Of a DNA stretch of 64,000 bases, positions 1 through 64,000 are shown piece after piece. The DNA is taken from contig JAJDCD010000012.1 in NCBI GenBank assembly GCA_029261035.1, forward strand, positions 158,776 to 222,775, in the 5' to 3' direction. Numbering within the stretch: position 1 is the stretch's first letter; the number at the start of each line of letters is the position of its first letter. This DNA comes from Candidatus Omnitrophota bacterium. Its GTDB lineage: Bacteria; Omnitrophota; Omnitrophia; Omnitrophales; JACROU01. A program made the translations under genes and the position numbers. A model generated the notes under the pieces. It searched no databases. It was not told the DNA's origin and was given only the letters and a program-made list of their open reading frames with translations.

Positions 1-3000
1 GTTGTTTTATAATTTCCTGTAAGACCGACAACATCCAACCCTGTTGAAAGAAGACTTGCCGCTAAAAATCCAAGAGGACCTGTTAATGTTCCTAAAGCAA
101 GAATAGATGCCGTTGTTACAGCTTGTGTGACTTCGTATGCTGCATTTAAAAACCCACCTCGAGATTGGATGATGTTTTTTCCTTCTTGGTGTTGAACGTT
201 CCATGTCGTCCAACCACTAATTGGAGTTGATTCTACGGGAGCACTTCCAGGTGCTGGTGGCAACTGACCTTTTGTATTGAATGGAATTTGAGCCATCTGT
301 TGTTGCTGAAAGTAGTCTTTTTTATCTTCACTGGAAACAAAAATTGCTCCAAGAGCTGGCGCAACAGAACCATTAAACCAGTTATTTTCTACTTCTGTGT
401 ATCCCAGAACAGCTCTACGCTCTCGATAAGATGTTTCTGTTAAATCATCACCAGTTGCATTGGCATTTTGAGGATTGGATCGAATAACATCTAAAGCATC
501 GGCTTGAGTATGCACTATTTGACCTGCTTTAGGGTGATCTTGTTGATTCCCTTCAGAGTCTGTCGTCTTAGCTGGATATCGAACCACCTCTCCATTGTGC
601 TTAAATGCTTGTAATGGGGGAACGACATTTCCTTTATGATCCCTTGTAACCTCTTCTGTTGCTTGTATTATAGTTCGTTGACCAAATTTATCAGAGCTCC
701 ATCCTCCAATTTGCTGATCAAATTCATTCATCACAGTAACACTCGTTTTCTCTATGGCGCTATCTGTCCCGTTAGGGTCAACTTCGCCATCTTCGTTATA
801 TTTAACTGCAGTAAAGTTCTGTCTAATAACAATTTTATTTCCTAAATCATCCACACTATTTGTTGTTAAGCTGACAGAACCATCAACAGCAAAACCTACA
901 CGCCCGACTACTTGCATTTTTCCGTCATCATCTGGTTTGTAAAAAGTCGTATTGACACTCCCGTCACTTCCTCTGCTTCGAATACCAACCGAGTCTTTAA
1001 TATCTTCAAAAGCACGATCTCTAAATCGACTACCTGTCTGATTGGACTCTCCACTTTCAGGATTAGCATAATCACTGAATAACTGTCGATAACTTTGTCC
1101 ACTGCCCAACCCTTCACCTTGACCCACAAAGAAAATAGTATCTCCAGATTTTGCAGGGACAAACGTAGGCTTATCACTACCATCCAAGAATAAGTTCACA
1201 CCCTGACGTTGCCACTCCCCATCAGAATCCTTATTATAAATAACTGATCCTTGAACCGTACTTTTCACTTTAGATGGATCTGACTGATCTCCTAATTCCA
1301 CTTGTACTTTTTCTGCAACCAAACGGGTCGTGGCAACAAAGGTACGAACACCTGCCGTATTAACAACATCCGAACCAATCAAAACTTCTCCTTGAGTCAC
1401 AATACTACCAACCATACGAGTATCCACAGAACTAAAGGTATAAACAACCTGTTTACCTTCGCTATCTTTTGTTTCAAGACGCGCTCCGGCTCTTAATGGA
1501 ATAAAGGTGTTCGTTCCAGCAGCATCCACACTTGTTTTAAGGTGAGTTCGGTTATTAATGGTAGAACCTACAAATTGATTATTTTGAATCACTATCCCAC
1601 CCAAGGTGCTTGTCGTAATCGTAGAACCTTTTGTTAAAGTCGTGGTAAATACATCCCCTGTATAGGTTCCTGTTTCATTCCCTTCATCATCTAGTGTTTT
1701 ATAAACTGTGTTGCCATTTTCATCCTGGGTTGCTCTTAATTTAACTCCATCCTTACCTTCATAACCGGTAATAAAATTATCACTCAAAACGGTTTGTGTC
1801 TTAGTTTTACTTCCAGGAACCGTTAATGTAATACCAAACACCGAACCCATTTGAATTTCACCAACAACCGTTCTCATCTGATTACCAGCATTATCGGTTT
1901 GAACCATTGCTCCAGAAATTAACTCCGTCTCACTCGTTTCATTACCATCTTCACCAATAACAGTCTTAATTTCAAAAACAGCGCCTTGCTCAAGCGTTAA
2001 ACTTCCACCTAGTTTATAATCATTGGATAATGCACGATGCCTTAATGTTTTAGAATCTACTGCAGAAATTTCTACTTTGTCACTAGTCATTGCACCACTA
2101 ATGAGACGGCCATCTCTCATCACAGAGCCTACTGCCATTTTAAACTTAGGAGACAGAATAGGGTTACCGTCTGCATCTAATTTAGGAGTACCATCTTCAT
2201 TTTTAAGAGGAACTCCACCTAATTCAATCCCATCACCTAAAAAAGTTTGTTCTGTATGTCTAGCACCATCGGAACCTTCATACTTCATTACATACATTCT
2301 TGTACTACCTTCTCCTTGCCAAATGCCTCCATCCACATGATTCATGGTGGTTTTTCCGTCTACCACATTAAACTCAACGACAGCGCCACCATCTAAGGTA
2401 ATACCACCTAACTCAATAGTTCCTAAATTAGCAGAATACGTAGTTTTAGTCGCTCCACCCTCCACAACTTCTTTAGAAGTACGTAACCCCGTTTTACTGT
2501 TATAACTTTCTCCAGTCGTTAATTGCCCATTCGTAACAATGGTTCCATCTTTATAAATCATGTTTCCAATTTGAGCATTGTCCTTAGTAATAGTTAAAGT
2601 ATCCGTAACCTCTCCGTTAGCACCTGCTTCTGTCACTTGAACAAAACCAATAGCTTCGTTGGTCTTAATCATTTTCCCACTAATCAGTTTCCCACCAACA
2701 AGTGTCGTGTTTTCTAATAATTGAGTCACAGTTCCGTCAGCACCTTCAATTTTAAAGTACTTGGTATAGGTCGTTGTACGAACAGTCGTTAATTCTCCCG
2801 TTTCATTACTAACTCGTTTTGTTGCTGTTGTAACAATACCCGTATTTTTATCCACCAATTTACCTTCAATCAAAACTCCATTTCTAAACACAGGTGTTTT
2901 TCCATTTTCTCCTCGTTCCAAAAAGACACCATCTCTAATTTCTGCTTTATCAACACCATCCAACAACTTCATCGTTTGTTCTGTCACACCATCTATCGTG

Positions 3001-6000
3001 TTATATATTTGACGAATTCCTTTTTTCTCGTTAACAACTTCTCCATTTGTAATTAAATCATTCACCATCTTAAGGCCTGCAGAATAAACCAAACCAGCCG
3101 CCTCGTTCTTTACTTCTCTTAATGTCGTGTTAATTTTGTATCCATTGCTAATCTCATTTCTCCACCCATTCACTTCATCCACAACCAAACCTTCCACCAT
3201 ACGACCACGCCAGAATGTTGTTCCTGCATCTGTTGTTATATTCCTAAGTACACCATCTACTTTACTGCGTCTTTGTTCTACCTTTTGAACCAATTGCTGA
3301 GTGTAAATAACTTTTCCAGCCGAATCCAAATGAACTTCCCCACCATCTTTAGTTACTGTAATGGTTCCAGATTTTTTACCTTCTGCATCGTATTGAAATT
3401 CGGAGGTTTGTCCTAAACCGCCCCCTTGGGTCGTTGATGTTCTTCGAAGAACCAATTCTCTCTGACCATCCTTTTCTTTGCCCACAGCTTCTCTTAACTG
3501 AGTCTCACGAACTGTTTTTATTTCCTTAACCTGTTTTCCCCCAATGTTATGAACCTCAACAACACGTCGAGCACTCGAAGTCTCTTCAGCCAACTTATTA
3601 CCACTATCCATATCATAAAGAGAGTTAACCGTAGTTCCGTTTGTTTTAACAATCTTAGAAGCTCTGCCATTCTGCATATCCCACCAAGACTTAAAGGAGG
3701 TTCGTGTGCCATCATCGGCTAAAATATTATGAGCTTCTTTTGCTCTATCAAAGAAGTCATCACTTGGAGGTTTGTTACCCGCAGTTGCTTCCTCATACTT
3801 TTTGCTAGCTTCAACCATTTTTGTAATGTAATTATTTACTTCTTCAAACATTACGTCATAATTCCCTCCAGAAGAAGTATTTTGAAATGCTCCTCCCTCA
3901 TAATCCATAGAACCTTTCAAACGTCTTTGTTCTGCTTCAATTAATCTCGTAAGCGCAGATCCGTCATTTCCTAAATCTGCCCCATGATTATGGTGGTCCA
4001 TATGATCCGGAGAACCGCACTGCGCTGGAGCTTTATGCGTGTAGCTTTTAACTTCTTTAATAACCCTTCTGCTTACAAAATCATTATCCAACTCTCTTTC
4101 GAACATTTTTTTCAAAGTAGTTTCTAATGTCTCTTTCATATCTTTAAATCGATCTACCACTCCATTGTTCAATCGAGCACCGTTAATTCTCTCAACTTCG
4201 TAAGCTTCCGTACGAGTCTGTGTATCTCGATCGTAAGTACTTCTCTGTCCCACTTTCCATTTAGAGCGGTAAGCAGTATATATAGTCGTGTCTTCATAAA
4301 TCTTTTTCATTAAGGTAGCAAGCTTTGCTGTATCTAAATCTGAAGCTTTTGATTTTTGAAAAGGGATATTGTTTAACTTTTCGCCCGTAAGAATCTCTTC
4401 TGTTTGGACATCACTATGAAAACGAACTCGAGAAGGTAAAATCTGAAGAGGATCCCAATCGCCAAAACGGTAAATAACTGTTTCATCCTGAACCAACTTA
4501 AAGTCTTGTTTAAACATATCTTCCCAGAGGTGCGCCATCTGATAAGTCTTTACATCTTTTTTAAATTCATCTACTTTAATTGGAGATGGCCATTTTTTAA
4601 TATATTCCAAAACTTTATTTCTCTCATATTTATCTTGTTCATAGGTAAATCCATCTTTCTCATAACTTCTATTTAAGATTTCATTCCCTTCTTGCTTTAA
4701 ATCTTCTTCTACAACCTCTGCAATAAGATCTGCTCTTTCATAAGCACTCATTTCATACCAGCTTTTCTTGGCTTCAACACGAGCAACAAACCTAATGTTA
4801 ATATCAAGCGCTGATAACTCATTCAAATCAACATCTGTAATGTTTGGGACTACTTCTCTTAAATGTTTTCTAGACGCTTTAATAAGAGCATTTCTATCCG
4901 CATCAATCAGCTTATCAATCTCTTCATTTACATATTTATCCATTGCATCGTCTACATATTTTTTCTTAATGATCAGCACATCTGTTTGTCCAACAGCGTC
5001 ATCTCTTTGTCGAACAGCATCATCAATTTGCTCTTGCGTGGAATTAGGATCATTCATAATACGTTGCAACTCTGCTTCTGCTTCGTTTTCTCCCCAAGCA
5101 TCAAAAAGTTTGGCTTTAATCTCATTGTAGTGATTATCATTTATAACAGTGTCCACAACACCTTCTTGAAACTCTGAAAAATCAAAATATTCGTGATTAA
5201 ATTTATCTCTTTCAACTTTAATTCCACGATCCGCTCCCATAAAACCTTCGTCTGTCTGAAAATCAATCCCACCGATCCCTTCTTCTATTTTATTGACTAA
5301 ATTCATCATACGACTAAACGACCCACCACCGCGTCCATCCGTATCCAAAATATCCTTAGTTGTAGGAAATGAAAGCGTTGTATCCTTTGTTGTTTCTGTA
5401 TAAGTACCATCCTCATTACGTCTATCTCCATAATATTGGCTATACCGTGGAGGCTCCCCAGTCATAATCCGTTCTTTTTCGTAAATTTTAAGAGGAGGAG
5501 TAGGCCCGTCTTGATATCTGTTTTCTTTATACTCATCGTATTTCTCTTCTGCACTTTTAAATACACCTCCCATACTGGTCATATCTAATTCAGGGGTGTA
5601 ACCTCCAGACATACTATAAAGTGAACGGCCATAATAATAGCCTGCATATTTGATAGGGTCGTCAGAAGTTCTATTCTTAGCAAGAATGCTTTCTGCCAAT
5701 GTTTTCATTTGAGGTTCGATCGTTGACTTTTGTTGCTTAATCCAATCTTTGTACGTATCAGCAGCATCACTAATCTTTCCTAAAGCTCCGTCCATCCCTG
5801 AAGATCCAACCAAAGCTTCATGTATTTGTTCAAATGCATCTCTGGATTTTTGAAATGCCTCTTGATAAGCTGCTTCTGTTTCATCCACAAATGTGGTGTA
5901 AGCTTCTCTAAATTCGTCTTGAGCTTTTTTATCAATTTCTTGTTTTGCATTTCGAATGGCATCTAACTGAGCAACAAACGTCTCTTCAATACCTTCTCTT

Positions 6001-9000
6001 TTCTCTTTCTCTTCTTTAAACATATCTTCTAAGGCTGTTTTAGCATCTTCTTGTTCTTGTTTTACTTTTGCTATTGCTGCATCCGTAGCATCCGCAAATG
6101 CTCTTTGCGCTGTTTTCCAAGCTGTTGTAATCCCATTCATGGTGCTTGCATAGTCTTGCTGAAATTGGCTTACTGCAGCTTCATAAATAGACTTTTCAGA
6201 GTTGATACTTGCAAGAAAGGTAGCTTCATCTTGATCTTCTAAGAATTGATTAAGAGCCACTCGCAAAGCTTCATCATAAGCTGTTTTAGCTTCAAAAATA
6301 CCATCGGTGTATTCCTGCTGAGCATTATCCCAACCTCTACGCGTTTTTTGTTCCTCCTGCTCTAGCGCAACTCTTGCTGTTCCTTTCAGTTTATTTTGAA
6401 GCTCTAAAGACAACTCTCTATTAGGGAACTCTTCTCTAAAATCTTGTATTTCTTTCTGAACATCTGGGTCTCCACCCATCACTTCGTAGTAGTCTTTCAT
6501 AGAGGCTTCAATTTGATAATCGTAATCCTGCAAAGCTCTATTAAAGGCTTGGTCACTCTCTCTAATCGCATCATATCTTGCTGTAACAGCATCATTAACC
6601 CATCTACTTTCATTAAAAGTATCATCAGCTCCAAGTTCATCCAAAACATCTCTCTCTTCCTGACTCAGAAGACCTCTAATTTCACTCATATCTGCCAAAG
6701 CATACCGTCTTTTGTATTGAGCAACAGGACCACCCTCATTCTCACCAAATCCATTCTCCCAAAAAGCTGCCGATAATTCGTCCGCCGCTAAAAGTTTCTT
6801 CTCATTCAGCATTCCAACCTGGTCTCCCCGTTCATGCAACCCTCTAAAGAATTTAGAAAAATCTAAAGCACTTCTTTTGTTAGGTGTGTAAGGTGCCATC
6901 CATCGTTCTACCGTCTCATTAACACTCAGTGGTGGCTCTTGCTTAGGATCGAATAAGAAAAATTTATCCCCATCATGTTCAAAAGAAATGGCAGCATCAA
7001 ATGCATCAAAATAGTCTTTGGTTTTGCTTGGTGTATAAGAGTAAGTGCCATCCTCATTTCGAACTTTCTTACCTAAACGCTCTTCTACGTAATCATTGTA
7101 AAGCTCTCTCATTTGTTCCCGTTCATCTGCCCCTGTGGTAGTTGTTCCTGAGGACGTAGGAGTATCAAAAGGAAAGCCAGAAAATGTACTACCAAACAAT
7201 TGAGTTCCTCTTAATGTTGAGCCTGTATCTGTTATAGATCCACTACCATACTGACTCACACTTTGAGTATAAAAAGGACTGTCCACTTCTTGTAGAAAGC
7301 TTTCCAAAGAATCTCTCTCTAAAGATAAGAACTGTGCGTAACGGTCAGAATCATTAAATAATTCTCTATCAAAAAATTCTTGGGTTTTAACTACATTCTT
7401 AGTAATTTGTTCCATAAAATCATTACTTCTCATATCCATTTCTGCTGCATTTTGAAGATAATCATCTAACACCATAGGATTCATTCCCGTTGTAATTCCT
7501 AACCCACCTGTAAAACTCCTAGACTCCCCATCCCAACGATCTTGGTTTGGATAAGTAGGAGCAACAAAACCACTACCAGCAACACCCGCATAAAGAACTA
7601 GGGTTGGAGGAGAAATTTGAATCATACCGCCACTATGGAAATAATCTCCTCGCTGATCTTTTAACCATGCTCTTAAATTTTCTTCCGTACGATTACGATA
7701 ATCAATAGAAGTCATATTCATCACATCAGCAAATTGAGCACTGTCTACATTCCATTTCTGCTCTGCGTCAGCAAGAGCTATCTCTCTCAAATGAACGGCT
7801 TCGGCTACTTTCTCTTGGTATGCTACAAGCTCTTTTTCCCATGTCGTTTCAACAGCTACGAGCTGATCCATCATATCTTTGTCTAAAGTAGCTATTGTTT
7901 CTTTAGAATCTGCTTCTGCCTGAGCTCTCTGAATTTCATAATCTTCAATAGCCTGTTTTGGTTGATGTGTTGTTTGTGATGTATTCGCTGCTGTTAAAAA
8001 GTCTTGAAGGGTCGTTTCGTACTGGCTAAAGGTGGCATTGGAATCGCTTGAACGATCATCTCCGAGCAACAGATCTACGCCTAGAGAACCTGCTTGCTCA
8101 GATAAGATTTCAACATAATGATCTAAAAATGATCTTCTATCATCCGACTGCATTCTTGCATCAAAATCTGCTTGAGAAATAGGTGATTGAGAGCCTGCTG
8201 CAGAAACAAAGGTTTGAACGACTCCTTGTAAAGCAGAATAATACTGAGACAACTTACTTTCTAAGGTATCCTCAAGAGTTAGAAGAGCTCCCTCAAGAGC
8301 TTTCTCCTGTGTAGCTCGCTGAACAGAAAAATTCTTTTCTATCTCTGTTTTAGCTTCGAAGTAAACTTGTCTTTTTGGGTCCAGATCTAAATCCAGTTGA
8401 ATTCGAGCCGCATTATAATTATCTGCAGCACTTTTTTTATCTTTCTCATAATCAATAATTGCTTGTTCCATCTTTAAAATTACAGGGTCTCGAGCTGTAT
8501 GGTATTCTTTATCAGAAAATAGTTGATAATTTTCAAAGTGAGATTTGTATCGTGCTAGCGAATCATCAGCATCCGCTTTAGCATCATTCCAAACGTCCAT
8601 AATGTCATCAAAGCGATTCGAAATACCATCATACTCCTTACTATCAACCATATCTGAAGCTGCCGCTTTCAAATCTGCCCAACGACTATCTCTGGAAACT
8701 TTAAAATTGTCTGCCTCACCCGTTCCCGTACCCATCATTTCATCTTTTACTCTATTAAGTCGATCTGTAGTGTTATCTATTAATGCTTCTACTTTTTCCA
8801 TATAGGCATCAATCATTTCATCAGAAGCCGTATCTAACTGAGCTTGTGTTGTCGTCTGTAAATTTAAAACATTCTGAGCAAGGTCCAGATCAGCAGTCTT
8901 AGAGTCAGCTTTTACTTTATCTGCAATTGCTTCTTTAGCAGCTCTTGCTGAAATAGATTGCCCTGTTTCAACCCACTTAATATTTCTTCCTGAAGGTGGT

Positions 9001-12000
9001 GTTGGGCGTGACTCTCCTATAATAAAATTCATAGCACTTTGAGCCATACTTACCATTTGAGTATAATTAGCCGCTTTTATATTGTTTCTTTTTTCTGTAT
9101 CCGTTTCACCATCATACATACTCGCTTCAAACTCACTTACCCATTGCGAAACAGATTTTCCACCAGGTTTATAACGTGTTCTTTCATGAGGTTGATAGGC
9201 TTCAACTTCTGAATTCCAACGATATGAAGTCCTTTCTTTTGATGCATACGCATTTAATTGCCCTAAAGCATAATCATAAAGGGCTATATAAGCAGCACGA
9301 TGGGTGTTGTGGTGACCTGTTAATGTAGTTTCAAAGCTATTAATTGCTGTTTCAACTTTGGCTTTGTTTGCACGATAATCTTTGACGAAATGTCCATCCG
9401 TTCCTTCTAAAGCTGGATCCAAAAAGTCAGGGTCATCTAATGCAATAGCATCTTCGTAAAAATTCTCAATATTATGAGGTTGATACAATTCTTTCAAATC
9501 GGTTGTGTGCTTTTTTAAATTCTCAAAGAGTTCCACCGTTCTCTTTCTTTGAACTAATATACGCTCCTTTACTTTTAACATATCCTTAGCATGCTCTAAA
9601 TCTCGAAGTAAAGGACTGCTGTCATCTCTATCGGAGGCTTGGTCATACAAAGCTTGTCTTTGTTCTACGATTTGTTTCGCTACATTGTAATCATGTTCTG
9701 CAAGAAACTTCTTCGCTGCCAAACCACGTATATCCAACTTACGAAGAACCATCATTCCAGCATCCACTTCTTCAAATGAGATATCATTCCAACTTTTATC
9801 TGAAATATCTTCAGCAAACTCTGCAGCTTGCCCCGGTTCTGCGCCGGCAGTCCCTTCTAATGCTTTTAAGTCTTTTTTAGCATTTGTGAGATCAAACTCT
9901 GCAGCTTTCACCGCTAACTCAGCTGCTGCAACAGCATCCCCCTCTGCCACTTTCAATTGATCTCTCGCATTTTTTAAAGCAATTTCTTTTGCTCGAATCA
10001 CTTCTCTCAAAGCAGCTCCCTGCCGACCCGACAAAGCTGCTTTTGCTGCTGTCATTGCTTGTTGAGCACGAGCCAAATCATCCCGATTATTCCCTTCAAG
10101 ATAATTACGAACATCATCATAATATTTTTCTGCAGATTTTAAGTTAGTTGCTAAATTCTCAGCAAAAACATCTTTATCTTGGAAAGAATTGATTGCTACA
10201 AAAAGCCGTCCTTCATCTTTTCTGAAATTCTCATGCGCTGTAACCACTTTAGATGTTTCTTTATAGAGTTTCTCCATGGTGGCATGTTCACGAATGCGAT
10301 TCGTAATCGCTTTAACAAATGCATTTTTCGCCTGAACAGGCATCACCAATTTAGGAGGAGGATCTTGAGATAAATACCTCGCGTTTTCAGCCATTTGATC
10401 CGTTAAACCTGTAAAATTCTTTAGATGAGGTGGAATGAATTTATATATTTCTGCTGTAGGACCAGCTGCACCAACCTGATAAGCAGCAAAGAGTTTGTGA
10501 ATTTGCGACATTGTTGGATCGTAGTTTGATTCTGTGTCCTTTTGATTTGCTGTGGCCTGCAAAGCAGCTGCGTCATTTCTTAACTCTACCGCTTCAGCTT
10601 CTTTCTTTACAGCAAATGCCTCTAACTCTTGGACTCGCTTCAACATATCTTGAGTCGGCTGACTTAAAGCGCTCAATTCGGAATTCGCTTTTACTGCAGA
10701 AGCTCGAGCTTCTGCTGCTGCTTCCTCTGCCACTTCCGCAGAAGTAATAGCCACATCCGCTTGATGCTGAGCTGAAGTCAAACTAAAGGTTTGATATGGA
10801 AGCTCTCCATCTAAGATGACGCTAGAAGGATCTCTGAAATTCGCATTTCTTGGATCTATATCATCCAAGAGTGACCCATCTCCTCTTTCATCAATAATAT
10901 CCTCAAAAGTTCCATCGGACATAATTGCAATTTGTTTTAAAACTTTTCTTGCCGAAATAACTGGCTGTCCATCCTCATCAAATTGATCTTCCAAATACCA
11001 TATCTCACCCTTAATTCCTGATGGATTCGTCCAAACAATTTTTCCGTTTGGAGTCATTGTTTCTCCATTTTGATAGAAAAGTTCATCTTGGGCCAAATTA
11101 GCTGTTCCAGCTACTCTGAAATCAGTAATCTCATCTCCTTCTTGAGGAGGTGGTGCATTCGCAGGAGAATTTGTATCTTTAATGTATTGCAAGGTCCAAC
11201 CATTTTTTAAACGCGCTGTCGTAACAGACCCAACAGAAGGCTGAAAACCCAATTGATTTCCTGCACCATCATAGTAAACCTCATTACCATCAAAATAAGC
11301 TGTTTTTAATGTAATGTTGCCACGATCATCTTTTTCATATTTATATTCATAAACTTTTGGTAAAGCTATGATAGAACCTATCTGAGTCCCTTCTGTAGGA
11401 GCCTCAGAAGGTACTGCTTCTTGATTTTGCAAAACTTGAAGAGCTGCACCATCATAAACTTCTGATTTAACCAAATCACCAGCATCATCATAATGATTAA
11501 CCGTTCTAGAAGCCCCATTAGGTCCTCCAGAAGAGTTATCAATCATTTTTACAAGCAACCCTTCTTCTCTAAAATATTCAAATTCGTGTGTAACACCATT
11601 TGCAATAGAAAGTGTCATATCTCCCTTTTCATCATATTCGATATGGCTTTCTAAGGTTTCTTCCTGTTGCGTGACTGGGTTGACCTGAACAGCAGTTCCA
11701 TCGACAATAGTTTTTAAAATTTTACCTTTAGGATCATCGTCTTCTCTTTCGTAAGTGTATTTCATTACAGAACCATCAGGACGGTTAACTTCTTTAATTG
11801 TTGTGTCCGAGTTAAATATGGTAACAGTTCCTAAAGTTGTTCTATCTTCTGGGAAAAATGGATCTTCTGTGATTTCAGAACGTTTAAACGCTTTTCCTTC
11901 ATCGTCAATACCGTAAGTCCAAGAAGTCACAATCCCTCGTCCATCAATGTTTTTAGTTAACTTTCCTTCAACATCGAATTCTTGAGCATTCATCGTTCCG

Positions 12001-15000
12001 ACCAACTCAGGGCGATCTGACTTAACCGTTCTAGCAATTTTCCCAATCACATTGCCGACCGCATCCGTTATATTTTGGTATTCAATACGATTGTTATCAT
12101 CTTCAAAAACAAGGAGATTATTGGTGATGGGGTCAAATTCTTTGGTGATGGTATTGTCTTCGAGGTGATCGATTTGCTTGATTAAATTTCCGTAAGAATC
12201 AAATACCTGCTCTACTTCTGCTTTTCCTTGGTCATCTTCAACGCTAACAAGCTCTCCATCCGATCCAAATTCTCGAATGATAGTGGATGCTGCAACGTTA
12301 GCCAACCCAACAAAGCCAGCAGATAGTGCTTGTTGCGCGACTTCATCTCCCAATCCTTTAAATAAGAAGTCGCCTTTGGCTTCAGGAGAATCCTCTGGTG
12401 GCGCTCTAACATTAGGTTGATCATCTAAAATTCCGTCTGGTTCTGAAATTTCGGGTGGCAATAAAGAAGATTCTGGGATTTCGGGAATGTCAAAAAGCTG
12501 AACTACAGGCGCTGAAGAAAAGTCAGAAACATCCAAAACCCCGCTAGGACCACCTAGCCCTAAAGGACTAATAACAGAAGGTGCTCCAATTGCTTGAAAA
12601 TCAGCTAGAATCGATTCTGCTGACTGCCCTCCTTCAACATCTAATACGGATAAGTTAACTGCGCTAGTAGAGTCCGCAATATGTTTACCCCACTGTGTTG
12701 GTGAGCCAATATTTAAAAATTGAAGGTTGGCAGCCGTTTGTATGACTTCCGCCCATTCTTCAGGGGTGTTCATATTAGGATAAGGTCCAATGATAGACGA
12801 CAAATTATTATTAATAATGGAAACGATTTGTGATTTTTGGTTTCCTGCTTCACTGACTGCCTTTAATAGTCCTCTTGCTTGAGTAATATTTTGAATCCCC
12901 CCTGAATTTCCATAATATCCTGGAGTTCCAAAAATCTGATCTTTACTGACACCTGCACTCAAAAGCTCTATTGCAATAGCAACACCTTCCCCTTTGTCAT
13001 AACGTAAGCTATCCAGAATACCCGCAATTTGTTTAAACGTGTTTCCTCTTTGTTCATAATAATTATAAATATTATTCGAACTGTCTGTAGGATCTTCATA
13101 GTCATATTGATATACAGAGCCATAATAATTTGTTTTTGCTGTCAACTGCCCTTTAGGAATATAATTTAATGATAGTAATTGGGAATTAAATGCAGCCTTG
13201 AACAAGTCTGTCGCTTCGCTCAACTCCCCACCAACATGCTCTAGATAACTATTAAGCATCTCGTTCAAATCAACAACGCGAGAATCTTCCAAAGCTCCAC
13301 TTTCATCTAAAAGCACGTCATAAAGTTGCTCTAACTCTAAAGTCTGATCAAAAATCATCACAGCCAGCAAAGAAACTCCCGCACTCACTAGTTGATTAAT
13401 AGATTCAGCTGAAATAATATTGTTTTGAACTTTATCTGAAATTAAATTTAATGTACTTTCTAAATCTAAACTTGAATGCATTTGAGCCATTGACTGAGCA
13501 GCGCTAACAAACGAAGCCGAAATACCCAAAGCAGCCAAATTATCTACTTTTTCTTTCATTACAGGATCCGAAATAAGTGCATGCATTGAATTTAAAGCAT
13601 CGATACTACTGATAGAAGAAAGATCTACGTCCTGAACAGCTAAATCAACAACCTTACTGACAACAGCATCCCATTCTTCTTCTGTGGAAGGGTCAGGATA
13701 TCTTCCAACAATATTAAACATGTTGTCTTTCAAGGCTGTAACTACTTTGTCTTTGTTTTCACCTGCTGCTTGAATTGCCTTTAAATAAGAAGCCATTTGT
13801 TCAACCGCCCCAACGTCATCCCCTGAGCTCCTACCATATCGATCTAATGTTCCAAACAAAAATTGAATATCAACACCCTCAGCAACAAATTGAGACAAGA
13901 CATTTACAGCGTCCCCTTCCTCATTTCTAAAATTATTAGAAAAATAATTTAAGAAAAGGTCTGCTTTTTCTTTTCTATCACCATAATAGTCATCCGTGTA
14001 ATCAGGATCTCCTGATTGTCCATAAGTGTAATTATAAACACTGCCGTAATAATTCGTATTAGCTGTTAATAAAGATGGATCAATAAAACCTTCAAACAAA
14101 GAATTTTCGAGTAAATTCTTAAATCCAGCTATTGCTGCATCAAGCCCCTCTCCAGCATTACCCTCCATGAAACCACTGACAATTGTATTAAATTTATCTT
14201 TACGATAACGATCAAAAGAACCATTCGTATTTTTAATCACATCCATAATTTTATTGAGCTCTAAATCAGAACCAAAAACCATCATGACTTGAGCGCTCAA
14301 CCCTGCTGTATTCGCCTGATCTAAAATATCTGAGGTTAAATCTCCATTTTGTAATTTAGTCATTAAATCTGTAAGAACAGCTGCTTTATCTATTCCCTCT
14401 GTTCCTCCAATACCAGCAACCATAGCCATAGATATTCCGGCATTTAAAGCATTTTCTGTTACTGTTTTTAAGTTGGGATCCGAAAGCAAGGCATTCATTG
14501 CTGATAACTGATCAGTACTTGTAATAGCATCTAAAGAAAAGTTTTGCGCCACCAACCCTGCCGCATCATTAACCACACTCAACCAATCTTCAACGGTTCT
14601 TTGTGATGGGTAACGACCAACAATAGTACTAATATTATTCTCTATTACTGTTATAACCGCTTCTAGATTATCTCCTGCGTTATTTAACGCCTGAATATAA
14701 GCTTGCATTTGCACTGTAGACTTCAAACCATCCCCTAATGTGCGTCCATACTGATCCAAACCACCAATCACTTTATCTAAATCAATGCCCAAATCATTCA
14801 ATTGAGCCATCAACTCCAACCCTTCTCCCTGATCATATCTTAATGTACTACTGGTAAGTAAAAAGAATCGATTTGCAATATTTTTTCGGTGAGTAAAATA
14901 GTTTTCTATATACCCTTCTTCTCCTTGAGTTCCATAACTATAATGACTAAAACTTCCATAATAGTTTGTTTCTGCCGTTAACTGATCAACAGGAATATAC

Positions 15001-18000
15001 CCATTATCTAGAAGAACCGATCTTAAAGCATTTTTTACATTACCTGGTATATTCTGCCAATTAGCTGCTCCAGAATGATCCAAATAGCTATCAATTAAAG
15101 CATTCATTTTATCTTTTCTATAACGATCTATATCAGAACCATCGTTAGACAATGCATCAAAAAGTTTCGTCAAATCCTCTGTTAAGTCAAAAGTCAAAAT
15201 AGTCTGCAAGCTAACTCCATTACTCACTAGCTGAGTGATAGAATCTGCCGTCATCGCTCCTTGATTTACTCTGGATATAAGCTCATTCAATACGTCTGCT
15301 AATACCATTTCCGGATGACGTCCCTGTGTATCCCCAGCCAAAATCAAAACACTCGAATCCATTCCTGCATCCGTAACAGCTTGGACTAAATTTTGAGTAT
15401 CTGGATTTGTTAATAACGAGTGCATCGTATCCAAAATAGAAGTACTGGTAATCGCATCTAAGGATGTATTTAGATTAACCAAATCAACAATTTTATTAAT
15501 AGTCTCTTTCCAACCTTCGACAGAGTAAATTCTTGGATAAGTCCCGACGATAGGAGTTACATTATTTTCCATTACTTGAATAAGCGTTGTAGGGTCTGCA
15601 GCTTCTTCAATAAGCTCTTGATATGCTGTTAACTGATCTTTATTTTGAATACCTCGAGTAACAACATAACCATATTGGTTATATTCCCCTAATAAAGTTG
15701 TCGAGTTCACTCCTGCTTTGTAGAGCGCTGCCATCGCTTGAAGAGCTATCCCTTTATCCGTCCCTTGAAAAGAGTTAAATCCATTAATCACATTGTTAAA
15801 TACTGTTTGGCGATTATTTCGATAAGTAGACTCATTAACTCCATCGAAATCATATTGAAGAGCACTGTTACTATCAACATACTGTGTTGGAACAACATAA
15901 CCATTTGAAAGCATCAACGTTTTTAACATATCTTTAGCATCCGACATTTCGTTTTTCCAGTTAGCACCCCCCACATGACTGATAAAACCATCGATTAAAG
16001 CACTCAAACTACTAGCTCTAGTCCCCTCAACAGCAGTGTAGTAACCGCTTCTTCCCAAAACATCCGCAAGTTGATTTATTTCTTCTTCAGTATCAAACAT
16101 AAGGATAGAAGTTAAACTTAAACCCATTTGAGTCATATGATTTATTAAACTGGCATCATACGCTCCACTCTGAATTCTTGTCTGAAGATCTGTAAGAACG
16201 TCTTTGGCTAACATTCCAGGGAAGTTTTCTTCCGATTCTTTTGCCATAGCAAGCACAGCAGGGCTTACATTAGAAGAACTGAGATTTGCCATCAAAGCCA
16301 GCGTCTCTGGGTCTTGAGTCATTACATTAAGTCTTTCTAAATCTTCAATACTCCTTGCCCCATTAACTGAAATTCCTGAGTTAATAATATTAACCGCATT
16401 TAAAACTAACCCTTTGTACACTTCTGCTTCCTCAAAGCCATTTGTAAAATTAATAAATCCCGCGATTCCACTGTTGATTGCAGCTACTCCTTGGGCAGAA
16501 TTACCACCTAGTTGATCCATTGCTTGTTTAAATCCATCTAAAATATTAATGCTATAAACACCATTATAAAGTAACGTTCCTTGTGCAATCCCACCTAACA
16601 TATAATCTCCACCTACTCCCTGCTCGTAGAGCGATGACAAAATATCAAGAGCTCTGCCTTGATTAGGAGAAGCAGAACTGATCACATCATTCATTCGATA
16701 AAACACCGATTGCCTATTTTTATAGTAATCATTTGTGTTGTACATATAAGGGCTGGTTTCTGTTCCATCACCTATAATTCCAAATTTCACTCTTTGCTCT
16801 GAAGTTAAAGCCCCCCAAGTTGTAGTATCCGTAATGTCCAAATAGTCATAATCCAGCAATGTCTCCATTAAAAAGGTTTTAACTCTGCCTTTTTCACTCT
16901 CCCAAGAAGCAGCCCCTTTATACTCAATAAATCCATTAATCATGTCGTTCATCATATCAACAACAATAGTGTTTGTTGTTACACCGTACCTTAAAATACC
17001 ATCAAAAATTTTTTCAAATTCAGCTTCTGAATCAAATAACATCAATGTTGTAATATCCAACCCAAATGCTGCCATGCGATTGATTGTGGTTACAGATAAA
17101 TTCCCTTGTTGAATTAAGTCCTGGATTAAATTCAAAGTTGATTCAGCTGTAAACTCGGGAAATCGCCCTTCTAACTCACTCGTAGCTCCTATAACACTTC
17201 CAGCAATTCCTTCAGCAGCCAGAGAGTCCACTAATGGTTTTGTGGCAGGATCCATAACTAAATCATATGTTTTACGAATAGATTCTAAAGTGGTGTTAAT
17301 AGGCACTGACAAATTGTTATTTTTAATAACAAGCGCTTTTTCCAATACTTCTTTCCAATCAGCAGAAGACATTACAGTGATATGTTCTACGGATTTTAAT
17401 TGGTTATTTACAATCTCTACCATTAATGTTCTGTCAGCCTCTGAAGCTTCTTCTAGCGCTTGGGCAAATCCGCTCATTTGATCTTTAGAATCCATTCCTG
17501 GCAATACCACATTTCCATAATACCCATATTCCCCTTGAATTCTCTTAGGGGTAACTCCAAAACCTGCCAAGGTCCCAGCACTCAACAAAACCTCTCCTTC
17601 ACTACCGCTAAATTTATTCATAAACGACTTAAAACTATTAAAAACTGTTTTGCGGTTATTGTAGTAAGTATAGGTATTTAAAGTAAGTCCTCCGCTGTAA
17701 TAATCCTCAGAAACACCTAGACGATAACGATCTTCTTCTGGAATCGCCTCTAAGTTTTGAGGATCGACATAATCCACCATGATAAGCAAGTTCATCAAGG
17801 CATCTTTTACTTTGGTTAACCCAGAGTCATCCAACGTCTCATAAGCATTCGAAACAATATTATTTAAATTTCCAACACGACTTGTATCAATTGAAACATC
17901 ATTACTTTTTAATACATCCATCAATTGTTGTAATTCAGAATCTGTATCAAATAGAAGAATCACTTTTAATTCAACTTGATTGGATACAAGCTGATCCAAT

Positions 18001-21000
18001 GTGTCCTTACTAAATTCCTGTGCATCTAATTTTGAAATCAATGAATTAATGGTATCTTGAAAGACAAAACTCGAATTCTCTGACTCGAGCGAAAGAGCCG
18101 CTGCAATCAAGGATCCTGAAATACCTGCGGCAGAAGCATCCAAAACAATTTGTCTCATCTGAGGGTCTAATAACAGTTCACCCATCCTCTTTAAAGAATC
18201 CACATCTGTAATTCCTTCTGTTGAAAACCCTAAATTTGAATCATTAACAATGGTATCCGTTAACGTTCCATTTGAGTCATAAACATAATCCTTAAGAGTA
18301 ATTTTCCCATCAATAATAGCAACCTCACTAACCAAACGATCATTAACATCGTAAGATTGACTGCTGCCATCATCTCCAAAAGCTTGCCTTGATCCATCTG
18401 GGTTTTGAATTGCAGTCACCTCTCCTTTAGAATTAATTTGTTGAATCGTAACTTGATTATCAACACTCGTTAATCTAACTTCTGAAAGTTTATTTTCTAC
18501 GTCATAACTATACTCTTCCATAGATCCGTCTAAAAATTCGATTTTTGTAACATTTCCACTAACATCATAAGTCTGTTGTGATCCATCTTCTAAATTAACC
18601 GTTGTACTTGTATCTTGAACGTCAAAAGACTGTTGAGACACATTTCCATCTTTGTCTGTTTTTTGGATTGAGGATATATTTCCAGATACATCATAAATAT
18701 AGTTCTGAGAGGAGCCATCAGATAAATTAATACTTAATAATTTGCCTGAAGCATCATAAACTTCTGTGGAACCATTAGGAAGACTTACAGTAAGAGTATT
18801 AGTGTCTGGATCAATTGCCTGTGTTGTAGTTTGATAGTTATTATCAGTAATCTCTACTTCTATAAGGTTGTTATCTGTATCATATTTAAACTGTCGAGAA
18901 CTTCCATCTACATTATCAATACGAGTTATATTTTCGTTATAGTAGTAATGAATACGTCCATCTGGAAAATCAATACGATTTAATGTGCCATCATACCCAA
19001 ATGATTGCGTTGTTTTCTCCCCATTAACCGCCGTAAGAGATATCTCTCGAAGAGTTGCTCCCCAATAAGAATAGTCAATAACTGTCCCGTCAACCTGAGT
19101 CACTTTTGCCAATTGACCTAATTCGTTATAATCGTGAACAGCTCCATCTGGCAAAACAGATTGCTGAATATTGCCATTCTCCGCCATTGTATGCACCGTC
19201 AAAGCATCATTAGAATCCCTAGCTTCAATCGTAATTAAATTATTGTTTTCGTCATATAAGTAAGTATGATTTGATCCATCAGGGTAAACGACAGAAGAAA
19301 CTAAATTATCGTCATTAAAGTAAGATACAATGCCATCAGAAGATGTTTCTGAAATAATTTTTCCTTCAGGACTTATCGCTTGAATTACTTCGGTTCCGTC
19401 TTCATCAATCAACTTTATAGATGACAACACTTCATTTGAGTACCCCAACTCTTTTGAACTACCATCCGTGTGCTCAATTCGGTATAACCGCCCCTCAGAG
19501 TTAAAGTACTTCATGTCTCCATTAGGCTCTTCAATAGAGACAACCTTTCTATTCTGATCTAAAGTTTGAGTGGTAACCTTCCCTTCACCATCCGTTATTT
19601 CAATTGTTTGCAACAATCCTAAAATACTGTAGGAATACTCTTGCTGGGTCCCATCCCCATTAACAACTAATTGAATTCTTCCAGACAAGTCATAAGTTTG
19701 TTCTGTTCCATCTTCCAATTGAACCACAAAACTATTGCCATCATCTCCAACAACTCTTTCCGTAACAGTTCCACCAGCTTCTGTAACCACAATTTTTGAT
19801 AAAACAGAATTTTCATCATATTGGTAGTCAACTCGATTTCCATTCGCTTTATTCACAGATTGTATTTGCTGGTTCTCTCCAAAAAACTGAACGCTACCAT
19901 CAGGTAACTCTACCGTTGAAATCAATCCTCTTGGGTCATAATTCTGAACTGTTTCATTACCCACAGCATCTGTTAGTTTTATTTTTTGCAACAACCCTTT
20001 ATCCGAATAAGAATAATTTTTACGGGTCCCATCCACAAACTCTATCTTCTCAAGATTCTTACTTTGGTTATAAAACTCTTTGGAGCCGTCTGGATTATCT
20101 ACAACAACCAAGAAACCCTCTACATTAAATCTCTGTATGGTTACATCGCCATCTAAGTTTCTCTCTGTAACCATGTCTAATTTACCTAAATCATCATAAA
20201 GGTAATTCACCTCTTCCCCTGAGACTTTGACTTCTCTCTCTAATTTTCCCAATGCATTATAAGTTTTTTCATCTCCTGCTATAGTCGTTTCACTCAAGAT
20301 ACGGTCGTTTTGATTGGAATCAAAAACCATCACTTTTCCATTGGACCGTGTCACTGTAATAACACCTTGATCTATAGCTAACGTGGCAAGGTTCTCATCC
20401 GTGTCTGCAGAAAAATATTTCTGATAGAAATTAATTACATTTGCATGAGCTTTTGCTTCTTCTACAGAAAAACTTGTCTTTGCCCCACTACTGATATCAG
20501 ACAATTGACCTCTAATTTCTCCATAGTTAAGAGATACATCCGCCCCATCAGTATCTTTTACAGTTTGTAGCAATGTGCTATTTCTATCTAAAAAGCTTTG
20601 GTAAGCCGCAAATTCTTCAGGGCTTTCAGTCATTAGATTGGCCATAAAAGCAACATTAAGTTCTTCTGAATTTATTTTCAGCCCAAAACCAGTTGAGCTA
20701 CCAGCTTCAGAAACAGCCTTAAAGGTTTTTCTATTAGAAAGATCTGATAGGTTTACATTCAACGCTGCTGAAACATCATTTAAATTTGCAACAACACTTT
20801 TTGCCTGTTGAATTTGCTCTTCTGTTGCATTTACATCGAAAATAACATCATCTTTTAAACTAACTGCTGATTGAATTAAGGCATTAATACTATCTATGTT
20901 TTGATTCGCTATATACAAATCACCTTCCGTCAAAGCCTCAATAGAAGATGTCCTCAATACATTGATTTGACCTGTAATTTCTGTAAGAATATTTAGTGAT

Positions 21001-24000
21001 ACATCTGAGGTCACTTCTCTACTCAAATTATTTACTCCATCTTCCAAAGAAGCTACAATGCCATTAATTGCATTTTTAATCGTTGCAGCATCCCCTAAGT
21101 CCTCTTGAGTTCCCCCTAAGGATTCCAATCCTAAAATCGCTAGATCCAACCCCTCTTGAATAGATTGAATTCGCTCCAAACTAATTGAGGCTCTTAAGCC
21201 ATCTTGGTCCTGAATTTGTTGGGTCAAATCACTAGCAATAGCAACTGCTCTATCATTCAAACTTTGAACAACTTCATTCAATTGCTCTAAAGAAGCAAAA
21301 GAGGAAACCCGAACAGCCTGCATCAAACTTTCATTATCCGCTAATTGAGTTTGTAATGACAAAACGAGATTCTCAGCTTCTTGAATTTGCTCAGCTGTAG
21401 AAAGCCCACTTTTCCTCATACGTTCCAGCGCATTAACAGCACTGTCATTAAGTATCTGAAGATTTTGCAACGCAGCTTTTGATTGATTAAAATCGTTTTG
21501 CTCTATTGCCCCACCTAGTGCAAGCTGTATATCTGCTGGAGAAATAGTACTCTGATAAGACTTCATAACACTACCATCAGCTCTTTTATCATAAGACATT
21601 CTATTCGCCTGTATTTCACCTGTTAAAGCAGAAATAGTCGCCGAAAGAGTCACGTCATTATCTTCATTGAATTGGGTAAGCAAAACAGTCCCGTTCTTAT
21701 TTACTTCAGTAATCTGTTCTGTTTGATTATTAGACCTTTTTACATAAGAGTAAGTACTAACACCACCAAAAGGATCTCTTTTTTCAATCATGTCTCCTTC
21801 TTTGTTAAACTTTTTAATGGTTCTTCGATCATTGGAGTCCGTTTCAATTAATTGGGTTAACACTCCATCTTCACGCGTATATTCCATCTTAATTCTTTTT
21901 TCATACGAACCATCTGCTGGTGTTGAAATTGTTTCTGTCATATCTCCATTAGAGGCATAAATCCGTGTGGTCTTATTTCCAGTTAAATCATCTGTTTCAA
22001 TAACCTTTTCCATCGTTCCTTCAGCATTTCTAATCGTTTCGGATGTTGTGGAAGAAATAATCACGCCGGATGAATTTTTTACTACATTTTTAGTAACATC
22101 TCCAGACGTAAGGTCCATGGTGCTGACAGTGTTATTACCCTGATCATCATCTGTGATTCTTGATAAAATATTTCCCAAACTATCTTTGTTATAACTCATA
22201 TTGGCCACAACATTGGTTTTACTATAAGGGTTATATGTTTCAATACGAATTAAGTCATTTTCTTTTGGATCAAAAACTTGTGTTTTAATGAAGCTTTTAG
22301 GATCAACTTCTATAATGTGTGTTGTATTTCCAACGGAGTCTAAAACATAAGAGTATTCTGTAATACCTCCAAATTCATCAATTTTCTTCTTAATTTGACC
22401 GGTAATGACGTCCATTTCTTTAGATACCAATAAACCTCGACCATCCTTCTCAGTAATAAACTTAACATTACCCACACCATCTCTTAAGTATTGAAAATCT
22501 GTCTTTCCTCCTAATGGATTGGTAAGAGAGATTAAATCTCTCAACAAATTAAATTCTTTTCTTGTTACAAGACCATTCGGATCTGTTTCAATAGTTTTGC
22601 TAATATTTCCTTTTCCATCTTTCTCGTGAATCATGCTGGTCAAACCACCAAACTTGTTACTAAAACCAGTCACATCTCCATGAATGTTAAAAGATTGAGA
22701 AGTTTCATTACCATTTTTATCGGTGGAAATCTGTTTGCTTAGATTTCCTTTTCCATCTTTTTCATTTGTGATATTGGTAACACCTCCATATTGATCAATC
22801 AAAGCAGTTGTGTCTCCATGGACATTCGTTTTTCTGTGAGTTTTGTTTCCATTTTTATCAATCGTGCTTGTAACCAAGACATTACCTTTTGCATCCTTAG
22901 TGTAATCTAAGACACTCACACCTCCGAAATTATCTACCTGAGTAATCAAGTCTCCACTGGTATTATAGTGTTCTTCTGTTTTTTCATTATTACGATCAAA
23001 ACGTGTGATCTTCTTATTGTTTCCTTTCCCGTCTTTTTCATACAACATTCTACTCGTCGATTCCCATCCTTCTTCCAAATTTTTAAAGGTTTGAGACAGA
23101 ACATCCCCATATTTGCTCATTTCTTTTTCTGTCACATTATTATTCTTATCTGTTTCAATTGTTTTCTCAATATTACCTTTATCATCCTTTTGGTATTCGA
23201 ATAAAGTGGTAGCAGACCATCCTTGCTCTACATTCTGAACAGTCAAACTTTGAATATCACCATATTTACTTTGTGCTTTCTGAGTAATATTTCCATTCTT
23301 ATCTGTTTCTGTAACTAAATTTACATTTCCTTTATCATCTTTACCATACACAAACTCCGTGGAAGCTTCCCAACCTTGATCTTTGTTTTTAAAGGTAAGT
23401 CGAATCAAATCTCCATGGATGTTATTTTGTTTAATAGTTTCATTTCCATTTTTATCTGTTTCTGTAATTTTTACAAGATTACCAACACCATCTCTTTCAT
23501 AAACAAATTCTGTCGTCGCCTCCCAACCTTCTTCATTGTTTTTAAAGGTAGAGCTCGTAATATCTCCAGCTACATTAAAGTCCTTAATTGTTTGGTTTCC
23601 ATTCTTGTCCGTCTCTGTTGTTTTAGTGATATTTCCAATTTCATCTCGTTCATAGCTTGTCGTTGTAATCGCTTCCCAACCTTCTGAGAGGTTTTTAAAA
23701 GTAACCTTAACAACATCACCAGCGTCATCAAACTCTTTAATGGTTTTATCCCCATTCTTATCTGTCTCTGTAGTTTTAGAAACATTTCCTAGCTCATCAT
23801 GTTCATATTCATAAGTTGTTGTATCTTCCCAACCTTGGTCTATATTTTGAATTGTTAATTCGACAAGTTCTTGTCTGCCGTTAAATTTTTCTGTTTTAAT
23901 ATTTCCATTTTTGTCTGTTTCTCTACGTTCTATCATATTTCTATTTTCATCAAACTCATATTCAAAGGTTGATTTCGCTTCCCAACCTTCAACACTTCTA

Positions 24001-27000
24001 AAAACTCTTTCCGTAATATTATTGTTAATATCAAATTTTTCTATAGTTGTATTTCCATTAGGATCCACCTTAGTCGATTTTAAAATTTGAGAAGTTACAG
24101 GATCTCTATCATAAGAAATATTTGTTTCCTGAGTCCATCCTTGCGCACTTTGAACAACAATTTTTATTGGATCCCCAAAGATATCCAATGTTTTTTCTGT
24201 TATATTTCCATTTTTATCTGTCGCAATCGATTTCGTAATTCTTCCATTATCTCTTTCATAAGCAAAAGTAGTTTCTCCACCAAATCGGTCCACTATGGAT
24301 TTAACATCTCCAAAAGCATCCAAAGTCCTAATTTCTTGAATATCCGCTGTGCCTGGATTGACAGCAATTACAAAACCATCTGCATCTTGCTCTAGAACAT
24401 ACCCTTCAGCATTTGCTTCCGTTCGGGTCACAATCGTTTCTAGTAACTTACTATCATCATCTTTGACTGTTTCATTAATAGTTAAAGACCCATCCGAAGA
24501 TAAAATAGCTACATTTTCACCCGCGCTATTGTAAAGAAACGTATTTGTTCTATATGCAGTTGGGGTTCCATCTTCGGCAAACAAAATAGGCTCTTCTGTT
24601 GTATCAATAACACTGACTTGATTTCCATCCACGTTAATTTGCTTATATCTAGTGCGAGTAGTCTCTTCTGTTCCTACAACCTGAAGCACCGACTCTCCGG
24701 AAGAGGTGTCATAGATATAAGGGGTGACTTTCCCCGTAGGATCAATTGTTCTATCAATCAAATCTTGTCCAAACTGATCTCTACGATAGTAGTTGATGGT
24801 TCCGTCATCATCTTCAACTCGGTCTAATATGCCAGTATTCTCATCGTAAAAATAGGTGCTTTTTTTATCTAGAGAGCCATCTCCGTTGTAAAAAGAGATC
24901 TCTGAGACTCTTTCACTTCCAGGATCCCCTTCATAGGTAGATACACTGGAACGCCCGTCCTCTGTTTGAGTCACTGTCGTCAAAGCTCCATTAGCAGCAT
25001 AAGTATAATCCGATGTTGAAGAGACATCTGGGTCTGTGTCTGCATCATCACCATCTTCTTCATAAGTTACAACCTGAGACATTCTTTCTCTTCCCCTTTC
25101 AGTCCCTTCGTATTTAACCGTAGAAAGAAGAACATCTGTATCTTCTTTAAATTGATTTACTTGTTTAAGCGCCTCATTTTCATCATATTCAAAGGTACTT
25201 CGAGACAACACTTTGCCTGGTTGGGAAATATCGTATTCCGTAGTTTCAACAACTCGCTCTCTTCCAGGCTCTCCTTCGTAAGTTGAAGCTGATTTTATTG
25301 CAGCGCTGTCACTGTCCTGAAGTCTAATTTGAGTTTCGCTAATAGCTCCACCGTCTCCATAAATATAATCTTGTCGAGATGCCAAAGCATAAGCACCGTC
25401 TTCTTTTTTGAAATAATTAAGAGCACGGTAGATACGCTCTTGACCCTGTTCACCTTCCATCAAGTTTATAGCAATAGGATGTTCATTAAGGTCGTCCTTA
25501 TCTCTAATCTCTGTTTTAAGCAGCTTGCCATTAGAGTCATATACAAATTTTTGATGTGTAGAAAAACTAGATTGGTTTGTTTGGGGGTCAATACCGAAAG
25601 TAATCATTTCGGTTGTTAATTCCTCACCACGATCTCCTTCAAGTCGAGCTTCTTGAATAATGGGAGCCGTAGGATCTTCACTATTTCTATATTGAATTTT
25701 CTTAATACGATCCTTGTCGTCATGTTCCATATGCTGCCAAAGACTGAGCTCTGCCTCACCCGCTTCATTAATACGGTAATTTAATACATCGGAAGCAATT
25801 TCACTTCCTGCAGCACCTTTAAACTTCGTTTTTTGCAAGACAGGATCTGTTTCATTAGGACCTGATCTTCTACTGATTTCTTGAAGAGCTCCCGTTACGT
25901 CATAAGCGTAATCCGTACGGTTATCAGGAACAGACAAGGTAGGATCATTTTCATCTACTCTATATTCAATATTATACAAAGTTCGCTCTTTACCAGGCTC
26001 ATCTCCCTCGTAAAAACTTTCAAACAAAATAGCTCCATCTAAGTCTCCAGAATTTCTTCGCACGATTTTCTTCAACACACCTTGATCATAAAAGAAGTCT
26101 GTTCTGCCTGTAGCAATTCCAGCATCATCATATTGGACTGTATAGTCAATCAAAGTGGTTCCTGGCAAGTACTGAATATCAGAAACAAGAACATCATCCA
26201 CTAAATTGTCCAACGCATCCACTTCATTATTAACTCTATATTGTTTTAAGCCCGTATTATCGCCATCTTCATTGTATTCATAAACACTCATACTGCCTGG
26301 CTTAGTCTCCGAAGCTCCAGGGCTGTCTAAATCAACTTCATAATTAATAACAGCTTTAATGCGTTCATCTCTAAATAAACCTTTTTCATAAATTGCTTCA
26401 CTGACAATATTACGAAGAGCATTCGTTGTGACCGTTTTTAGAATATAACCCGCAGCATCATATTCATAAGTCGTTTTATTTCCAACACCATCTTGGGTGT
26501 AATCAATGACTGGCACATTAAAGTTATCCAATTTTTTATAATAAAGTGTATTCTGAAAAGCTCCTGTTCCTTTTTGCACTGCGTCTGCAGCATTCTCAAC
26601 ATCACTGACATCAAAATTCTGTATCCCGGTCATTTCCCCATCTTCATTATAAAGATACTCACTTCTAGATATAATCTCCTGTCCGATTTCATCATAACTG
26701 ACTGAAGTATCTACCTGACCTTCTTCATTAAAAAAGCTCTCACTAATCTTAGTGTTATCTTCTAAGCTTTTTTCTCTAACTGTTTTCAAAACCTTATCTG
26801 GACTCTCTGGATCATAAACACTTCTATTGACACTACCTGTTCTAGAGACGACATAATCCACCTTAGCATTACCTTCACCGTCCGTTACCACATTACCTTC
26901 TGCGTCTTTCAAATAAACTGTTTTTTCAATAACACGAATAGGACCATCTGTGGAATTTGTCTGCTTACTAATCGCTTCTAACTCTCCCTGATCATTGTAT

Positions 27001-30000
27001 AGATAAACATCCACCTCTCCTCTGAGGTTGGTTATTTTATCGATCACATCTTCATCTGTTACAGGATTCTTCTTATAATTTATTTTTCTTCCATCATTAA
27101 GAAAAATAAGTGTATTTCCATCTTCATCTTCTTGAACAGACTGAATAACTGCATGAGAATTAGTAAAAAAGTCTAAAGCACCATCTTTTTTATAATAACT
27201 AATAGTTCCATTATGAAACACATCCCGACTCATTCCATCAATAATTTGTGAATTTGTATTTTGAGGCGTATAGTCTACTTGGGTAAAATCAATAATAGCG
27301 TTTGTTTCTGGGTCTCTAACTAAATCAAAAGTCTGTATCACATCTCCATTCTTATCTATAATTTGCTTAATATACCCATCTTCGTAGAGAGATTTTTCTC
27401 CATTCTTATTCGTAAATTCAACCAACTCTTCATTTTCATTAAATACACTTAACTCCCCATCAGCGAGAACTTCATTACGAATTAACTGATCATTACTATC
27501 TAATGTTTGAGTACTAACAACACCTGTTTGTGGGTTTTCAGATGTAACAATAGTTTTAGCATCATCCCCTTCACCTTCATATTGATAGGATGTTATTTGC
27601 TGTATGTCATCTGGAAGATCCCCAATTCGAGTTGTTATTTTGCTGGCTCTATTTTCAGAGTCATATTCATAGTCTTGAATTGTCCCATCAGGGGATATGA
27701 CTTGTTGAACATCTTCATTTTCATTAAATAACTGCCGTGTTCCATCAGGAGTAACAACCTCGGAAATTTTTCCTTCAGAGTCAAACTTTTGCGCTGTGAC
27801 ATCCCCTTCTGGATCCGTAACATTAATTTGAGATAATTGATCTGCTTGATTATAAACAAAGTCTTGAGTCGTTCCATCCGGTTGTACCACTTGAGAAACA
27901 TCTCCATTAGAGTTAAATGACTGGATAGTTCCATCTGCAAGTTCAACAGAAGAAACTTCACCATTTGCACCCATATTCTGGATTGTAAGTTCCCCCTGCG
28001 AATTTGTGATTCTAATTTGCGTTAATTCTTGAGCTTCGTCATAGACAAATATCTGCGTTGATCCATCCGTCTGATCAACTTGCGAAACATCTCCATTCGC
28101 ATTAAAAAATTGCTTTGTTCCATCATCAAGTTCAACAGATGAAATCTCTCCATTCTCGCCCATATTTTGAATAGTGATATTGCCGCTAGGATCTGTCACT
28201 TGTATCTGAATTAGCTTTTCCTCATCACTATAAATAAAATCTTGAATCGTTCCGTCATTTTGCTCTACACGTGAAATGTCACTATTTTCATTAAAAAATT
28301 GCTTTGTTCCATCGGCAAGCTCTATAGAAGATACCTCTCCATTCTCATTCATATTTTGAATCGTTAGTATATTATTTTCATCTGTAATTCTGATTTGGGT
28401 TAAAACACTTTCTTGATAAATATATTCTTGCTTACTGGTATCTGGATTTTCAACCCTACTTATTGCTCCATCTTCGTTAAATGTTTGCTTCGTACCATCA
28501 GGCAATTCTACCGTTTGAACTTCTCCTGCTTCGCTCATTCTTTGCAATGTTTCATTGCCATCAGCATCAATCAATTTAATTGCAGCCAAAATAGCGTTTT
28601 CATCATAGATATACTCTTGCGATGATCCATCTAGATTATCAACACCTGTTACTTTACCTTCAAAATCAAAATATTGCTTTGTTCCATCAGGCAGTTCAAT
28701 CGAAACAACATCTCCATTTGAATTCATTTCCTGCTTTGTTGTTTCACCTTCTGGGGTCGTAATATTCACAAAAGTCAAAACACCTAAGTCATTGTAAATG
28801 TAATCTTGGATAGTTCCATCTGTCTGTTCAACACGACTTACATTCCCATTAGCATTAAAAAACTGTTTTGTTCCATCAGCCAGTTCAACAGATGTTGCAT
28901 TTCCATCCACATCTACGTTTTGATAAGTAATCTGATTATCTGGGCTCGTTATTTTAATTTGAGATAAATTACCTTCATCATCATAATCATATTCCTGTTT
29001 TGTTCCATCGGCTGTTTGAACAAATAAAGTCTGATCTGCATCAACTCCTTCACCCCCCAATTCTCCATCAGCACCCAAATCCAATGTTTGAACTTGCTCT
29101 AAAATACCCGAAGCATCTCCATAGTCATCCCCATAATAAGAAGAGAAATAAGCTTTAAATCGATTGAAGTACTGCGAAACAGCTTGCTTCATTCCCTCAG
29201 AAATATTAACAGGGTTCCCTTGTTGTAAATCAGAGCGAATCACATTAATTTGATCCGCAACATCTTGATAACTCACTTCAGCTCCATCAACAACAACACC
29301 TCCAATATGTCGATAAGCAGGATTTGTCAAAAAAGCCTCATAATTATCAAACTCTGTCGTGCCTAGGTTATTTTGAAAAAATGTTTGATTAATATCATCA
29401 GGAGAAACCCCAACGATCGCAGGGCCTGCCCCTTCTTCTAAACTCGCTCTCAAAGCCACTTCTTCTGCAGAGTCTTCTGGGACAGCGATCCCCATAAAGT
29501 TACGATAACGCTTAATATATTCGTCATGAGCTTGAATCATCACTTCGGAAGGAACCTGATTAAATGCCGCTTGATTTCCATCCGTAACCATTAAGTCAAA
29601 ATGCTCTCCTACCTGTCTGTAAGTAATAGTATGAGGATTACCCTGAGCATCAGAAAACGTAGCATTAATATCTGCAAATTGACCTTTAAGAAAATCAACA
29701 TAGTTATCTGCTTCACCATTATTTGCTCTAAAAGAAGCTAATAAGCGATTCACTGCTTCATCATTGGAAGCTGGGGCAACATACCCATCTGGAAGCTCAA
29801 CATCTCCAACAGGAGCTCCTACAACCTGATCATTTAAAGTTGGATCTATCAATGTTTCAGTACCATTTGGATTAATAATTTTTATAGTTCCATCCGCTTG
29901 AAGTTCAATCTCTGGGTAAGAAACAATAGCCGTTGGAGCGCTAAAGACGCGAATGGTAGCTTTATTCGCCGAGGCTACTCCATCCTGATCATAGCCATAA

Positions 30001-33000
30001 GTGTATTCTTGACGACTACCATCCGGATTGACTACTTTGCTAATATTTCCATCCGTATTAAAATGCTGTTCTGTTCCATCTGGAAGTTCCACTAAAGAAA
30101 CATTTCCATTTTCATCAAATACTTGTATCGTTCCATCCGGCAACTCTATAATTTGAACCTGCCCTGTTCCTGACATACTTTGAACCGTCTCATTCCCATC
30201 CGCATCCACTGTCGTTATCTCTGTTAAAACACCTTGATCACTATAGGCATAACTTTGCGTTGCACCATCCGCTGCTACTACTTGAGATAAAGTGCCGTCC
30301 TTATTCATATATTGCGAGCTTCCATCAGGCAATTCTATATGGGTAAGATCACCATCACTATCAAGGTGCTGAGTGGTAACTAAACCATCCACATCGGTAA
30401 TAGCAACCGAACTCAATGATCCCCCCGGAGCATATTGAAAACTCTGTTCACTTCCATCCGCATTCACAACTCGACTCACATCCCCAAGCGCATTAAAAAA
30501 TTGTTGAGTTCCATCCGGCAAAGCAACAGAAGTTACCCCACCTGTCACATTTAAGTTCTGAGTTGTTACAGCATTATTCGGATCTGTAATTTTAATTTGA
30601 GTTAAGTTCTTGGCGTTATCATAAAAGTATTCTTGCTCACTTCCATCTGGAAGCTCTACTCGAGTAACATCCCCATCCGCATTAAAAAATTGTTGGGTTC
30701 CATCAGAAGTGACAACAGAGGTCACATTACCATCCACATCCAAATTCTGTTCTGTTATATCCCCATTGGCATCTGTGATTCTTATTTGAGCTAGATTTGA
30801 ATTAGAATCATACAAATAGGCTTGATCTGTTCCATCCGGAAGCTCCACTAAAGTTACATTTCCAGATCCATCAAAGGTCTGTCTCGTTCCATCCGGCAAT
30901 GTAATTGTCTGAACCTCTCCTGTCGCAGATACATTCTGTATCGTTTCATTGCCATCCACATCAACAATTGAGATAGAAGAAAGAACCCCATTGTCATCAT
31001 AACTATACCGTTGTTCACCACCATCAGCTCCCACCACCCGAGATATATTTCCATCTTTATTAAAATGCTGCGTGCTTCCATCACCCAACTCTATCCGAGT
31101 TACATCTCCATCTATATCTAAATACTGTGTAACCACACCTCCATCCACATCCGTTATAGCAACAGAATTAAGAATCCCATCAGAAGAATATTGATAATTC
31201 TGCTCACTTCCATCTGAGTTTAAAACACGCTTCACATTCCCATTCACATCAAAAAACTGCCCACTCCCATCAGGAAGAATGACAGATGTCACATCTCCCG
31301 ATAAGTTTAAATTTTGAAGTGTTATATCATTGTTAGCAGCAGTGATTTTGATTTGACTTAGGTTTCCTGAAGCATCATATAAATACTCTTGCTTACTTCC
31401 ATCTAGAAGCTCAACACGACTCACATCTCCATTGTCATTAAAAAATTGTTGGGTACCCTCTGGCGTTTTAACAGATGTGACATTGCCATCTAAGTCTAAG
31501 TTTTGTTCTGTAACCCCTCCATCAACATCTGTAATTTTAATCTGAGTTAAATTGGAGTTCGCATCATAAAGATAAGCTTGACTACTTCCATCTAGAAGCT
31601 CAACCAAGGAAACATTTCCGTTAGCATCAAATGTTTGTTTTGTACCATCAGGCAGTTCAATTGTTTGAACTTCTCCGCTTGCAGATATGTTCTGAATTGT
31701 TTCACTTCCATCTATATCAATGATTGTGATAGAGGTAAGAACTCCACTATCATCATAATTGTATCTTTGTTCACTTCCATCACTAGCAGTAACCTTTGTT
31801 ACATTTCCTTCTAAATCAAAAAACTGAGCTCCTCCATCTGGAAGCTCAACACGAGATATATCTCCAAGTGCATTAAAATTTTGTGTCGTTACGTCTCCAT
31901 CAATATCTGTAATTGAGATAGAAGAAACATTTCCGCCAGCACCATAAACATAGTTTTGCTCACTTCCATCAGCGGCAATAACGCGACTTACATTTCCGAG
32001 AGCATTAAAAAATTGAGAACTTCCGTCTGGAAGAACAACTGAAGAGACATTACCTGCTGCATCTAAGTTTTGAACTGTCGATTGATTGTAAATATCGGTA
32101 ATTGTAATACGAGTTAAAGCTCCTCCTACGTCATAAGTGAATTCCTGAACACTCCCATCAGGCTGCTCAACTCTAGAAACATCTCCATTTTCATTTAAAA
32201 ATTGTTTTGTTCCATCAGGAGTCATAATTGAAAGAACATCTCCCTCTGGACTCAAATTCTGAATTGTTACTCCACCCTCTAACCCAGTAAGCAAAATTTG
32301 CTTTAATTGAGAATTATCATCATATATATATTGTTGACGAGTTCCGTCGGGTAATTCGACCAGAAGAACATTTCCCTGTTCATCAAATGTCTGACGAGTT
32401 CCATCCGCGAGTGTAATTGCTTGAACATCCCCGGTAGCCGATACGTTTTGAACTGTCTCATTCCCATCAACATCTATTGATGTAATGGAGCTCAAAACAC
32501 CCTGTTCGTCATAGCTATATCTCTGCTCTGTATTATCTGCTCCAAAAACCGTATCAACAGATCCGTCTTTATTAAAAAATTGAGTACTTCCATCAGGAAG
32601 AAAAATCTGACTTAAATCCCCATCTCCATCAAAAAGCTGAGTTGTTGTCGATCCATCCGAATCCGTAATTGCCAGGGTTCGCAAACTACCATCAGCAAGA
32701 TACGAATAGCTTTGAACGCTTCCGTCAGGACTAACAACTCGGCTAACGCTCCCATCAAAATTAAAAAACTGTTCTATACCATCCGACAATACAATCGAGG
32801 TCACATTGCCATCTGCATCTAAATTTTGGGTAGTCACAGAATCAAAAGAATCTGTTATTTTAATTTGATTTAAGTTACTATCCGCATCATAGAAATACTC
32901 TTGCTTACTCCCGTCTACAGACTCAACACGAGTAATATTTCCATCTTCGTCAAAAATTTGTTGAGTTCCATCAGGTGTCGTTATTGAAACAACATTTCCA

Positions 33001-36000
33001 GCACTATTCAAATTTTGCTGAGTAACATCTCCACTTTCATCTGTAATATTAATTTGAGTTAAATTAGAAGTATTATCATAGATATAAGATTGACTCGATC
33101 CATCTGGAAGCTCTACCAAAGTCACGTTACCAGCAGCATCAAATGTCTGTTTGGTTCCATCAGGCAATTCTATGTTTTGAACATCTCCAGTAGCAGATAC
33201 GTTTTGTATCGTCTCATTCCCATCGACATCGACAGATGTAATAGAGAGCAGACCCCCATTCCCATCATAGCTGTATCTTTGCTCCGTCCCGTCTACATTA
33301 ACAACTCTTGAAACATCTCCACTTTCATTAAAATGTTGCTCAGAACCATCAGGCAGTTCAACGCGCTTTATACTCCCATTAACATTTAAAAATTGTTTGG
33401 TTATCTCTTGATTCACGTCTCTAATTTCTACTTGATTTAAAGTTCCTGTAATAGCGTCATAAGAATAAATAGATTCACTTCCGTCTGGGTTTACAATGCG
33501 ACTCAGATTTCCATCCCCATTAAAAAACTGCTCTGTTCCATCAAAGGAAACCATTGAACCAATACTTCCGTCTGAATTTAAATTTTGTATCGTTACATCA
33601 TTATTTATATCCGTTATTGTGATTGAGCTTAAATCGCCATTAGCATCATAAGTGTAATCTTGGGAACTCCCATCTACAGATTCAACCCTAGAAACATTAC
33701 CTTCTGAATTTAAAAATTGTTTGGTTCCATCAGAAAGAAATATAGATGTAATATTTCCAGCAGCATCCAAATTTTGGATTGTTATTTGATTAAAGATATC
33801 GGTGTTTCTAATTTGACTCACATTATTATTCGTATCATAAAAATACTCTTGTTTCGTCCCATCTACATTTTCAATGAGGGCGATATTTCCTGAAGCGTCA
33901 AAGGTTTGTTTAGTTCCATCCCCAAGAACAATACTCTGAACTTGGCCTGTTGAAGAAATATTTTGAACTGTTTCACTTCCAGCCACATCCACAGAAGTAA
34001 TAGAAGTTAAAACACCTGTATCATTGTAATCATATCTTTGCTCGGAACCATCCTCATTAACTACCTTTGTAACATCCCCTTCTTTATTGAAGTGTTGGAC
34101 AACCCCATCTGGAAGATCTATATGTGTAAGATCACCATCCGTATCAAAATGTTGAGTTGTCTTCAGCCCTACAGCATCCGTAAACTCAACAGAGGTTAAT
34201 TCGCCTGAAACATCATAATTATTGACCTGAACACTAAAATCTGGGTTAACCTGATTTAATAAATATCCATCAGGATGAAATTGCTGAGTCGTTCCATCGG
34301 GTAACTCCAAAGCAGATAGAACCCCGTTATCATCAAAATTCTGCACCGTAACCAAACCATCTATATCTGTGACAGTAATATCTGTCAACAAACCTGTAGC
34401 GTTATAGCTATAATCTTGAACTGTTCCATCAACCAAAGTTCTCTTCTCAATTAAATTAGTAATAGAGTCCACTATATCCACTTGTCCATCAGGGTATGTG
34501 GTCGTTATAAGACCTGTATTTTCATCCAACACAGAAACCGGGGCTGGAAAATAGGTATCTCTTAATAAAGTGATACTACCCGTCAACTGATCAAATTCCG
34601 TTTGAGTTAGCGTTTGATTCGTAAGAGCATCGTTGACTGAAACTTCAAGAGCATCAATCAGATCTTCATTTTCCAAAGCATCCGCAACAGCTAATTGAGT
34701 CAAATTTTGTAATGTTTGATCATGGGTAACAAATGCTGGGCTTGCTTGTCCAGCATAAATCTGCTCTCTTTTTCTTTCTAACTCATTTTCCAGATCAACT
34801 TCTTTTAAAAAGTTAGACAAAGCTCGTCTTGAATTAATAGGATTGTAATCCTCAGAACCTCTTTCTAGCTTTACCGCTGCTTGTAGTCCTTGAATAAAAG
34901 CCCTTAAATCATCTGTCTCAGAAATAATTCCATCCTGATTAAATTCAAAAAGCTTAGGTCCTTCATTTGTATAAGCAATTACAAATTGACTCTCTTCACC
35001 TGCTACCTCAAAATCTCGAAGACTGGGTTCAACACTAGAAACACCACTAGGATGCGTGTGTGATTTAAAAGATGACTTTTGAATAAGTGAAGCTACGGAT
35101 TGAGAAGCGGTAATTTCATCATCTTGCCCACTAGAAAATAATACTATTTCTCCCTCAACAACAGTAATAGCAACTTCCATAGGCCAGTCAAGTAGACTTT
35201 GAAGACTATCAGCAGTAATTGCTCCAGGATCCAAAATAACAGCAGCGGCTACATCTTTATCAAAACCACCCATTTCCAAAGCGTCTTCAATACTGTAACG
35301 TTCTATTTCTCGAACATCTGCCCATAAATCTCGTTCAATACGATCTCTTTTTAGAAGCTCAGCTTCTCTTTCATATTCTTCAATAGTAACAACGTCCCCT
35401 TCGGGTTTTTCGATTAATAAATTCCCATCTTTGTCTTGAACCAACTTTGGAAGCGCTTGATCAGGATAACGGTAAGAATTCCTAAAATGCTGACGATAGA
35501 TATTCCAAACTTGAGCATGAGCTTCTGCTTTAATAGGATCGATTTTAGAACTTGGATTAACAGACCTGTCTTTGATTGATTTTAAATCCCCCAACAAATC
35601 CATCATTGAAATGGAAATACCAGCCTTCCCCTCTTCCCTCTGAACCTGAACCGTTCTACGTGCATTAGATTCAAGAAATTCCATATAGTAATTAAATTCC
35701 AAAGGCTTTTCTTCGCTAAAATTTTCCAAAGATTGATTAGAAACATCTTCACTTTTAACAGCTTCTTTTTCAATGAAATCTACAGCAGCTTTTGGAGCTT
35801 CTTTCTTTTCAACTTTGACGTAAGAAAAATAATCCTCTTCCACTTCTTTTCCTGTAAATGATTTTAGGGTTTCTTCTTTTGTTAAGAACTCCCCTAATTC
35901 TTTTTCTTTATCCTCTTCTTCTTTTGCAATTCTTGTTTCTTCATAAGCTTTTTCATCTTCAGCTTTTTTAGCAGCATCTTCGGCTGCAATTGTTTGAATT

Positions 36001-36230
36001 TCTTCTTCGGGTTGAGGCGCTACCATCTCTTGTAAGAAATCTTGTTGGTAACGGATATGTTCTAAATTAGCAGAGTTATTTTGAACAACTTTATTGATTG
36101 GAGTTAAAGAAAATGCGAATAGAATATCGTTCTGAGTAAATAGAAAGGTAACGAGAACCACCCAAGATATAATCTTGCGAGTGGAACGAAGAAAGGATTT
36201 CTTTTCCGATCGAGCCTTTTTTAATCTCAT
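1..36230 (-). CDS. Giant multi-repeat secreted/surface protein (YD/Rhs-repeat family). Start codon in window, C-terminus beyond the left edge; at least 12,076 codons in-window.
   Basis: ATG (plus 'cat') at 36228-36230 preceded by AGGAGG (36241-36246, 10-nt spacing) and by an in-frame upstream TAA. Hand translation reads cleanly everywhere sampled: N-terminus MRLKKARSEKKSFLRSTRKIISWVVLVTFLF (signal-like); LPDGSTQFFNKDGSVDT near 32560; DQTDGSTQIFVYDEAQEL at 28021-28080; NEDVQQVISPDGTIQDYEYDSENRASKITTRIGDLPDDIQ at 27601-27720; VTFKNLSEGWEAITTTSYERDEIGNITKTTETDKNGNQTIKDF near 23600; DQLKVAEGDAVAAAELAVKAAEFDLTNAKKDLKALEGTAGA at 9841-9963; YTHKAPAQCGSPDHMDHHNHGADLGNDG near 4000; EVVEGGATKTTYSANLGTIELGGITLDGGAVVEFNVVDGKTTMN at 2341-2470; VTTASILALGTLTGPLGFLAASLLSTGLDVVGLTGNYKT at 3-119. 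The ORF track lists no minus-strand true-frame fragment of 60 aa or more anywhere in 1-36230, consistent with one uninterrupted frame that lacks an in-window stop. Confidence 0.85.
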   Translation of the reverse strand, partial: MRLKKARSEKKSFLRSTRKIISWVVLVTFLFTQNDILFAFSLTPINKVVQNNSANLEHIRYQQDFLQEMVAPQPEEEIQTIAAEDAAKKAEDEKAYEETRIAKEEEDKEKELGEFLTKEETLKSFTGKEVEEDYFSYVKVEKKEAPKAAVDFIEKEAVKSEDVSNQSLENFSEEKPLEFNYYMEFLESNARRTVQVQREEGKAGISISMMDLLGDLKSIKDRSVNPSSKIDPIKAEAHAQVWNIYRQHFRNSYRYPDQALPKLVQDKDGNLLIEKPEGDVVTIEEYEREAELLKRDRIERDLWADVREIERYSIEDALEMGGFDKDVAAAVILDPGAITADSLQSLLDWPMEVAITVVEGEIVLFSSGQDDEITASQSVASLIQKSSFKSHTHPSGVSSVEPSLRDFEVAGEESQFVIAYTNEGPKLFEFNQDGIISETDDLRAFIQGLQAAVKLERGSEDYNPINSRRALSNFLKEVDLENELERKREQIYAGQASPAFVTHDQTLQNLTQLAVADALENEDLIDALEVSVNDALTNQTLTQTEFDQLTGSITLLRDTYFPAPVSVLDENTGLITTTYPDGQVDIVDSITNLIEKRTLVDGTVQDYSYNATGLLTDITVTDIDGLVTVQNFDDNGVLSALELPDGTTQQFHPDGYLLNQVNPDFSVQVNNYDVSGELTSVEFTDAVGLKTTQHFDTDGDLTHIDLPDGVVQHFNKEGDVTKVVNEDGSEQRYDYNDTGVLTSITSVDVAGSETVQNISSTGQVQSIVLGDGTKQTFDASGNIALIENVDGTKQEYFYDTNNNVSQIRNTDIFNQITIQNLDAAGNITSIFLSDGTKQFLNSEGNVSRVESVDGSSQDYTYDANGDLSSITITDINNDVTIQNLNSDGSIGSMVSFDGTEQFFNGDGNLSRIVNPDGSESIYSYDAITGTLNQVEIRDVNQEITKQFLNVNGSIKRVELPDGSEQHFNESGDVSRVVNVDGTEQRYSYDGNGGLLSITSVDVDGNETIQNVSATGDVQNIELPDGTKQTFDAAGNVTLVELPDGSSQSYIYDNTSNLTQINITDESGDVTQQNLNSAGNVVSITTPDGTQQIFDEDGNITRVESVDGSKQEYFYDADSNLNQIKITDSFDSVTTQNLDADGNVTSIVLSDGIEQFFNFDGSVSRVVSPDGSVQSYSYLADGSLRTLAITDSDGSTTTQLFDGDGDLSQIFLPDGSTQFFNKDGSVDTVFGADNTEQRYSYDEQGVLSSITSIDVDGNETVQNVSATGDVQAITLADGTRQTFDEQGNVLLVELPDGTRQQYIYDDNSQLKQILLTGLEGGVTIQNLSPEGDVLSIMTPDGTKQFLNENGDVSRVEQPDGSVQEFTYDVGGALTRITITDIYNQSTVQNLDAAGNVSSVVLPDGSSQFFNALGNVSRVIAADGSEQNYVYGAGGNVSSISITDIDGDVTTQNFNALGDISRVELPDGGAQFFDLEGNVTKVTASDGSEQRYNYDDSGVLTSITIIDIDGSETIQNISASGEVQTIELPDGTKQTFDANGNVSLVELLDGSSQAYLYDANSNLTQIKITDVDGGVTEQNLDLDGNVTSVKTPEGTQQFFNDNGDVSRVELLDGSKQEYLYDASGNLSQIKITAANNDITLQNLNLSGDVTSVILPDGSGQFFDVNGNVKRVLNSDGSEQNYQYSSDGILNSVAITDVDGGVVTQYLDIDGDVTRIELGDGSTQHFNKDGNISRVVGADGGEQRYSYDDNGVLSSISIVDVDGNETIQNVSATGEVQTITLPDGTRQTFDGSGNVTLVELPDGTDQAYLYDSNSNLAQIRITDANGDITEQNLDVDGNVTSVVTSDGTQQFFNADGDVTRVELPDGSEQEYFYDNAKNLTQIKITDPNNAVTTQNLNVTGGVTSVALPDGTQQFFNALGDVSRVVNADGSEQSFQYAPGGSLSSVAITDVDGLVTTQHLDSDGDLTHIELPDGSSQYMNKDGTLSQVVAADGATQSYAYSDQGVLTEITTVDADGNETVQSMSGTGQVQIIELPDGTIQVFDENGNVSLVELPDGTEQHFNTDGNISKVVNPDGSRQEYTYGYDQDGVASANKATIRVFSAPTAIVSYPEIELQADGTIKIINPNGTETLIDPTLNDQVVGAPVGDVELPDGYVAPASNDEAVNRLLASFRANNGEADNYVDFLKGQFADINATFSDAQGNPHTITYRQVGEHFDLMVTDGNQAAFNQVPSEVMIQAHDEYIKRYRNFMGIAVPEDSAEEVALRASLEEGAGPAIVGVSPDDINQTFFQNNLGTTEFDNYEAFLTNPAYRHIGGVVVDGAEVSYQDVADQINVIRSDLQQGNPVNISEGMKQAVSQYFNRFKAYFSSYYGDDYGDASGILEQVQTLDLGADGELGGEGVDADQTLFVQTADGTKQEYDYDDEGNLSQIKITSPDNQITYQNVDVDGNATSVELADGTKQFFNANGNVSRVEQTDGTIQDYIYNDLGVLTFVNITTPEGETTKQEMNSNGDVVSIELPDGTKQYFDFEGKVTGVDNLDGSSQEYIYDENAILAAIKLIDADGNETLQRMSEAGEVQTVELPDGTKQTFNEDGAISRVENPDTSKQEYIYQESVLTQIRITDENNILTIQNMNENGEVSSIELADGTKQFFNENSDISRVEQNDGTIQDFIYSDEEKLIQIQVTDPSGNITIQNMGENGEISSVELDDGTKQFFNANGDVSQVDQTDGSTQIFVYDEAQELTQIRITNSQGELTIQNMGANGEVSSVELADGTIQSFNSNGDVSQVVQPDGTTQDFVYNQADQLSQINVTDPEGDVTAQKFDSEGKISEVVTPDGTRQLFNENEDVQQVISPDGTIQDYEYDSENRASKITTRIGDLPDDIQQITSYQYEGEGDDAKTIVTSENPQTGVVSTQTLDSNDQLIRNEVLADGELSVFNENEELVEFTNKNGEKSLYEDGYIKQIIDKNGDVIQTFDLVRDPETNAIIDFTQVDYTPQNTNSQIIDGMSRDVFHNGTISYYKKDGALDFFTNSHAVIQSVQEDEDGNTLIFLNDGRKINYKKNPVTDEDVIDKITNLRGEVDVYLYNDQGELEAISKQTNSTDGPIRVIEKTVYLKDAEGNVVTDGEGNAKVDYVVSRTGSVNRSVYDPESPDKVLKTVREKSLEDNTKISESFFNEEGQVDTSVSYDEIGQEIISRSEYLYNEDGEMTGIQNFDVSDVENAADAVQKGTGAFQNTLYYKKLDNFNVPVIDYTQDGVGNKTTYEYDAAGYILKTVTTNALRNIVSEAIYEKGLFRDERIKAVINYEVDLDSPGASETKPGSMSVYEYNEDGDNTGLKQYRVNNEVDALDNLVDDVLVSDIQYLPGTTLIDYTVQYDDAGIATGRTDFFYDQGVLKKIVRRNSGDLDGAILFESFYEGDEPGKERTLYNIEYRVDENDPTLSVPDNRTDYAYDVTGALQEISRRSGPNETDPVLQKTKFKGAAGSEIASDVLNYRINEAGEAELSLWQHMEHDDKDRIKKIQYRNSEDPTAPIIQEARLEGDRGEELTTEMITFGIDPQTNQSSFSTHQKFVYDSNGKLLKTEIRDKDDLNEHPIAINLMEGEQGQERIYRALNYFKKEDGAYALASRQDYIYGDGGAISETQIRLQDSDSAAIKSASTYEGEPGRERVVETTEYDISQPGKVLSRSTFEYDENEALKQVNQFKEDTDVLLSTVKYEGTERGRERMSQVVTYEEDGDDADTDPDVSSTSDYTYAANGALTTVTQTEDGRSSVSTYEGDPGSERVSEISFYNGDGSLDKKSTYFYDENTGILDRVEDDDGTINYYRRDQFGQDLIDRTIDPTGKVTPYIYDTSSGESVLQVVGTEETTRTRYKQINVDGNQVSVIDTTEEPILFAEDGTPTAYRTNTFLYNSAGENVAILSSDGSLTINETVKDDDSKLLETIVTRTEANAEGYVLEQDADGFVIAVNPGTADIQEIRTLDAFGDVKSIVDRFGGETTFAYERDNGRITKSIATDKNGNITEKTLDIFGDPIKIVVQSAQGWTQETNISYDRDPVTSQILKSTKVDPNGNTTIEKFDINNNITERVFRSVEGWEAKSTFEYEFDENRNMIERRETDKNGNIKTEKFNGRQELVELTIQNIDQGWEDTTTYEYEHDELGNVSKTTETDKNGDKTIKEFDDAGDVVKVTFKNLSEGWEAITTTSYERDEIGNITKTTETDKNGNQTIKDFNVAGDITSSTFKNNEEGWEATTEFVYERDGVGNLVKITETDKNGNETIKQNNIHGDLIRLTFKNKDQGWEASTEFVYGKDDKGNVNLVTETDKNGNITQKAQSKYGDIQSLTVQNVEQGWSATTLFEYQKDDKGNIEKTIETDKNNNVTEKEMSKYGDVLSQTFKNLEEGWESTSRMLYEKDGKGNNKKITRFDRNNEKTEEHYNTSGDLITQVDNFGGVSVLDYTKDAKGNVLVTSTIDKNGNKTHRKTNVHGDTTALIDQYGGVTNITNEKDGKGNLSKQISTDKNGNETSQSFNIHGDVTGFSNKFGGLTSMIHEKDGKGNISKTIETDPNGLVTRKEFNLLRDLISLTNPLGGKTDFQYLRDGVGNVKFITEKDGRGLLVSKEMDVITGQIKKKIDEFGGITEYSYVLDSVGNTTHIIEVDPKSFIKTQVFDPKENDLIRIETYNPYSKTNVVANMSYNKDSLGNILSRITDDDQGNNTVSTMDLTSGDVTKNVVKNSSGVIISSTTSETIRNAEGTMEKVIETDDLTGNKTTRIYASNGDMTETISTPADGSYEKRIKMEYTREDGVLTQLIETDSNDRRTIKKFNKEGDMIEKRDPFGGVSTYSYVKRSNNQTEQITEVNKNGTVLLTQFNEDNDVTLSATISALTGEIQANRMSYDKRADGSVMKSYQSTISPADIQLALGGAIEQNDFNQSKAALQNLQILNDSAVNALERMRKSGLSTAEQIQEAENLVLSLQTQLADNESLMQAVRVSSFASLEQLNEVVQSLNDRAVAIASDLTQQIQDQDGLRASISLERIQSIQEGLDLAILGLESLGGTQEDLGDAATIKNAINGIVASLEDGVNNLSREVTSDVSLNILTEITGQINVLRTSSIEALTEGDLYIANQNIDSINALIQSAVSLKDDVIFDVNATEEQIQQAKSVVANLNDVSAALNVNLSDLSNRKTFKAVSEAGSSTGFGLKINSEELNVAFMANLMTESPEEFAAYQSFLDRNSTLLQTVKDTDGADVSLNYGEIRGQLSDISSGAKTSFSVEEAKAHANVINFYQKYFSADTDENLATLAIDQGVITVTRSNGKVMVFDSNQNDRILSETTIAGDEKTYNALGKLEREVKVSGEEVNYLYDDLGKLDMVTERNLDGDVTIQRFNVEGFLVVVDNPDGSKEFYNQSKNLEKIEFVDGTRKNYSYSDKGLLQKIKLTDAVGNETVQNYDPRGLISTVELPDGSVQFFGENQQIQSVNKANGNRVDYQYDENSVLSKIVVTEAGGTVTERVVGDDGNSFVVQLEDGTEQTYDLSGRIQLVVNGDGTQQEYSYSILGLLQTIEITDGEGKVTTQTLDQNRKVVSIEEPNGDMKYFNSEGRLYRIEHTDGSSKELGYSNEVLSSIKLIDEDGTEVIQAISPEGKIISETSSDGIVSYFNDDNLVSSVVYPDGSNHTYLYDENNNLITIEARDSNDALTVHTMAENGNIQQSVLPDGAVHDYNELGQLAKVTQVDGTVIDYSYWGATLREISLTAVNGEKTTQSFGYDGTLNRIDFPDGRIHYYYNENITRIDNVDGSSRQFKYDTDNNLIEVEITDNNYQTTTQAIDPDTNTLTVSLPNGSTEVYDASGKLLSINLSDGSSQNYIYDVSGNISSIQKTDKDGNVSQQSFDVQDTSTTVNLEDGSQQTYDVSGNVTKIEFLDGSMEEYSYDVENKLSEVRLTSVDNQVTIQQINSKGEVTAIQNPDGSRQAFGDDGSSQSYDVNDRLVSEVAIIDGKITLKDYVYDSNGTLTDTIVNDSNLGFSTEGITDVDSLKRMGELLLDPQMRQIVLDASAAGISGSLIAAALSLESENSSFVFQDTINSLISKLDAQEFSKDTLDQLVSNQVELKVILLFDTDSELQQLMDVLKSNDVSIDTSRVGNLNNIVSNAYETLDDSGLTKVKDALMNLLIMVDYVDPQNLEAIPEEDRYRLGVSEDYYSGGLTLNTYTYYNNRKTVFNSFKSFMNKFSGSEGEVLLSAGTLAGFGVTPKRIQGEYGYYGNVVLPGMDSKDQMSGFAQALEEASEADRTLMVEIVNNQLKSVEHITVMSSADWKEVLEKALVIKNNNLSVPINTTLESIRKTYDLVMDPATKPLVDSLAAEGIAGSVIGATSELEGRFPEFTAESTLNLIQDLIQQGNLSVTTINRMAAFGLDITTLMLFDSEAEFEKIFDGILRYGVTTNTIVVDMMNDMINGFIEYKGAASWESEKGRVKTFLMETLLDYDYLDITDTTTWGALTSEQRVKFGIIGDGTETSPYMYNTNDYYKNRQSVFYRMNDVISSASPNQGRALDILSSLYEQGVGGDYMLGGIAQGTLLYNGVYSINILDGFKQAMDQLGGNSAQGVAAINSGIAGFINFTNGFEEAEVYKGLVLNAVNIINSGISVNGARSIEDLERLNVMTQDPETLALMANLSSSNVSPAVLAMAKESEENFPGMLAKDVLTDLQTRIQSGAYDASLINHMTQMGLSLTSILMFDTEEEINQLADVLGRSGYYTAVEGTRASSLSALIDGFISHVGGANWKNEMSDAKDMLKTLMLSNGYVVPTQYVDSNSALQYDFDGVNESTYRNNRQTVFNNVINGFNSFQGTDKGIALQAMAALYKAGVNSTTLLGEYNQYGYVVTRGIQNKDQLTAYQELIEEAADPTTLIQVMENNVTPIVGTYPRIYSVEGWKETINKIVDLVNLNTSLDAITSTSILDTMHSLLTNPDTQNLVQAVTDAGMDSSVLILAGDTQGRHPEMVLADVLNELISRVNQGAMTADSITQLVSNGVSLQTILTFDLTEDLTKLFDALSNDGSDIDRYRKDKMNALIDSYLDHSGAANWQNIPGNVKNALRSVLLDNGYIPVDQLTAETNYYGSFSHYSYGTQGEEGYIENYFTHRKNIANRFFLLTSSTLRYDQGEGLELMAQLNDLGIDLDKVIGGLDQYGRTLGDGLKSTVQMQAYIQALNNAGDNLEAVITVIENNISTIVGRYPSQRTVEDWLSVVNDAAGLVAQNFSLDAITSTDQLSAMNALLSDPNLKTVTENALNAGISMAMVAGIGGTEGIDKAAVLTDLMTKLQNGDLTSDILDQANTAGLSAQVMMVFGSDLELNKIMDVIKNTNGSFDRYRKDKFNTIVSGFMEGNAGEGLDAAIAGFKNLLENSLFEGFIDPSLLTANTNYYGSVYNYTYGQSGDPDYTDDYYGDRKEKADLFLNYFSNNFRNEEGDAVNVLSQFVAEGVDIQFLFGTLDRYGRSSGDDVGAVEQMASYLKAIQAAGENKDKVVTALKDNMFNIVGRYPDPSTEEEWDAVVSKVVDLAVQDVDLSSISSIDALNSMHALISDPVMKEKVDNLAALGISASFVSAAQSMAQMHSSLDLESTLNLISDKVQNNIISAESINQLVSAGVSLLAVMIFDQTLELEQLYDVLLDESGALEDSRVVDLNEMLNSYLEHVGGELSEATDLFKAAFNSQLLSLNYIPKGQLTAKTNYYGSVYQYDYEDPTDSSNNIYNYYEQRGNTFKQIAGILDSLRYDKGEGVAIAIELLSAGVSKDQIFGTPGYYGNSGGIQNITQARGLLKAVSEAGNQKSQIVSIINNNLSSIIGPYPNMNTPEEWAEVIQTAANLQFLNIGSPTQWGKHIADSTSAVNLSVLDVEGGQSAESILADFQAIGAPSVISPLGLGGPSGVLDVSDFSSAPVVQLFDIPEIPESSLLPPEISEPDGILDDQPNVRAPPEDSPEAKGDFLFKGLGDEVAQQALSAGFVGLANVAASTIIREFGSDGELVSVEDDQGKAEVEQVFDSYGNLIKQIDHLEDNTITKEFDPITNNLLVFEDDNNRIEYQNITDAVGNVIGKIARTVKSDRPELVGTMNAQEFDVEGKLTKNIDGRGIVTSWTYGIDDEGKAFKRSEITEDPFFPEDRTTLGTVTIFNSDTTIKEVNRPDGSVMKYTYEREDDDPKGKILKTIVDGTAVQVNPVTQQEETLESHIEYDEKGDMTLSIANGVTHEFEYFREEGLLVKMIDNSSGGPNGASRTVNHYDDAGDLVKSEVYDGAALQVLQNQEAVPSEAPTEGTQIGSIIALPKVYEYKYEKDDRGNITLKTAYFDGNEVYYDGAGNQLGFQPSVGSVTTARLKNGWTLQYIKDTNSPANAPPPQEGDEITDFRVAGTANLAQDELFYQNGETMTPNGKIVWTNPSGIKGEIWYLEDQFDEDGQPVISARKVLKQIAIMSDGTFEDIIDERGDGSLLDDIDPRNANFRDPSSVILDGELPYQTFSLTSAQHQADVAITSAEVAEEAAAEARASAVKANSELSALSQPTQDMLKRVQELEAFAVKKEAEAVELRNDAAALQATANQKDTESNYDPTMSQIHKLFAAYQVGAAGPTAEIYKFIPPHLKNFTGLTDQMAENARYLSQDPPPKLVMPVQAKNAFVKAITNRIREHATMEKLYKETSKVVTAHENFRKDEGRLFVAINSFQDKDVFAENLATNLKSAEKYYDDVRNYLEGNNRDDLARAQQAMTAAKAALSGRQGAALREVIRAKEIALKNARDQLKVAEGDAVAAAELAVKAAEFDLTNAKKDLKALEGTAGAEPGQAAEFAEDISDKSWNDISFEEVDAGMMVLRKLDIRGLAAKKFLAEHDYNVAKQIVEQRQALYDQASDRDDSSPLLRDLEHAKDMLKVKERILVQRKRTVELFENLKKHTTDLKELYQPHNIENFYEDAIALDDPDFLDPALEGTDGHFVKDYRANKAKVETAINSFETTLTGHHNTHRAAYIALYDYALGQLNAYASKERTSYRWNSEVEAYQPHERTRYKPGGKSVSQWVSEFEASMYDGETDTEKRNNIKAANYTQMVSMAQSAMNFIIGESRPTPPSGRNIKWVETGQSISARAAKEAIADKVKADSKTADLDLAQNVLNLQTTTQAQLDTASDEMIDAYMEKVEALIDNTTDRLNRVKDEMMGTGTGEADNFKVSRDSRWADLKAAASDMVDSKEYDGISNRFDDIMDVWNDAKADADDSLARYKSHFENYQLFSDKEYHTARDPVILKMEQAIIDYEKDKKSAADNYNAARIQLDLDLDPKRQVYFEAKTEIEKNFSVQRATQEKALEGALLTLEDTLESKLSQYYSALQGVVQTFVSAAGSQSPISQADFDARMQSDDRRSFLDHYVEILSEQAGSLGVDLLLGDDRSSDSNATFSQYETTLQDFLTAANTSQTTHQPKQAIEDYEIQRAQAEADSKETIATLDKDMMDQLVAVETTWEKELVAYQEKVAEAVHLREIALADAEQKWNVDSAQFADVMNMTSIDYRNRTEENLRAWLKDQRGDYFHSGGMIQISPPTLVLYAGVAGSGFVAPTYPNQDRWDGESRSFTGGLGITTGMNPMVLDDYLQNAAEMDMRSNDFMEQITKNVVKTQEFFDRELFNDSDRYAQFLSLERDSLESFLQEVDSPFYTQSVSQYGSGSITDTGSTLRGTQLFGSTFSGFPFDTPTSSGTTTTGADEREQMRELYNDYVEERLGKKVRNEDGTYSYTPSKTKDYFDAFDAAISFEHDGDKFFLFDPKQEPPLSVNETVERWMAPYTPNKRSALDFSKFFRGLHERGDQVGMLNEKKLLAADELSAAFWENGFGENEGGPVAQYKRRYALADMSEIRGLLSQEERDVLDELGADDTFNESRWVNDAVTARYDAIRESDQAFNRALQDYDYQIEASMKDYYEVMGGDPDVQKEIQDFREEFPNRELSLELQNKLKGTARVALEQEEQKTRRGWDNAQQEYTDGIFEAKTAYDEALRVALNQFLEDQDEATFLASINSEKSIYEAAVSQFQQDYASTMNGITTAWKTAQRAFADATDAAIAKVKQEQEDAKTALEDMFKEEKEKREGIEETFVAQLDAIRNAKQEIDKKAQDEFREAYTTFVDETEAAYQEAFQKSRDAFEQIHEALVGSSGMDGALGKISDAADTYKDWIKQQKSTIEPQMKTLAESILAKNRTSDDPIKYAGYYYGRSLYSMSGGYTPELDMTSMGGVFKSAEEKYDEYKENRYQDGPTPPLKIYEKERIMTGEPPRYSQYYGDRRNEDGTYTETTKDTTLSFPTTKDILDTDGRGGGSFSRMMNLVNKIEEGIGGIDFQTDEGFMGADRGIKVERDKFNHEYFDFSEFQEGVVDTVINDNHYNEIKAKLFDAWGENEAEAELQRIMNDPNSTQEQIDDAVRQRDDAVGQTDVLIIKKKYVDDAMDKYVNEEIDKLIDADRNALIKASRKHLREVVPNITDVDLNELSALDINIRFVARVEAKKSWYEMSAYERADLIAEVVEEDLKQEGNEILNRSYEKDGFTYEQDKYERNKVLEYIKKWPSPIKVDEFKKDVKTYQMAHLWEDMFKQDFKLVQDETVIYRFGDWDPLQILPSRVRFHSDVQTEEILTGEKLNNIPFQKSKASDLDTAKLATLMKKIYEDTTIYTAYRSKWKVGQRSTYDRDTQTRTEAYEVERINGARLNNGVVDRFKDMKETLETTLKKMFERELDNDFVSRRVIKEVKSYTHKAPAQCGSPDHMDHHNHGADLGNDGSALTRLIEAEQRRLKGSMDYEGGAFQNTSSGGNYDVMFEEVNNYITKMVEASKKYEEATAGNKPPSDDFFDRAKEAHNILADDGTRTSFKSWWDMQNGRASKIVKTNGTTVNSLYDMDSGNKLAEETSSARRVVEVHNIGGKQVKEIKTVRETQLREAVGKEKDGQRELVLRRTSTTQGGGLGQTSEFQYDAEGKKSGTITVTKDGGEVHLDSAGKVIYTQQLVQKVEQRRSKVDGVLRNITTDAGTTFWRGRMVEGLVVDEVNGWRNEISNGYKINTTLREVKNEAAGLVYSAGLKMVNDLITNGEVVNEKKGIRQIYNTIDGVTEQTMKLLDGVDKAEIRDGVFLERGENGKTPVFRNGVLIEGKLVDKNTGIVTTATKRVSNETGELTTVRTTTYTKYFKIEGADGTVTQLLENTTLVGGKLISGKMIKTNEAIGFVQVTEAGANGEVTDTLTITKDNAQIGNMIYKDGTIVTNGQLTTGESYNSKTGLRTSKEVVEGGATKTTYSANLGTIELGGITLDGGAVVEFNVVDGKTTMNHVDGGIWQGEGSTRMYVMKYEGSDGARHTEQTFLGDGIELGGVPLKNEDGTPKLDADGNPILSPKFKMAVGSVMRDGRLISGAMTSDKVEISAVDSKTLRHRALSNDYKLGGSLTLEQGAVFEIKTVIGEDGNETSETELISGAMVQTDNAGNQMRTVVGEIQMGSVFGITLTVPGSKTKTQTVLSDNFITGYEGKDGVKLRATQDENGNTVYKTLDDEGNETGTYTGDVFTTTLTKGSTITTSTLGGIVIQNNQFVGSTINNRTHLKTSVDAAGTNTFIPLRAGARLETKDSEGKQVVYTFSSVDTRMVGSIVTQGEVLIGSDVVNTAGVRTFVATTRLVAEKVQVELGDQSDPSKVKSTVQGSVIYNKDSDGEWQRQGVNLFLDGSDKPTFVPAKSGDTIFFVGQGEGLGSGQSYRQLFSDYANPESGESNQTGSRFRDRAFEDIKDSVGIRSRGSDGSVNTTFYKPDDDGKMQVVGRVGFAVDGSVSLTTNSVDDLGNKIVIRQNFTAVKYNEDGEVDPNGTDSAIEKTSVTVMNEFDQQIGGWSSDKFGQRTIIQATEEVTRDHKGNVVPPLQAFKHNGEVVRYPAKTTDSEGNQQDHPKAGQIVHTQADALDVIRSNPQNANATGDDLTETSYRERRAVLGYTEVENNWFNGSVAPALGAIFVSSEDKKDYFQQQQMAQIPFNTKGQLPPAPGSAPVESTPISGWTTWNVQHQEGKNIIQSRGGFLNAAYEVTQAVTTASILALGTLTGPLGFLAASLLSTGLDVVGLTGNYKT
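12560..18050 (-). repeat. Six divergent tandem ~310-aa modules inside the giant CDS, each carrying a (L)TA(E/K/N)TNYYG motif.
   Basis: Motif copies translated at about 13125 (GQLTAKTNYYG), 14050 (LLTANTNYYG) and 14965 (DQLTAETNYYG), with diverged copies near 15880, 16770 and 17660. The ~0.9-0.95-kb spacing is visible on the plus strand. Confidence 0.6.
18250..20400 (-). repeat. Second YD-repeat block inside the giant CDS.
   Basis: Sampled translation DKDGNVSQQSFDVQDTSTTVNLEDGS near 18600, and the recurring DG...Q..YD..G.L pattern in flow-read translation. Boundaries are approximate. Confidence 0.45.
22580..24260 (-). repeat. About 10 tandem ~56-aa repeats (FKN..EGWEA.TT..YE.D..GN....TETDKNGN.T.K.F...GD) inside the giant CDS.
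   Basis: Recurrent 'tttccatctttttc / ttccatt(c/t)ttatc' strings on the plus strand, which read EKDGKGN / DKNGN on the minus strand. One unit (23530-23706) was translated explicitly. Confidence 0.65.
24400..27500 (-). repeat. Irregular Rhs-like repeat region (YEG-x-PG-x-ER...Y-x-YD motifs) inside the giant CDS.
   Basis: Flow-read translation shows motifs such as YEGDEPGKERTLYNIEYRVDENDP and YEGEPGRERVVETTEYD. Only partially verified codon by codon. Confidence 0.4.
27560..34430 (-). repeat. YD-repeat block 1 inside the giant CDS: about 36 tandem copies of a ~63-aa (189-nt) unit made of three ~21-aa YD-type repeats (Y-x-Y-D-x-x-G-x-L... / ...PDGT-x-Q-x-F...GN-V).
   Basis: The recurring nucleotide motif 'ccatc(a/c)gg...ttc' is visible on the plus strand across this span. 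Sampled translations: DGSVQSYSYLADGSL; QIFVYDEAQELTQIR; PDGTIQDYEYD. The copies are divergent at the DNA level, not identical. Confidence 0.7.
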
Positions 36231-36301
36231 GTTCAAAGGACCTCCTAGTTGCCTAACTAGTTCCCAGAACAAGAGAAAAAGGAATATTTGTTTACACTAT
36301 A

Positions 36302-36330
36302 ACTATACCTAGTGTTTCCTATTGTGTCAA
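36302..36330 (-). promoter_or_regulatory. Near-consensus sigma70 promoter for the giant gene: -35 TTGACA (36325-36330), 17-nt spacer, -10 TATAGT (36302-36307).
   Basis: Minus-strand sequence ttgacaCAATAGGAAACACTAGGtatagttatagtgt lies 30 nt downstream of the rndB stop and about 70 nt upstream of the giant-gene ATG. AGGAGG sits at 36241-36246. Confidence 0.55.
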
Positions 36331-36359
36331 AACACCCAATTTAAGGGGGCATTTATGTA

Positions 36360-39300
36360 CTAATTTACGGGTATTTCTGTCTTCTTCTTTAGTGATAATT
36401 TAGGTATTTTTATGTTTCTCAATTTAGAGAACCCTCTTTTAAGATCATCTAACCCATAATAAAGACATGGGATAATGAATAAGGTAAGAATAGTAGAACT
36501 AATAAGCCCTCCCATAACGGTTATTGCTAAAGGCGCCCATAATTCAGCTGATTGCCCGAAGCTAATAGCCATAGGAGCAAATCCAAGCAACGTAGAGGTC
36601 GTTGTCATCATAATCGGTCTTAAGCGGTCTTGACAAGCCCTCATGAGCAAACTCTCTACATGAGTGTAATCCTCCTTCAACATATTAATTCTATCTATTA
36701 AAATAATAGAACTATTAACCACAGTACCTGCAAGCATAATCATCCCTATAAAAACAGATTGGCTCAAAGGCTTTCCGGTCAAAGTCAAACCTGCCCAAAC
36801 ACCAATGGCAGCTAAAGGAACTGCAACCATAATTAACAACGGCTGAACAAAAGACTGAAACAAACATGCCAGTAACATATATATAAGTACAACTGTGATA
36901 ATCATAGCTTGGCTCAACTGACCTCTTCCTTTAATGAGCTCTGGGTATTTTCCTCCAAATCGAAAATAATAATCTTTTGGAAACTCAACATCTTTTACAG
37001 CCTCCTTAACATCTTTTGCTACGGCTTCAATAGCTCTGGATGTATCTGCTTTTACAAAGACATATCGATGTTTATCTTTTCGATCAATTGTAGAGGGGCC
37101 CGTAGATGGAAAAAAACTAGCCACTTGAGAAATAGGAATTTGATCTCCTCCTTTATTCCCAACCAATATTCTTCTAAGATCCTCTAGCTTTTCACGATAA
37201 ATAGGTTGTAACCGAGTTATTGTTTCTACTTCTTCACCCTTTTCCTGCTCTCTGAATTTTGTTGGCCTCATACCTCTAACCTGCGCATGAATGGAGTCCG
37301 CTACTTGCTTGACGGTTAAATTGTAATAAGAAGCACGGCCACGATCTACAATCAAACTGTACTCAGGCCTTTTTCTCAAATCTGTCATAACAACATTGGA
37401 AAGTCCCGGGACCTTCCCCATAATACCTGTGAATTCATGGGCTAGTTTTTCAAGTTTGTCATTTTCATGACCGTAAATATCGATAACAAGTTTCGTCGAC
37501 TCATCACCAGAAACTCCCTCATCCACAATAACAGAATAATCTTCGTGAACAGTTTTCGCTTCTTCCCCTCCTTTTTCTCTAATATATTTTATAATTTCTT
37601 CCTTAGAAGTTTTTCGTTTTCGTTTCGGCAGTAATTTAACATAAAGCTTTAAGTCATCTTTTCTAACAACCGTATTCATTGTCTCTACTTCAGGAAATTC
37701 GCTCAACAAATCTTCAATTATTTTAGCCACACGATCATTAGCCCCTAATTTAGCCCCTGCAATAGGAAACACAATAACAGAGAATTCATTCTCTTCGTAA
37801 GAACTAGGCATATCCATATCTTTTTTACCAATTTCACCTGCCGCATACACAAAGGAAAGAAAAACAATTAAGAGAACAATGTACTTGTTTTTGAATGTTT
37901 TAGACAAAAGGAAACGATAGCCTGAAAAAAATCGACTCCGCTCTAATTTCTTAAGATCTTCAGCCCCACCTGAACGCCCTAATTTAATACGGCTCATAAG
38001 CATAGGAATAAGCATAACAGCAACGAATAGAGAACAAATAAGAGATGCGCTAATGGTAAAGGCTAAGCCTTGATACATGAGTTGAATTTCTTTATCAATG
38101 AATATAATAGGGAGAAAAACAATGATTGTTGTAGCTGCCGATGCTGCCAACGGAAGCCAAACCTCTTCAGCTCCAACAATGACCGCTTCAAAATGGTGCA
38201 TCCCTTCTTGTTTTTTCTTATAAATATTTTCTATTACAACAATAGAACTATCAACCAACATACCCATAGCTAAAGCCAAACCCGTTAATGTCATCACATT
38301 AATACTAACGCCCAAAGCAGCCATAAATATAAACGTCCCAATTACAGCGGATGGAATAGATAACATAACAATAAAAGCCAAACTAACCTTTCTAAGAAAA
38401 GCAAATATCGTTAATACGGTCAATATCACACCTAACAATAAAGAATTTCGAACTTCTCCAATCGCTTTTTTTATAGACTCAGCCCGATCTGTTATTACGG
38501 AGATTCGGATATCTTCATCTAGAAATTTACGAATTAACTCGACTTCACTTTGAACGGATCTAGAAACCTTAATTGTATTAGAGGTACTTGTCTTTTTAAT
38601 TTGGAGTGAACAATTGTCTTGGTTATTGAGTCTGGCGTAATCCTGCGGCTCCGAATAAGCATCTTTAACTGTGCCAACTTCTTTTAATGGGACAATAGAG
38701 CCTTCTGAAGTTGTCCCCACACCAATTTCACCAATATCTTCTACTTCTGTAAACCCACCAATAGTTCTAATGGCAATATTTAAGGAACCTTGCTGAAAAT
38801 CTCCTGCCAGCAAGTTAACATTAGCACTCCCTACTGTCTCCATTATTTTTTCAACAGTAATATTTTGAGCAAACATGCGGTCGCGATCTAACTCAATTAA
38901 AATCTTTCTTTCTCGACCACCGTAGACATCAACACTCGCGACCCCCTGAACGCGAGCTACTGCAGGTTTAATATTTTTTTCAACATATTCGCGAAGTTCT
39001 TCTGGCGTCTTTACTCCTGAAACAATTGAAAATATTAAAATAGGACTGTCTGAATCATTAAAGTTAGCTATGATCGGTTTTTCAATTTCTTCAGGTAATT
39101 TATTTTTTACTTTGGCAAATTTTTCTCTTACTTCTAGAGCAGCAAAATCCATATTCGTTCCAGGTTCAAACTGCAACGTAACTTTAGATTCCCCTTCACG
39201 CGAATTAGAAAATAAGTTTTTAAGGCGTGCAACAGTAGCTACCGATTCTTCAACGGGCTTGGTGATCAAAGACTCTACTTCAACGGGAGCTAAACCACCT

Positions 39301-39455
39301 CTAGCTCTTGTTGTAACTGAAATAATTCCTCGAGACATGTTTTGATAGAGTTCAACTTGAAGACTGATTAAGGAAATAACACCTAGGAGGATAATCCCAA
39401 CAAAGAATATGATAGTAAAAACAGGTCGTCTAACAGAAAAATTTGGAAGTCCCAT
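36360..39455 (-). CDS. RND family efflux permease (HAE1/AcrB-MdtC-like), 1031 aa.
   Basis: ORF track. RND N-terminus MGLPNFSVRRPVFTIIFFVGIILLG, 12-TM architecture, size typical of AcrB/MdtB/MdtC. Confidence 0.9.
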   Translation of the reverse strand: MGLPNFSVRRPVFTIIFFVGIILLGVISLISLQVELYQNMSRGIISVTTRARGGLAPVEVESLITKPVEESVATVARLKNLFSNSREGESKVTLQFEPGTNMDFAALEVREKFAKVKNKLPEEIEKPIIANFNDSDSPILIFSIVSGVKTPEELREYVEKNIKPAVARVQGVASVDVYGGRERKILIELDRDRMFAQNITVEKIMETVGSANVNLLAGDFQQGSLNIAIRTIGGFTEVEDIGEIGVGTTSEGSIVPLKEVGTVKDAYSEPQDYARLNNQDNCSLQIKKTSTSNTIKVSRSVQSEVELIRKFLDEDIRISVITDRAESIKKAIGEVRNSLLLGVILTVLTIFAFLRKVSLAFIVMLSIPSAVIGTFIFMAALGVSINVMTLTGLALAMGMLVDSSIVVIENIYKKKQEGMHHFEAVIVGAEEVWLPLAASAATTIIVFLPIIFIDKEIQLMYQGLAFTISASLICSLFVAVMLIPMLMSRIKLGRSGGAEDLKKLERSRFFSGYRFLLSKTFKNKYIVLLIVFLSFVYAAGEIGKKDMDMPSSYEENEFSVIVFPIAGAKLGANDRVAKIIEDLLSEFPEVETMNTVVRKDDLKLYVKLLPKRKRKTSKEEIIKYIREKGGEEAKTVHEDYSVIVDEGVSGDESTKLVIDIYGHENDKLEKLAHEFTGIMGKVPGLSNVVMTDLRKRPEYSLIVDRGRASYYNLTVKQVADSIHAQVRGMRPTKFREQEKGEEVETITRLQPIYREKLEDLRRILVGNKGGDQIPISQVASFFPSTGPSTIDRKDKHRYVFVKADTSRAIEAVAKDVKEAVKDVEFPKDYYFRFGGKYPELIKGRGQLSQAMIITVVLIYMLLACLFQSFVQPLLIMVAVPLAAIGVWAGLTLTGKPLSQSVFIGMIMLAGTVVNSSIILIDRINMLKEDYTHVESLLMRACQDRLRPIMMTTTSTLLGFAPMAISFGQSAELWAPLAITVMGGLISSTILTLFIIPCLYYGLDDLKRGFSKLRNIKIPKLSLKKKTEIPVN

Positions 39456-39475
39456 AACGTTGTCCTCGAATCCAT

Positions 39476-39630
39476 TAGCGGACAGCGTTTAGCGTGGAGC
39501 GTATAGGGTCTTTTGTCAATAGGCTCATCTGTCCAAAACATGTCCACTTAATCTATAATTCACTTTATTTATACTACGCGTCACAAAAGAACCCAGTTTT
39601 ACTATCCGCTCTACGCTATGCGCTACACGC
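39476..39630. repeat. Imperfect ~22-bp GC-rich inverted repeats (gcgtttagcgtggagcgtatag / ctctacgctatgcgctacacgctag) flanking a ~75-bp AT-rich spacer in the 167-bp gap between the two RND genes.
   Basis: Reverse complement of the right arm, gcgtgtagcgcatagcgtagag, matches left arm gcgtttagcgtggagcgtatag at about 80%. Islands of this GC content are unusual here. Confidence 0.45.
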
Positions 39631-42600
39631 TAGTAGTAGTTTCCTCAGTTTCTTCATAATCTTCATCTTCTTCTAGCTCGTCATCAAAATCTTCTGGTTG
39701 TCCTAATATAAGATTGGTCAATCGAGTTACTAACACATAAAGAGACGGCACTACAAAAAGTGAAAATACGGTAGAAGAAACTAATCCCCCCATGACAACG
39801 ATTGCTAGTGGGGCTCTTAATTCAGCCCCTTCACCTGTTCCTATAGCCATAGGAACCAAACCCATAGCCGAGGTGGCTGCTGTTAACATAATCGGACGAG
39901 CTCTCACCTTAGCGGCTGTAATAGCAGACTCTACGACACCCATCCCTTTTTCCCTTAAGTTATTAATATATTCAATCAATACGATTCCATTATTAACCAC
40001 AATACCACCCAGCATCACAATTCCCAGAAGCACAATCACATTCACACTTTTCCCTGCTAAAAAGAGCGCCACAGAAACACCAAAAATAGACAAAGGAACT
40101 GTAAACATAATAATGAGTGGTTGAATAAAAGATTCAAACTGCGCTGCCATAATCATATAAACTAAAACAATAGCCAATACGAGAGCAAAAATGATTTTTT
40201 GAAAAGATTCCTGAACCTCTTTAGCCTCACCCGCTGGAGCAACAAAATAACCTTCCTCCAACTGAATCTTATCCAACTCCATTTCAATATAAGAAATCAC
40301 CTCTTTTTTATCTGCTTCTTTAATCAAATCAGCTGTAACAGTTACCGTTCTTTGCTGATCTTTCCTTCTGATTTCACTTGGCCCTCGGCCAACCTCTAAA
40401 GTGGCCACTTCTTTCAAAGGAACCATCGCATCAATCACATTACTCTTAATCAAGAGACTGCTCAAAGTACTCAAGTCTTCCCGATCTTCAGCTCTAAGCT
40501 GCACACGAATATCAAACTCTCTCCCCTCAGATTTAAATTTTGTAGGAACCATCCCTTCAATAGCAGCTTTAGCTGTTAAGGAAATATCACGTGCTGAAAT
40601 TCCGTACAAAGCAGCTTTCTTTTTATCAATAATAATTCTAGTTTCAGGACTCGACTTTCCTAAGTCATCCGTTATGGCAATAATTTCTTCTTTTGAGCCC
40701 AAAATATCTTTAACTTGTGATGTTAATTCAGCTAACCGTTTTAAATCATACCCCTTAACTTCGACAACAATTGGCTTACTACCTCCAGCAGCAAAAGCAA
40801 ATTCGCTCTCACCCGCTATAAATTGAACTTCAGCTCCTTTAACATCGAGCTTCAATACTTCGGCTCTAATTTCTTCAATAACATAAGAGGATGGTACTTT
40901 TCGTTCAGAATTTAAATTAATCAATATTTGAGCTTGTGACGCCCTTAATCCTTCAGCTCCTCCTCCAGAGTCTGCTGAGGAACCAATACTCACAGCCATT
41001 TTTTCAACGAGAGGATGGGCAGAAACCACTTTTTCTAATATTTCCACCAATTCATCCGTCGCTGAAATCGTTGTTCCTACAGGCATATCCACCTTAACCA
41101 AGAACTGACCTTGATCTACCTTGGGCAGAACTTCTTGAGGCAAACTTCCTAGAATTTGTGTCCCAATAAAAAATAGAAAAAATGAAGCAATAACAAAACT
41201 ACCAAAAATCATATTTTGCTTTTTAGGGGATTTTGAACAAATAGACTCTTGAAAAGAGTTAACTTTTTTCATTAAATTATTAGGTTCTTTGTTCGGATTT
41301 AATTGTTTATCATTCAGTTTAATTTTAACTGCAAACAAAGGAATAATAAAAAGAGCTGCAAAAATAGCTACAACAAGTGAAAAAATCACTGTCCACGATA
41401 AATCTTTAAATAATTGGCCAGCAACTCCTGGAACAAAAATAATAAGCGGAAAAAATACAGCAATATTTGTTAAAGAAGAAGAAACAATGGGCCACATAAC
41501 TTCTTCTGTCCCTTCAACAGTAGCCTCTCTTGCCTCCTTACCTTCTACGCGTAAACGAAATATATTTTCGATCAACACAATCCCATTATCAATAACCATA
41601 CCAATACCTAAAGCAACACCCGCCAAGGACATCATATTAAAAGTAATACCTCGAGCAAACATTAAAAAGAAAACACCCATCACAGTAACTGGAATAATTA
41701 AAACAACCGCAAAAGAAGTAATGAAATTACGCAGAGCAATCAACAAAACAATAAAAGCCAAAAGACCTCCTTGCCATGCATTGTTGACGACATCTTGAAT
41801 AGAGGCTTTGATAAATATGGAACCATCATAAATGATCTCAACATCAACATCTCTAGACTCTAATTCTTCTCTTAATATCAATAGGGTATCGCGAATTCGT
41901 TCTGCCACTTTAATCGTATTTGCTTCTGCTTGTTTTTGAATGGAGAGGGAAATATTTGGAAGGCTATTATAACGAGAAATACTACTCACATCTTTAAATG
42001 TATCATTAACCTGAGAAATGTCTTGAAAGTAAATAAGTCTCTTTCTAACAACACCTCTTCGGCTCTTATCCCGCTCTCCCTCAACCGTATCTCTCGCAGA
42101 AAAAGAAGAAGATCTTTCTAAAAATGAAGTCTCTTTTTGTTGGGACTGATCTTTTTGTTCTATTCCGGCTACTACAAAAGGAATTTCTTCTACCTTTTTA
42201 AATTCCCCTACGGTGCGAATTAAATATTCATATAAACCTTTTTTAATACTTCCGGCTGGATACGAAAGGTTTGTTTGTTCTAATTTTTCAGAAATCCCCA
42301 ATAGAGAGAGTTTAGAAGCTAGCAAACGACCCTGATCCACTTCAACAAGAATATGTCTATCTAAACCACCACTCAATGAAGCTGATGCGACACCTTCTAC
42401 TTTCTCTAAATTATCTTTTAATGTTTTTTCAGCAATGTATTTCAAATCCATCAGCTCTAGGCTTCCTGTCACAGACAAAATCATTACAGGCTTAGCCAAT
42501 GGATCAAATTTTAAAACTTGAGGATCTTGAGATTCTTTTGGAAGCTTTTCTTTTACAAGGTCGATTTTTTCACGAACCGCGAGAGCAGCAAAATCAATAT

Positions 42601-42898
42601 CCGTTCCCCATGAAAATGAAATGGAAATTAAACTCTTTCCTTCCCTTGAGACAGACTCCATTCTTCTTAAGCCCCCAACAGAACCCAAAGTTTCTTCTAT
42701 AGGCTTTGTAATCAAGGCCTCGATTTCTTCTGGAGCAGCATTAGGATATTCGGTGACAACACTAATTTGGGGAAAAGTGATAGGTGGAAATAATTGCTGA
42801 GGTATTCGAGCAATGGCAATGAATCCCAGCAAAACAATTCCTAAGACTAGCATAATCACAGTTACGCGACGACTCAGGGTAAATTCGGATAATGTCAT
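39623..42898 (-). CDS. RND family efflux permease (HAE1), 1091 aa, with a low-complexity insert and an acidic C-terminal tail.
   Basis: ORF track. N-terminus MTLSEFTLSRRVTVIMLVLGIVLLG, RND architecture, C-terminus ...QPEDFDDELEEDEDYEETEETTTSV. Confidence 0.9.
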   Translation of the reverse strand: MTLSEFTLSRRVTVIMLVLGIVLLGFIAIARIPQQLFPPITFPQISVVTEYPNAAPEEIEALITKPIEETLGSVGGLRRMESVSREGKSLISISFSWGTDIDFAALAVREKIDLVKEKLPKESQDPQVLKFDPLAKPVMILSVTGSLELMDLKYIAEKTLKDNLEKVEGVASASLSGGLDRHILVEVDQGRLLASKLSLLGISEKLEQTNLSYPAGSIKKGLYEYLIRTVGEFKKVEEIPFVVAGIEQKDQSQQKETSFLERSSSFSARDTVEGERDKSRRGVVRKRLIYFQDISQVNDTFKDVSSISRYNSLPNISLSIQKQAEANTIKVAERIRDTLLILREELESRDVDVEIIYDGSIFIKASIQDVVNNAWQGGLLAFIVLLIALRNFITSFAVVLIIPVTVMGVFFLMFARGITFNMMSLAGVALGIGMVIDNGIVLIENIFRLRVEGKEAREATVEGTEEVMWPIVSSSLTNIAVFFPLIIFVPGVAGQLFKDLSWTVIFSLVVAIFAALFIIPLFAVKIKLNDKQLNPNKEPNNLMKKVNSFQESICSKSPKKQNMIFGSFVIASFFLFFIGTQILGSLPQEVLPKVDQGQFLVKVDMPVGTTISATDELVEILEKVVSAHPLVEKMAVSIGSSADSGGGAEGLRASQAQILINLNSERKVPSSYVIEEIRAEVLKLDVKGAEVQFIAGESEFAFAAGGSKPIVVEVKGYDLKRLAELTSQVKDILGSKEEIIAITDDLGKSSPETRIIIDKKKAALYGISARDISLTAKAAIEGMVPTKFKSEGREFDIRVQLRAEDREDLSTLSSLLIKSNVIDAMVPLKEVATLEVGRGPSEIRRKDQQRTVTVTADLIKEADKKEVISYIEMELDKIQLEEGYFVAPAGEAKEVQESFQKIIFALVLAIVLVYMIMAAQFESFIQPLIIMFTVPLSIFGVSVALFLAGKSVNVIVLLGIVMLGGIVVNNGIVLIEYINNLREKGMGVVESAITAAKVRARPIMLTAATSAMGLVPMAIGTGEGAELRAPLAIVVMGGLVSSTVFSLFVVPSLYVLVTRLTNLILGQPEDFDDELEEDEDYEETEETTTSV

Positions 42899-43024
42899 AG
42901 TTCACCTCAAGGTTCTTTATAAGTATACACCATATTTGCATTTATGACATTTCTTAGTTGCTAAACGGTGTTCCGAGGAGGGATTTAGATATTTATCCTT
43001 GCTACTATAGTAAATATCTCTTAA

Positions 43025-44263
43025 TTATAGCTGTAATTCCTGCTTCTCTAATATCTTAACTTTACTACCATCTTCTAGCTTTTCATACCCATAATTCACC
43101 AGCAATTCCTCATCATTTAAACCATAATCAATTTGAGTATAATCTTCTCTTTGGTAGCCAATTTTTATCGATTTTTTTGAAGCCGTCATAGTTTCTTCAT
43201 CTACAACAAAGGCATAAGCATCATCTTTTTTACCCAAAACTGTTTCTGTAGGGACAACTACGGTATTCTTTTTACTATAAATTAAAATTTTAATACGTGA
43301 AAACATTCCAGGAAGTAATAAACCTTCTGGGTTTTCAACACGAACTCGCACAGAAGCCGTTCTAGATGTTCCTGCCACAACAGGTGAAATATTTTCTACA
43401 GTCCCTTCAAATGTCTTTTCAGGGTAAGCATCAATAAAAACTCGTGACCTCTGACCTAAAGCCAGTTTATTCACATCTCTTTCTACGACACCAAATTCAA
43501 TTAGTACATATTCTGTAAATACATGCGTCCCGACTAAAGTATTCTGCGTAATCGCCTCGCCCTCTTCTACATAAAGTTCCCCAATCATTCCATCAGAGAC
43601 CGCATACAAATTGGTCTTTTCTAACAAAGATTCATTCGTCTTAACTTCTAAAGCCGTCGACTCAGCCTCATACTGTGCACTTTCAAGTTCTAATTTAACT
43701 GCATCTGAAGTCGATTTAGGAATAGCTCCAATCTCAAAAAGCATTTCATGCTCCCGAACTTTTTCTTCAGCAATTTTCAAAGCAGTAAGAGATTTATTGG
43801 ATTGAGCCTGAGAACGTTTTAAATTAAGAAGAATATCATCTTGCTTCAACGACATCAACAAAGCTCCTTCTTCATAGTTCTCACCTTCACGATAGTTGAT
43901 CGAATTGATCAAACCAGGCACTTCAAAACTTAACTTAAATTCAATAGCTCCCTTTACCGTCCCCAAACCCTTTAGAGAGTCTTCAAAATTAAATCGCTTA
44001 ATAGGAAAAACTTTAACCGAAACTAAATCCTGATCTTCATTTTGAGCTTGCTCTTGGGCCTGTTCTGGCTTAGGACCTTTTTTACTAAAGAAGAATTGAT
44101 TCGCAAACAAAAGACCAAAAAAACTCAAGATAATAATAACGACAAGAGGCTTTGATAATTTAAACTTGAAATTGGGAGGAATTATATTGAACGAGGATTT
44201 CTTTTCTGGAACTTCCTCACCTTCACCCTTATTCACATTTGAATTTTCATCTTCTAACGTCAT
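43025..44263 (-). CDS. Periplasmic adaptor / membrane-fusion protein of an RND pump, 412 aa.
   Basis: ORF track. N-terminal TM anchor, coiled-coil segment, and beta-barrel/lipoyl-like C-terminus typical of AcrA/MdtA-family adaptors. Gene position between the OMF and the RND genes. Confidence 0.85.
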   Translation of the reverse strand: MTLEDENSNVNKGEGEEVPEKKSSFNIIPPNFKFKLSKPLVVIIILSFFGLLFANQFFFSKKGPKPEQAQEQAQNEDQDLVSVKVFPIKRFNFEDSLKGLGTVKGAIEFKLSFEVPGLINSINYREGENYEEGALLMSLKQDDILLNLKRSQAQSNKSLTALKIAEEKVREHEMLFEIGAIPKSTSDAVKLELESAQYEAESTALEVKTNESLLEKTNLYAVSDGMIGELYVEEGEAITQNTLVGTHVFTEYVLIEFGVVERDVNKLALGQRSRVFIDAYPEKTFEGTVENISPVVAGTSRTASVRVRVENPEGLLLPGMFSRIKILIYSKKNTVVVPTETVLGKKDDAYAFVVDEETMTASKKSIKIGYQREDYTQIDYGLNDEELLVNYGYEKLEDGSKVKILEKQELQL

Positions 44264-46326
44264 TATCTAACCTTCCCTTGAAAAGACTCCATTTTGAGAA
44301 TATCTTGTTTCCCAATTGCTTTATTTAATGAAATCCTTGCAATAATAAAATCTGATACTGATTGCGTATACTCTTGTTTCGCATCCAACAAATCTTTTTC
44401 AGCTTGCAAATACTCTGAAATTTGAATTTGATTTTTCCCCAACTGATAAAACTTCAACTGCGCTACGCGTTTTCTATGTTCCATTTTCTTCACCGTTGAA
44501 TCTAATTGGATCAGAGCCCTGTTATACCCATAAAAAGTCTCTTTAACTTCTTTAACTACCTCATTTTCCTTCTCTTGTAATTCTACCATCTGTTCCATCA
44601 TTTGAATACGTGCTTCTTTTTCATCCACAAAAGCATCAATTGCGTCAAAGAGGGCAAATGTAAATTTATGCGTGTTAGTTCGAGTCCCAGATCCCCCTTG
44701 GAACTCCGTTACACTAGGGCCTCTCTGGTCTGTGTCAAAGCTATATTCGAAGGTATTTCCAAAAACATTAGAGGTTGTTTCTACACCAAATTTAAATTCA
44801 GAAGACCAAGAAGGGTCCGGGTTATTATCCAAGAAAGACTCTGCTGTCTGCCCCGTTTCAAGAATGACATCAAATTGAGGTAAAAGTTTACCAACCTCTC
44901 CCTTCAATTTATGTCTATTAGCCAAGAGCTTAAACTCTTCTAATCTTAAATCCGCCCTGTTTTGATAAGCAACCTCAACAAGGTCCTCTAACTGTTGAGA
45001 AACTCGATCTATTTTCTCAACATCTGCAACAGCAAAAAAAGAAGAAGTGTCCATCATTTCCTCTGGAAGAGCTTCGTTTTTTAACCGATCCATAGAATCT
45101 ACTTCAATCATCTCCCCTTCAGGCAACTTCAAGAAACGAGATAGATCTAATTGTGCCAGAGCCAGGTCTTGATAAGAGGTTTCCAGTTCTGCTCGCAATT
45201 CTCCCAAAAGAGAATCTGTATTAAGAAACTCTATTTCTGAAACAATCCCAGCTTTTCTCTTTTCAACATTTTGTATTTTTAATTTATTCATTCGTAAAGA
45301 AAAATCAGACATTCCAGTAAACAAGGTTTGAGCACGAGAATAGTTCAAATACGCTTCAGCAACTTGCATTACTAATTCCGAAAGCTCAGACAACGACTCT
45401 TCTTTACTAGCTTTGTAACTAGCCCTTTCTTCCTTATATGCATTCCAAAGTGTTCCACCTCTAAAAATAGGCTGCTTCAAATTGATTCTCCAGGAATCCC
45501 CTGTAAAAGCGCCTTGACTCAAAGAACCTCCCTTTTCATTAAGCTCAACATCCATTTCAGGAAATAGGTCTCTAAATGATTTCAGCAATCTTATTTTTGC
45601 TGTCTTTTCTTTCTCCTTTGCAATTCTCACAGGAATAAAGACCTCCATCGCCCTCATAACAACTTCTTCTAGAGACTTCGCTTCTTGAGCAAGAAAAATT
45701 TCCCTCTCCAACAAATCTTTTTTGTTAACCACTTCCTTAAAATATTTTTTATCCAGATTTGGAAAACGCTTCTGCAAAGCAGCTCTTTCTAGCTTTACCT
45801 GCGCCTTAATTAATTTTCTATCCTGCTTCTCAAGGTCCTTATAGGATGTGACTGAATTCAATTCTGAGGAGTTTTCTTTGAATGAGTTCCAACGATCGTT
45901 AATTTCACTAACCGTCATTCCATAATATTTTTGTGTTTTCTTACGGTGCTTCACTAAATCAGAAGATGATTGAGCTTCTAGACGCATAACTTCTTTTTCC
46001 TGCCGCAAGCTCTCTTCTTGTTGCTTAACTTTTTCTTCAGCCAATTTTTCTCGCTCTGTATTCAGCTTCTCTTCAAGCTCTTGACTCTTAATTTCTTCTT
46101 GTTTTTTGATTTCTAATTTTGTTTTTTGAGGACTAACTAAAGGAGGTTGAACAGATGAACTCGTGGTTGTTTTTTGCTGATCCACAAACGAAAACACCTC
46201 TTCCCCCTCATCAACGTAAGGAGATTGAGGCCCATACACACCCTCGGTGTTTTCAGACCAAGATGAAGGAATACAAAATATTAATACTAAGATGGTGATT
46301 GGTAGTAAAAACTTCCATGCTTTCAT
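44263..46326 (-). CDS. TolC-family outer membrane efflux factor with a ~300-aa K/E-rich N-terminal extension, 687 aa.
   Basis: ORF track. Signal peptide MKAWKFLLPITILVLIFCIPSSWS; long charged coiled-coil-like segment; C-terminal two-repeat OEP/TolC-like region. Overlaps the adaptor start by 1 nt. Confidence 0.8.
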   Translation of the reverse strand: MKAWKFLLPITILVLIFCIPSSWSENTEGVYGPQSPYVDEGEEVFSFVDQQKTTTSSSVQPPLVSPQKTKLEIKKQEEIKSQELEEKLNTEREKLAEEKVKQQEESLRQEKEVMRLEAQSSSDLVKHRKKTQKYYGMTVSEINDRWNSFKENSSELNSVTSYKDLEKQDRKLIKAQVKLERAALQKRFPNLDKKYFKEVVNKKDLLEREIFLAQEAKSLEEVVMRAMEVFIPVRIAKEKEKTAKIRLLKSFRDLFPEMDVELNEKGGSLSQGAFTGDSWRINLKQPIFRGGTLWNAYKEERASYKASKEESLSELSELVMQVAEAYLNYSRAQTLFTGMSDFSLRMNKLKIQNVEKRKAGIVSEIEFLNTDSLLGELRAELETSYQDLALAQLDLSRFLKLPEGEMIEVDSMDRLKNEALPEEMMDTSSFFAVADVEKIDRVSQQLEDLVEVAYQNRADLRLEEFKLLANRHKLKGEVGKLLPQFDVILETGQTAESFLDNNPDPSWSSEFKFGVETTSNVFGNTFEYSFDTDQRGPSVTEFQGGSGTRTNTHKFTFALFDAIDAFVDEKEARIQMMEQMVELQEKENEVVKEVKETFYGYNRALIQLDSTVKKMEHRKRVAQLKFYQLGKNQIQISEYLQAEKDLLDAKQEYTQSVSDFIIARISLNKAIGKQDILKMESFQGKVR

Positions 46327-46417
46327 TAGAGGTTCCTCTATAAAATAAGGTGCTGATCCATTTACAAAAACAGTGTTATATTATCGGCTATAATAGCTTT
46401 TAACTAAAGCAGCTTGT

Positions 46418-48121
46418 TTATAGGACCAAACCTTCTATTCTCTTATAAAAATCCACTACAGACAGAATTTCAACTTCCCCACTATGACGTGTTTTTAATT
46501 CTACTTTGCCTTCTTTAGCATTTTTAGAGCCAATAATCAGTTGATAAGGCAACCCTATTAAATCAGCATCATTAAATTTGACTCCAGCCCTCTCATTCCT
46601 ATTATCATAAATGACATCGATAGAAGACTTCTTAAAATATTCATACAATTCATTAGCTATAGAGACAACAACCTCATCTGCTTGATTCATAGTAATCATA
46701 TGAAACAAAGCAGGTGCAATAGAAACAGGCCAGCAAATTCCTTTTTCATCATGGTTTTGCTCAATCGCTCCCGCAACCATCCGATTAACCCCTATTCCAT
46801 AGCACCCCATAATAATATCTTGTTCTTTTCCGCTCTTATCAATAAAGCGCGCCTCCAGAGGTTTTGAGTAACGCGTTCCTAACTTAAAAATATGCCCAAT
46901 TTCCATGGCTCTTTTCATTTCGATAACACCATCTTCTGCGGACGGAGACCTTTCGCCAGGTAGAACGGTTCTAACATCCCCATAACTCTCTACGCTACAA
47001 TCTCGATCAAGGTTCACTCCTTTATAGTGCTTATCATTCTGATTAGCACCGGAAACATAGCTTCCCCCTAACTTTAATGCTTCATCACCAACAACTCTAA
47101 TATTCTTTAAACCAACAGGACCACAAAAACCCGTAGAGCAACCGACCCATTTCAAAATTTCTTCATCAGAAGCCAGAACTAATTCCTTTGCATCTAAATA
47201 TTTTTTCAGTTTCAACTCACTAATTTCATGATCTCCACGAACCAAACATGCAACGGGATTTTTATCTGCCACATAAATTATCGTCTTCATCAAATGTGTT
47301 TTTGCTAAATCTAATTTTTTTGAAATTGCTTCTATCGTTTTCAAACCTGGGGTTTCGATCAACAACAACTCTTCTAAGTCAGATGGCTCTGCTAAACTTT
47401 CATTAAAACATGGTACCAGTTCTGGGGTTGATCGGTAATCGGTTTTTGTACAAGAAGCAATGGTATCTTCCCCAAAATCTGCTAAAAGCATAAACTCATG
47501 AGACACATTTCCACCCATTAACCCAGGATCAGCATTTACAACTTCCACATTTAAATGACATCTCTTAAATATGTTTTTATATGCTTGCAGCATTACTTGA
47601 TATGTCTTATCCAAACCTTCCCAATCTGTATCAAAACTGTATGCATCTTTCATAATAAATTCTTTCGATCGTATTACTCCAAATCGGGGCCTCAACTCAT
47701 CTCTAAATTTTGTTTGAATTTGAAACAATGTCATTGGTAGTTCTTTATAACTTTTAACATTATGACTAATCAAATCAGTAATCACCTCTTCATGAGTTGG
47801 ACCCAAAACAAACTCTTGTGCCGATCGATTTTCAAAAGAGATCTTATCTCCACCTAAAGAATCATAGCGTCCTGTTTTTTTCCATAATTCTGCTGGATGA
47901 AGCGCTGGCAACAGCAGTTCCACAGCTCCCACTGAAACCATTTCTTCTCGAATAATCTTTTGAATTTTATTTAAAGCCAAAACTCCCAAAGGCAAATAGC
48001 TGTAAACTCCTGAGGAAAGTTTGCGAACCATGCCCGAACGAATCATCAATTGATGACTAGTTGCTTCAGCATCTTTAGGGATATCTCTTAAGGTTGGAAT
48101 GAGTGTTTCTGTCCATTTCAT
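46418..48121 (-). CDS. proS: Prolyl-tRNA synthetase.
   Basis: ORF track, 567 aa, with class II aaRS motifs and the ProRS anticodon-binding C-terminus. Confidence 0.92.
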   Translation of the reverse strand: MKWTETLIPTLRDIPKDAEATSHQLMIRSGMVRKLSSGVYSYLPLGVLALNKIQKIIREEMVSVGAVELLLPALHPAELWKKTGRYDSLGGDKISFENRSAQEFVLGPTHEEVITDLISHNVKSYKELPMTLFQIQTKFRDELRPRFGVIRSKEFIMKDAYSFDTDWEGLDKTYQVMLQAYKNIFKRCHLNVEVVNADPGLMGGNVSHEFMLLADFGEDTIASCTKTDYRSTPELVPCFNESLAEPSDLEELLLIETPGLKTIEAISKKLDLAKTHLMKTIIYVADKNPVACLVRGDHEISELKLKKYLDAKELVLASDEEILKWVGCSTGFCGPVGLKNIRVVGDEALKLGGSYVSGANQNDKHYKGVNLDRDCSVESYGDVRTVLPGERSPSAEDGVIEMKRAMEIGHIFKLGTRYSKPLEARFIDKSGKEQDIIMGCYGIGVNRMVAGAIEQNHDEKGICWPVSIAPALFHMITMNQADEVVVSIANELYEYFKKSSIDVIYDNRNERAGVKFNDADLIGLPYQLIIGSKNAKEGKVELKTRHSGEVEILSVVDFYKRIEGLVL

Positions 48122-48202
48122 TAATTCTGTCCTTTGTCATTAAAACGTGAAGCGTTATTCCTGAAGTGCATTTCACTCTTAAACCAAAAACCAAAAACTG
48201 GT

Positions 48203-49288
48203 TTATTTAAAAAAACCTATAATCCAATCAAAGAATTTTAGGTTCACTAAGTCGTTATACATAACAACCACCATCAAAATCATAAGAAGCAGGAATCCTA
48301 TTTGCGTAGCAATTCCTTGTACTTTCAATGAAACTGGCTTTCTGAAAATAGCTTCTATGGATAGAAAAAGAAAATGACCTCCGTCCAAAGCTGGAAATGG
48401 AAGCATATTAAATATAGCCAAAGTAGCACTAATAAGAGCTGTTAATTGAAGTAAATATACAATCCCCATCTCTGCTGCCTTACCCGTAACAGCAATAATT
48501 CCAATAGGCCCTGCTAAATTTTTAAGAGATAATTGACCTGTAACTAAACGTCCTAATGCTTTTAGTGTGAGTGTTGTCGTATTGTATAAAGTAATACCAC
48601 CCTGCTTGAAAGATTCAGCTACCCCATATTTTTCTATAGCATACTCATCTGACGGTTTAATCCCAATACGTGTTAGCTTCTTCTTGTCGCCAAACATATC
48701 TTCAGCCTCTTCCACCTGAGGCTTGATTACAATTTGCTCAACCTTATTTTCACGTTTAACATTTAAAAGAATTTGGATTGAATCATTTGTTAATATTTGG
48801 CTGGTCAATTCAGTCCAATTTGAAACAGAAACATTGTTTACAGAAATAATTTTATCCCCTACAAGCAAACCACTTTTTTCTGCAGGGTACCCCTCAACAA
48901 AGCCACCAACGGAAGAAGATAGCGTTGGTTTTCCGACCATAAAAATAGCTGAAAATAAAATAAAAGCAACCAAGAAATTCATAAACACCCCACCCGAAAC
49001 AATCACCATACGAGCCCAAAGAGGCGCTTTTAAATAGTCCCCTTCCTTCGGCTCATAATCTTCCCCTAACTCACTCAAATCTTCACCTTGAGGTTTAACA
49101 AAACCCCCAAAAGGAATAGCTGAAATTGTAAAACGGGTTTCTTTTCCCTGCCATGCAAATAGCTCAGGACCAAACCCGATAGAAAACTTCTCTACACGAA
49201 CCCCCGTCATTCGACATGCTATAAAATGACCGCCTTCATGAAGAAAAATCAAAAGTCCTAAAACTAAAATGGTAATAAGAATACTCAT
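48203..49288 (-). CDS. rseP: RIP zinc metalloprotease RseP (site-2 protease).
   Basis: ORF track, 361 aa. HEGGHF (HExxH) in the first TM segment, a PDZ domain, and a conserved position next to dxr/cdsA/uppS. Confidence 0.9.
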   Translation of the reverse strand: MSILITILVLGLLIFLHEGGHFIACRMTGVRVEKFSIGFGPELFAWQGKETRFTISAIPFGGFVKPQGEDLSELGEDYEPKEGDYLKAPLWARMVIVSGGVFMNFLVAFILFSAIFMVGKPTLSSSVGGFVEGYPAEKSGLLVGDKIISVNNVSVSNWTELTSQILTNDSIQILLNVKRENKVEQIVIKPQVEEAEDMFGDKKKLTRIGIKPSDEYAIEKYGVAESFKQGGITLYNTTTLTLKALGRLVTGQLSLKNLAGPIGIIAVTGKAAEMGIVYLLQLTALISATLAIFNMLPFPALDGGHFLFLSIEAIFRKPVSLKVQGIATQIGFLLLMILMVVVMYNDLVNLKFFDWIIGFFK

Positions 49289-49313
49289 TTACATACCTTC
49301 CTTTTTTATTTAC

Positions 49314-50507
49314 CTAAGCTGTTTTACTACAAATATTATTAGATTTCATTTCATAAATAAGCTGAGCTGCTATTTTGCGAGCCCATCCATCTGCTGTTAA
49401 CACTTCTTCTAAATTAGGCTTCTTAACCCCTTCATGCTGCTTAAGAACAGCTTCTATAACCACAGGAATTTGGGTGAAAAGAATTTTATTTTTCAAGAAC
49501 TGGTCGACACAAACTTCATTCGCAGCATTTAAAACACAAGGGAAAGTCCCTCCTTTTTCTCCAGCTTCATATGCCAATCTTAAACATGGGAATTTTCCCA
49601 TATCAGGCTTCATAAAATTTAGCTGCTTTACATCAGAAAGATTTAAAGACAAACCTTTCATAGGAATTCGTTTAGGGTAAGATAATGCAAATTGAATGGG
49701 TAACTTCATGTCCGTTGCCGCAATCTGAGCCAACTGAGAACCATCTACAAATTCACTCAAAGCATGAACTACAGCCTCTGGGTGAATCAAAACATGAATT
49801 TGGTCAAAATTAAATTGAAACAAACTATTTGCTTCAATAACTTCTAACCCCTTATTCATTAAAGTTGCAGAATCTACTGAAATCTTTTGTCCCATACTCC
49901 ACTTTGGATGTTTTACAGCTTCTTCTGGAGTTATTTCTGAAAAAGTTTCTTCGTCTCTATTTAAGAAGGGCCCTCCTGAAGCAGTAAGATAAATAGAAGA
50001 AATTTCATTTCGACTCCGGTCTTGTATACACTGAAACACCCCGCTATGCTCACTATCAACTGGAATCAGATGCACCCCATGTTCACGAACTAAATCATGA
50101 ATAAGTTCGCCCGCCATAACTAAGGGTTCTTTATTTGCTAAAGCAATATGTTTTTTAGCCTCAATTGCTTTTACAAGAGGCACTAATCCTTGAGCTCCCA
50201 TCAAAGCAAGCAACACTTGATCTACTTCCGGATGTGTAACGGCCGCAATAAGCCCTGCAGCCCCAGAGTAAACTTCTATGGGTTCTGAGTATTCCTTTGT
50301 CAATTTCTGACAAAACAAATCCTTCTTATCTTCATCATGAACAACAACTAATTTAGGCTTAAACTTAACAACCTGTTCGAAAAGCAAATCAATACTCGTA
50401 TTCACCGCTAAAGCATAAACAGAGAATTCATCCGGGTGTTGAGAAATAACTTCCAGCGCATTTTTACCAATCGAGCCTGTTGACCCAATAATACAAACTT
50501 GTCTCAT
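49314..50507 (-). CDS. dxr: 1-deoxy-D-xylulose 5-phosphate reductoisomerase.
   Basis: ORF track, 397 aa, N-terminus MRQVCIIGSTGSIGKNALEV (Rossmann fold). Sits in the conserved neighbourhood. Confidence 0.93.
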   Translation of the reverse strand: MRQVCIIGSTGSIGKNALEVISQHPDEFSVYALAVNTSIDLLFEQVVKFKPKLVVVHDEDKKDLFCQKLTKEYSEPIEVYSGAAGLIAAVTHPEVDQVLLALMGAQGLVPLVKAIEAKKHIALANKEPLVMAGELIHDLVREHGVHLIPVDSEHSGVFQCIQDRSRNEISSIYLTASGGPFLNRDEETFSEITPEEAVKHPKWSMGQKISVDSATLMNKGLEVIEANSLFQFNFDQIHVLIHPEAVVHALSEFVDGSQLAQIAATDMKLPIQFALSYPKRIPMKGLSLNLSDVKQLNFMKPDMGKFPCLRLAYEAGEKGGTFPCVLNAANEVCVDQFLKNKILFTQIPVVIEAVLKQHEGVKKPNLEEVLTADGWARKIAAQLIYEMKSNNICSKTA

Positions 50508-50522
50508 TATTTTTTCCTAAAA

Positions 50523-51416
50523 TTAAAATCTAGATATGGCATTTAAACCAACAAATGCCGTCAGGTAATAGTATGTAAAGGGTACGGTAAAAAGCAAACT
50601 ATCCATCATGTCCAGAACACCACCCAATCCAGGAATAATACCCGAATCTTTAACATTCACATCTCTCTTAATTAAACTCTCTGCCAAGTCTCCTAATTGA
50701 GACAACAAGCCTAAAACAATACCCAAAACCAATAAATGTATAAAATGAACTCCTTCTATAAAAAACCCTGCACATAAGGATACAACAATGGAAGCTATAA
50801 AATTAGCCACAGCCCCTTCAATTGTCTTATTGGGGCTAATATGCGGAACTAAAGGACGCTTCCCAAACCAGTTACCAACAAAGTACGCTGCTGTGTCTCC
50901 TAATTTGGTAACACAAAGAATATAAGCAACCCAAAACGTTCCATCTTCCAAATATTTAACTTTCGTAACGAAAGAAAAAAGCCAAGCTATATAAAAAATA
51001 CCAAAAACGGTTACCGCGGTGCTAATAAGAGAATTTGACTTAAGAGATCTATGGAAGTTGAAAATAAATAAACAGAGGATGGTCACTAAAATAATTACAG
51101 ATTCTCCTTGAAAAAAAATGGAGAAAGGCAAAATAGCTCCAAAAATCAAGCCAAGGACTTTATTTATAAATATGCCCTTCTTCTCTGCCATCTGATAAAA
51201 CTCGTATAAAGCTAACAAAGAAAAAGCTTCAACCATGACAAAGAAAAACCAATTAGGCGCAAAAAAAACGGCATAGGTACATAAGGATATAAAAAATGCG
51301 GAAAATAAAAGTCTTTTAGTTAGAGAAGTTTGTCCGGCCAAAGCGACGCTCTCTTTTTTGAAAGGATTGAATTGCATTAAGAAAATTTTGTTTTCTGAAA
51401 TCAGGCCAGAAAACAT
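50523..51416 (-). CDS. cdsA: Phosphatidate cytidylyltransferase (CDP-diglyceride synthase). The start codon is uncertain because the reported 5' end overlaps the uppS 3' end by about 100 nt.
   Basis: ORF track, 297 aa, multi-TM, with a CTP_transf_1 signature near the C-terminus (GDLAESLIKRDVNVKDSGIIPGLGGVLD). Confidence 0.85.
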   Translation of the reverse strand: MFSGLISENKIFLMQFNPFKKESVALAGQTSLTKRLLFSAFFISLCTYAVFFAPNWFFFVMVEAFSLLALYEFYQMAEKKGIFINKVLGLIFGAILPFSIFFQGESVIILVTILCLFIFNFHRSLKSNSLISTAVTVFGIFYIAWLFSFVTKVKYLEDGTFWVAYILCVTKLGDTAAYFVGNWFGKRPLVPHISPNKTIEGAVANFIASIVVSLCAGFFIEGVHFIHLLVLGIVLGLLSQLGDLAESLIKRDVNVKDSGIIPGLGGVLDMMDSLLFTVPFTYYYLTAFVGLNAISRF

Positions 51417-52092
51417 CTGTTACAAAAATTTCAGTATAAGACAATTGCCATAGCAAAAAATTACTTACCCTCATCTCTCCACTGGTACGAATCAGAAAGT
51501 CTGGGTCTGGCATATCTTTGGTGTACAAATGCTGTTGAATAACTTCTTCATTAATATCTTCAGGACTCAGAATACCGTCTTTAACTTTAAGAGCTAAATC
51601 CTTCATCGCGTCTACAATTTCGCAACGACTGGAATAACTTAAAGCTAAAGTTAAGGTTAACCCTGTATTGTTTTCAGTCTCTTTCACATTGAAAGCAATT
51701 TTCTTTTGAATTTCTTTTGGTAATGTATGAATTCGACCAATCACTTGAAACCGAACATTGTTTTTCGTCAGAGTCTTCAATTCTTTGTCTAAATAATCAG
51801 ATAAAAGATGCATCAAAACATCAATTTCCAGCTTAGGTCTTTGCCAATTCTCTGTCGAAAACGCATATAAAGTTAAGTACTGAATCCCTAAGTCGCAAGA
51901 AGCTGTAACCACTTCACGGATGCTTTCAACCCCAGCCTGATGTCCTTGGATACGCTTTAAACTCTTAGACTCAGCCCATCGCCCATTCCCATCCATAATA
52001 ATAGCAATATGAGCAGGCAAACCTTCCTTGCTTTCAGAAACCCCTGATTCAAAATTACTCTGTGTCATATCTTTAAAAATAGATTTAATCAT
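51316..52092 (-). CDS. uppS: Undecaprenyl pyrophosphate synthase (cis-prenyltransferase).
   Basis: ORF track, 258 aa, with HIAIIMDGNGRWA and a C-terminal ...RERRFG motif. The true start is probably an internal Met (MTQSNFES...). Confidence 0.9.
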   Translation of the reverse strand: MIKSIFKDMTQSNFESGVSESKEGLPAHIAIIMDGNGRWAESKSLKRIQGHQAGVESIREVVTASCDLGIQYLTLYAFSTENWQRPKLEIDVLMHLLSDYLDKELKTLTKNNVRFQVIGRIHTLPKEIQKKIAFNVKETENNTGLTLTLALSYSSRCEIVDAMKDLALKVKDGILSPEDINEEVIQQHLYTKDMPDPDFLIRTSGEMRVSNFLLWQLSYTEIFVTDVFWPDFRKQNFLNAIQSFQKRERRFGRTNFSN

Positions 52093-52099
52093 TTATTAT

Positions 52100-53386
<1,287 letters not shown>

Positions 53387-53395
53387 TTAATTATT

Positions 53396-53440
53396 CCAAA
53401 CAGTAAACGAGCGGGTCACTGCTTAGTAAACCCGCTCTAA
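53396..53440 (-). terminator. Candidate Rho-independent terminator after serA (stem GAGCGGG...CCCGCTC followed by a U-rich GUUUACUGUUU stretch).
   Basis: Inverted repeat at 53409-53415 / 53431-53437 with a 15-nt loop; on the minus strand it is followed by gtttactgttt. Confidence 0.3.
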
Positions 53441-53461
53441 ACTTTAAGGCCTAATAAAAAT

Positions 53462-55048
53462 TTATAAACTTAATAACTTAACATCAATAACCTTGGAAGC
53501 ACTCTTTATTTCATCTAAAACAGCCGAGCTCACATCGCTATCTGTATTGATAACAGTAATAGCTTTAGCACCTTCTTCATTTCTACCCAAAGTCATTTCT
53601 GCAATATTAATATTATTGTTCGCAAGAATGGTTCCTATCTCACCCACAACGCCTGGTTTATCTTCATTCTCAACAACCAGAATATTCCCTTTAGGAACTG
53701 CATCCAAAAAGAAATTATCAATTTTCACAATTCGAGAATCTGTTTTACCAAAAAGCGTTCCCACAATGACATGAGACCCTTTATCCATTACTATTTCAAC
53801 AGAAATGAAATTAGCAAAATCTTCCAATTGAGAAGTCTTGCTCTCATTAATCGTAATCCCTCGTTCTTTAGCAAACAAAGGAGCGTTAACATAATTAACA
53901 ACACCTTCCCCACAAAAAGGCTCTAACAATCCCTTAACTGCAGCTAGAGTAAGAGGCGCTAGAGGAAATTGAGTCACTTCCCCACTATACTTCAAATTGA
54001 CTTCTTTAATACTCCCGGCAAAAAGCTGCGCTTGTGCTTTTCCAAGTTTTTCAGCCAACTTAATCCAAGGCCTCAATATCTCCATCGATTTTATGTCTAA
54101 CGAAGGCATGTTTACTGCGTTTTTAATTTCGCGTCCTAAAAGAACGTCCACAACCTGCTTCACAACGGCGACAGAAACGTTTTCTTGAGCTTCTGCTGTA
54201 GAGGCCCCTAAATGAGGAGTCGCAATCACCTCGTCTAAATCTAATAGTGGGTTTTCGAGTGGAGGTTCACTCTCAAAAACGTCCAGAGCAGCTCCTTTTA
54301 CTTTTCCGCTTTTAATAGCATCATACAAATCCTTCTCATTAATGATACCGCCACGAGCACAGTTTATTATCCGAACTCCATCTTTCATTTGCGCAAAAGT
54401 TTTTTTATTTAACATATGTTTTGTATCATTTGTTAACGGTGTGTGAAGAGTAATATAATCTGCCTTTGCATAAATTTCATCTAGCGTTGTTATTTCAACA
54501 CTCAAATCAGAAAAAGTTGTATTAGCAGCAATAAAGGGATCGTACGCCAATATATTCATACCAAAGCTCTGCAACCGCTTCGCCACTTCACGACCAATAC
54601 GACCAAACCCAACAACTCCCAAAGTTTTTCCGTAAATTTCACTCCCTTGAAACTTTCCACGTTTCCACTCTTTATCTCTAACGGAAACATGCGCTTGAGG
54701 AATATTTCGATTTAATGACAACAACATACTAACGGTATGCTCACAGGTGGAAATGGTATTCCCTTCTGGAGTATTCATCACAATAATACCTTTTTTGGTC
54801 GCTGCTTTTATATCTACGTTGTCTACTCCAACACCAGCCCTACCAATAACTTTAAGTCGATCTGCTTTTTCTATTAATTCCGCAGTTACTTTTGTGCCAC
54901 TGCGAACAAGTAAAGCGTCATAATTACCAATAATATTTTTCAATTCTTCAGGGTCTAATTTAGGCTTTACATCAAACTCTATTTCTGTTTGCTCTTTCAA
55001 TAATTCTAAACCTTTATCCCCCAAAGGATCTGAAATTAATATTTTCAT
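53462..55048 (-). CDS. serA: D-3-phosphoglycerate dehydrogenase with a C-terminal ACT domain. The start was moved to the MKILISD Met; the ORF track extends to 55114.
   Basis: ORF track. NAD-binding GxGxIG motif (GVVGFGRIGREVAKRL) and a ~528-aa length from the internal Met. Confidence 0.9.
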   Translation of the reverse strand: MKILISDPLGDKGLELLKEQTEIEFDVKPKLDPEELKNIIGNYDALLVRSGTKVTAELIEKADRLKVIGRAGVGVDNVDIKAATKKGIIVMNTPEGNTISTCEHTVSMLLSLNRNIPQAHVSVRDKEWKRGKFQGSEIYGKTLGVVGFGRIGREVAKRLQSFGMNILAYDPFIAANTTFSDLSVEITTLDEIYAKADYITLHTPLTNDTKHMLNKKTFAQMKDGVRIINCARGGIINEKDLYDAIKSGKVKGAALDVFESEPPLENPLLDLDEVIATPHLGASTAEAQENVSVAVVKQVVDVLLGREIKNAVNMPSLDIKSMEILRPWIKLAEKLGKAQAQLFAGSIKEVNLKYSGEVTQFPLAPLTLAAVKGLLEPFCGEGVVNYVNAPLFAKERGITINESKTSQLEDFANFISVEIVMDKGSHVIVGTLFGKTDSRIVKIDNFFLDAVPKGNILVVENEDKPGVVGEIGTILANNNINIAEMTLGRNEEGAKAITVINTDSDVSSAVLDEIKSASKVIDVKLLSL

Positions 55049-55127
55049 TTTCTCTATTCCCTTATCCGGATCGATCTCTCGACTAGTTTTTTGGACTGTT
55101 TCTACTGACATCATTTTCCTTTTTAAA

Positions 55128-55733
55128 TTATTTTTTCTTTGGAACGACAGGAGCTGCTTCTATTACAGAATCCACTAAGCCATACGCAGCCGCTTCTGCA
55201 CCTGTAAGAAAGTAGTCTCTATCTGTATCTTGTTCTATTTTTTCAAAAGGTTGCCCTGAATGATGGGCTAAAATATGATTCAACTCGTCTTTCAACTTCA
55301 ATATTTCCTTAGCTTGGATATGGATATCTGAAGCAGTTCCTTGAGCTCCTCCCCACGGTTGGTGAATCATAACCCTAGAATGAGGAAGCGCGTATCTTTT
55401 TCCCTTAGTCCCCGCTGTTAAAAGAACAGCTCCCATACTCGCCGCCATACCCACACAATAAGTAGCTACATCACATTTAATAAACTGCATCGTATCGTAA
55501 ATAGCAAGTCCTGCACTCACAGACCCACCCGGAGAATTTACATAAATATTAATATCTTTATCCGGATCTTCCATTTGCAAAAAGAGTAATTGAGCAATAA
55601 TTAAGTTTGCAACCATATCATCAATTCCAGAACCAATAAAAATAATTCTATCTTTTAACAAACGACTATAAATATCGTAAGAACGTTCACCTCTACCCGT
55701 TTGTTCAATTACCATAGGAACCAAAGTACTCAT
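55128..55733 (-). CDS. clpP: ATP-dependent Clp protease proteolytic subunit.
   Basis: ORF track, 201 aa. The full minus-strand translation was reproduced by hand and matches, with the Ser-His-Asp catalytic context (GMAASMGA...). Confidence 0.95.
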
Positions 55734-55767
55734 AAAACCCTCCTCAAAATGTTATCTTCTAATTAAA

Positions 55768-57036
55768 CTAAGAATTTTCTATTGTCGCCTTATCTTTAAT
55801 CAATTGAATTACTTTTTCATTTAATATTTGATTCACAAGACCACTAATCTGATCCTGCCCTTTGAAATGTTCTTGAATTTTTTCTACTGGAACATGATAT
55901 TGCACAGACATTTTCTGAAACTGTGTATCTAAGTCCGACTTTTCAACTTTAATATTTTCTTTTTCTGCTACCTTTTCCAAAATAAAAGCTAATCGAACTT
56001 GTTTTTCAGCTTCGGGTTTTAAATCTTTTCTCAAACGATCCACTTGTTTTTCAGCTTCTTCTTGTTTTTGTCCACTTTGCATCAAACGCTGAACACCATC
56101 AGAAACCATTTTCTTCAAATGTCGGTCAACAACTCCTCGAGATACCTGAAAAGAGTTTTTCTCTATCAATCGATCCATAAGATCACGCTCTACCTGACTC
56201 TGAAGTTCCTGATCTTTCTGTTTCTTAATATCATCTTCAATTGCTTTTTTAAATTCATCGACCGTCTTGTAACCTCCAGCTTTATTAGCCAAGTCATCAT
56301 TAAGCTCAGGCACTTTTTTAATTTTGACGTCTTTTACTGTAATCCAAAATTCAGCTTCTTTGTTTTTAAGCTCTGGATTAGGGTGATCTTTTGAAATTGC
56401 GATTTTAAAATTTTTAGTTTCACCTGCCTTAACACCTACTAGATGTTTGGGGAAATCTCCTAAATAATCAATGTCTTTTATCTGGATCATCTCTTCCTTA
56501 TGATCTTCTTTTGGCTTATCCCCAAATTGAGTTTCGTAGTCTGCTATTAAAAAATCATCTAACTCAGCAGCTCGATCTACAGGCTCAAAAGAAGACAATG
56601 AATCACGAACTCTTTCTACCACAGAATTTATTTCCTCTTCTTTAACTTCAACACTTGGTTTCTTTACTTTAATTCCAGAATAATCAGCAACTTCAACCTC
56701 AGGCTCTAACTCAACATCAACCTTAAATGTCAATTCTGTATCTAAAAAATTTACATCTTTAACATTAGGATACGAAATAAGCTTCAATCCTTCAGAATCA
56801 GAAATTTTTTTCACAGCAAAAGATATAATCTTTCGAAGAACTTCCTCTTGTGCTTTATCTGCAAAATGCTCCTCAATGACTTTACGAGGAGCCTTCCCTT
56901 TTCTAAACCCAGGCAAATTAGCATCTTTTGCCGCTTCATCAAAAAACTCTGTCCGTACCTCTGTGATAATTTCCGGCCCTACCTTTATTGTGATTTCTTT
57001 TTCACAAGCTTGCACATCTTTAACTGAATATTCCAT
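55768..57036 (-). CDS. tig: Trigger factor. The start is set at MEYSVKD; the 26-codon N-terminal extension in the ORF track overlaps tRNA-Gly.
   Basis: ORF track. Ribosome-binding N-domain, FKBP-like middle domain, and a position immediately upstream of clpP. Confidence 0.9.
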   Translation of the reverse strand: MEYSVKDVQACEKEITIKVGPEIITEVRTEFFDEAAKDANLPGFRKGKAPRKVIEEHFADKAQEEVLRKIISFAVKKISDSEGLKLISYPNVKDVNFLDTELTFKVDVELEPEVEVADYSGIKVKKPSVEVKEEEINSVVERVRDSLSSFEPVDRAAELDDFLIADYETQFGDKPKEDHKEEMIQIKDIDYLGDFPKHLVGVKAGETKNFKIAISKDHPNPELKNKEAEFWITVKDVKIKKVPELNDDLANKAGGYKTVDEFKKAIEDDIKKQKDQELQSQVERDLMDRLIEKNSFQVSRGVVDRHLKKMVSDGVQRLMQSGQKQEEAEKQVDRLRKDLKPEAEKQVRLAFILEKVAEKENIKVEKSDLDTQFQKMSVQYHVPVEKIQEHFKGQDQISGLVNQILNEKVIQLIKDKATIENS

Positions 57037-57069
57037 GAGTCTTTCTCTCTTTCTTAAGTATTTATAAAC

Positions 57070-57144
57070 TGGAGCGAGCGAAGGGATTTGAACCCTCGAC
57101 ATCAACCTTGGCAAGGTTGCGCTCTACCACTGAGCTACGCTCGC
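57070..57144 (-). tRNA. tRNA-Gly (anticodon GCC), with CCA encoded.
   Basis: Minus-strand sequence gcgagcgtagctcagtggtagagcgcaaccttgccaaggttgatgtcgagggttcaaatcccttcgctcgctcca folds as a cloverleaf with a 7-bp acceptor stem, anticodon loop uuGCCaa and T-loop ttcaaat. Confidence 0.9.
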
Positions 57145-57302
57145 ACTGATATACGGGGTACATCCATACCCCACACATATTGATTGACTGATGCCCAAAT
57201 ACTCTAAATGTGCTAAAACACACGTATTAAGGCAAAGTCCCACAATCAAACTAGACATTTTATATAGGAATCAAACCCTTGTCTACTATTATTAGAGGCT
57301 AT

Positions 57303-57689
57303 TTAAGGACATATTTCGGAGTTTAGAACTTTTTCTACTTCTTCTTGTAACCGGATTAAATTAAAGGGTTTAGATAAAAAGGAATCACAACCCAATTTTT
57401 TTGCATTTTCTTTAACTGTGAAATCGATATACCCGGTATTCACAATCACTTTACTCTTCTTATTAGAGGCTTTCATTTCTTTTAAGACCTCTAGTCCAGA
57501 TATGTCTGGCAGCTTCAAATCAAGTAAAATAAGGTCAAAATCGCCACTGTCAAATAGGTCCAATCCCTTCCGACCCGTATCTGCAACGGCAACTTGGAAG
57601 CCTTCATCTTCGAAAAACAGCTTCACTTCCTGAATAATGTCTTCTTCGTCATCAATGACTAATAGTTTCTTCATGTTCCACTTCCTCAA
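57303..57689 (-). CDS. Single-domain response regulator (CheY-like receiver, no output domain). The likely start is MKKLLVIDD.
   Basis: ORF track, 128 aa: VIDDEEDI...D...KLPD...K with receiver-domain acidic pocket and Lys. Confidence 0.85.
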   Translation of the reverse strand: MRKWNMKKLLVIDDEEDIIQEVKLFFEDEGFQVAVADTGRKGLDLFDSGDFDLILLDLKLPDISGLEVLKEMKASNKKSKVIVNTGYIDFTVKENAKKLGCDSFLSKPFNLIRLQEEVEKVLNSEICP

Positions 57690-59322
57690 AGATAGGAATT
57701 CTTATGATAAATTGGGTTCCAAGATCTGGATTACTGATTACCTCAATATCACCCCCATGAAGCTCAATAATATATTTACTCATATACAAACCAATACCAG
57801 AACCTTTACCTTCTTTTTTTGTTGTAAATCTGAAATTAAAAATTTTCTTCTTTATTTCATCAGACATCCCACAGCCATTATCTGAAAAATCAACCTTCAG
57901 CAAAGACTCATTTTCTTCATCACGAGATGCTTTAACCGTTATTCTTTTTTCCCTCTGACTTAGTAAAGCATGTGTAGAGTTAATAAACAAATTCAAAAAC
58001 ACTTCTTGCAAACGCTCTAAATCCCCTTTAATCAAAGGTACATCAGGAGCAATATCTATATCCACATCCACCCCAGATAAGTTATCCATATAAGTCTGGA
58101 ACCGAACCAAAGGAAGAGTCTCTTCTAATACAAGTTTTAACGATAGAGGCTGCATATGCCCCTTCTCATGTTTTCGCAAAAGTCCTGTCAGCGTGTTAAC
58201 AACAGCCTTAATACGCCCTATATTTGAATCAATCTTTTTAAATACATCCAAAACTTCACTTACCTTTAAATCTTTATTTTTTCTGTATTTCAAAATAACA
58301 CGACTTACATTCATTGACAGAATAGTTAAAGGATTATTGATTTCATGCCCTACAGAAGAAGATAAACGTCCTAATGTTGCCATCTTTTGCTCGTGCAATA
58401 GTTGAGCCTGTTTATCTTGCAATTGTTTGTTAGCCTCTTCCGTTTCCTTTAATGCTTCAATTAACTTATTTTGAGCGTCTGAAAATTCAAAATTAATAGA
58501 CTCCAATTTCTTACTTTTTGTAAGGGCTTCCTCATACAAACGTGAGTTTTCCATCGAGATTGCTAATTCTTGAACTAACTGAAACAATAAAGCCAGGTCG
58601 TCCTTATGAAAACTTTTCTTATCTTTTCTTTCCCCCAATAACAAAATAATTTTCATTTCACTGCCCAGAAAACTAGGAATAATACTAGCCGATTGAAGCC
58701 TCATCATTTCTTGTTTTAACAACTCACAGGAATAAGGTGCTGGAGCCCAACTTAAACCTCGGTTAGATTCCTGAATTACAGCTTCTAATCTCTCCAAACA
58801 AACAGATTGTTTTTCATTTTCCAAAAAGCTAATTAAAGGATTTCTCTCATCTACAGACAAAGCTATTTCTTCTTTTATCAAATATCCACGTTGATAAGCT
58901 AAACGAAACAAGCCTTCTTGGTCCTTATAAAGAATAGCAGCGTTCTTAACTTCAAGTATCAGTGTAGCGAAATGTACGATCAAACTAAACAATCTTCTTC
59001 TACTGCTAACTTTTGCTAAACGACGACTCACATCTTCAAGTAAATGCTTATATATAAGTTTTCTTGGAAAAAAGACCCAATCTAGGATCGTTTCTGTATG
59101 AGGGTATAAAAGATCATAAATAACGAAGGATAAAAAAGAAACCAACCCTACCAAAACCCAATGATTAATAGTTGTGGCAGATAAAAAATATCGGTTGCAG
59201 ATATAAAGAACAAAGTAGAGAGATAAAAAAACAGTAAGGAAGAATAAAGATTTTACAGCTTGTTTTGAAATGAAGTTGATTAGCGTAGGTTTTGAACCTG
59301 GATTGAATTTTTCTCTTGCCAT
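57652..59322 (-). CDS. Membrane sensor histidine kinase (HisKA + HATPase_c).
   Basis: ORF track, 556 aa. N-terminal TM helices, H-box SSVGHEINNPLTIL, and N/G1/G2 boxes (DNGCGM...GSGIGL). Overlaps the receiver gene start. Confidence 0.88.
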   Translation of the reverse strand: MAREKFNPGSKPTLINFISKQAVKSLFFLTVFLSLYFVLYICNRYFLSATTINHWVLVGLVSFLSFVIYDLLYPHTETILDWVFFPRKLIYKHLLEDVSRRLAKVSSRRRLFSLIVHFATLILEVKNAAILYKDQEGLFRLAYQRGYLIKEEIALSVDERNPLISFLENEKQSVCLERLEAVIQESNRGLSWAPAPYSCELLKQEMMRLQSASIIPSFLGSEMKIILLLGERKDKKSFHKDDLALLFQLVQELAISMENSRLYEEALTKSKKLESINFEFSDAQNKLIEALKETEEANKQLQDKQAQLLHEQKMATLGRLSSSVGHEINNPLTILSMNVSRVILKYRKNKDLKVSEVLDVFKKIDSNIGRIKAVVNTLTGLLRKHEKGHMQPLSLKLVLEETLPLVRFQTYMDNLSGVDVDIDIAPDVPLIKGDLERLQEVFLNLFINSTHALLSQREKRITVKASRDEENESLLKVDFSDNGCGMSDEIKKKIFNFRFTTKKEGKGSGIGLYMSKYIIELHGGDIEVISNPDLGTQFIIRIPIFEEVEHEETISH

Positions 59323-59484
59323 TGCAACTCCTGTTGCTATCTTATTTTATTTCATTCATACGTTCTCACTGAAATAATATATCGGCACTCAGAACCAGAA
59401 CCTAAGCCTTGATGTCCAAGGAAAAATACTTAGATTTACTTAATAAACTACTTCATCCCCTACCAAATGTCAAACCATTGAAAA

Positions 59485-59569
59485 TGGTGGCGCCGGAGAG
59501 ACTTGAACTCTCACACCTTGCGGTACATGATCCTAAGTCATGCGCGTCTGCCAATTCCGCCACAGCGCC
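59485..59569 (-). tRNA. tRNA-Leu (anticodon UAG), class II with a long variable arm, CCA encoded.
   Basis: Minus-strand sequence ggcgctgtggcggaattggcagacgcgcatgacttaggatcatgtaccgcaaggtgtgagagttcaagtctctccggcgccacca: 7-bp acceptor stem (one G-U), anticodon stem catga/tcatg with loop cuUAGga, 13-nt variable arm. Confidence 0.85.
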
Positions 59570-59599
59570 AGAACTAGATTAAAATTCAGCTTGTATTAC

Positions 59600-59860
59600 T
59601 AATTAATAATTTCACAAAGTGCACCGTGCACCCAAGGGAATATCCCCTTCAGCACCAGGCTAATCACTTCGCTACGCTTCGTAGCCGATGCTGGACTCAT
59701 ACCTTCCACATTTTATGATGTGGTGCATGGTCTGCCAGTCGACAAAACGATGTTTGCCTGTCGTGCACTTAGCTGTGAACCGTTTTTTGTGTTCACGCTT
59801 AGCATAGTGCATGGCCAATTCCCTGCCTGCCGGCAGGCAGGCGCCAGCTTCAGCGCCCTG
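59600..59860. other. GC-rich, palindrome-dense ~260-bp non-coding island between tRNA-Leu and tRNA-Lys. Candidate structured RNA or integration/recombination scar.
   Basis: Perfect 20-mer palindrome cctgcctgccggcaggcagg; other self-complementary stretches gtgcaccgtgcac, ggggatattccc, gctacgcttcgtagc, cttcagggcgctgaag, tgaacacaaaaaacggttca. GC content is markedly above surroundings. No ORF, and no match I can recognise to RNase P, tmRNA, SRP or 6S consensus elements. Confidence 0.35.
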
Positions 59861-60009
59861 AAGAGATCAAAATTATAAAGTATAAGCTAAAAAATAGCGA
59901 GAAAATCATATATATGATTTTCACTCTCATTTTGAATTTTTACTCTTCCATCTTTATTTGTATGGCCTACCATACGAAGCTAAGGACACGCTAGTGCCTT
60001 AGCGTAGTA

Positions 60010-60086
60010 TGGTGCCCGCACTAGGACTTGAACCTAGGACCCACTGATTAAGAGTCAGTTGCTCTAGCCAACTGAGCTATGCGGGC
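60010..60086 (-). tRNA. tRNA-Lys (anticodon CUU), CCA encoded.
   Basis: Minus-strand sequence gcccgcatagctcagttggctagagcaactgactcttaatcagtgggtcctaggttcaagtcctagtgcgggcacca: acceptor stem gcccgca/tgcgggc, anticodon loop cuCUUaa, T-loop ttcaagt. Confidence 0.85.
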
Positions 60087-60174
60087 AAAGTTATACCGCA
60101 TAGCTAAGTTGGCGTTATAGCTGCCTGTCTGCCATCTTGCTGGGCAGAAGCTATGCGGACTTATTATTTTATCT

Positions 60175-60849
60175 TTACGCCCTGTTTCTCTTCTTATCGA
60201 AATAGTCAAGGTCAGATAAAGGAACAGCTACAGATGTCGCAATATTGGTTAAATGCGCTGTAATTCGTTTAAAATACCTTGCTGTCAAAGTTAGGGAAAC
60301 GGTTTCATCGGACGGATAATTACTTTTTACTAGCTTCTTTAAAATTTCATCACAAGTCTCAGAAACTTCTCTCTCAACTTCCCATACAGATTCTGCCTTT
60401 TTTTCATCCGAATTCATAAAAGCTGTTTTTGTTTGTTTAAACAGTTGGAGAATTTTCTCATCAATAGAGTCAAACAATTCAACAAACTTCTGATTGTCTA
60501 AAGGTTTACCTGTAAATGTAGTAACTTCGTATAAGTTTTTTGAGTAATCCCCCAATCTCTCAGCATCCTTAACCACACTCATCAGCAATAACGAGGTCGA
60601 CATATCCACGGAGGGCTGAACGGCCAAATGTTCAACAATCCGTTTGCGAATTTCTTTTTCACGACTATTTACGCGGAAATCTATGTCATAAATAATCTTC
60701 TTAAGATCACCTTCTCCTTTATCGCGAATTAATTTGTCGCAAACAATCACAAACATCTCTTCTGTGTCATCCAGCATTTTTTTAAAATCCCCTAATACTT
60801 CGCTGACAAAATCACTACCTTTCCAAAACTGCATTAAATTTTTAAACAT
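60175..60849 (-). CDS. phoU: PhoU-family phosphate transport regulator.
   Basis: ORF track, 224 aa, with the two-repeat PhoU helical architecture and a position downstream of a Na/Pi cotransporter gene. Confidence 0.8.
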   Translation of the reverse strand: MFKNLMQFWKGSDFVSEVLGDFKKMLDDTEEMFVIVCDKLIRDKGEGDLKKIIYDIDFRVNSREKEIRKRIVEHLAVQPSVDMSTSLLLMSVVKDAERLGDYSKNLYEVTTFTGKPLDNQKFVELFDSIDEKILQLFKQTKTAFMNSDEKKAESVWEVEREVSETCDEILKKLVKSNYPSDETVSLTLTARYFKRITAHLTNIATSVAVPLSDLDYFDKKRNRA

Positions 60850-60885
60850 AGCACCTTCTCCTTTTAACCCTAAGTGGACTCATCT

Positions 60886-62019
60886 TTAATTAAATAACTT
60901 TGATATCAAAATCATCAATGCCGGAAGAATAAAAAACACTCCGGTAACATAAAATATGGCATACCTTCTCTTCTTAAATGCTAACTCACTCAAACCTTTA
61001 GCTAAGCGAATTGGAATGGTTCTAAAAATCTTAATAGGGTAAATAATAACCACACCAATAAAATTAAAGAGGAAATGAACAAATGCAATCGTAATTGCTG
61101 CTATATTCCCTGTCGCTAAAGAAGCTAAAATGGCTGTCCCCGTAGTTCCAATATTAGCTCCAAGAGTTACGGGGAAAGCAAACTCAATTGTAACAATACC
61201 AGCCGCAATCATAGGAATTAACAAGGATGTTGTAATAGAACTACTCTGAACAATGATCGTAAAAATAATCCCTGCAAAAATCCCAACAATCCCCCCTTTA
61301 GTCAAAATGTTATTTAAAACCGTTTCTGTTTTATCTAACACAAGTGACTTCATAACCTTAACAATGCCAAAAAGAGTAAAATACATAATAATAATTGAGA
61401 CCACTAAAATGAGTATGTAACTTAGATTATGTGAAGCTTCGAAAAGGTCAAGAAACATATTTTTAATATAGTTTATCGTTGGTTTGGTTACCATCTTAAG
61501 AGGGCTCGTAAATTTAATCCCTCCTATTGATTCAAACTGAGAAGACATAAACATAGCTGTTTTCTGAAGAAACCCGGTCATCAGCTCTAAAGGAAATATA
61601 ATAGCAACACAAATTAAATTGAAGAAATCATGAACCGTCGCGCCTGCAATCGCACGTTTAAATTCTTCACGGCGCGTAATATGTGCCAGAGATACTAATG
61701 TATTCGTTACCGTTGTCCCAATATTGGCACCCATAATAACAGGGATCGCATTTTCAATAGTAATCACACCCGATGCAACAATACCGACCAGAATGGAGGT
61801 TGTGGTTGAGGAACTTTGAACCAAACTTGTAGCAAGAATACCAATAAACAAACCAACGAAAGGGTTATTCGTTGTCGTCAACAAGGTTTCAGCAAAACCT
61901 TTGCCAAATCCCTTGAAAGCAGCTCCCAGCAACCCAATACTAACTAAAAACCAATAAATTAAACCAATAACAATAAGTAGCTTAAGAATGGTTTTAATTA
62001 TTTTATTATCCATACCCAC
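60886..62019 (-). CDS. Na+/phosphate cotransporter (NptA / Na_Pi_cotrans family), membrane protein.
   Basis: ORF track, 377 aa, with two internal repeats carrying QSSS.TTS motifs (VQSSSTTTSILV ... VQSSSITTSLLI). Confidence 0.82.
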   Translation of the reverse strand: MGMDNKIIKTILKLLIVIGLIYWFLVSIGLLGAAFKGFGKGFAETLLTTTNNPFVGLFIGILATSLVQSSSTTTSILVGIVASGVITIENAIPVIMGANIGTTVTNTLVSLAHITRREEFKRAIAGATVHDFFNLICVAIIFPLELMTGFLQKTAMFMSSQFESIGGIKFTSPLKMVTKPTINYIKNMFLDLFEASHNLSYILILVVSIIIMYFTLFGIVKVMKSLVLDKTETVLNNILTKGGIVGIFAGIIFTIIVQSSSITTSLLIPMIAAGIVTIEFAFPVTLGANIGTTGTAILASLATGNIAAITIAFVHFLFNFIGVVIIYPIKIFRTIPIRLAKGLSELAFKKRRYAIFYVTGVFFILPALMILISKLFN

Positions 62020-62141
62020 CTAAACGAAAAATGCATTCTACATTCAGAAATCAATAAGAAATTAGATTTAAACTTTATACAGGAACGTAATACTATAACA
62101 AAACCTCTACATTGTCACATTGAAATTGCACCAAAAAGCAA

Positions 62142-62174
62142 CTTTTACATTCACCTTACAATTGCTTTACATTC
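62142..62174 (-). promoter_or_regulatory. Array of 7-bp direct repeats with 11-bp phasing (GAATGTA-aagc-AATTGTA-aggt-GAATGTA), plus further (C/T)AATGT(A/G) copies at 62036-62047 and 62107-62122, upstream of the Na/Pi cotransporter-phoU operon. The architecture resembles a Pho box.
   Basis: Minus-strand gaatgtaaagcaattgtaaggtgaatgtaaaag has the repeat starts exactly 11 nt apart. It lies 120-160 nt upstream of the ATG at 62019. Confidence 0.45.
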
Positions 62175-62214
62175 AAGGGCTAAAACACTCATTCAATTCA
62201 AAACTCAACACAAT

Positions 62215-62258
62215 AAAAAGGGTCAAGATTACAACTTCACGTATCCTTGACCCTTTTT
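62215..62258. terminator. Bidirectional Rho-independent terminator: 8-bp GC-containing stem GGGTCAAG...CTTGACCC flanked by A5 upstream and T5 downstream.
   Basis: Plus-strand aaaaaGGGTCAAGattacaacttcacgtatcCTTGACCCttttt. On the minus strand it lies 27 nt downstream of the stop of the small secreted-protein gene. Confidence 0.7.
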
Positions 62259-62284
62259 AATTTTAAATTAAAATCTCAACAAGC

Positions 62285-62674
62285 TTATTTTACAGTAAAT
62301 ACAATAATTGACGTTGCCCCATTTGCAACAAAATTAGCTCTGTACTTACCTGACTTCAATTTTTCACCACTTAATAGTTTATCCAAAGCACCTTTTGGAG
62401 CTTCAAATAATAATAGAGCTGGAGCAGCTCCCGCTTGTGGGTTCCCAGAAGCATCTGCTTTAAAAATATTAACAATTACTTGACCTTCTCCTTCAACTTC
62501 AATCTTTGAATTAGAAGGAACTGTACCTTCAACTTCAGCGAAAACACTCCCCTTCACAGCTTCTTGTCCATTGATAGAAACTTTAAAAGGATATATTGGA
62601 TCCGTTTCTGCATTTGCAATAGAACCTAAAGAACAAAAAATACCCATCATTAAAATCACCAACATTTTATTCAT
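62285..62674 (-). CDS. Small secreted protein of unknown function (signal peptide plus ~105-aa mature domain).
   Basis: ORF track, 129 aa. N-terminus MNKMLVILMMGIFCSLGSIANA (Sec signal, AxA cleavage site); no motif I recognise. A terminator follows it. Confidence 0.6.
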   Translation of the reverse strand: MNKMLVILMMGIFCSLGSIANAETDPIYPFKVSINGQEAVKGSVFAEVEGTVPSNSKIEVEGEGQVIVNIFKADASGNPQAGAAPALLLFEAPKGALDKLLSGEKLKSGKYRANFVANGATSIIVFTVK

Positions 62675-62785
62675 AACACTTCTCCTCTTTTGAGATCCTA
62701 TCAGTCGCGCTTGGTCGCGCTCCTTCAGGATAAATTAGTACGGGCAACTTCAGCCTCACTGCGTGAGTCTAAGTTGTGTACTCAT

Positions 62786-63313
62786 TTACTTGTCTTGAAA
62801 AACTCGACTCCCCACAGTTTGAAGTTGTCCCTGGTACTTCCCACTATAAGGTGTTTCTGCCGCGTTATCCATTTTACAAAAAACCAACTGACAAACCCGT
62901 CTACCAGCCTCTAACTTGATGGGTAATGAATTTGCATTATATAGCTCTAATGTAATCCTTCCTTTAAAACCAGGATCTACCCATCCTGCATTTTGAATAA
63001 ACAGACCCATACGACCAATAGAGCTTCGCCCTTCAACAAAAGCCGTTAGGTCCTCAGGAAGTTCGATGTACTCTTGAGTTGTAGCTAAAATAAAGGAATG
63101 AGGTGGAAGTGTTATTTCTTTGGATTGTAACTTGCGGTATTTAATTTCGGAATTTAAGGTAAGGATATCCATGTTGTTTTCATCGACAACAAGAAAATCA
63201 TCTCCCAAAGTGCAATCAACCGAAGCTGGTTGAACACCATTTGAAGCCAAAGGTTCAATTTTTAATTTCTTTTGTTCTAGATATTGTTTAATTGTCTTAT
63301 CAGATAAAATCAT
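62786..63313 (-). CDS. dcd: dCTP deaminase (Dcd/dUTPase superfamily).
   Basis: ORF track, 175 aa: MILSDKTIKQYLE...PASVDC...GRSSIGRMGLF...GWVDPGFKG signatures. Confidence 0.88.
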   Translation of the reverse strand: MILSDKTIKQYLEQKKLKIEPLASNGVQPASVDCTLGDDFLVVDENNMDILTLNSEIKYRKLQSKEITLPPHSFILATTQEYIELPEDLTAFVEGRSSIGRMGLFIQNAGWVDPGFKGRITLELYNANSLPIKLEAGRRVCQLVFCKMDNAAETPYSGKYQGQLQTVGSRVFQDK

Positions 63314-63319
63314 AAAACC

Positions 63320-63778
63320 CTAACTTTTGTTATTCGCTGTTAATTGTTCAACAGCAATTTGCTTCATCTTTTCAACCATAGAATAAAAACCATTAGTACG
63401 ATTTGCACTAAGCTGATTTTCCAAACCCAATTGGGTGAATATATTTTTAACATCCGTTGTTAATATAGTTTCAGGAGTTTGATGATTGAATAAGGCCATC
63501 AAAACAGCAACAAGGCCTTTTACAATATGAGAGTCACTATCCGCTTTAAAAGAAACAACACCTTTGTCTTCTAATAAAGATTCTCTAACTAACCATACCT
63601 GGCTAGAACAACCGCGAACACGATATTCCTCAACCTTAAATTCTTCAGGAAAAGCAGAGATTTTTTTGCCTAACTGGATAAGAAAACGATACTTCTCTTC
63701 CCATGAGTCTAGTAGCTGAAAATTTCTAAGAATACGATCAATCGTAATTGTTTTGTTTTCCGGAGTAACTGTAGACAT
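63320..63778 (-). CDS. sufE: Cysteine desulfuration protein SufE (sulfur acceptor).
   Basis: ORF track, 152 aa, with the conserved active-site context RVRGCSSQVWL. Confidence 0.88.
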   Translation of the reverse strand: MSTVTPENKTITIDRILRNFQLLDSWEEKYRFLIQLGKKISAFPEEFKVEEYRVRGCSSQVWLVRESLLEDKGVVSFKADSDSHIVKGLVAVLMALFNHQTPETILTTDVKNIFTQLGLENQLSANRTNGFYSMVEKMKQIAVEQLTANNKS

Positions 63779-63785
63779 GGGGAAA

Positions 63786-64000
63786 TTAAACCAATCCGCC
63801 TTCTATTCCCTTACGAATAACTGCTGTGGCATTGTGGCTATGAAGAGATTCCCAGTGCTCCACAGAAACAACCCAATCCTTAATTCTTTTCTCTGCATTC
63901 AACTCTACACTTAAATTTCTAGACGCATGCTCCACAAAAATAGGATTAGCTCCGTTCAAAATTGCAAATGCTTGTTCATCTACTCTTTTTACTAAACTTT
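63786..64000 (-). CDS. 3' end of a gene truncated by the window edge. By synteny with sufE it is probably a SufS/CsdA-family cysteine desulfurase.
   Basis: Minus-strand translation ...SLVKRVDEQAFAILNGANPIFVEHASRNLSVELNAEKRIKDWVVSVEHWESLHSHNATAVIRKGIEGGLV* ends at TAA (plus 'tta' at 63786-63788), 7 nt upstream of the sufE start. It is not in the ORF track because it has no in-window start. Confidence 0.4.
   Translation of the reverse strand, partial: SLVKRVDEQAFAILNGANPIFVEHASRNLSVELNAEKRIKDWVVSVEHWESLHSHNATAVIRKGIEGGLV

Follow-up and report, generated by a model that had tools for sequence, protein, structure and literature searches.

Three direct repeats phased at exactly 11 bp were found upstream of the promoter of an Na/Pi-cotransporter/PhoU operon in a 64,000-nucleotide stretch of Candidatus Omnitrophota DNA (the window, hereafter), and about even chances are given here to the proposal that they form a conserved putative operator for a response regulator of the OmpR/PhoB family. 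What the analysis shows is the repeats themselves, their phase, their rarity, their conservation at a fixed spacing to a conserved promoter in one close relative (L014), and a lack of fit to the canonical Pho box of the phylum; that a protein binds them, its family, the sign of regulation, the transcription start and the signal are inferred.

The minus strand from 62174 to 62142 reads out as GAATGTAAAGC + AATTGTAAGGT + GAATGTAAAAG, that is, as three tandem units at 62164–62174 (unit 1), 62153–62163 (unit 2) and 62142–62152 (unit 3), which occupy about −81 to −91, −70 to −80 and −59 to −69, respectively, relative to the predicted transcription start. On this strand the 7-mer GAATGTA starts at 62174, AATTGTA at 62163 and a second GAATGTA at 62152, and the TGTAA cores run from 62171 to 62167, from 62160 to 62156 and from 62149 to 62145, giving a period of exactly 11 bp; the three exactly spaced boxes described in the first-pass annotation were thus confirmed. 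The geometry, which had been ascribed there to OmpR/PhoB-family sites, was likewise borne out by the three units, since they are direct rather than inverted repeats, with a centre-to-centre distance within the 10–11 bp and a conserved core within the 5–7 bp that are generic to operators of this family. The spacers between the cores (AGCAAT and GGTGAA) are not especially high in A/T content, unlike the A/T-rich spacers that typically separate the cores of PhoB sites. Each unit also carries a short A-run (AAAG, AAGG and AAAAG, respectively), and these runs recur with helical periodicity. Other types of regulatory site were rejected on sequence form, namely Crp/FNR or NtcA-type palindromes because the repeats are direct, LytTR sites because the period is wrong, and DnaA boxes.

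The array is located between a strong terminator hairpin on its upstream side and the Na/Pi-cotransporter/PhoU operon on its downstream side. The hairpin, which belongs to an upstream 129-aa gene with no family match, spans 62214–62259 on the minus strand (−24 kcal/mol, z = −5.9) and is followed by a U-run; given its strength, the 271-bp spacer that holds the array should be insulated from upstream transcription. The first gene of the operon (60886–62013, minus strand, ATG at 62013) encodes a 375-aa Na/Pi cotransporter (PF02690, 4e-37; NF037997), an identical copy of which is contained in a public protein collection, and 36 bp downstream of it lies the PhoU-domain gene of the same operon (60175–60849, minus strand; PF01895, 2e-20; TIGR02135 below its cutoff). 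The two Pfam matches agree with the earlier assignment of a symporter plus PhoU operon, and this gene pair is present in all relatives. Neither a gene for a DNA-binding response regulator nor a pst or phoBR gene was found in the 64-kb window or in the 21-kb L014 locus. Genes for a 556-aa histidine kinase and a 128-aa receiver-only regulator follow the operon both in the window (57303–59322, minus strand) and in L014 (12355–14401), and their conserved linkage to the operon hints at a functional tie; lacking a DNA-binding domain, the receiver-only regulator cannot itself bind the repeats. Two minus-strand tRNA genes, tRNA-Leu(tag) at 59485–59569 and tRNA-Lys(ctt) at 60010–60086, take up most of the ORF-free 850 bp that separate phoU from the histidine-kinase gene. 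At the other end of the window, a stop-free minus-strand frame of 12,098 codons (3–36296) runs off the window start, with a gene start near 36230 (MRLKKARSEKK...); giant genes in Omnitrophota have been described previously (bioRxiv 10.1101/2023.11.21.568195).

The promoter scan predicted a sigma-70-type promoter with both hexamers (GTGACA-17-TAGTAT, minus strand, 62118–62090), comprising the −35 hexamer GTGACA at 62113–62118, 26 bp downstream of the array, and, after the 17-bp spacer, the −10 hexamer TAGTAT at 62090–62095. In L014 the −35 hexamer is conserved at 6/6 positions and TTTTGTTnTAGTATT, at the −10, almost fully, and transcription is predicted to start near 62083. Between the repeats and the −35 lies a T-rich stretch on the minus strand (TTGCTTTTTGG..., 62119–62141), which is possibly UP-element-like and shows 7/11 and then 3/11 identity with L014. 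Additional copies of the box had been reported further downstream; they are present as sequence (62122–62108 and 62045), but are neither in phase nor conserved. Specifically, the CAATGTG/CAATGTA pair (62107–62122, minus strand) overlaps the −35 region, of which L014 retains only GTGACA and no boxes, while the GAATGTA at 62045 (GAATGTAGAATGCA, 62033–62046, minus strand) falls in the predicted 5′ leader and is not conserved in L014. The distances of these copies from unit 3, 30, 38 and about 106 bp, place them out of the 11-bp phase. The 271-bp spacer contains four copies of the hexamer AATGTA where 0.11 would be expected (P about 6e-6), and the two that lie beyond the phased array are specific to the window and out of phase. 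The predicted leader showed no significant RNA structure (z = 0.17), and an Rfam search of 59200–62400 at a permissive threshold returned the two tRNAs only, with no riboswitch or leader RNA.

The rarity of the array was evaluated against both the actual and the shuffled sequence. No other copy of TGTAA-N6-TGTAA, as a pair or as a triple, exists on either strand of the 64-kb window, and a search for the degenerate triple [TA]GT[AT]A-N6 x3 across the window, the 21-kb sister locus and 324 kb of fetched loci gave no further match. The first-pass annotation had allowed that the phasing might prove coincidental in an AT-rich genome and had named shuffling as the check, the outcome of which depends on the region considered. 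Dinucleotide-shuffled versions of the window contained a mean of 0.32 exact 5-mer triples (of any sequence, with a period of 10–12), and at least one was found in 24% of the shuffles, so the phased repeat by itself is not significant window-wide; the expected number is about 0.01 in all ~2.1 kb of intergenic DNA and 0.0014 in the 271-bp spacer. Tandem Repeats Finder, run on 61900–62400, reported no repeat, as the array is too short for it. The shuffling frequency and the silence of Tandem Repeats Finder would both suit an explanation without any protein operator, in which repeats that arose by chance in AT-rich DNA were kept by incomplete divergence or through a DNA-shape or extended UP-like promoter effect, whereas the expectation of about 0.001 such triples in the spacer speaks against it. 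Because the shuffle test is non-significant across the window, conservation was taken as the main evidence.

A single close relative, the 2.17-Mb JGI contig L014, whose Na/Pi protein is 85% identical, was obtained from the protein search; scans of genomes and metagenomes with the transporter protein returned relatives of at most 73% identity, and no further members of the lineage in the collections searched. The relatives of the transporter assign the window to Candidatus Omnitrophota. The downstream gene order in L014 is that of the window (PhoU, histidine kinase, receiver-only regulator, trigger factor and ClpP), and the genes upstream of the operon differ between the two. The conservation footprint was therefore an ungapped comparison of two spacer sequences, those of the window and L014. 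Unit 1 (CAATGTTAAGC) was identical at 9/11 positions, unit 2 (CTTTGTAAGGT) also at 9/11, including TTGTAAGGTG at 10/10, and unit 3 (GCTAGTAAAAT) at 7/11; the core TGTWA is conserved, with TGTTA as the core of unit 1 in L014. Taken together, 25/33 positions of the three units are identical (P about 3e-4 assuming 45% neutral identity). The alignment runs without indels from unit 1 through the −10, with 56/85 identical positions; identity is only 22%, the random level, over the 77 bp upstream of the array, and the 5′ leader is poorly conserved. Both the units and their spacing to the promoter are thus constrained in this one comparison genome, as is generic to OmpR/PhoB operators. Since the sole close relative retains the units and the promoter at fixed spacing, the repeat element is under constraint and is probably functional.

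The same comparison bears on the explanation by chance or DNA shape. In its favor, the footprint consists of two sequences only, the 4-fold degenerate sites of the transporter gene are unsaturated between them (45% identical against 29% expected from composition), and the helically spaced A-runs could confer a particular shape. However, the conservation of the array is block-like and equal to that of the −35 and −10, next to a spacer at 22% identity; the best conserved segment, TTGTAAGGTG, is not an A-tract; and the array would lie beyond the usual −40 to −60 zone of UP elements. We consider this explanation unlikely. The conserved blocks could alternatively be read on the plus strand, with unit 3 supplying a −35 (TTTACA) and unit 1 a −10 (TACATT) of a divergent promoter that would produce a short antisense or terminator-proximal transcript. 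The promoter scan indeed lists TTTACA-18-TACATT at 62144–62173 on the plus strand with 9/12 matches, and the L014 equivalent is TTTACT-18-TAACAT, but an 18-bp spacer with 4/6 hexamers is weak, and the best conserved unit 2 would be reduced to mere promoter spacer. Moreover, identity over the 77 bp downstream on the plus strand is no higher than random, the two genomes have different genes upstream of the operon, and any transcript would run at once into the two-sided hairpin; a divergent promoter is hence very improbable.

Next, the putative operator was compared with the control regions of orthologous operons in the phylum. Omnitrophota relatives with transporters 64–73% identical usually have, immediately upstream of the operon, genes for a regulator resembling PhoB and a kinase resembling PhoR, and in 9/9 loci with this phoB-phoR linkage (L001, L003, L018, L032, L034, L035 and L036–L038) four 11-bp units of the form AATCTTCAYAn precede the operon. 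These canonical arrays are in gene orientation, lie in a short spacer and end directly at a −10-like TAATAT, TAAAAT or TATAAT, as exemplified by the Pho box of L001 at 3729–3790, just upstream of the Na/Pi gene. Their presence in all nine phoBR-linked relatives suggests that the Na/Pi-phoU operon is a core member of the Pho regulon in the phylum. Four units abutting the −10 also agree with the textbook layout, given in PMC4415409 as two boxes of two 11-nt units in place of the −35. In L033 (7851–8000; transporter 70% identical), the operon follows a PIN-domain gene and has no adjacent phoB-phoR, and its spacer contains neither the canonical Pho array nor a TGTWA array, so control of the operon varies across the phylum. 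L003 has a stretch of about 85 bp in two direct copies (gctggatttatcct[a/g]acctctctttacatgcaaacccaagtaaaaggggtccatgaccccc...) at 5730–5890, between phoR and the Pho boxes. For scoring, a Pho matrix was built from 24 units of six phoBR-linked loci, that is, from genomes with transporters 64–73% identical and not from the genome studied here; the three loci outside the matrix have the canonical array as well. The AATCTTCAYAn x4 array abutting the −10 is the more useful by-product of the analysis and is usable as a matrix for predicting the Pho regulon of Omnitrophota.

With this matrix, the window array gave no match in gene orientation; in the inverted orientation only, it scored 5.5 bits over three units, compared with 28–39 bits for true arrays of the relatives from which the matrix derives. 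In the inverted alignment the window TTTACA stands against the canonical TTCACA, and all three window units have a T in place of the C shared by every canonical unit examined. The array does possess the period, the direct repeats (three units, where a Pho box has at least two at an 11-bp period) and the phosphate-related target of a Pho box; it departs from one in two features, consensus and position, as it lies at −59 to −91 upstream of a complete −35/−10, whereas canonical arrays abut the −10. The initial Pho-box reading is consequently not supported: the nine relatives share a different array, the resemblance appears only on inversion, and the −35 is not replaced. The best three-unit match of the matrix in the window (54419–54451, minus strand, 15.3 bits; ACTCTTCACAC ACCGTTAACAA ATGATACAAAA) is intragenic, lying in a serA-like 3-phosphoglycerate dehydrogenase gene, and has a single good unit, the first; it was therefore set aside as probably due to chance.

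Spelled out in full, this reading is of a true but lineage-specific Pho box, phosphate-responsive and bound by a PhoB orthologue with shifted specificity or in inverted orientation (TTTACA/CTTACA/TTTACA). The downstream operon is phosphate-related and is preceded by Pho boxes in 9/9 phoBR-linked relatives; the plus-strand units CTTTACA, CCTTACA and CTTTACA differ from CTTCACA mainly at one base; and the three-unit score falls within the top 0.016% of window positions. TTTACA also fits the Bacillus PhoP repeat TT(A/T/C)ACA. That Pho-box consensus sequences differ between species, as stated in PMC4415409, would be compatible with such a shift. Nevertheless, the single differing base is precisely the invariant C of the canonical units, gene orientation gives no match at all, and 5.5 bits is far from the 28–39 bits of real arrays. 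The inverted array would, in addition, stand at −59 to −91 behind a promoter that owns a conserved −35, unlike the canonical arrays at the −10. Furthermore, phoB-phoR is not adjacent to the operon in either genome of the lineage, and no PhoB from either was found among the best 120 PhoB homologues, a weak negative that does not imply absence. On balance, a lineage-specific Pho box is improbable.

The putative operator was then set beside known operators of the OmpR/PhoB family. The Pho-box units of E. coli are CTGTCAT, with TGTCA as the PhoB core, and those of Streptomyces coelicolor are GTTCACC in 11-nt direct repeat units. The statement of the first-pass annotation that the boxes are unlike the E. 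coli consensus was half right, since TGTAA differs from TGTCA and shares with it the core TGTnA. At ompF and ompC, the tandem OmpR sites F1–F3 and C1–C3 occupy about −40 to −100 of sigma-70 promoters and act via the RNA polymerase alpha subunit; they are 20-bp units with a half-site spacing of roughly 10 bp. The window array resembles them as tandem family sites upstream of a sigma-70 promoter and differs in sequence and in unit length, and nothing ties it to osmoregulation. PHO boxes are defined as 11-nt units of 7 conserved and 4 variable bases (PMC4415409), and the class II operators of Streptomyces PhoP consist of three 11-nt units (PMC2275107). With these PhoB/PhoP sites the window array has in common the 11-bp direct repeats, the conserved core followed by a variable spacer, the phosphate-transport target, the precedent for three units in Streptomyces class II operators (PMC2275107) and the TGTnA core of E. 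coli; it differs in that PHO boxes with an activating role overlap the −35 or stand in its place, while it extends from about −59 to −91. With the canonical Pho array of Omnitrophota it shares the orthologous operon, the phylum and the 11-bp period, but that array has the core CTTCA with its invariant C in place of TGTAA, four units rather than three, gene orientation against the −10, and an adjacent phoB-phoR.

The closest look-alike is the three-repeat TGTTA operator of ArcA, as a resemblance and not as a membership. According to PMC4173790, ArcA sites are direct repeats of ATGTTAAAAA with a TGTTA core, spaced 11 bp centre-to-centre and often three in number, and DR2 of the icdA site is TGTAA. 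The window array matches them in period, in repeat number and nearly in core (compare icdA DR2 TGTAA and the TGTTA of L014 unit 1); measured against the consensus sequence alone, units 1, 2 and 3 agree with the 10-bp ArcA repeat at 7/10, 4/10 and 7/10 positions, and the core at 4/5. On the other hand, ArcA is a redox regulator of proteobacteria and acts mostly as a repressor, from sites that overlap the promoter. We know of no ArcA orthologue shown in Omnitrophota. As the TGTnA core is common to TGTCA of PhoB and TGTTA of ArcA, it points to the regulator family rather than to PhoB in particular, and by this analogy TGTnA cores at 11 bp can be regarded as a family-level signature of OmpR/PhoB regulators.

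These comparisons are consistent with a working model in which the repeats of core TGTWA/GTWAR would serve as an operator within the regulatory DNA ahead of the Na/Pi-cotransporter/PhoU operon. The most likely protein to bind them would be an OmpR/PhoB-family response regulator of the winged-helix type, presumably binding head-to-tail as a dimer plus one extra protomer on one helix face, centred near −64, −75 and −86. Once bound, it would modulate the GTGACA-17-TAGTAT promoter, most likely through upstream activation via the RNA polymerase alpha subunit, although activation is not obviously needed as the promoter downstream of the array already has a good −35. The first-pass annotation considered phosphate-responsive control plausible; a phosphate signal relayed by PhoB seems to us doubtful.

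The spacer of L014 contains a further element that may reflect the history of this control region. At about 9889–9899, 112 bp upstream of the Na/Pi ATG, an isolated canonical Pho unit, AATCTTCATTT (8.9 bits), directly follows unit 3, at about the distance from the −10 expected for the first unit of a canonical array; its window equivalent is AAGTTGCTTTT, in which the Pho unit is lost. The lone unit is possibly left over from an ancestral Pho box and, speculatively, would fit a scenario in which the Pho box decayed after the operon had parted from phoB-phoR and a new upstream operator was added. In its full form, the scenario would have the operon of this lineage uncoupled from PhoB, the four-unit Pho box having decayed to a promoter with a −35 and leaving AATCTTCATTT as its relic, and rewired to an OmpR-family regulator recognizing ArcA-like TGTWA repeats; judged from two spacers and the arrays of the relatives, this sequence of events is tentative and rather unlikely.

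In kind, the element is an ordinary bacterial promoter-upstream repeat that leaves current understanding unchallenged. To our knowledge, Omnitrophota have no cultured representative and no experimentally mapped regulon, and the array, if it is a real operator, would offer a testable cis-element for gene regulation in the phylum. Collectively, the comparison of the two lineage genomes with the phoBR-linked relatives suggests that the way in which this operon is controlled differs from one Omnitrophota lineage to another as a result of change, and if the rewiring is true, it would make the rewiring of a regulon visible in a phylum that is uncultured and host-dependent.
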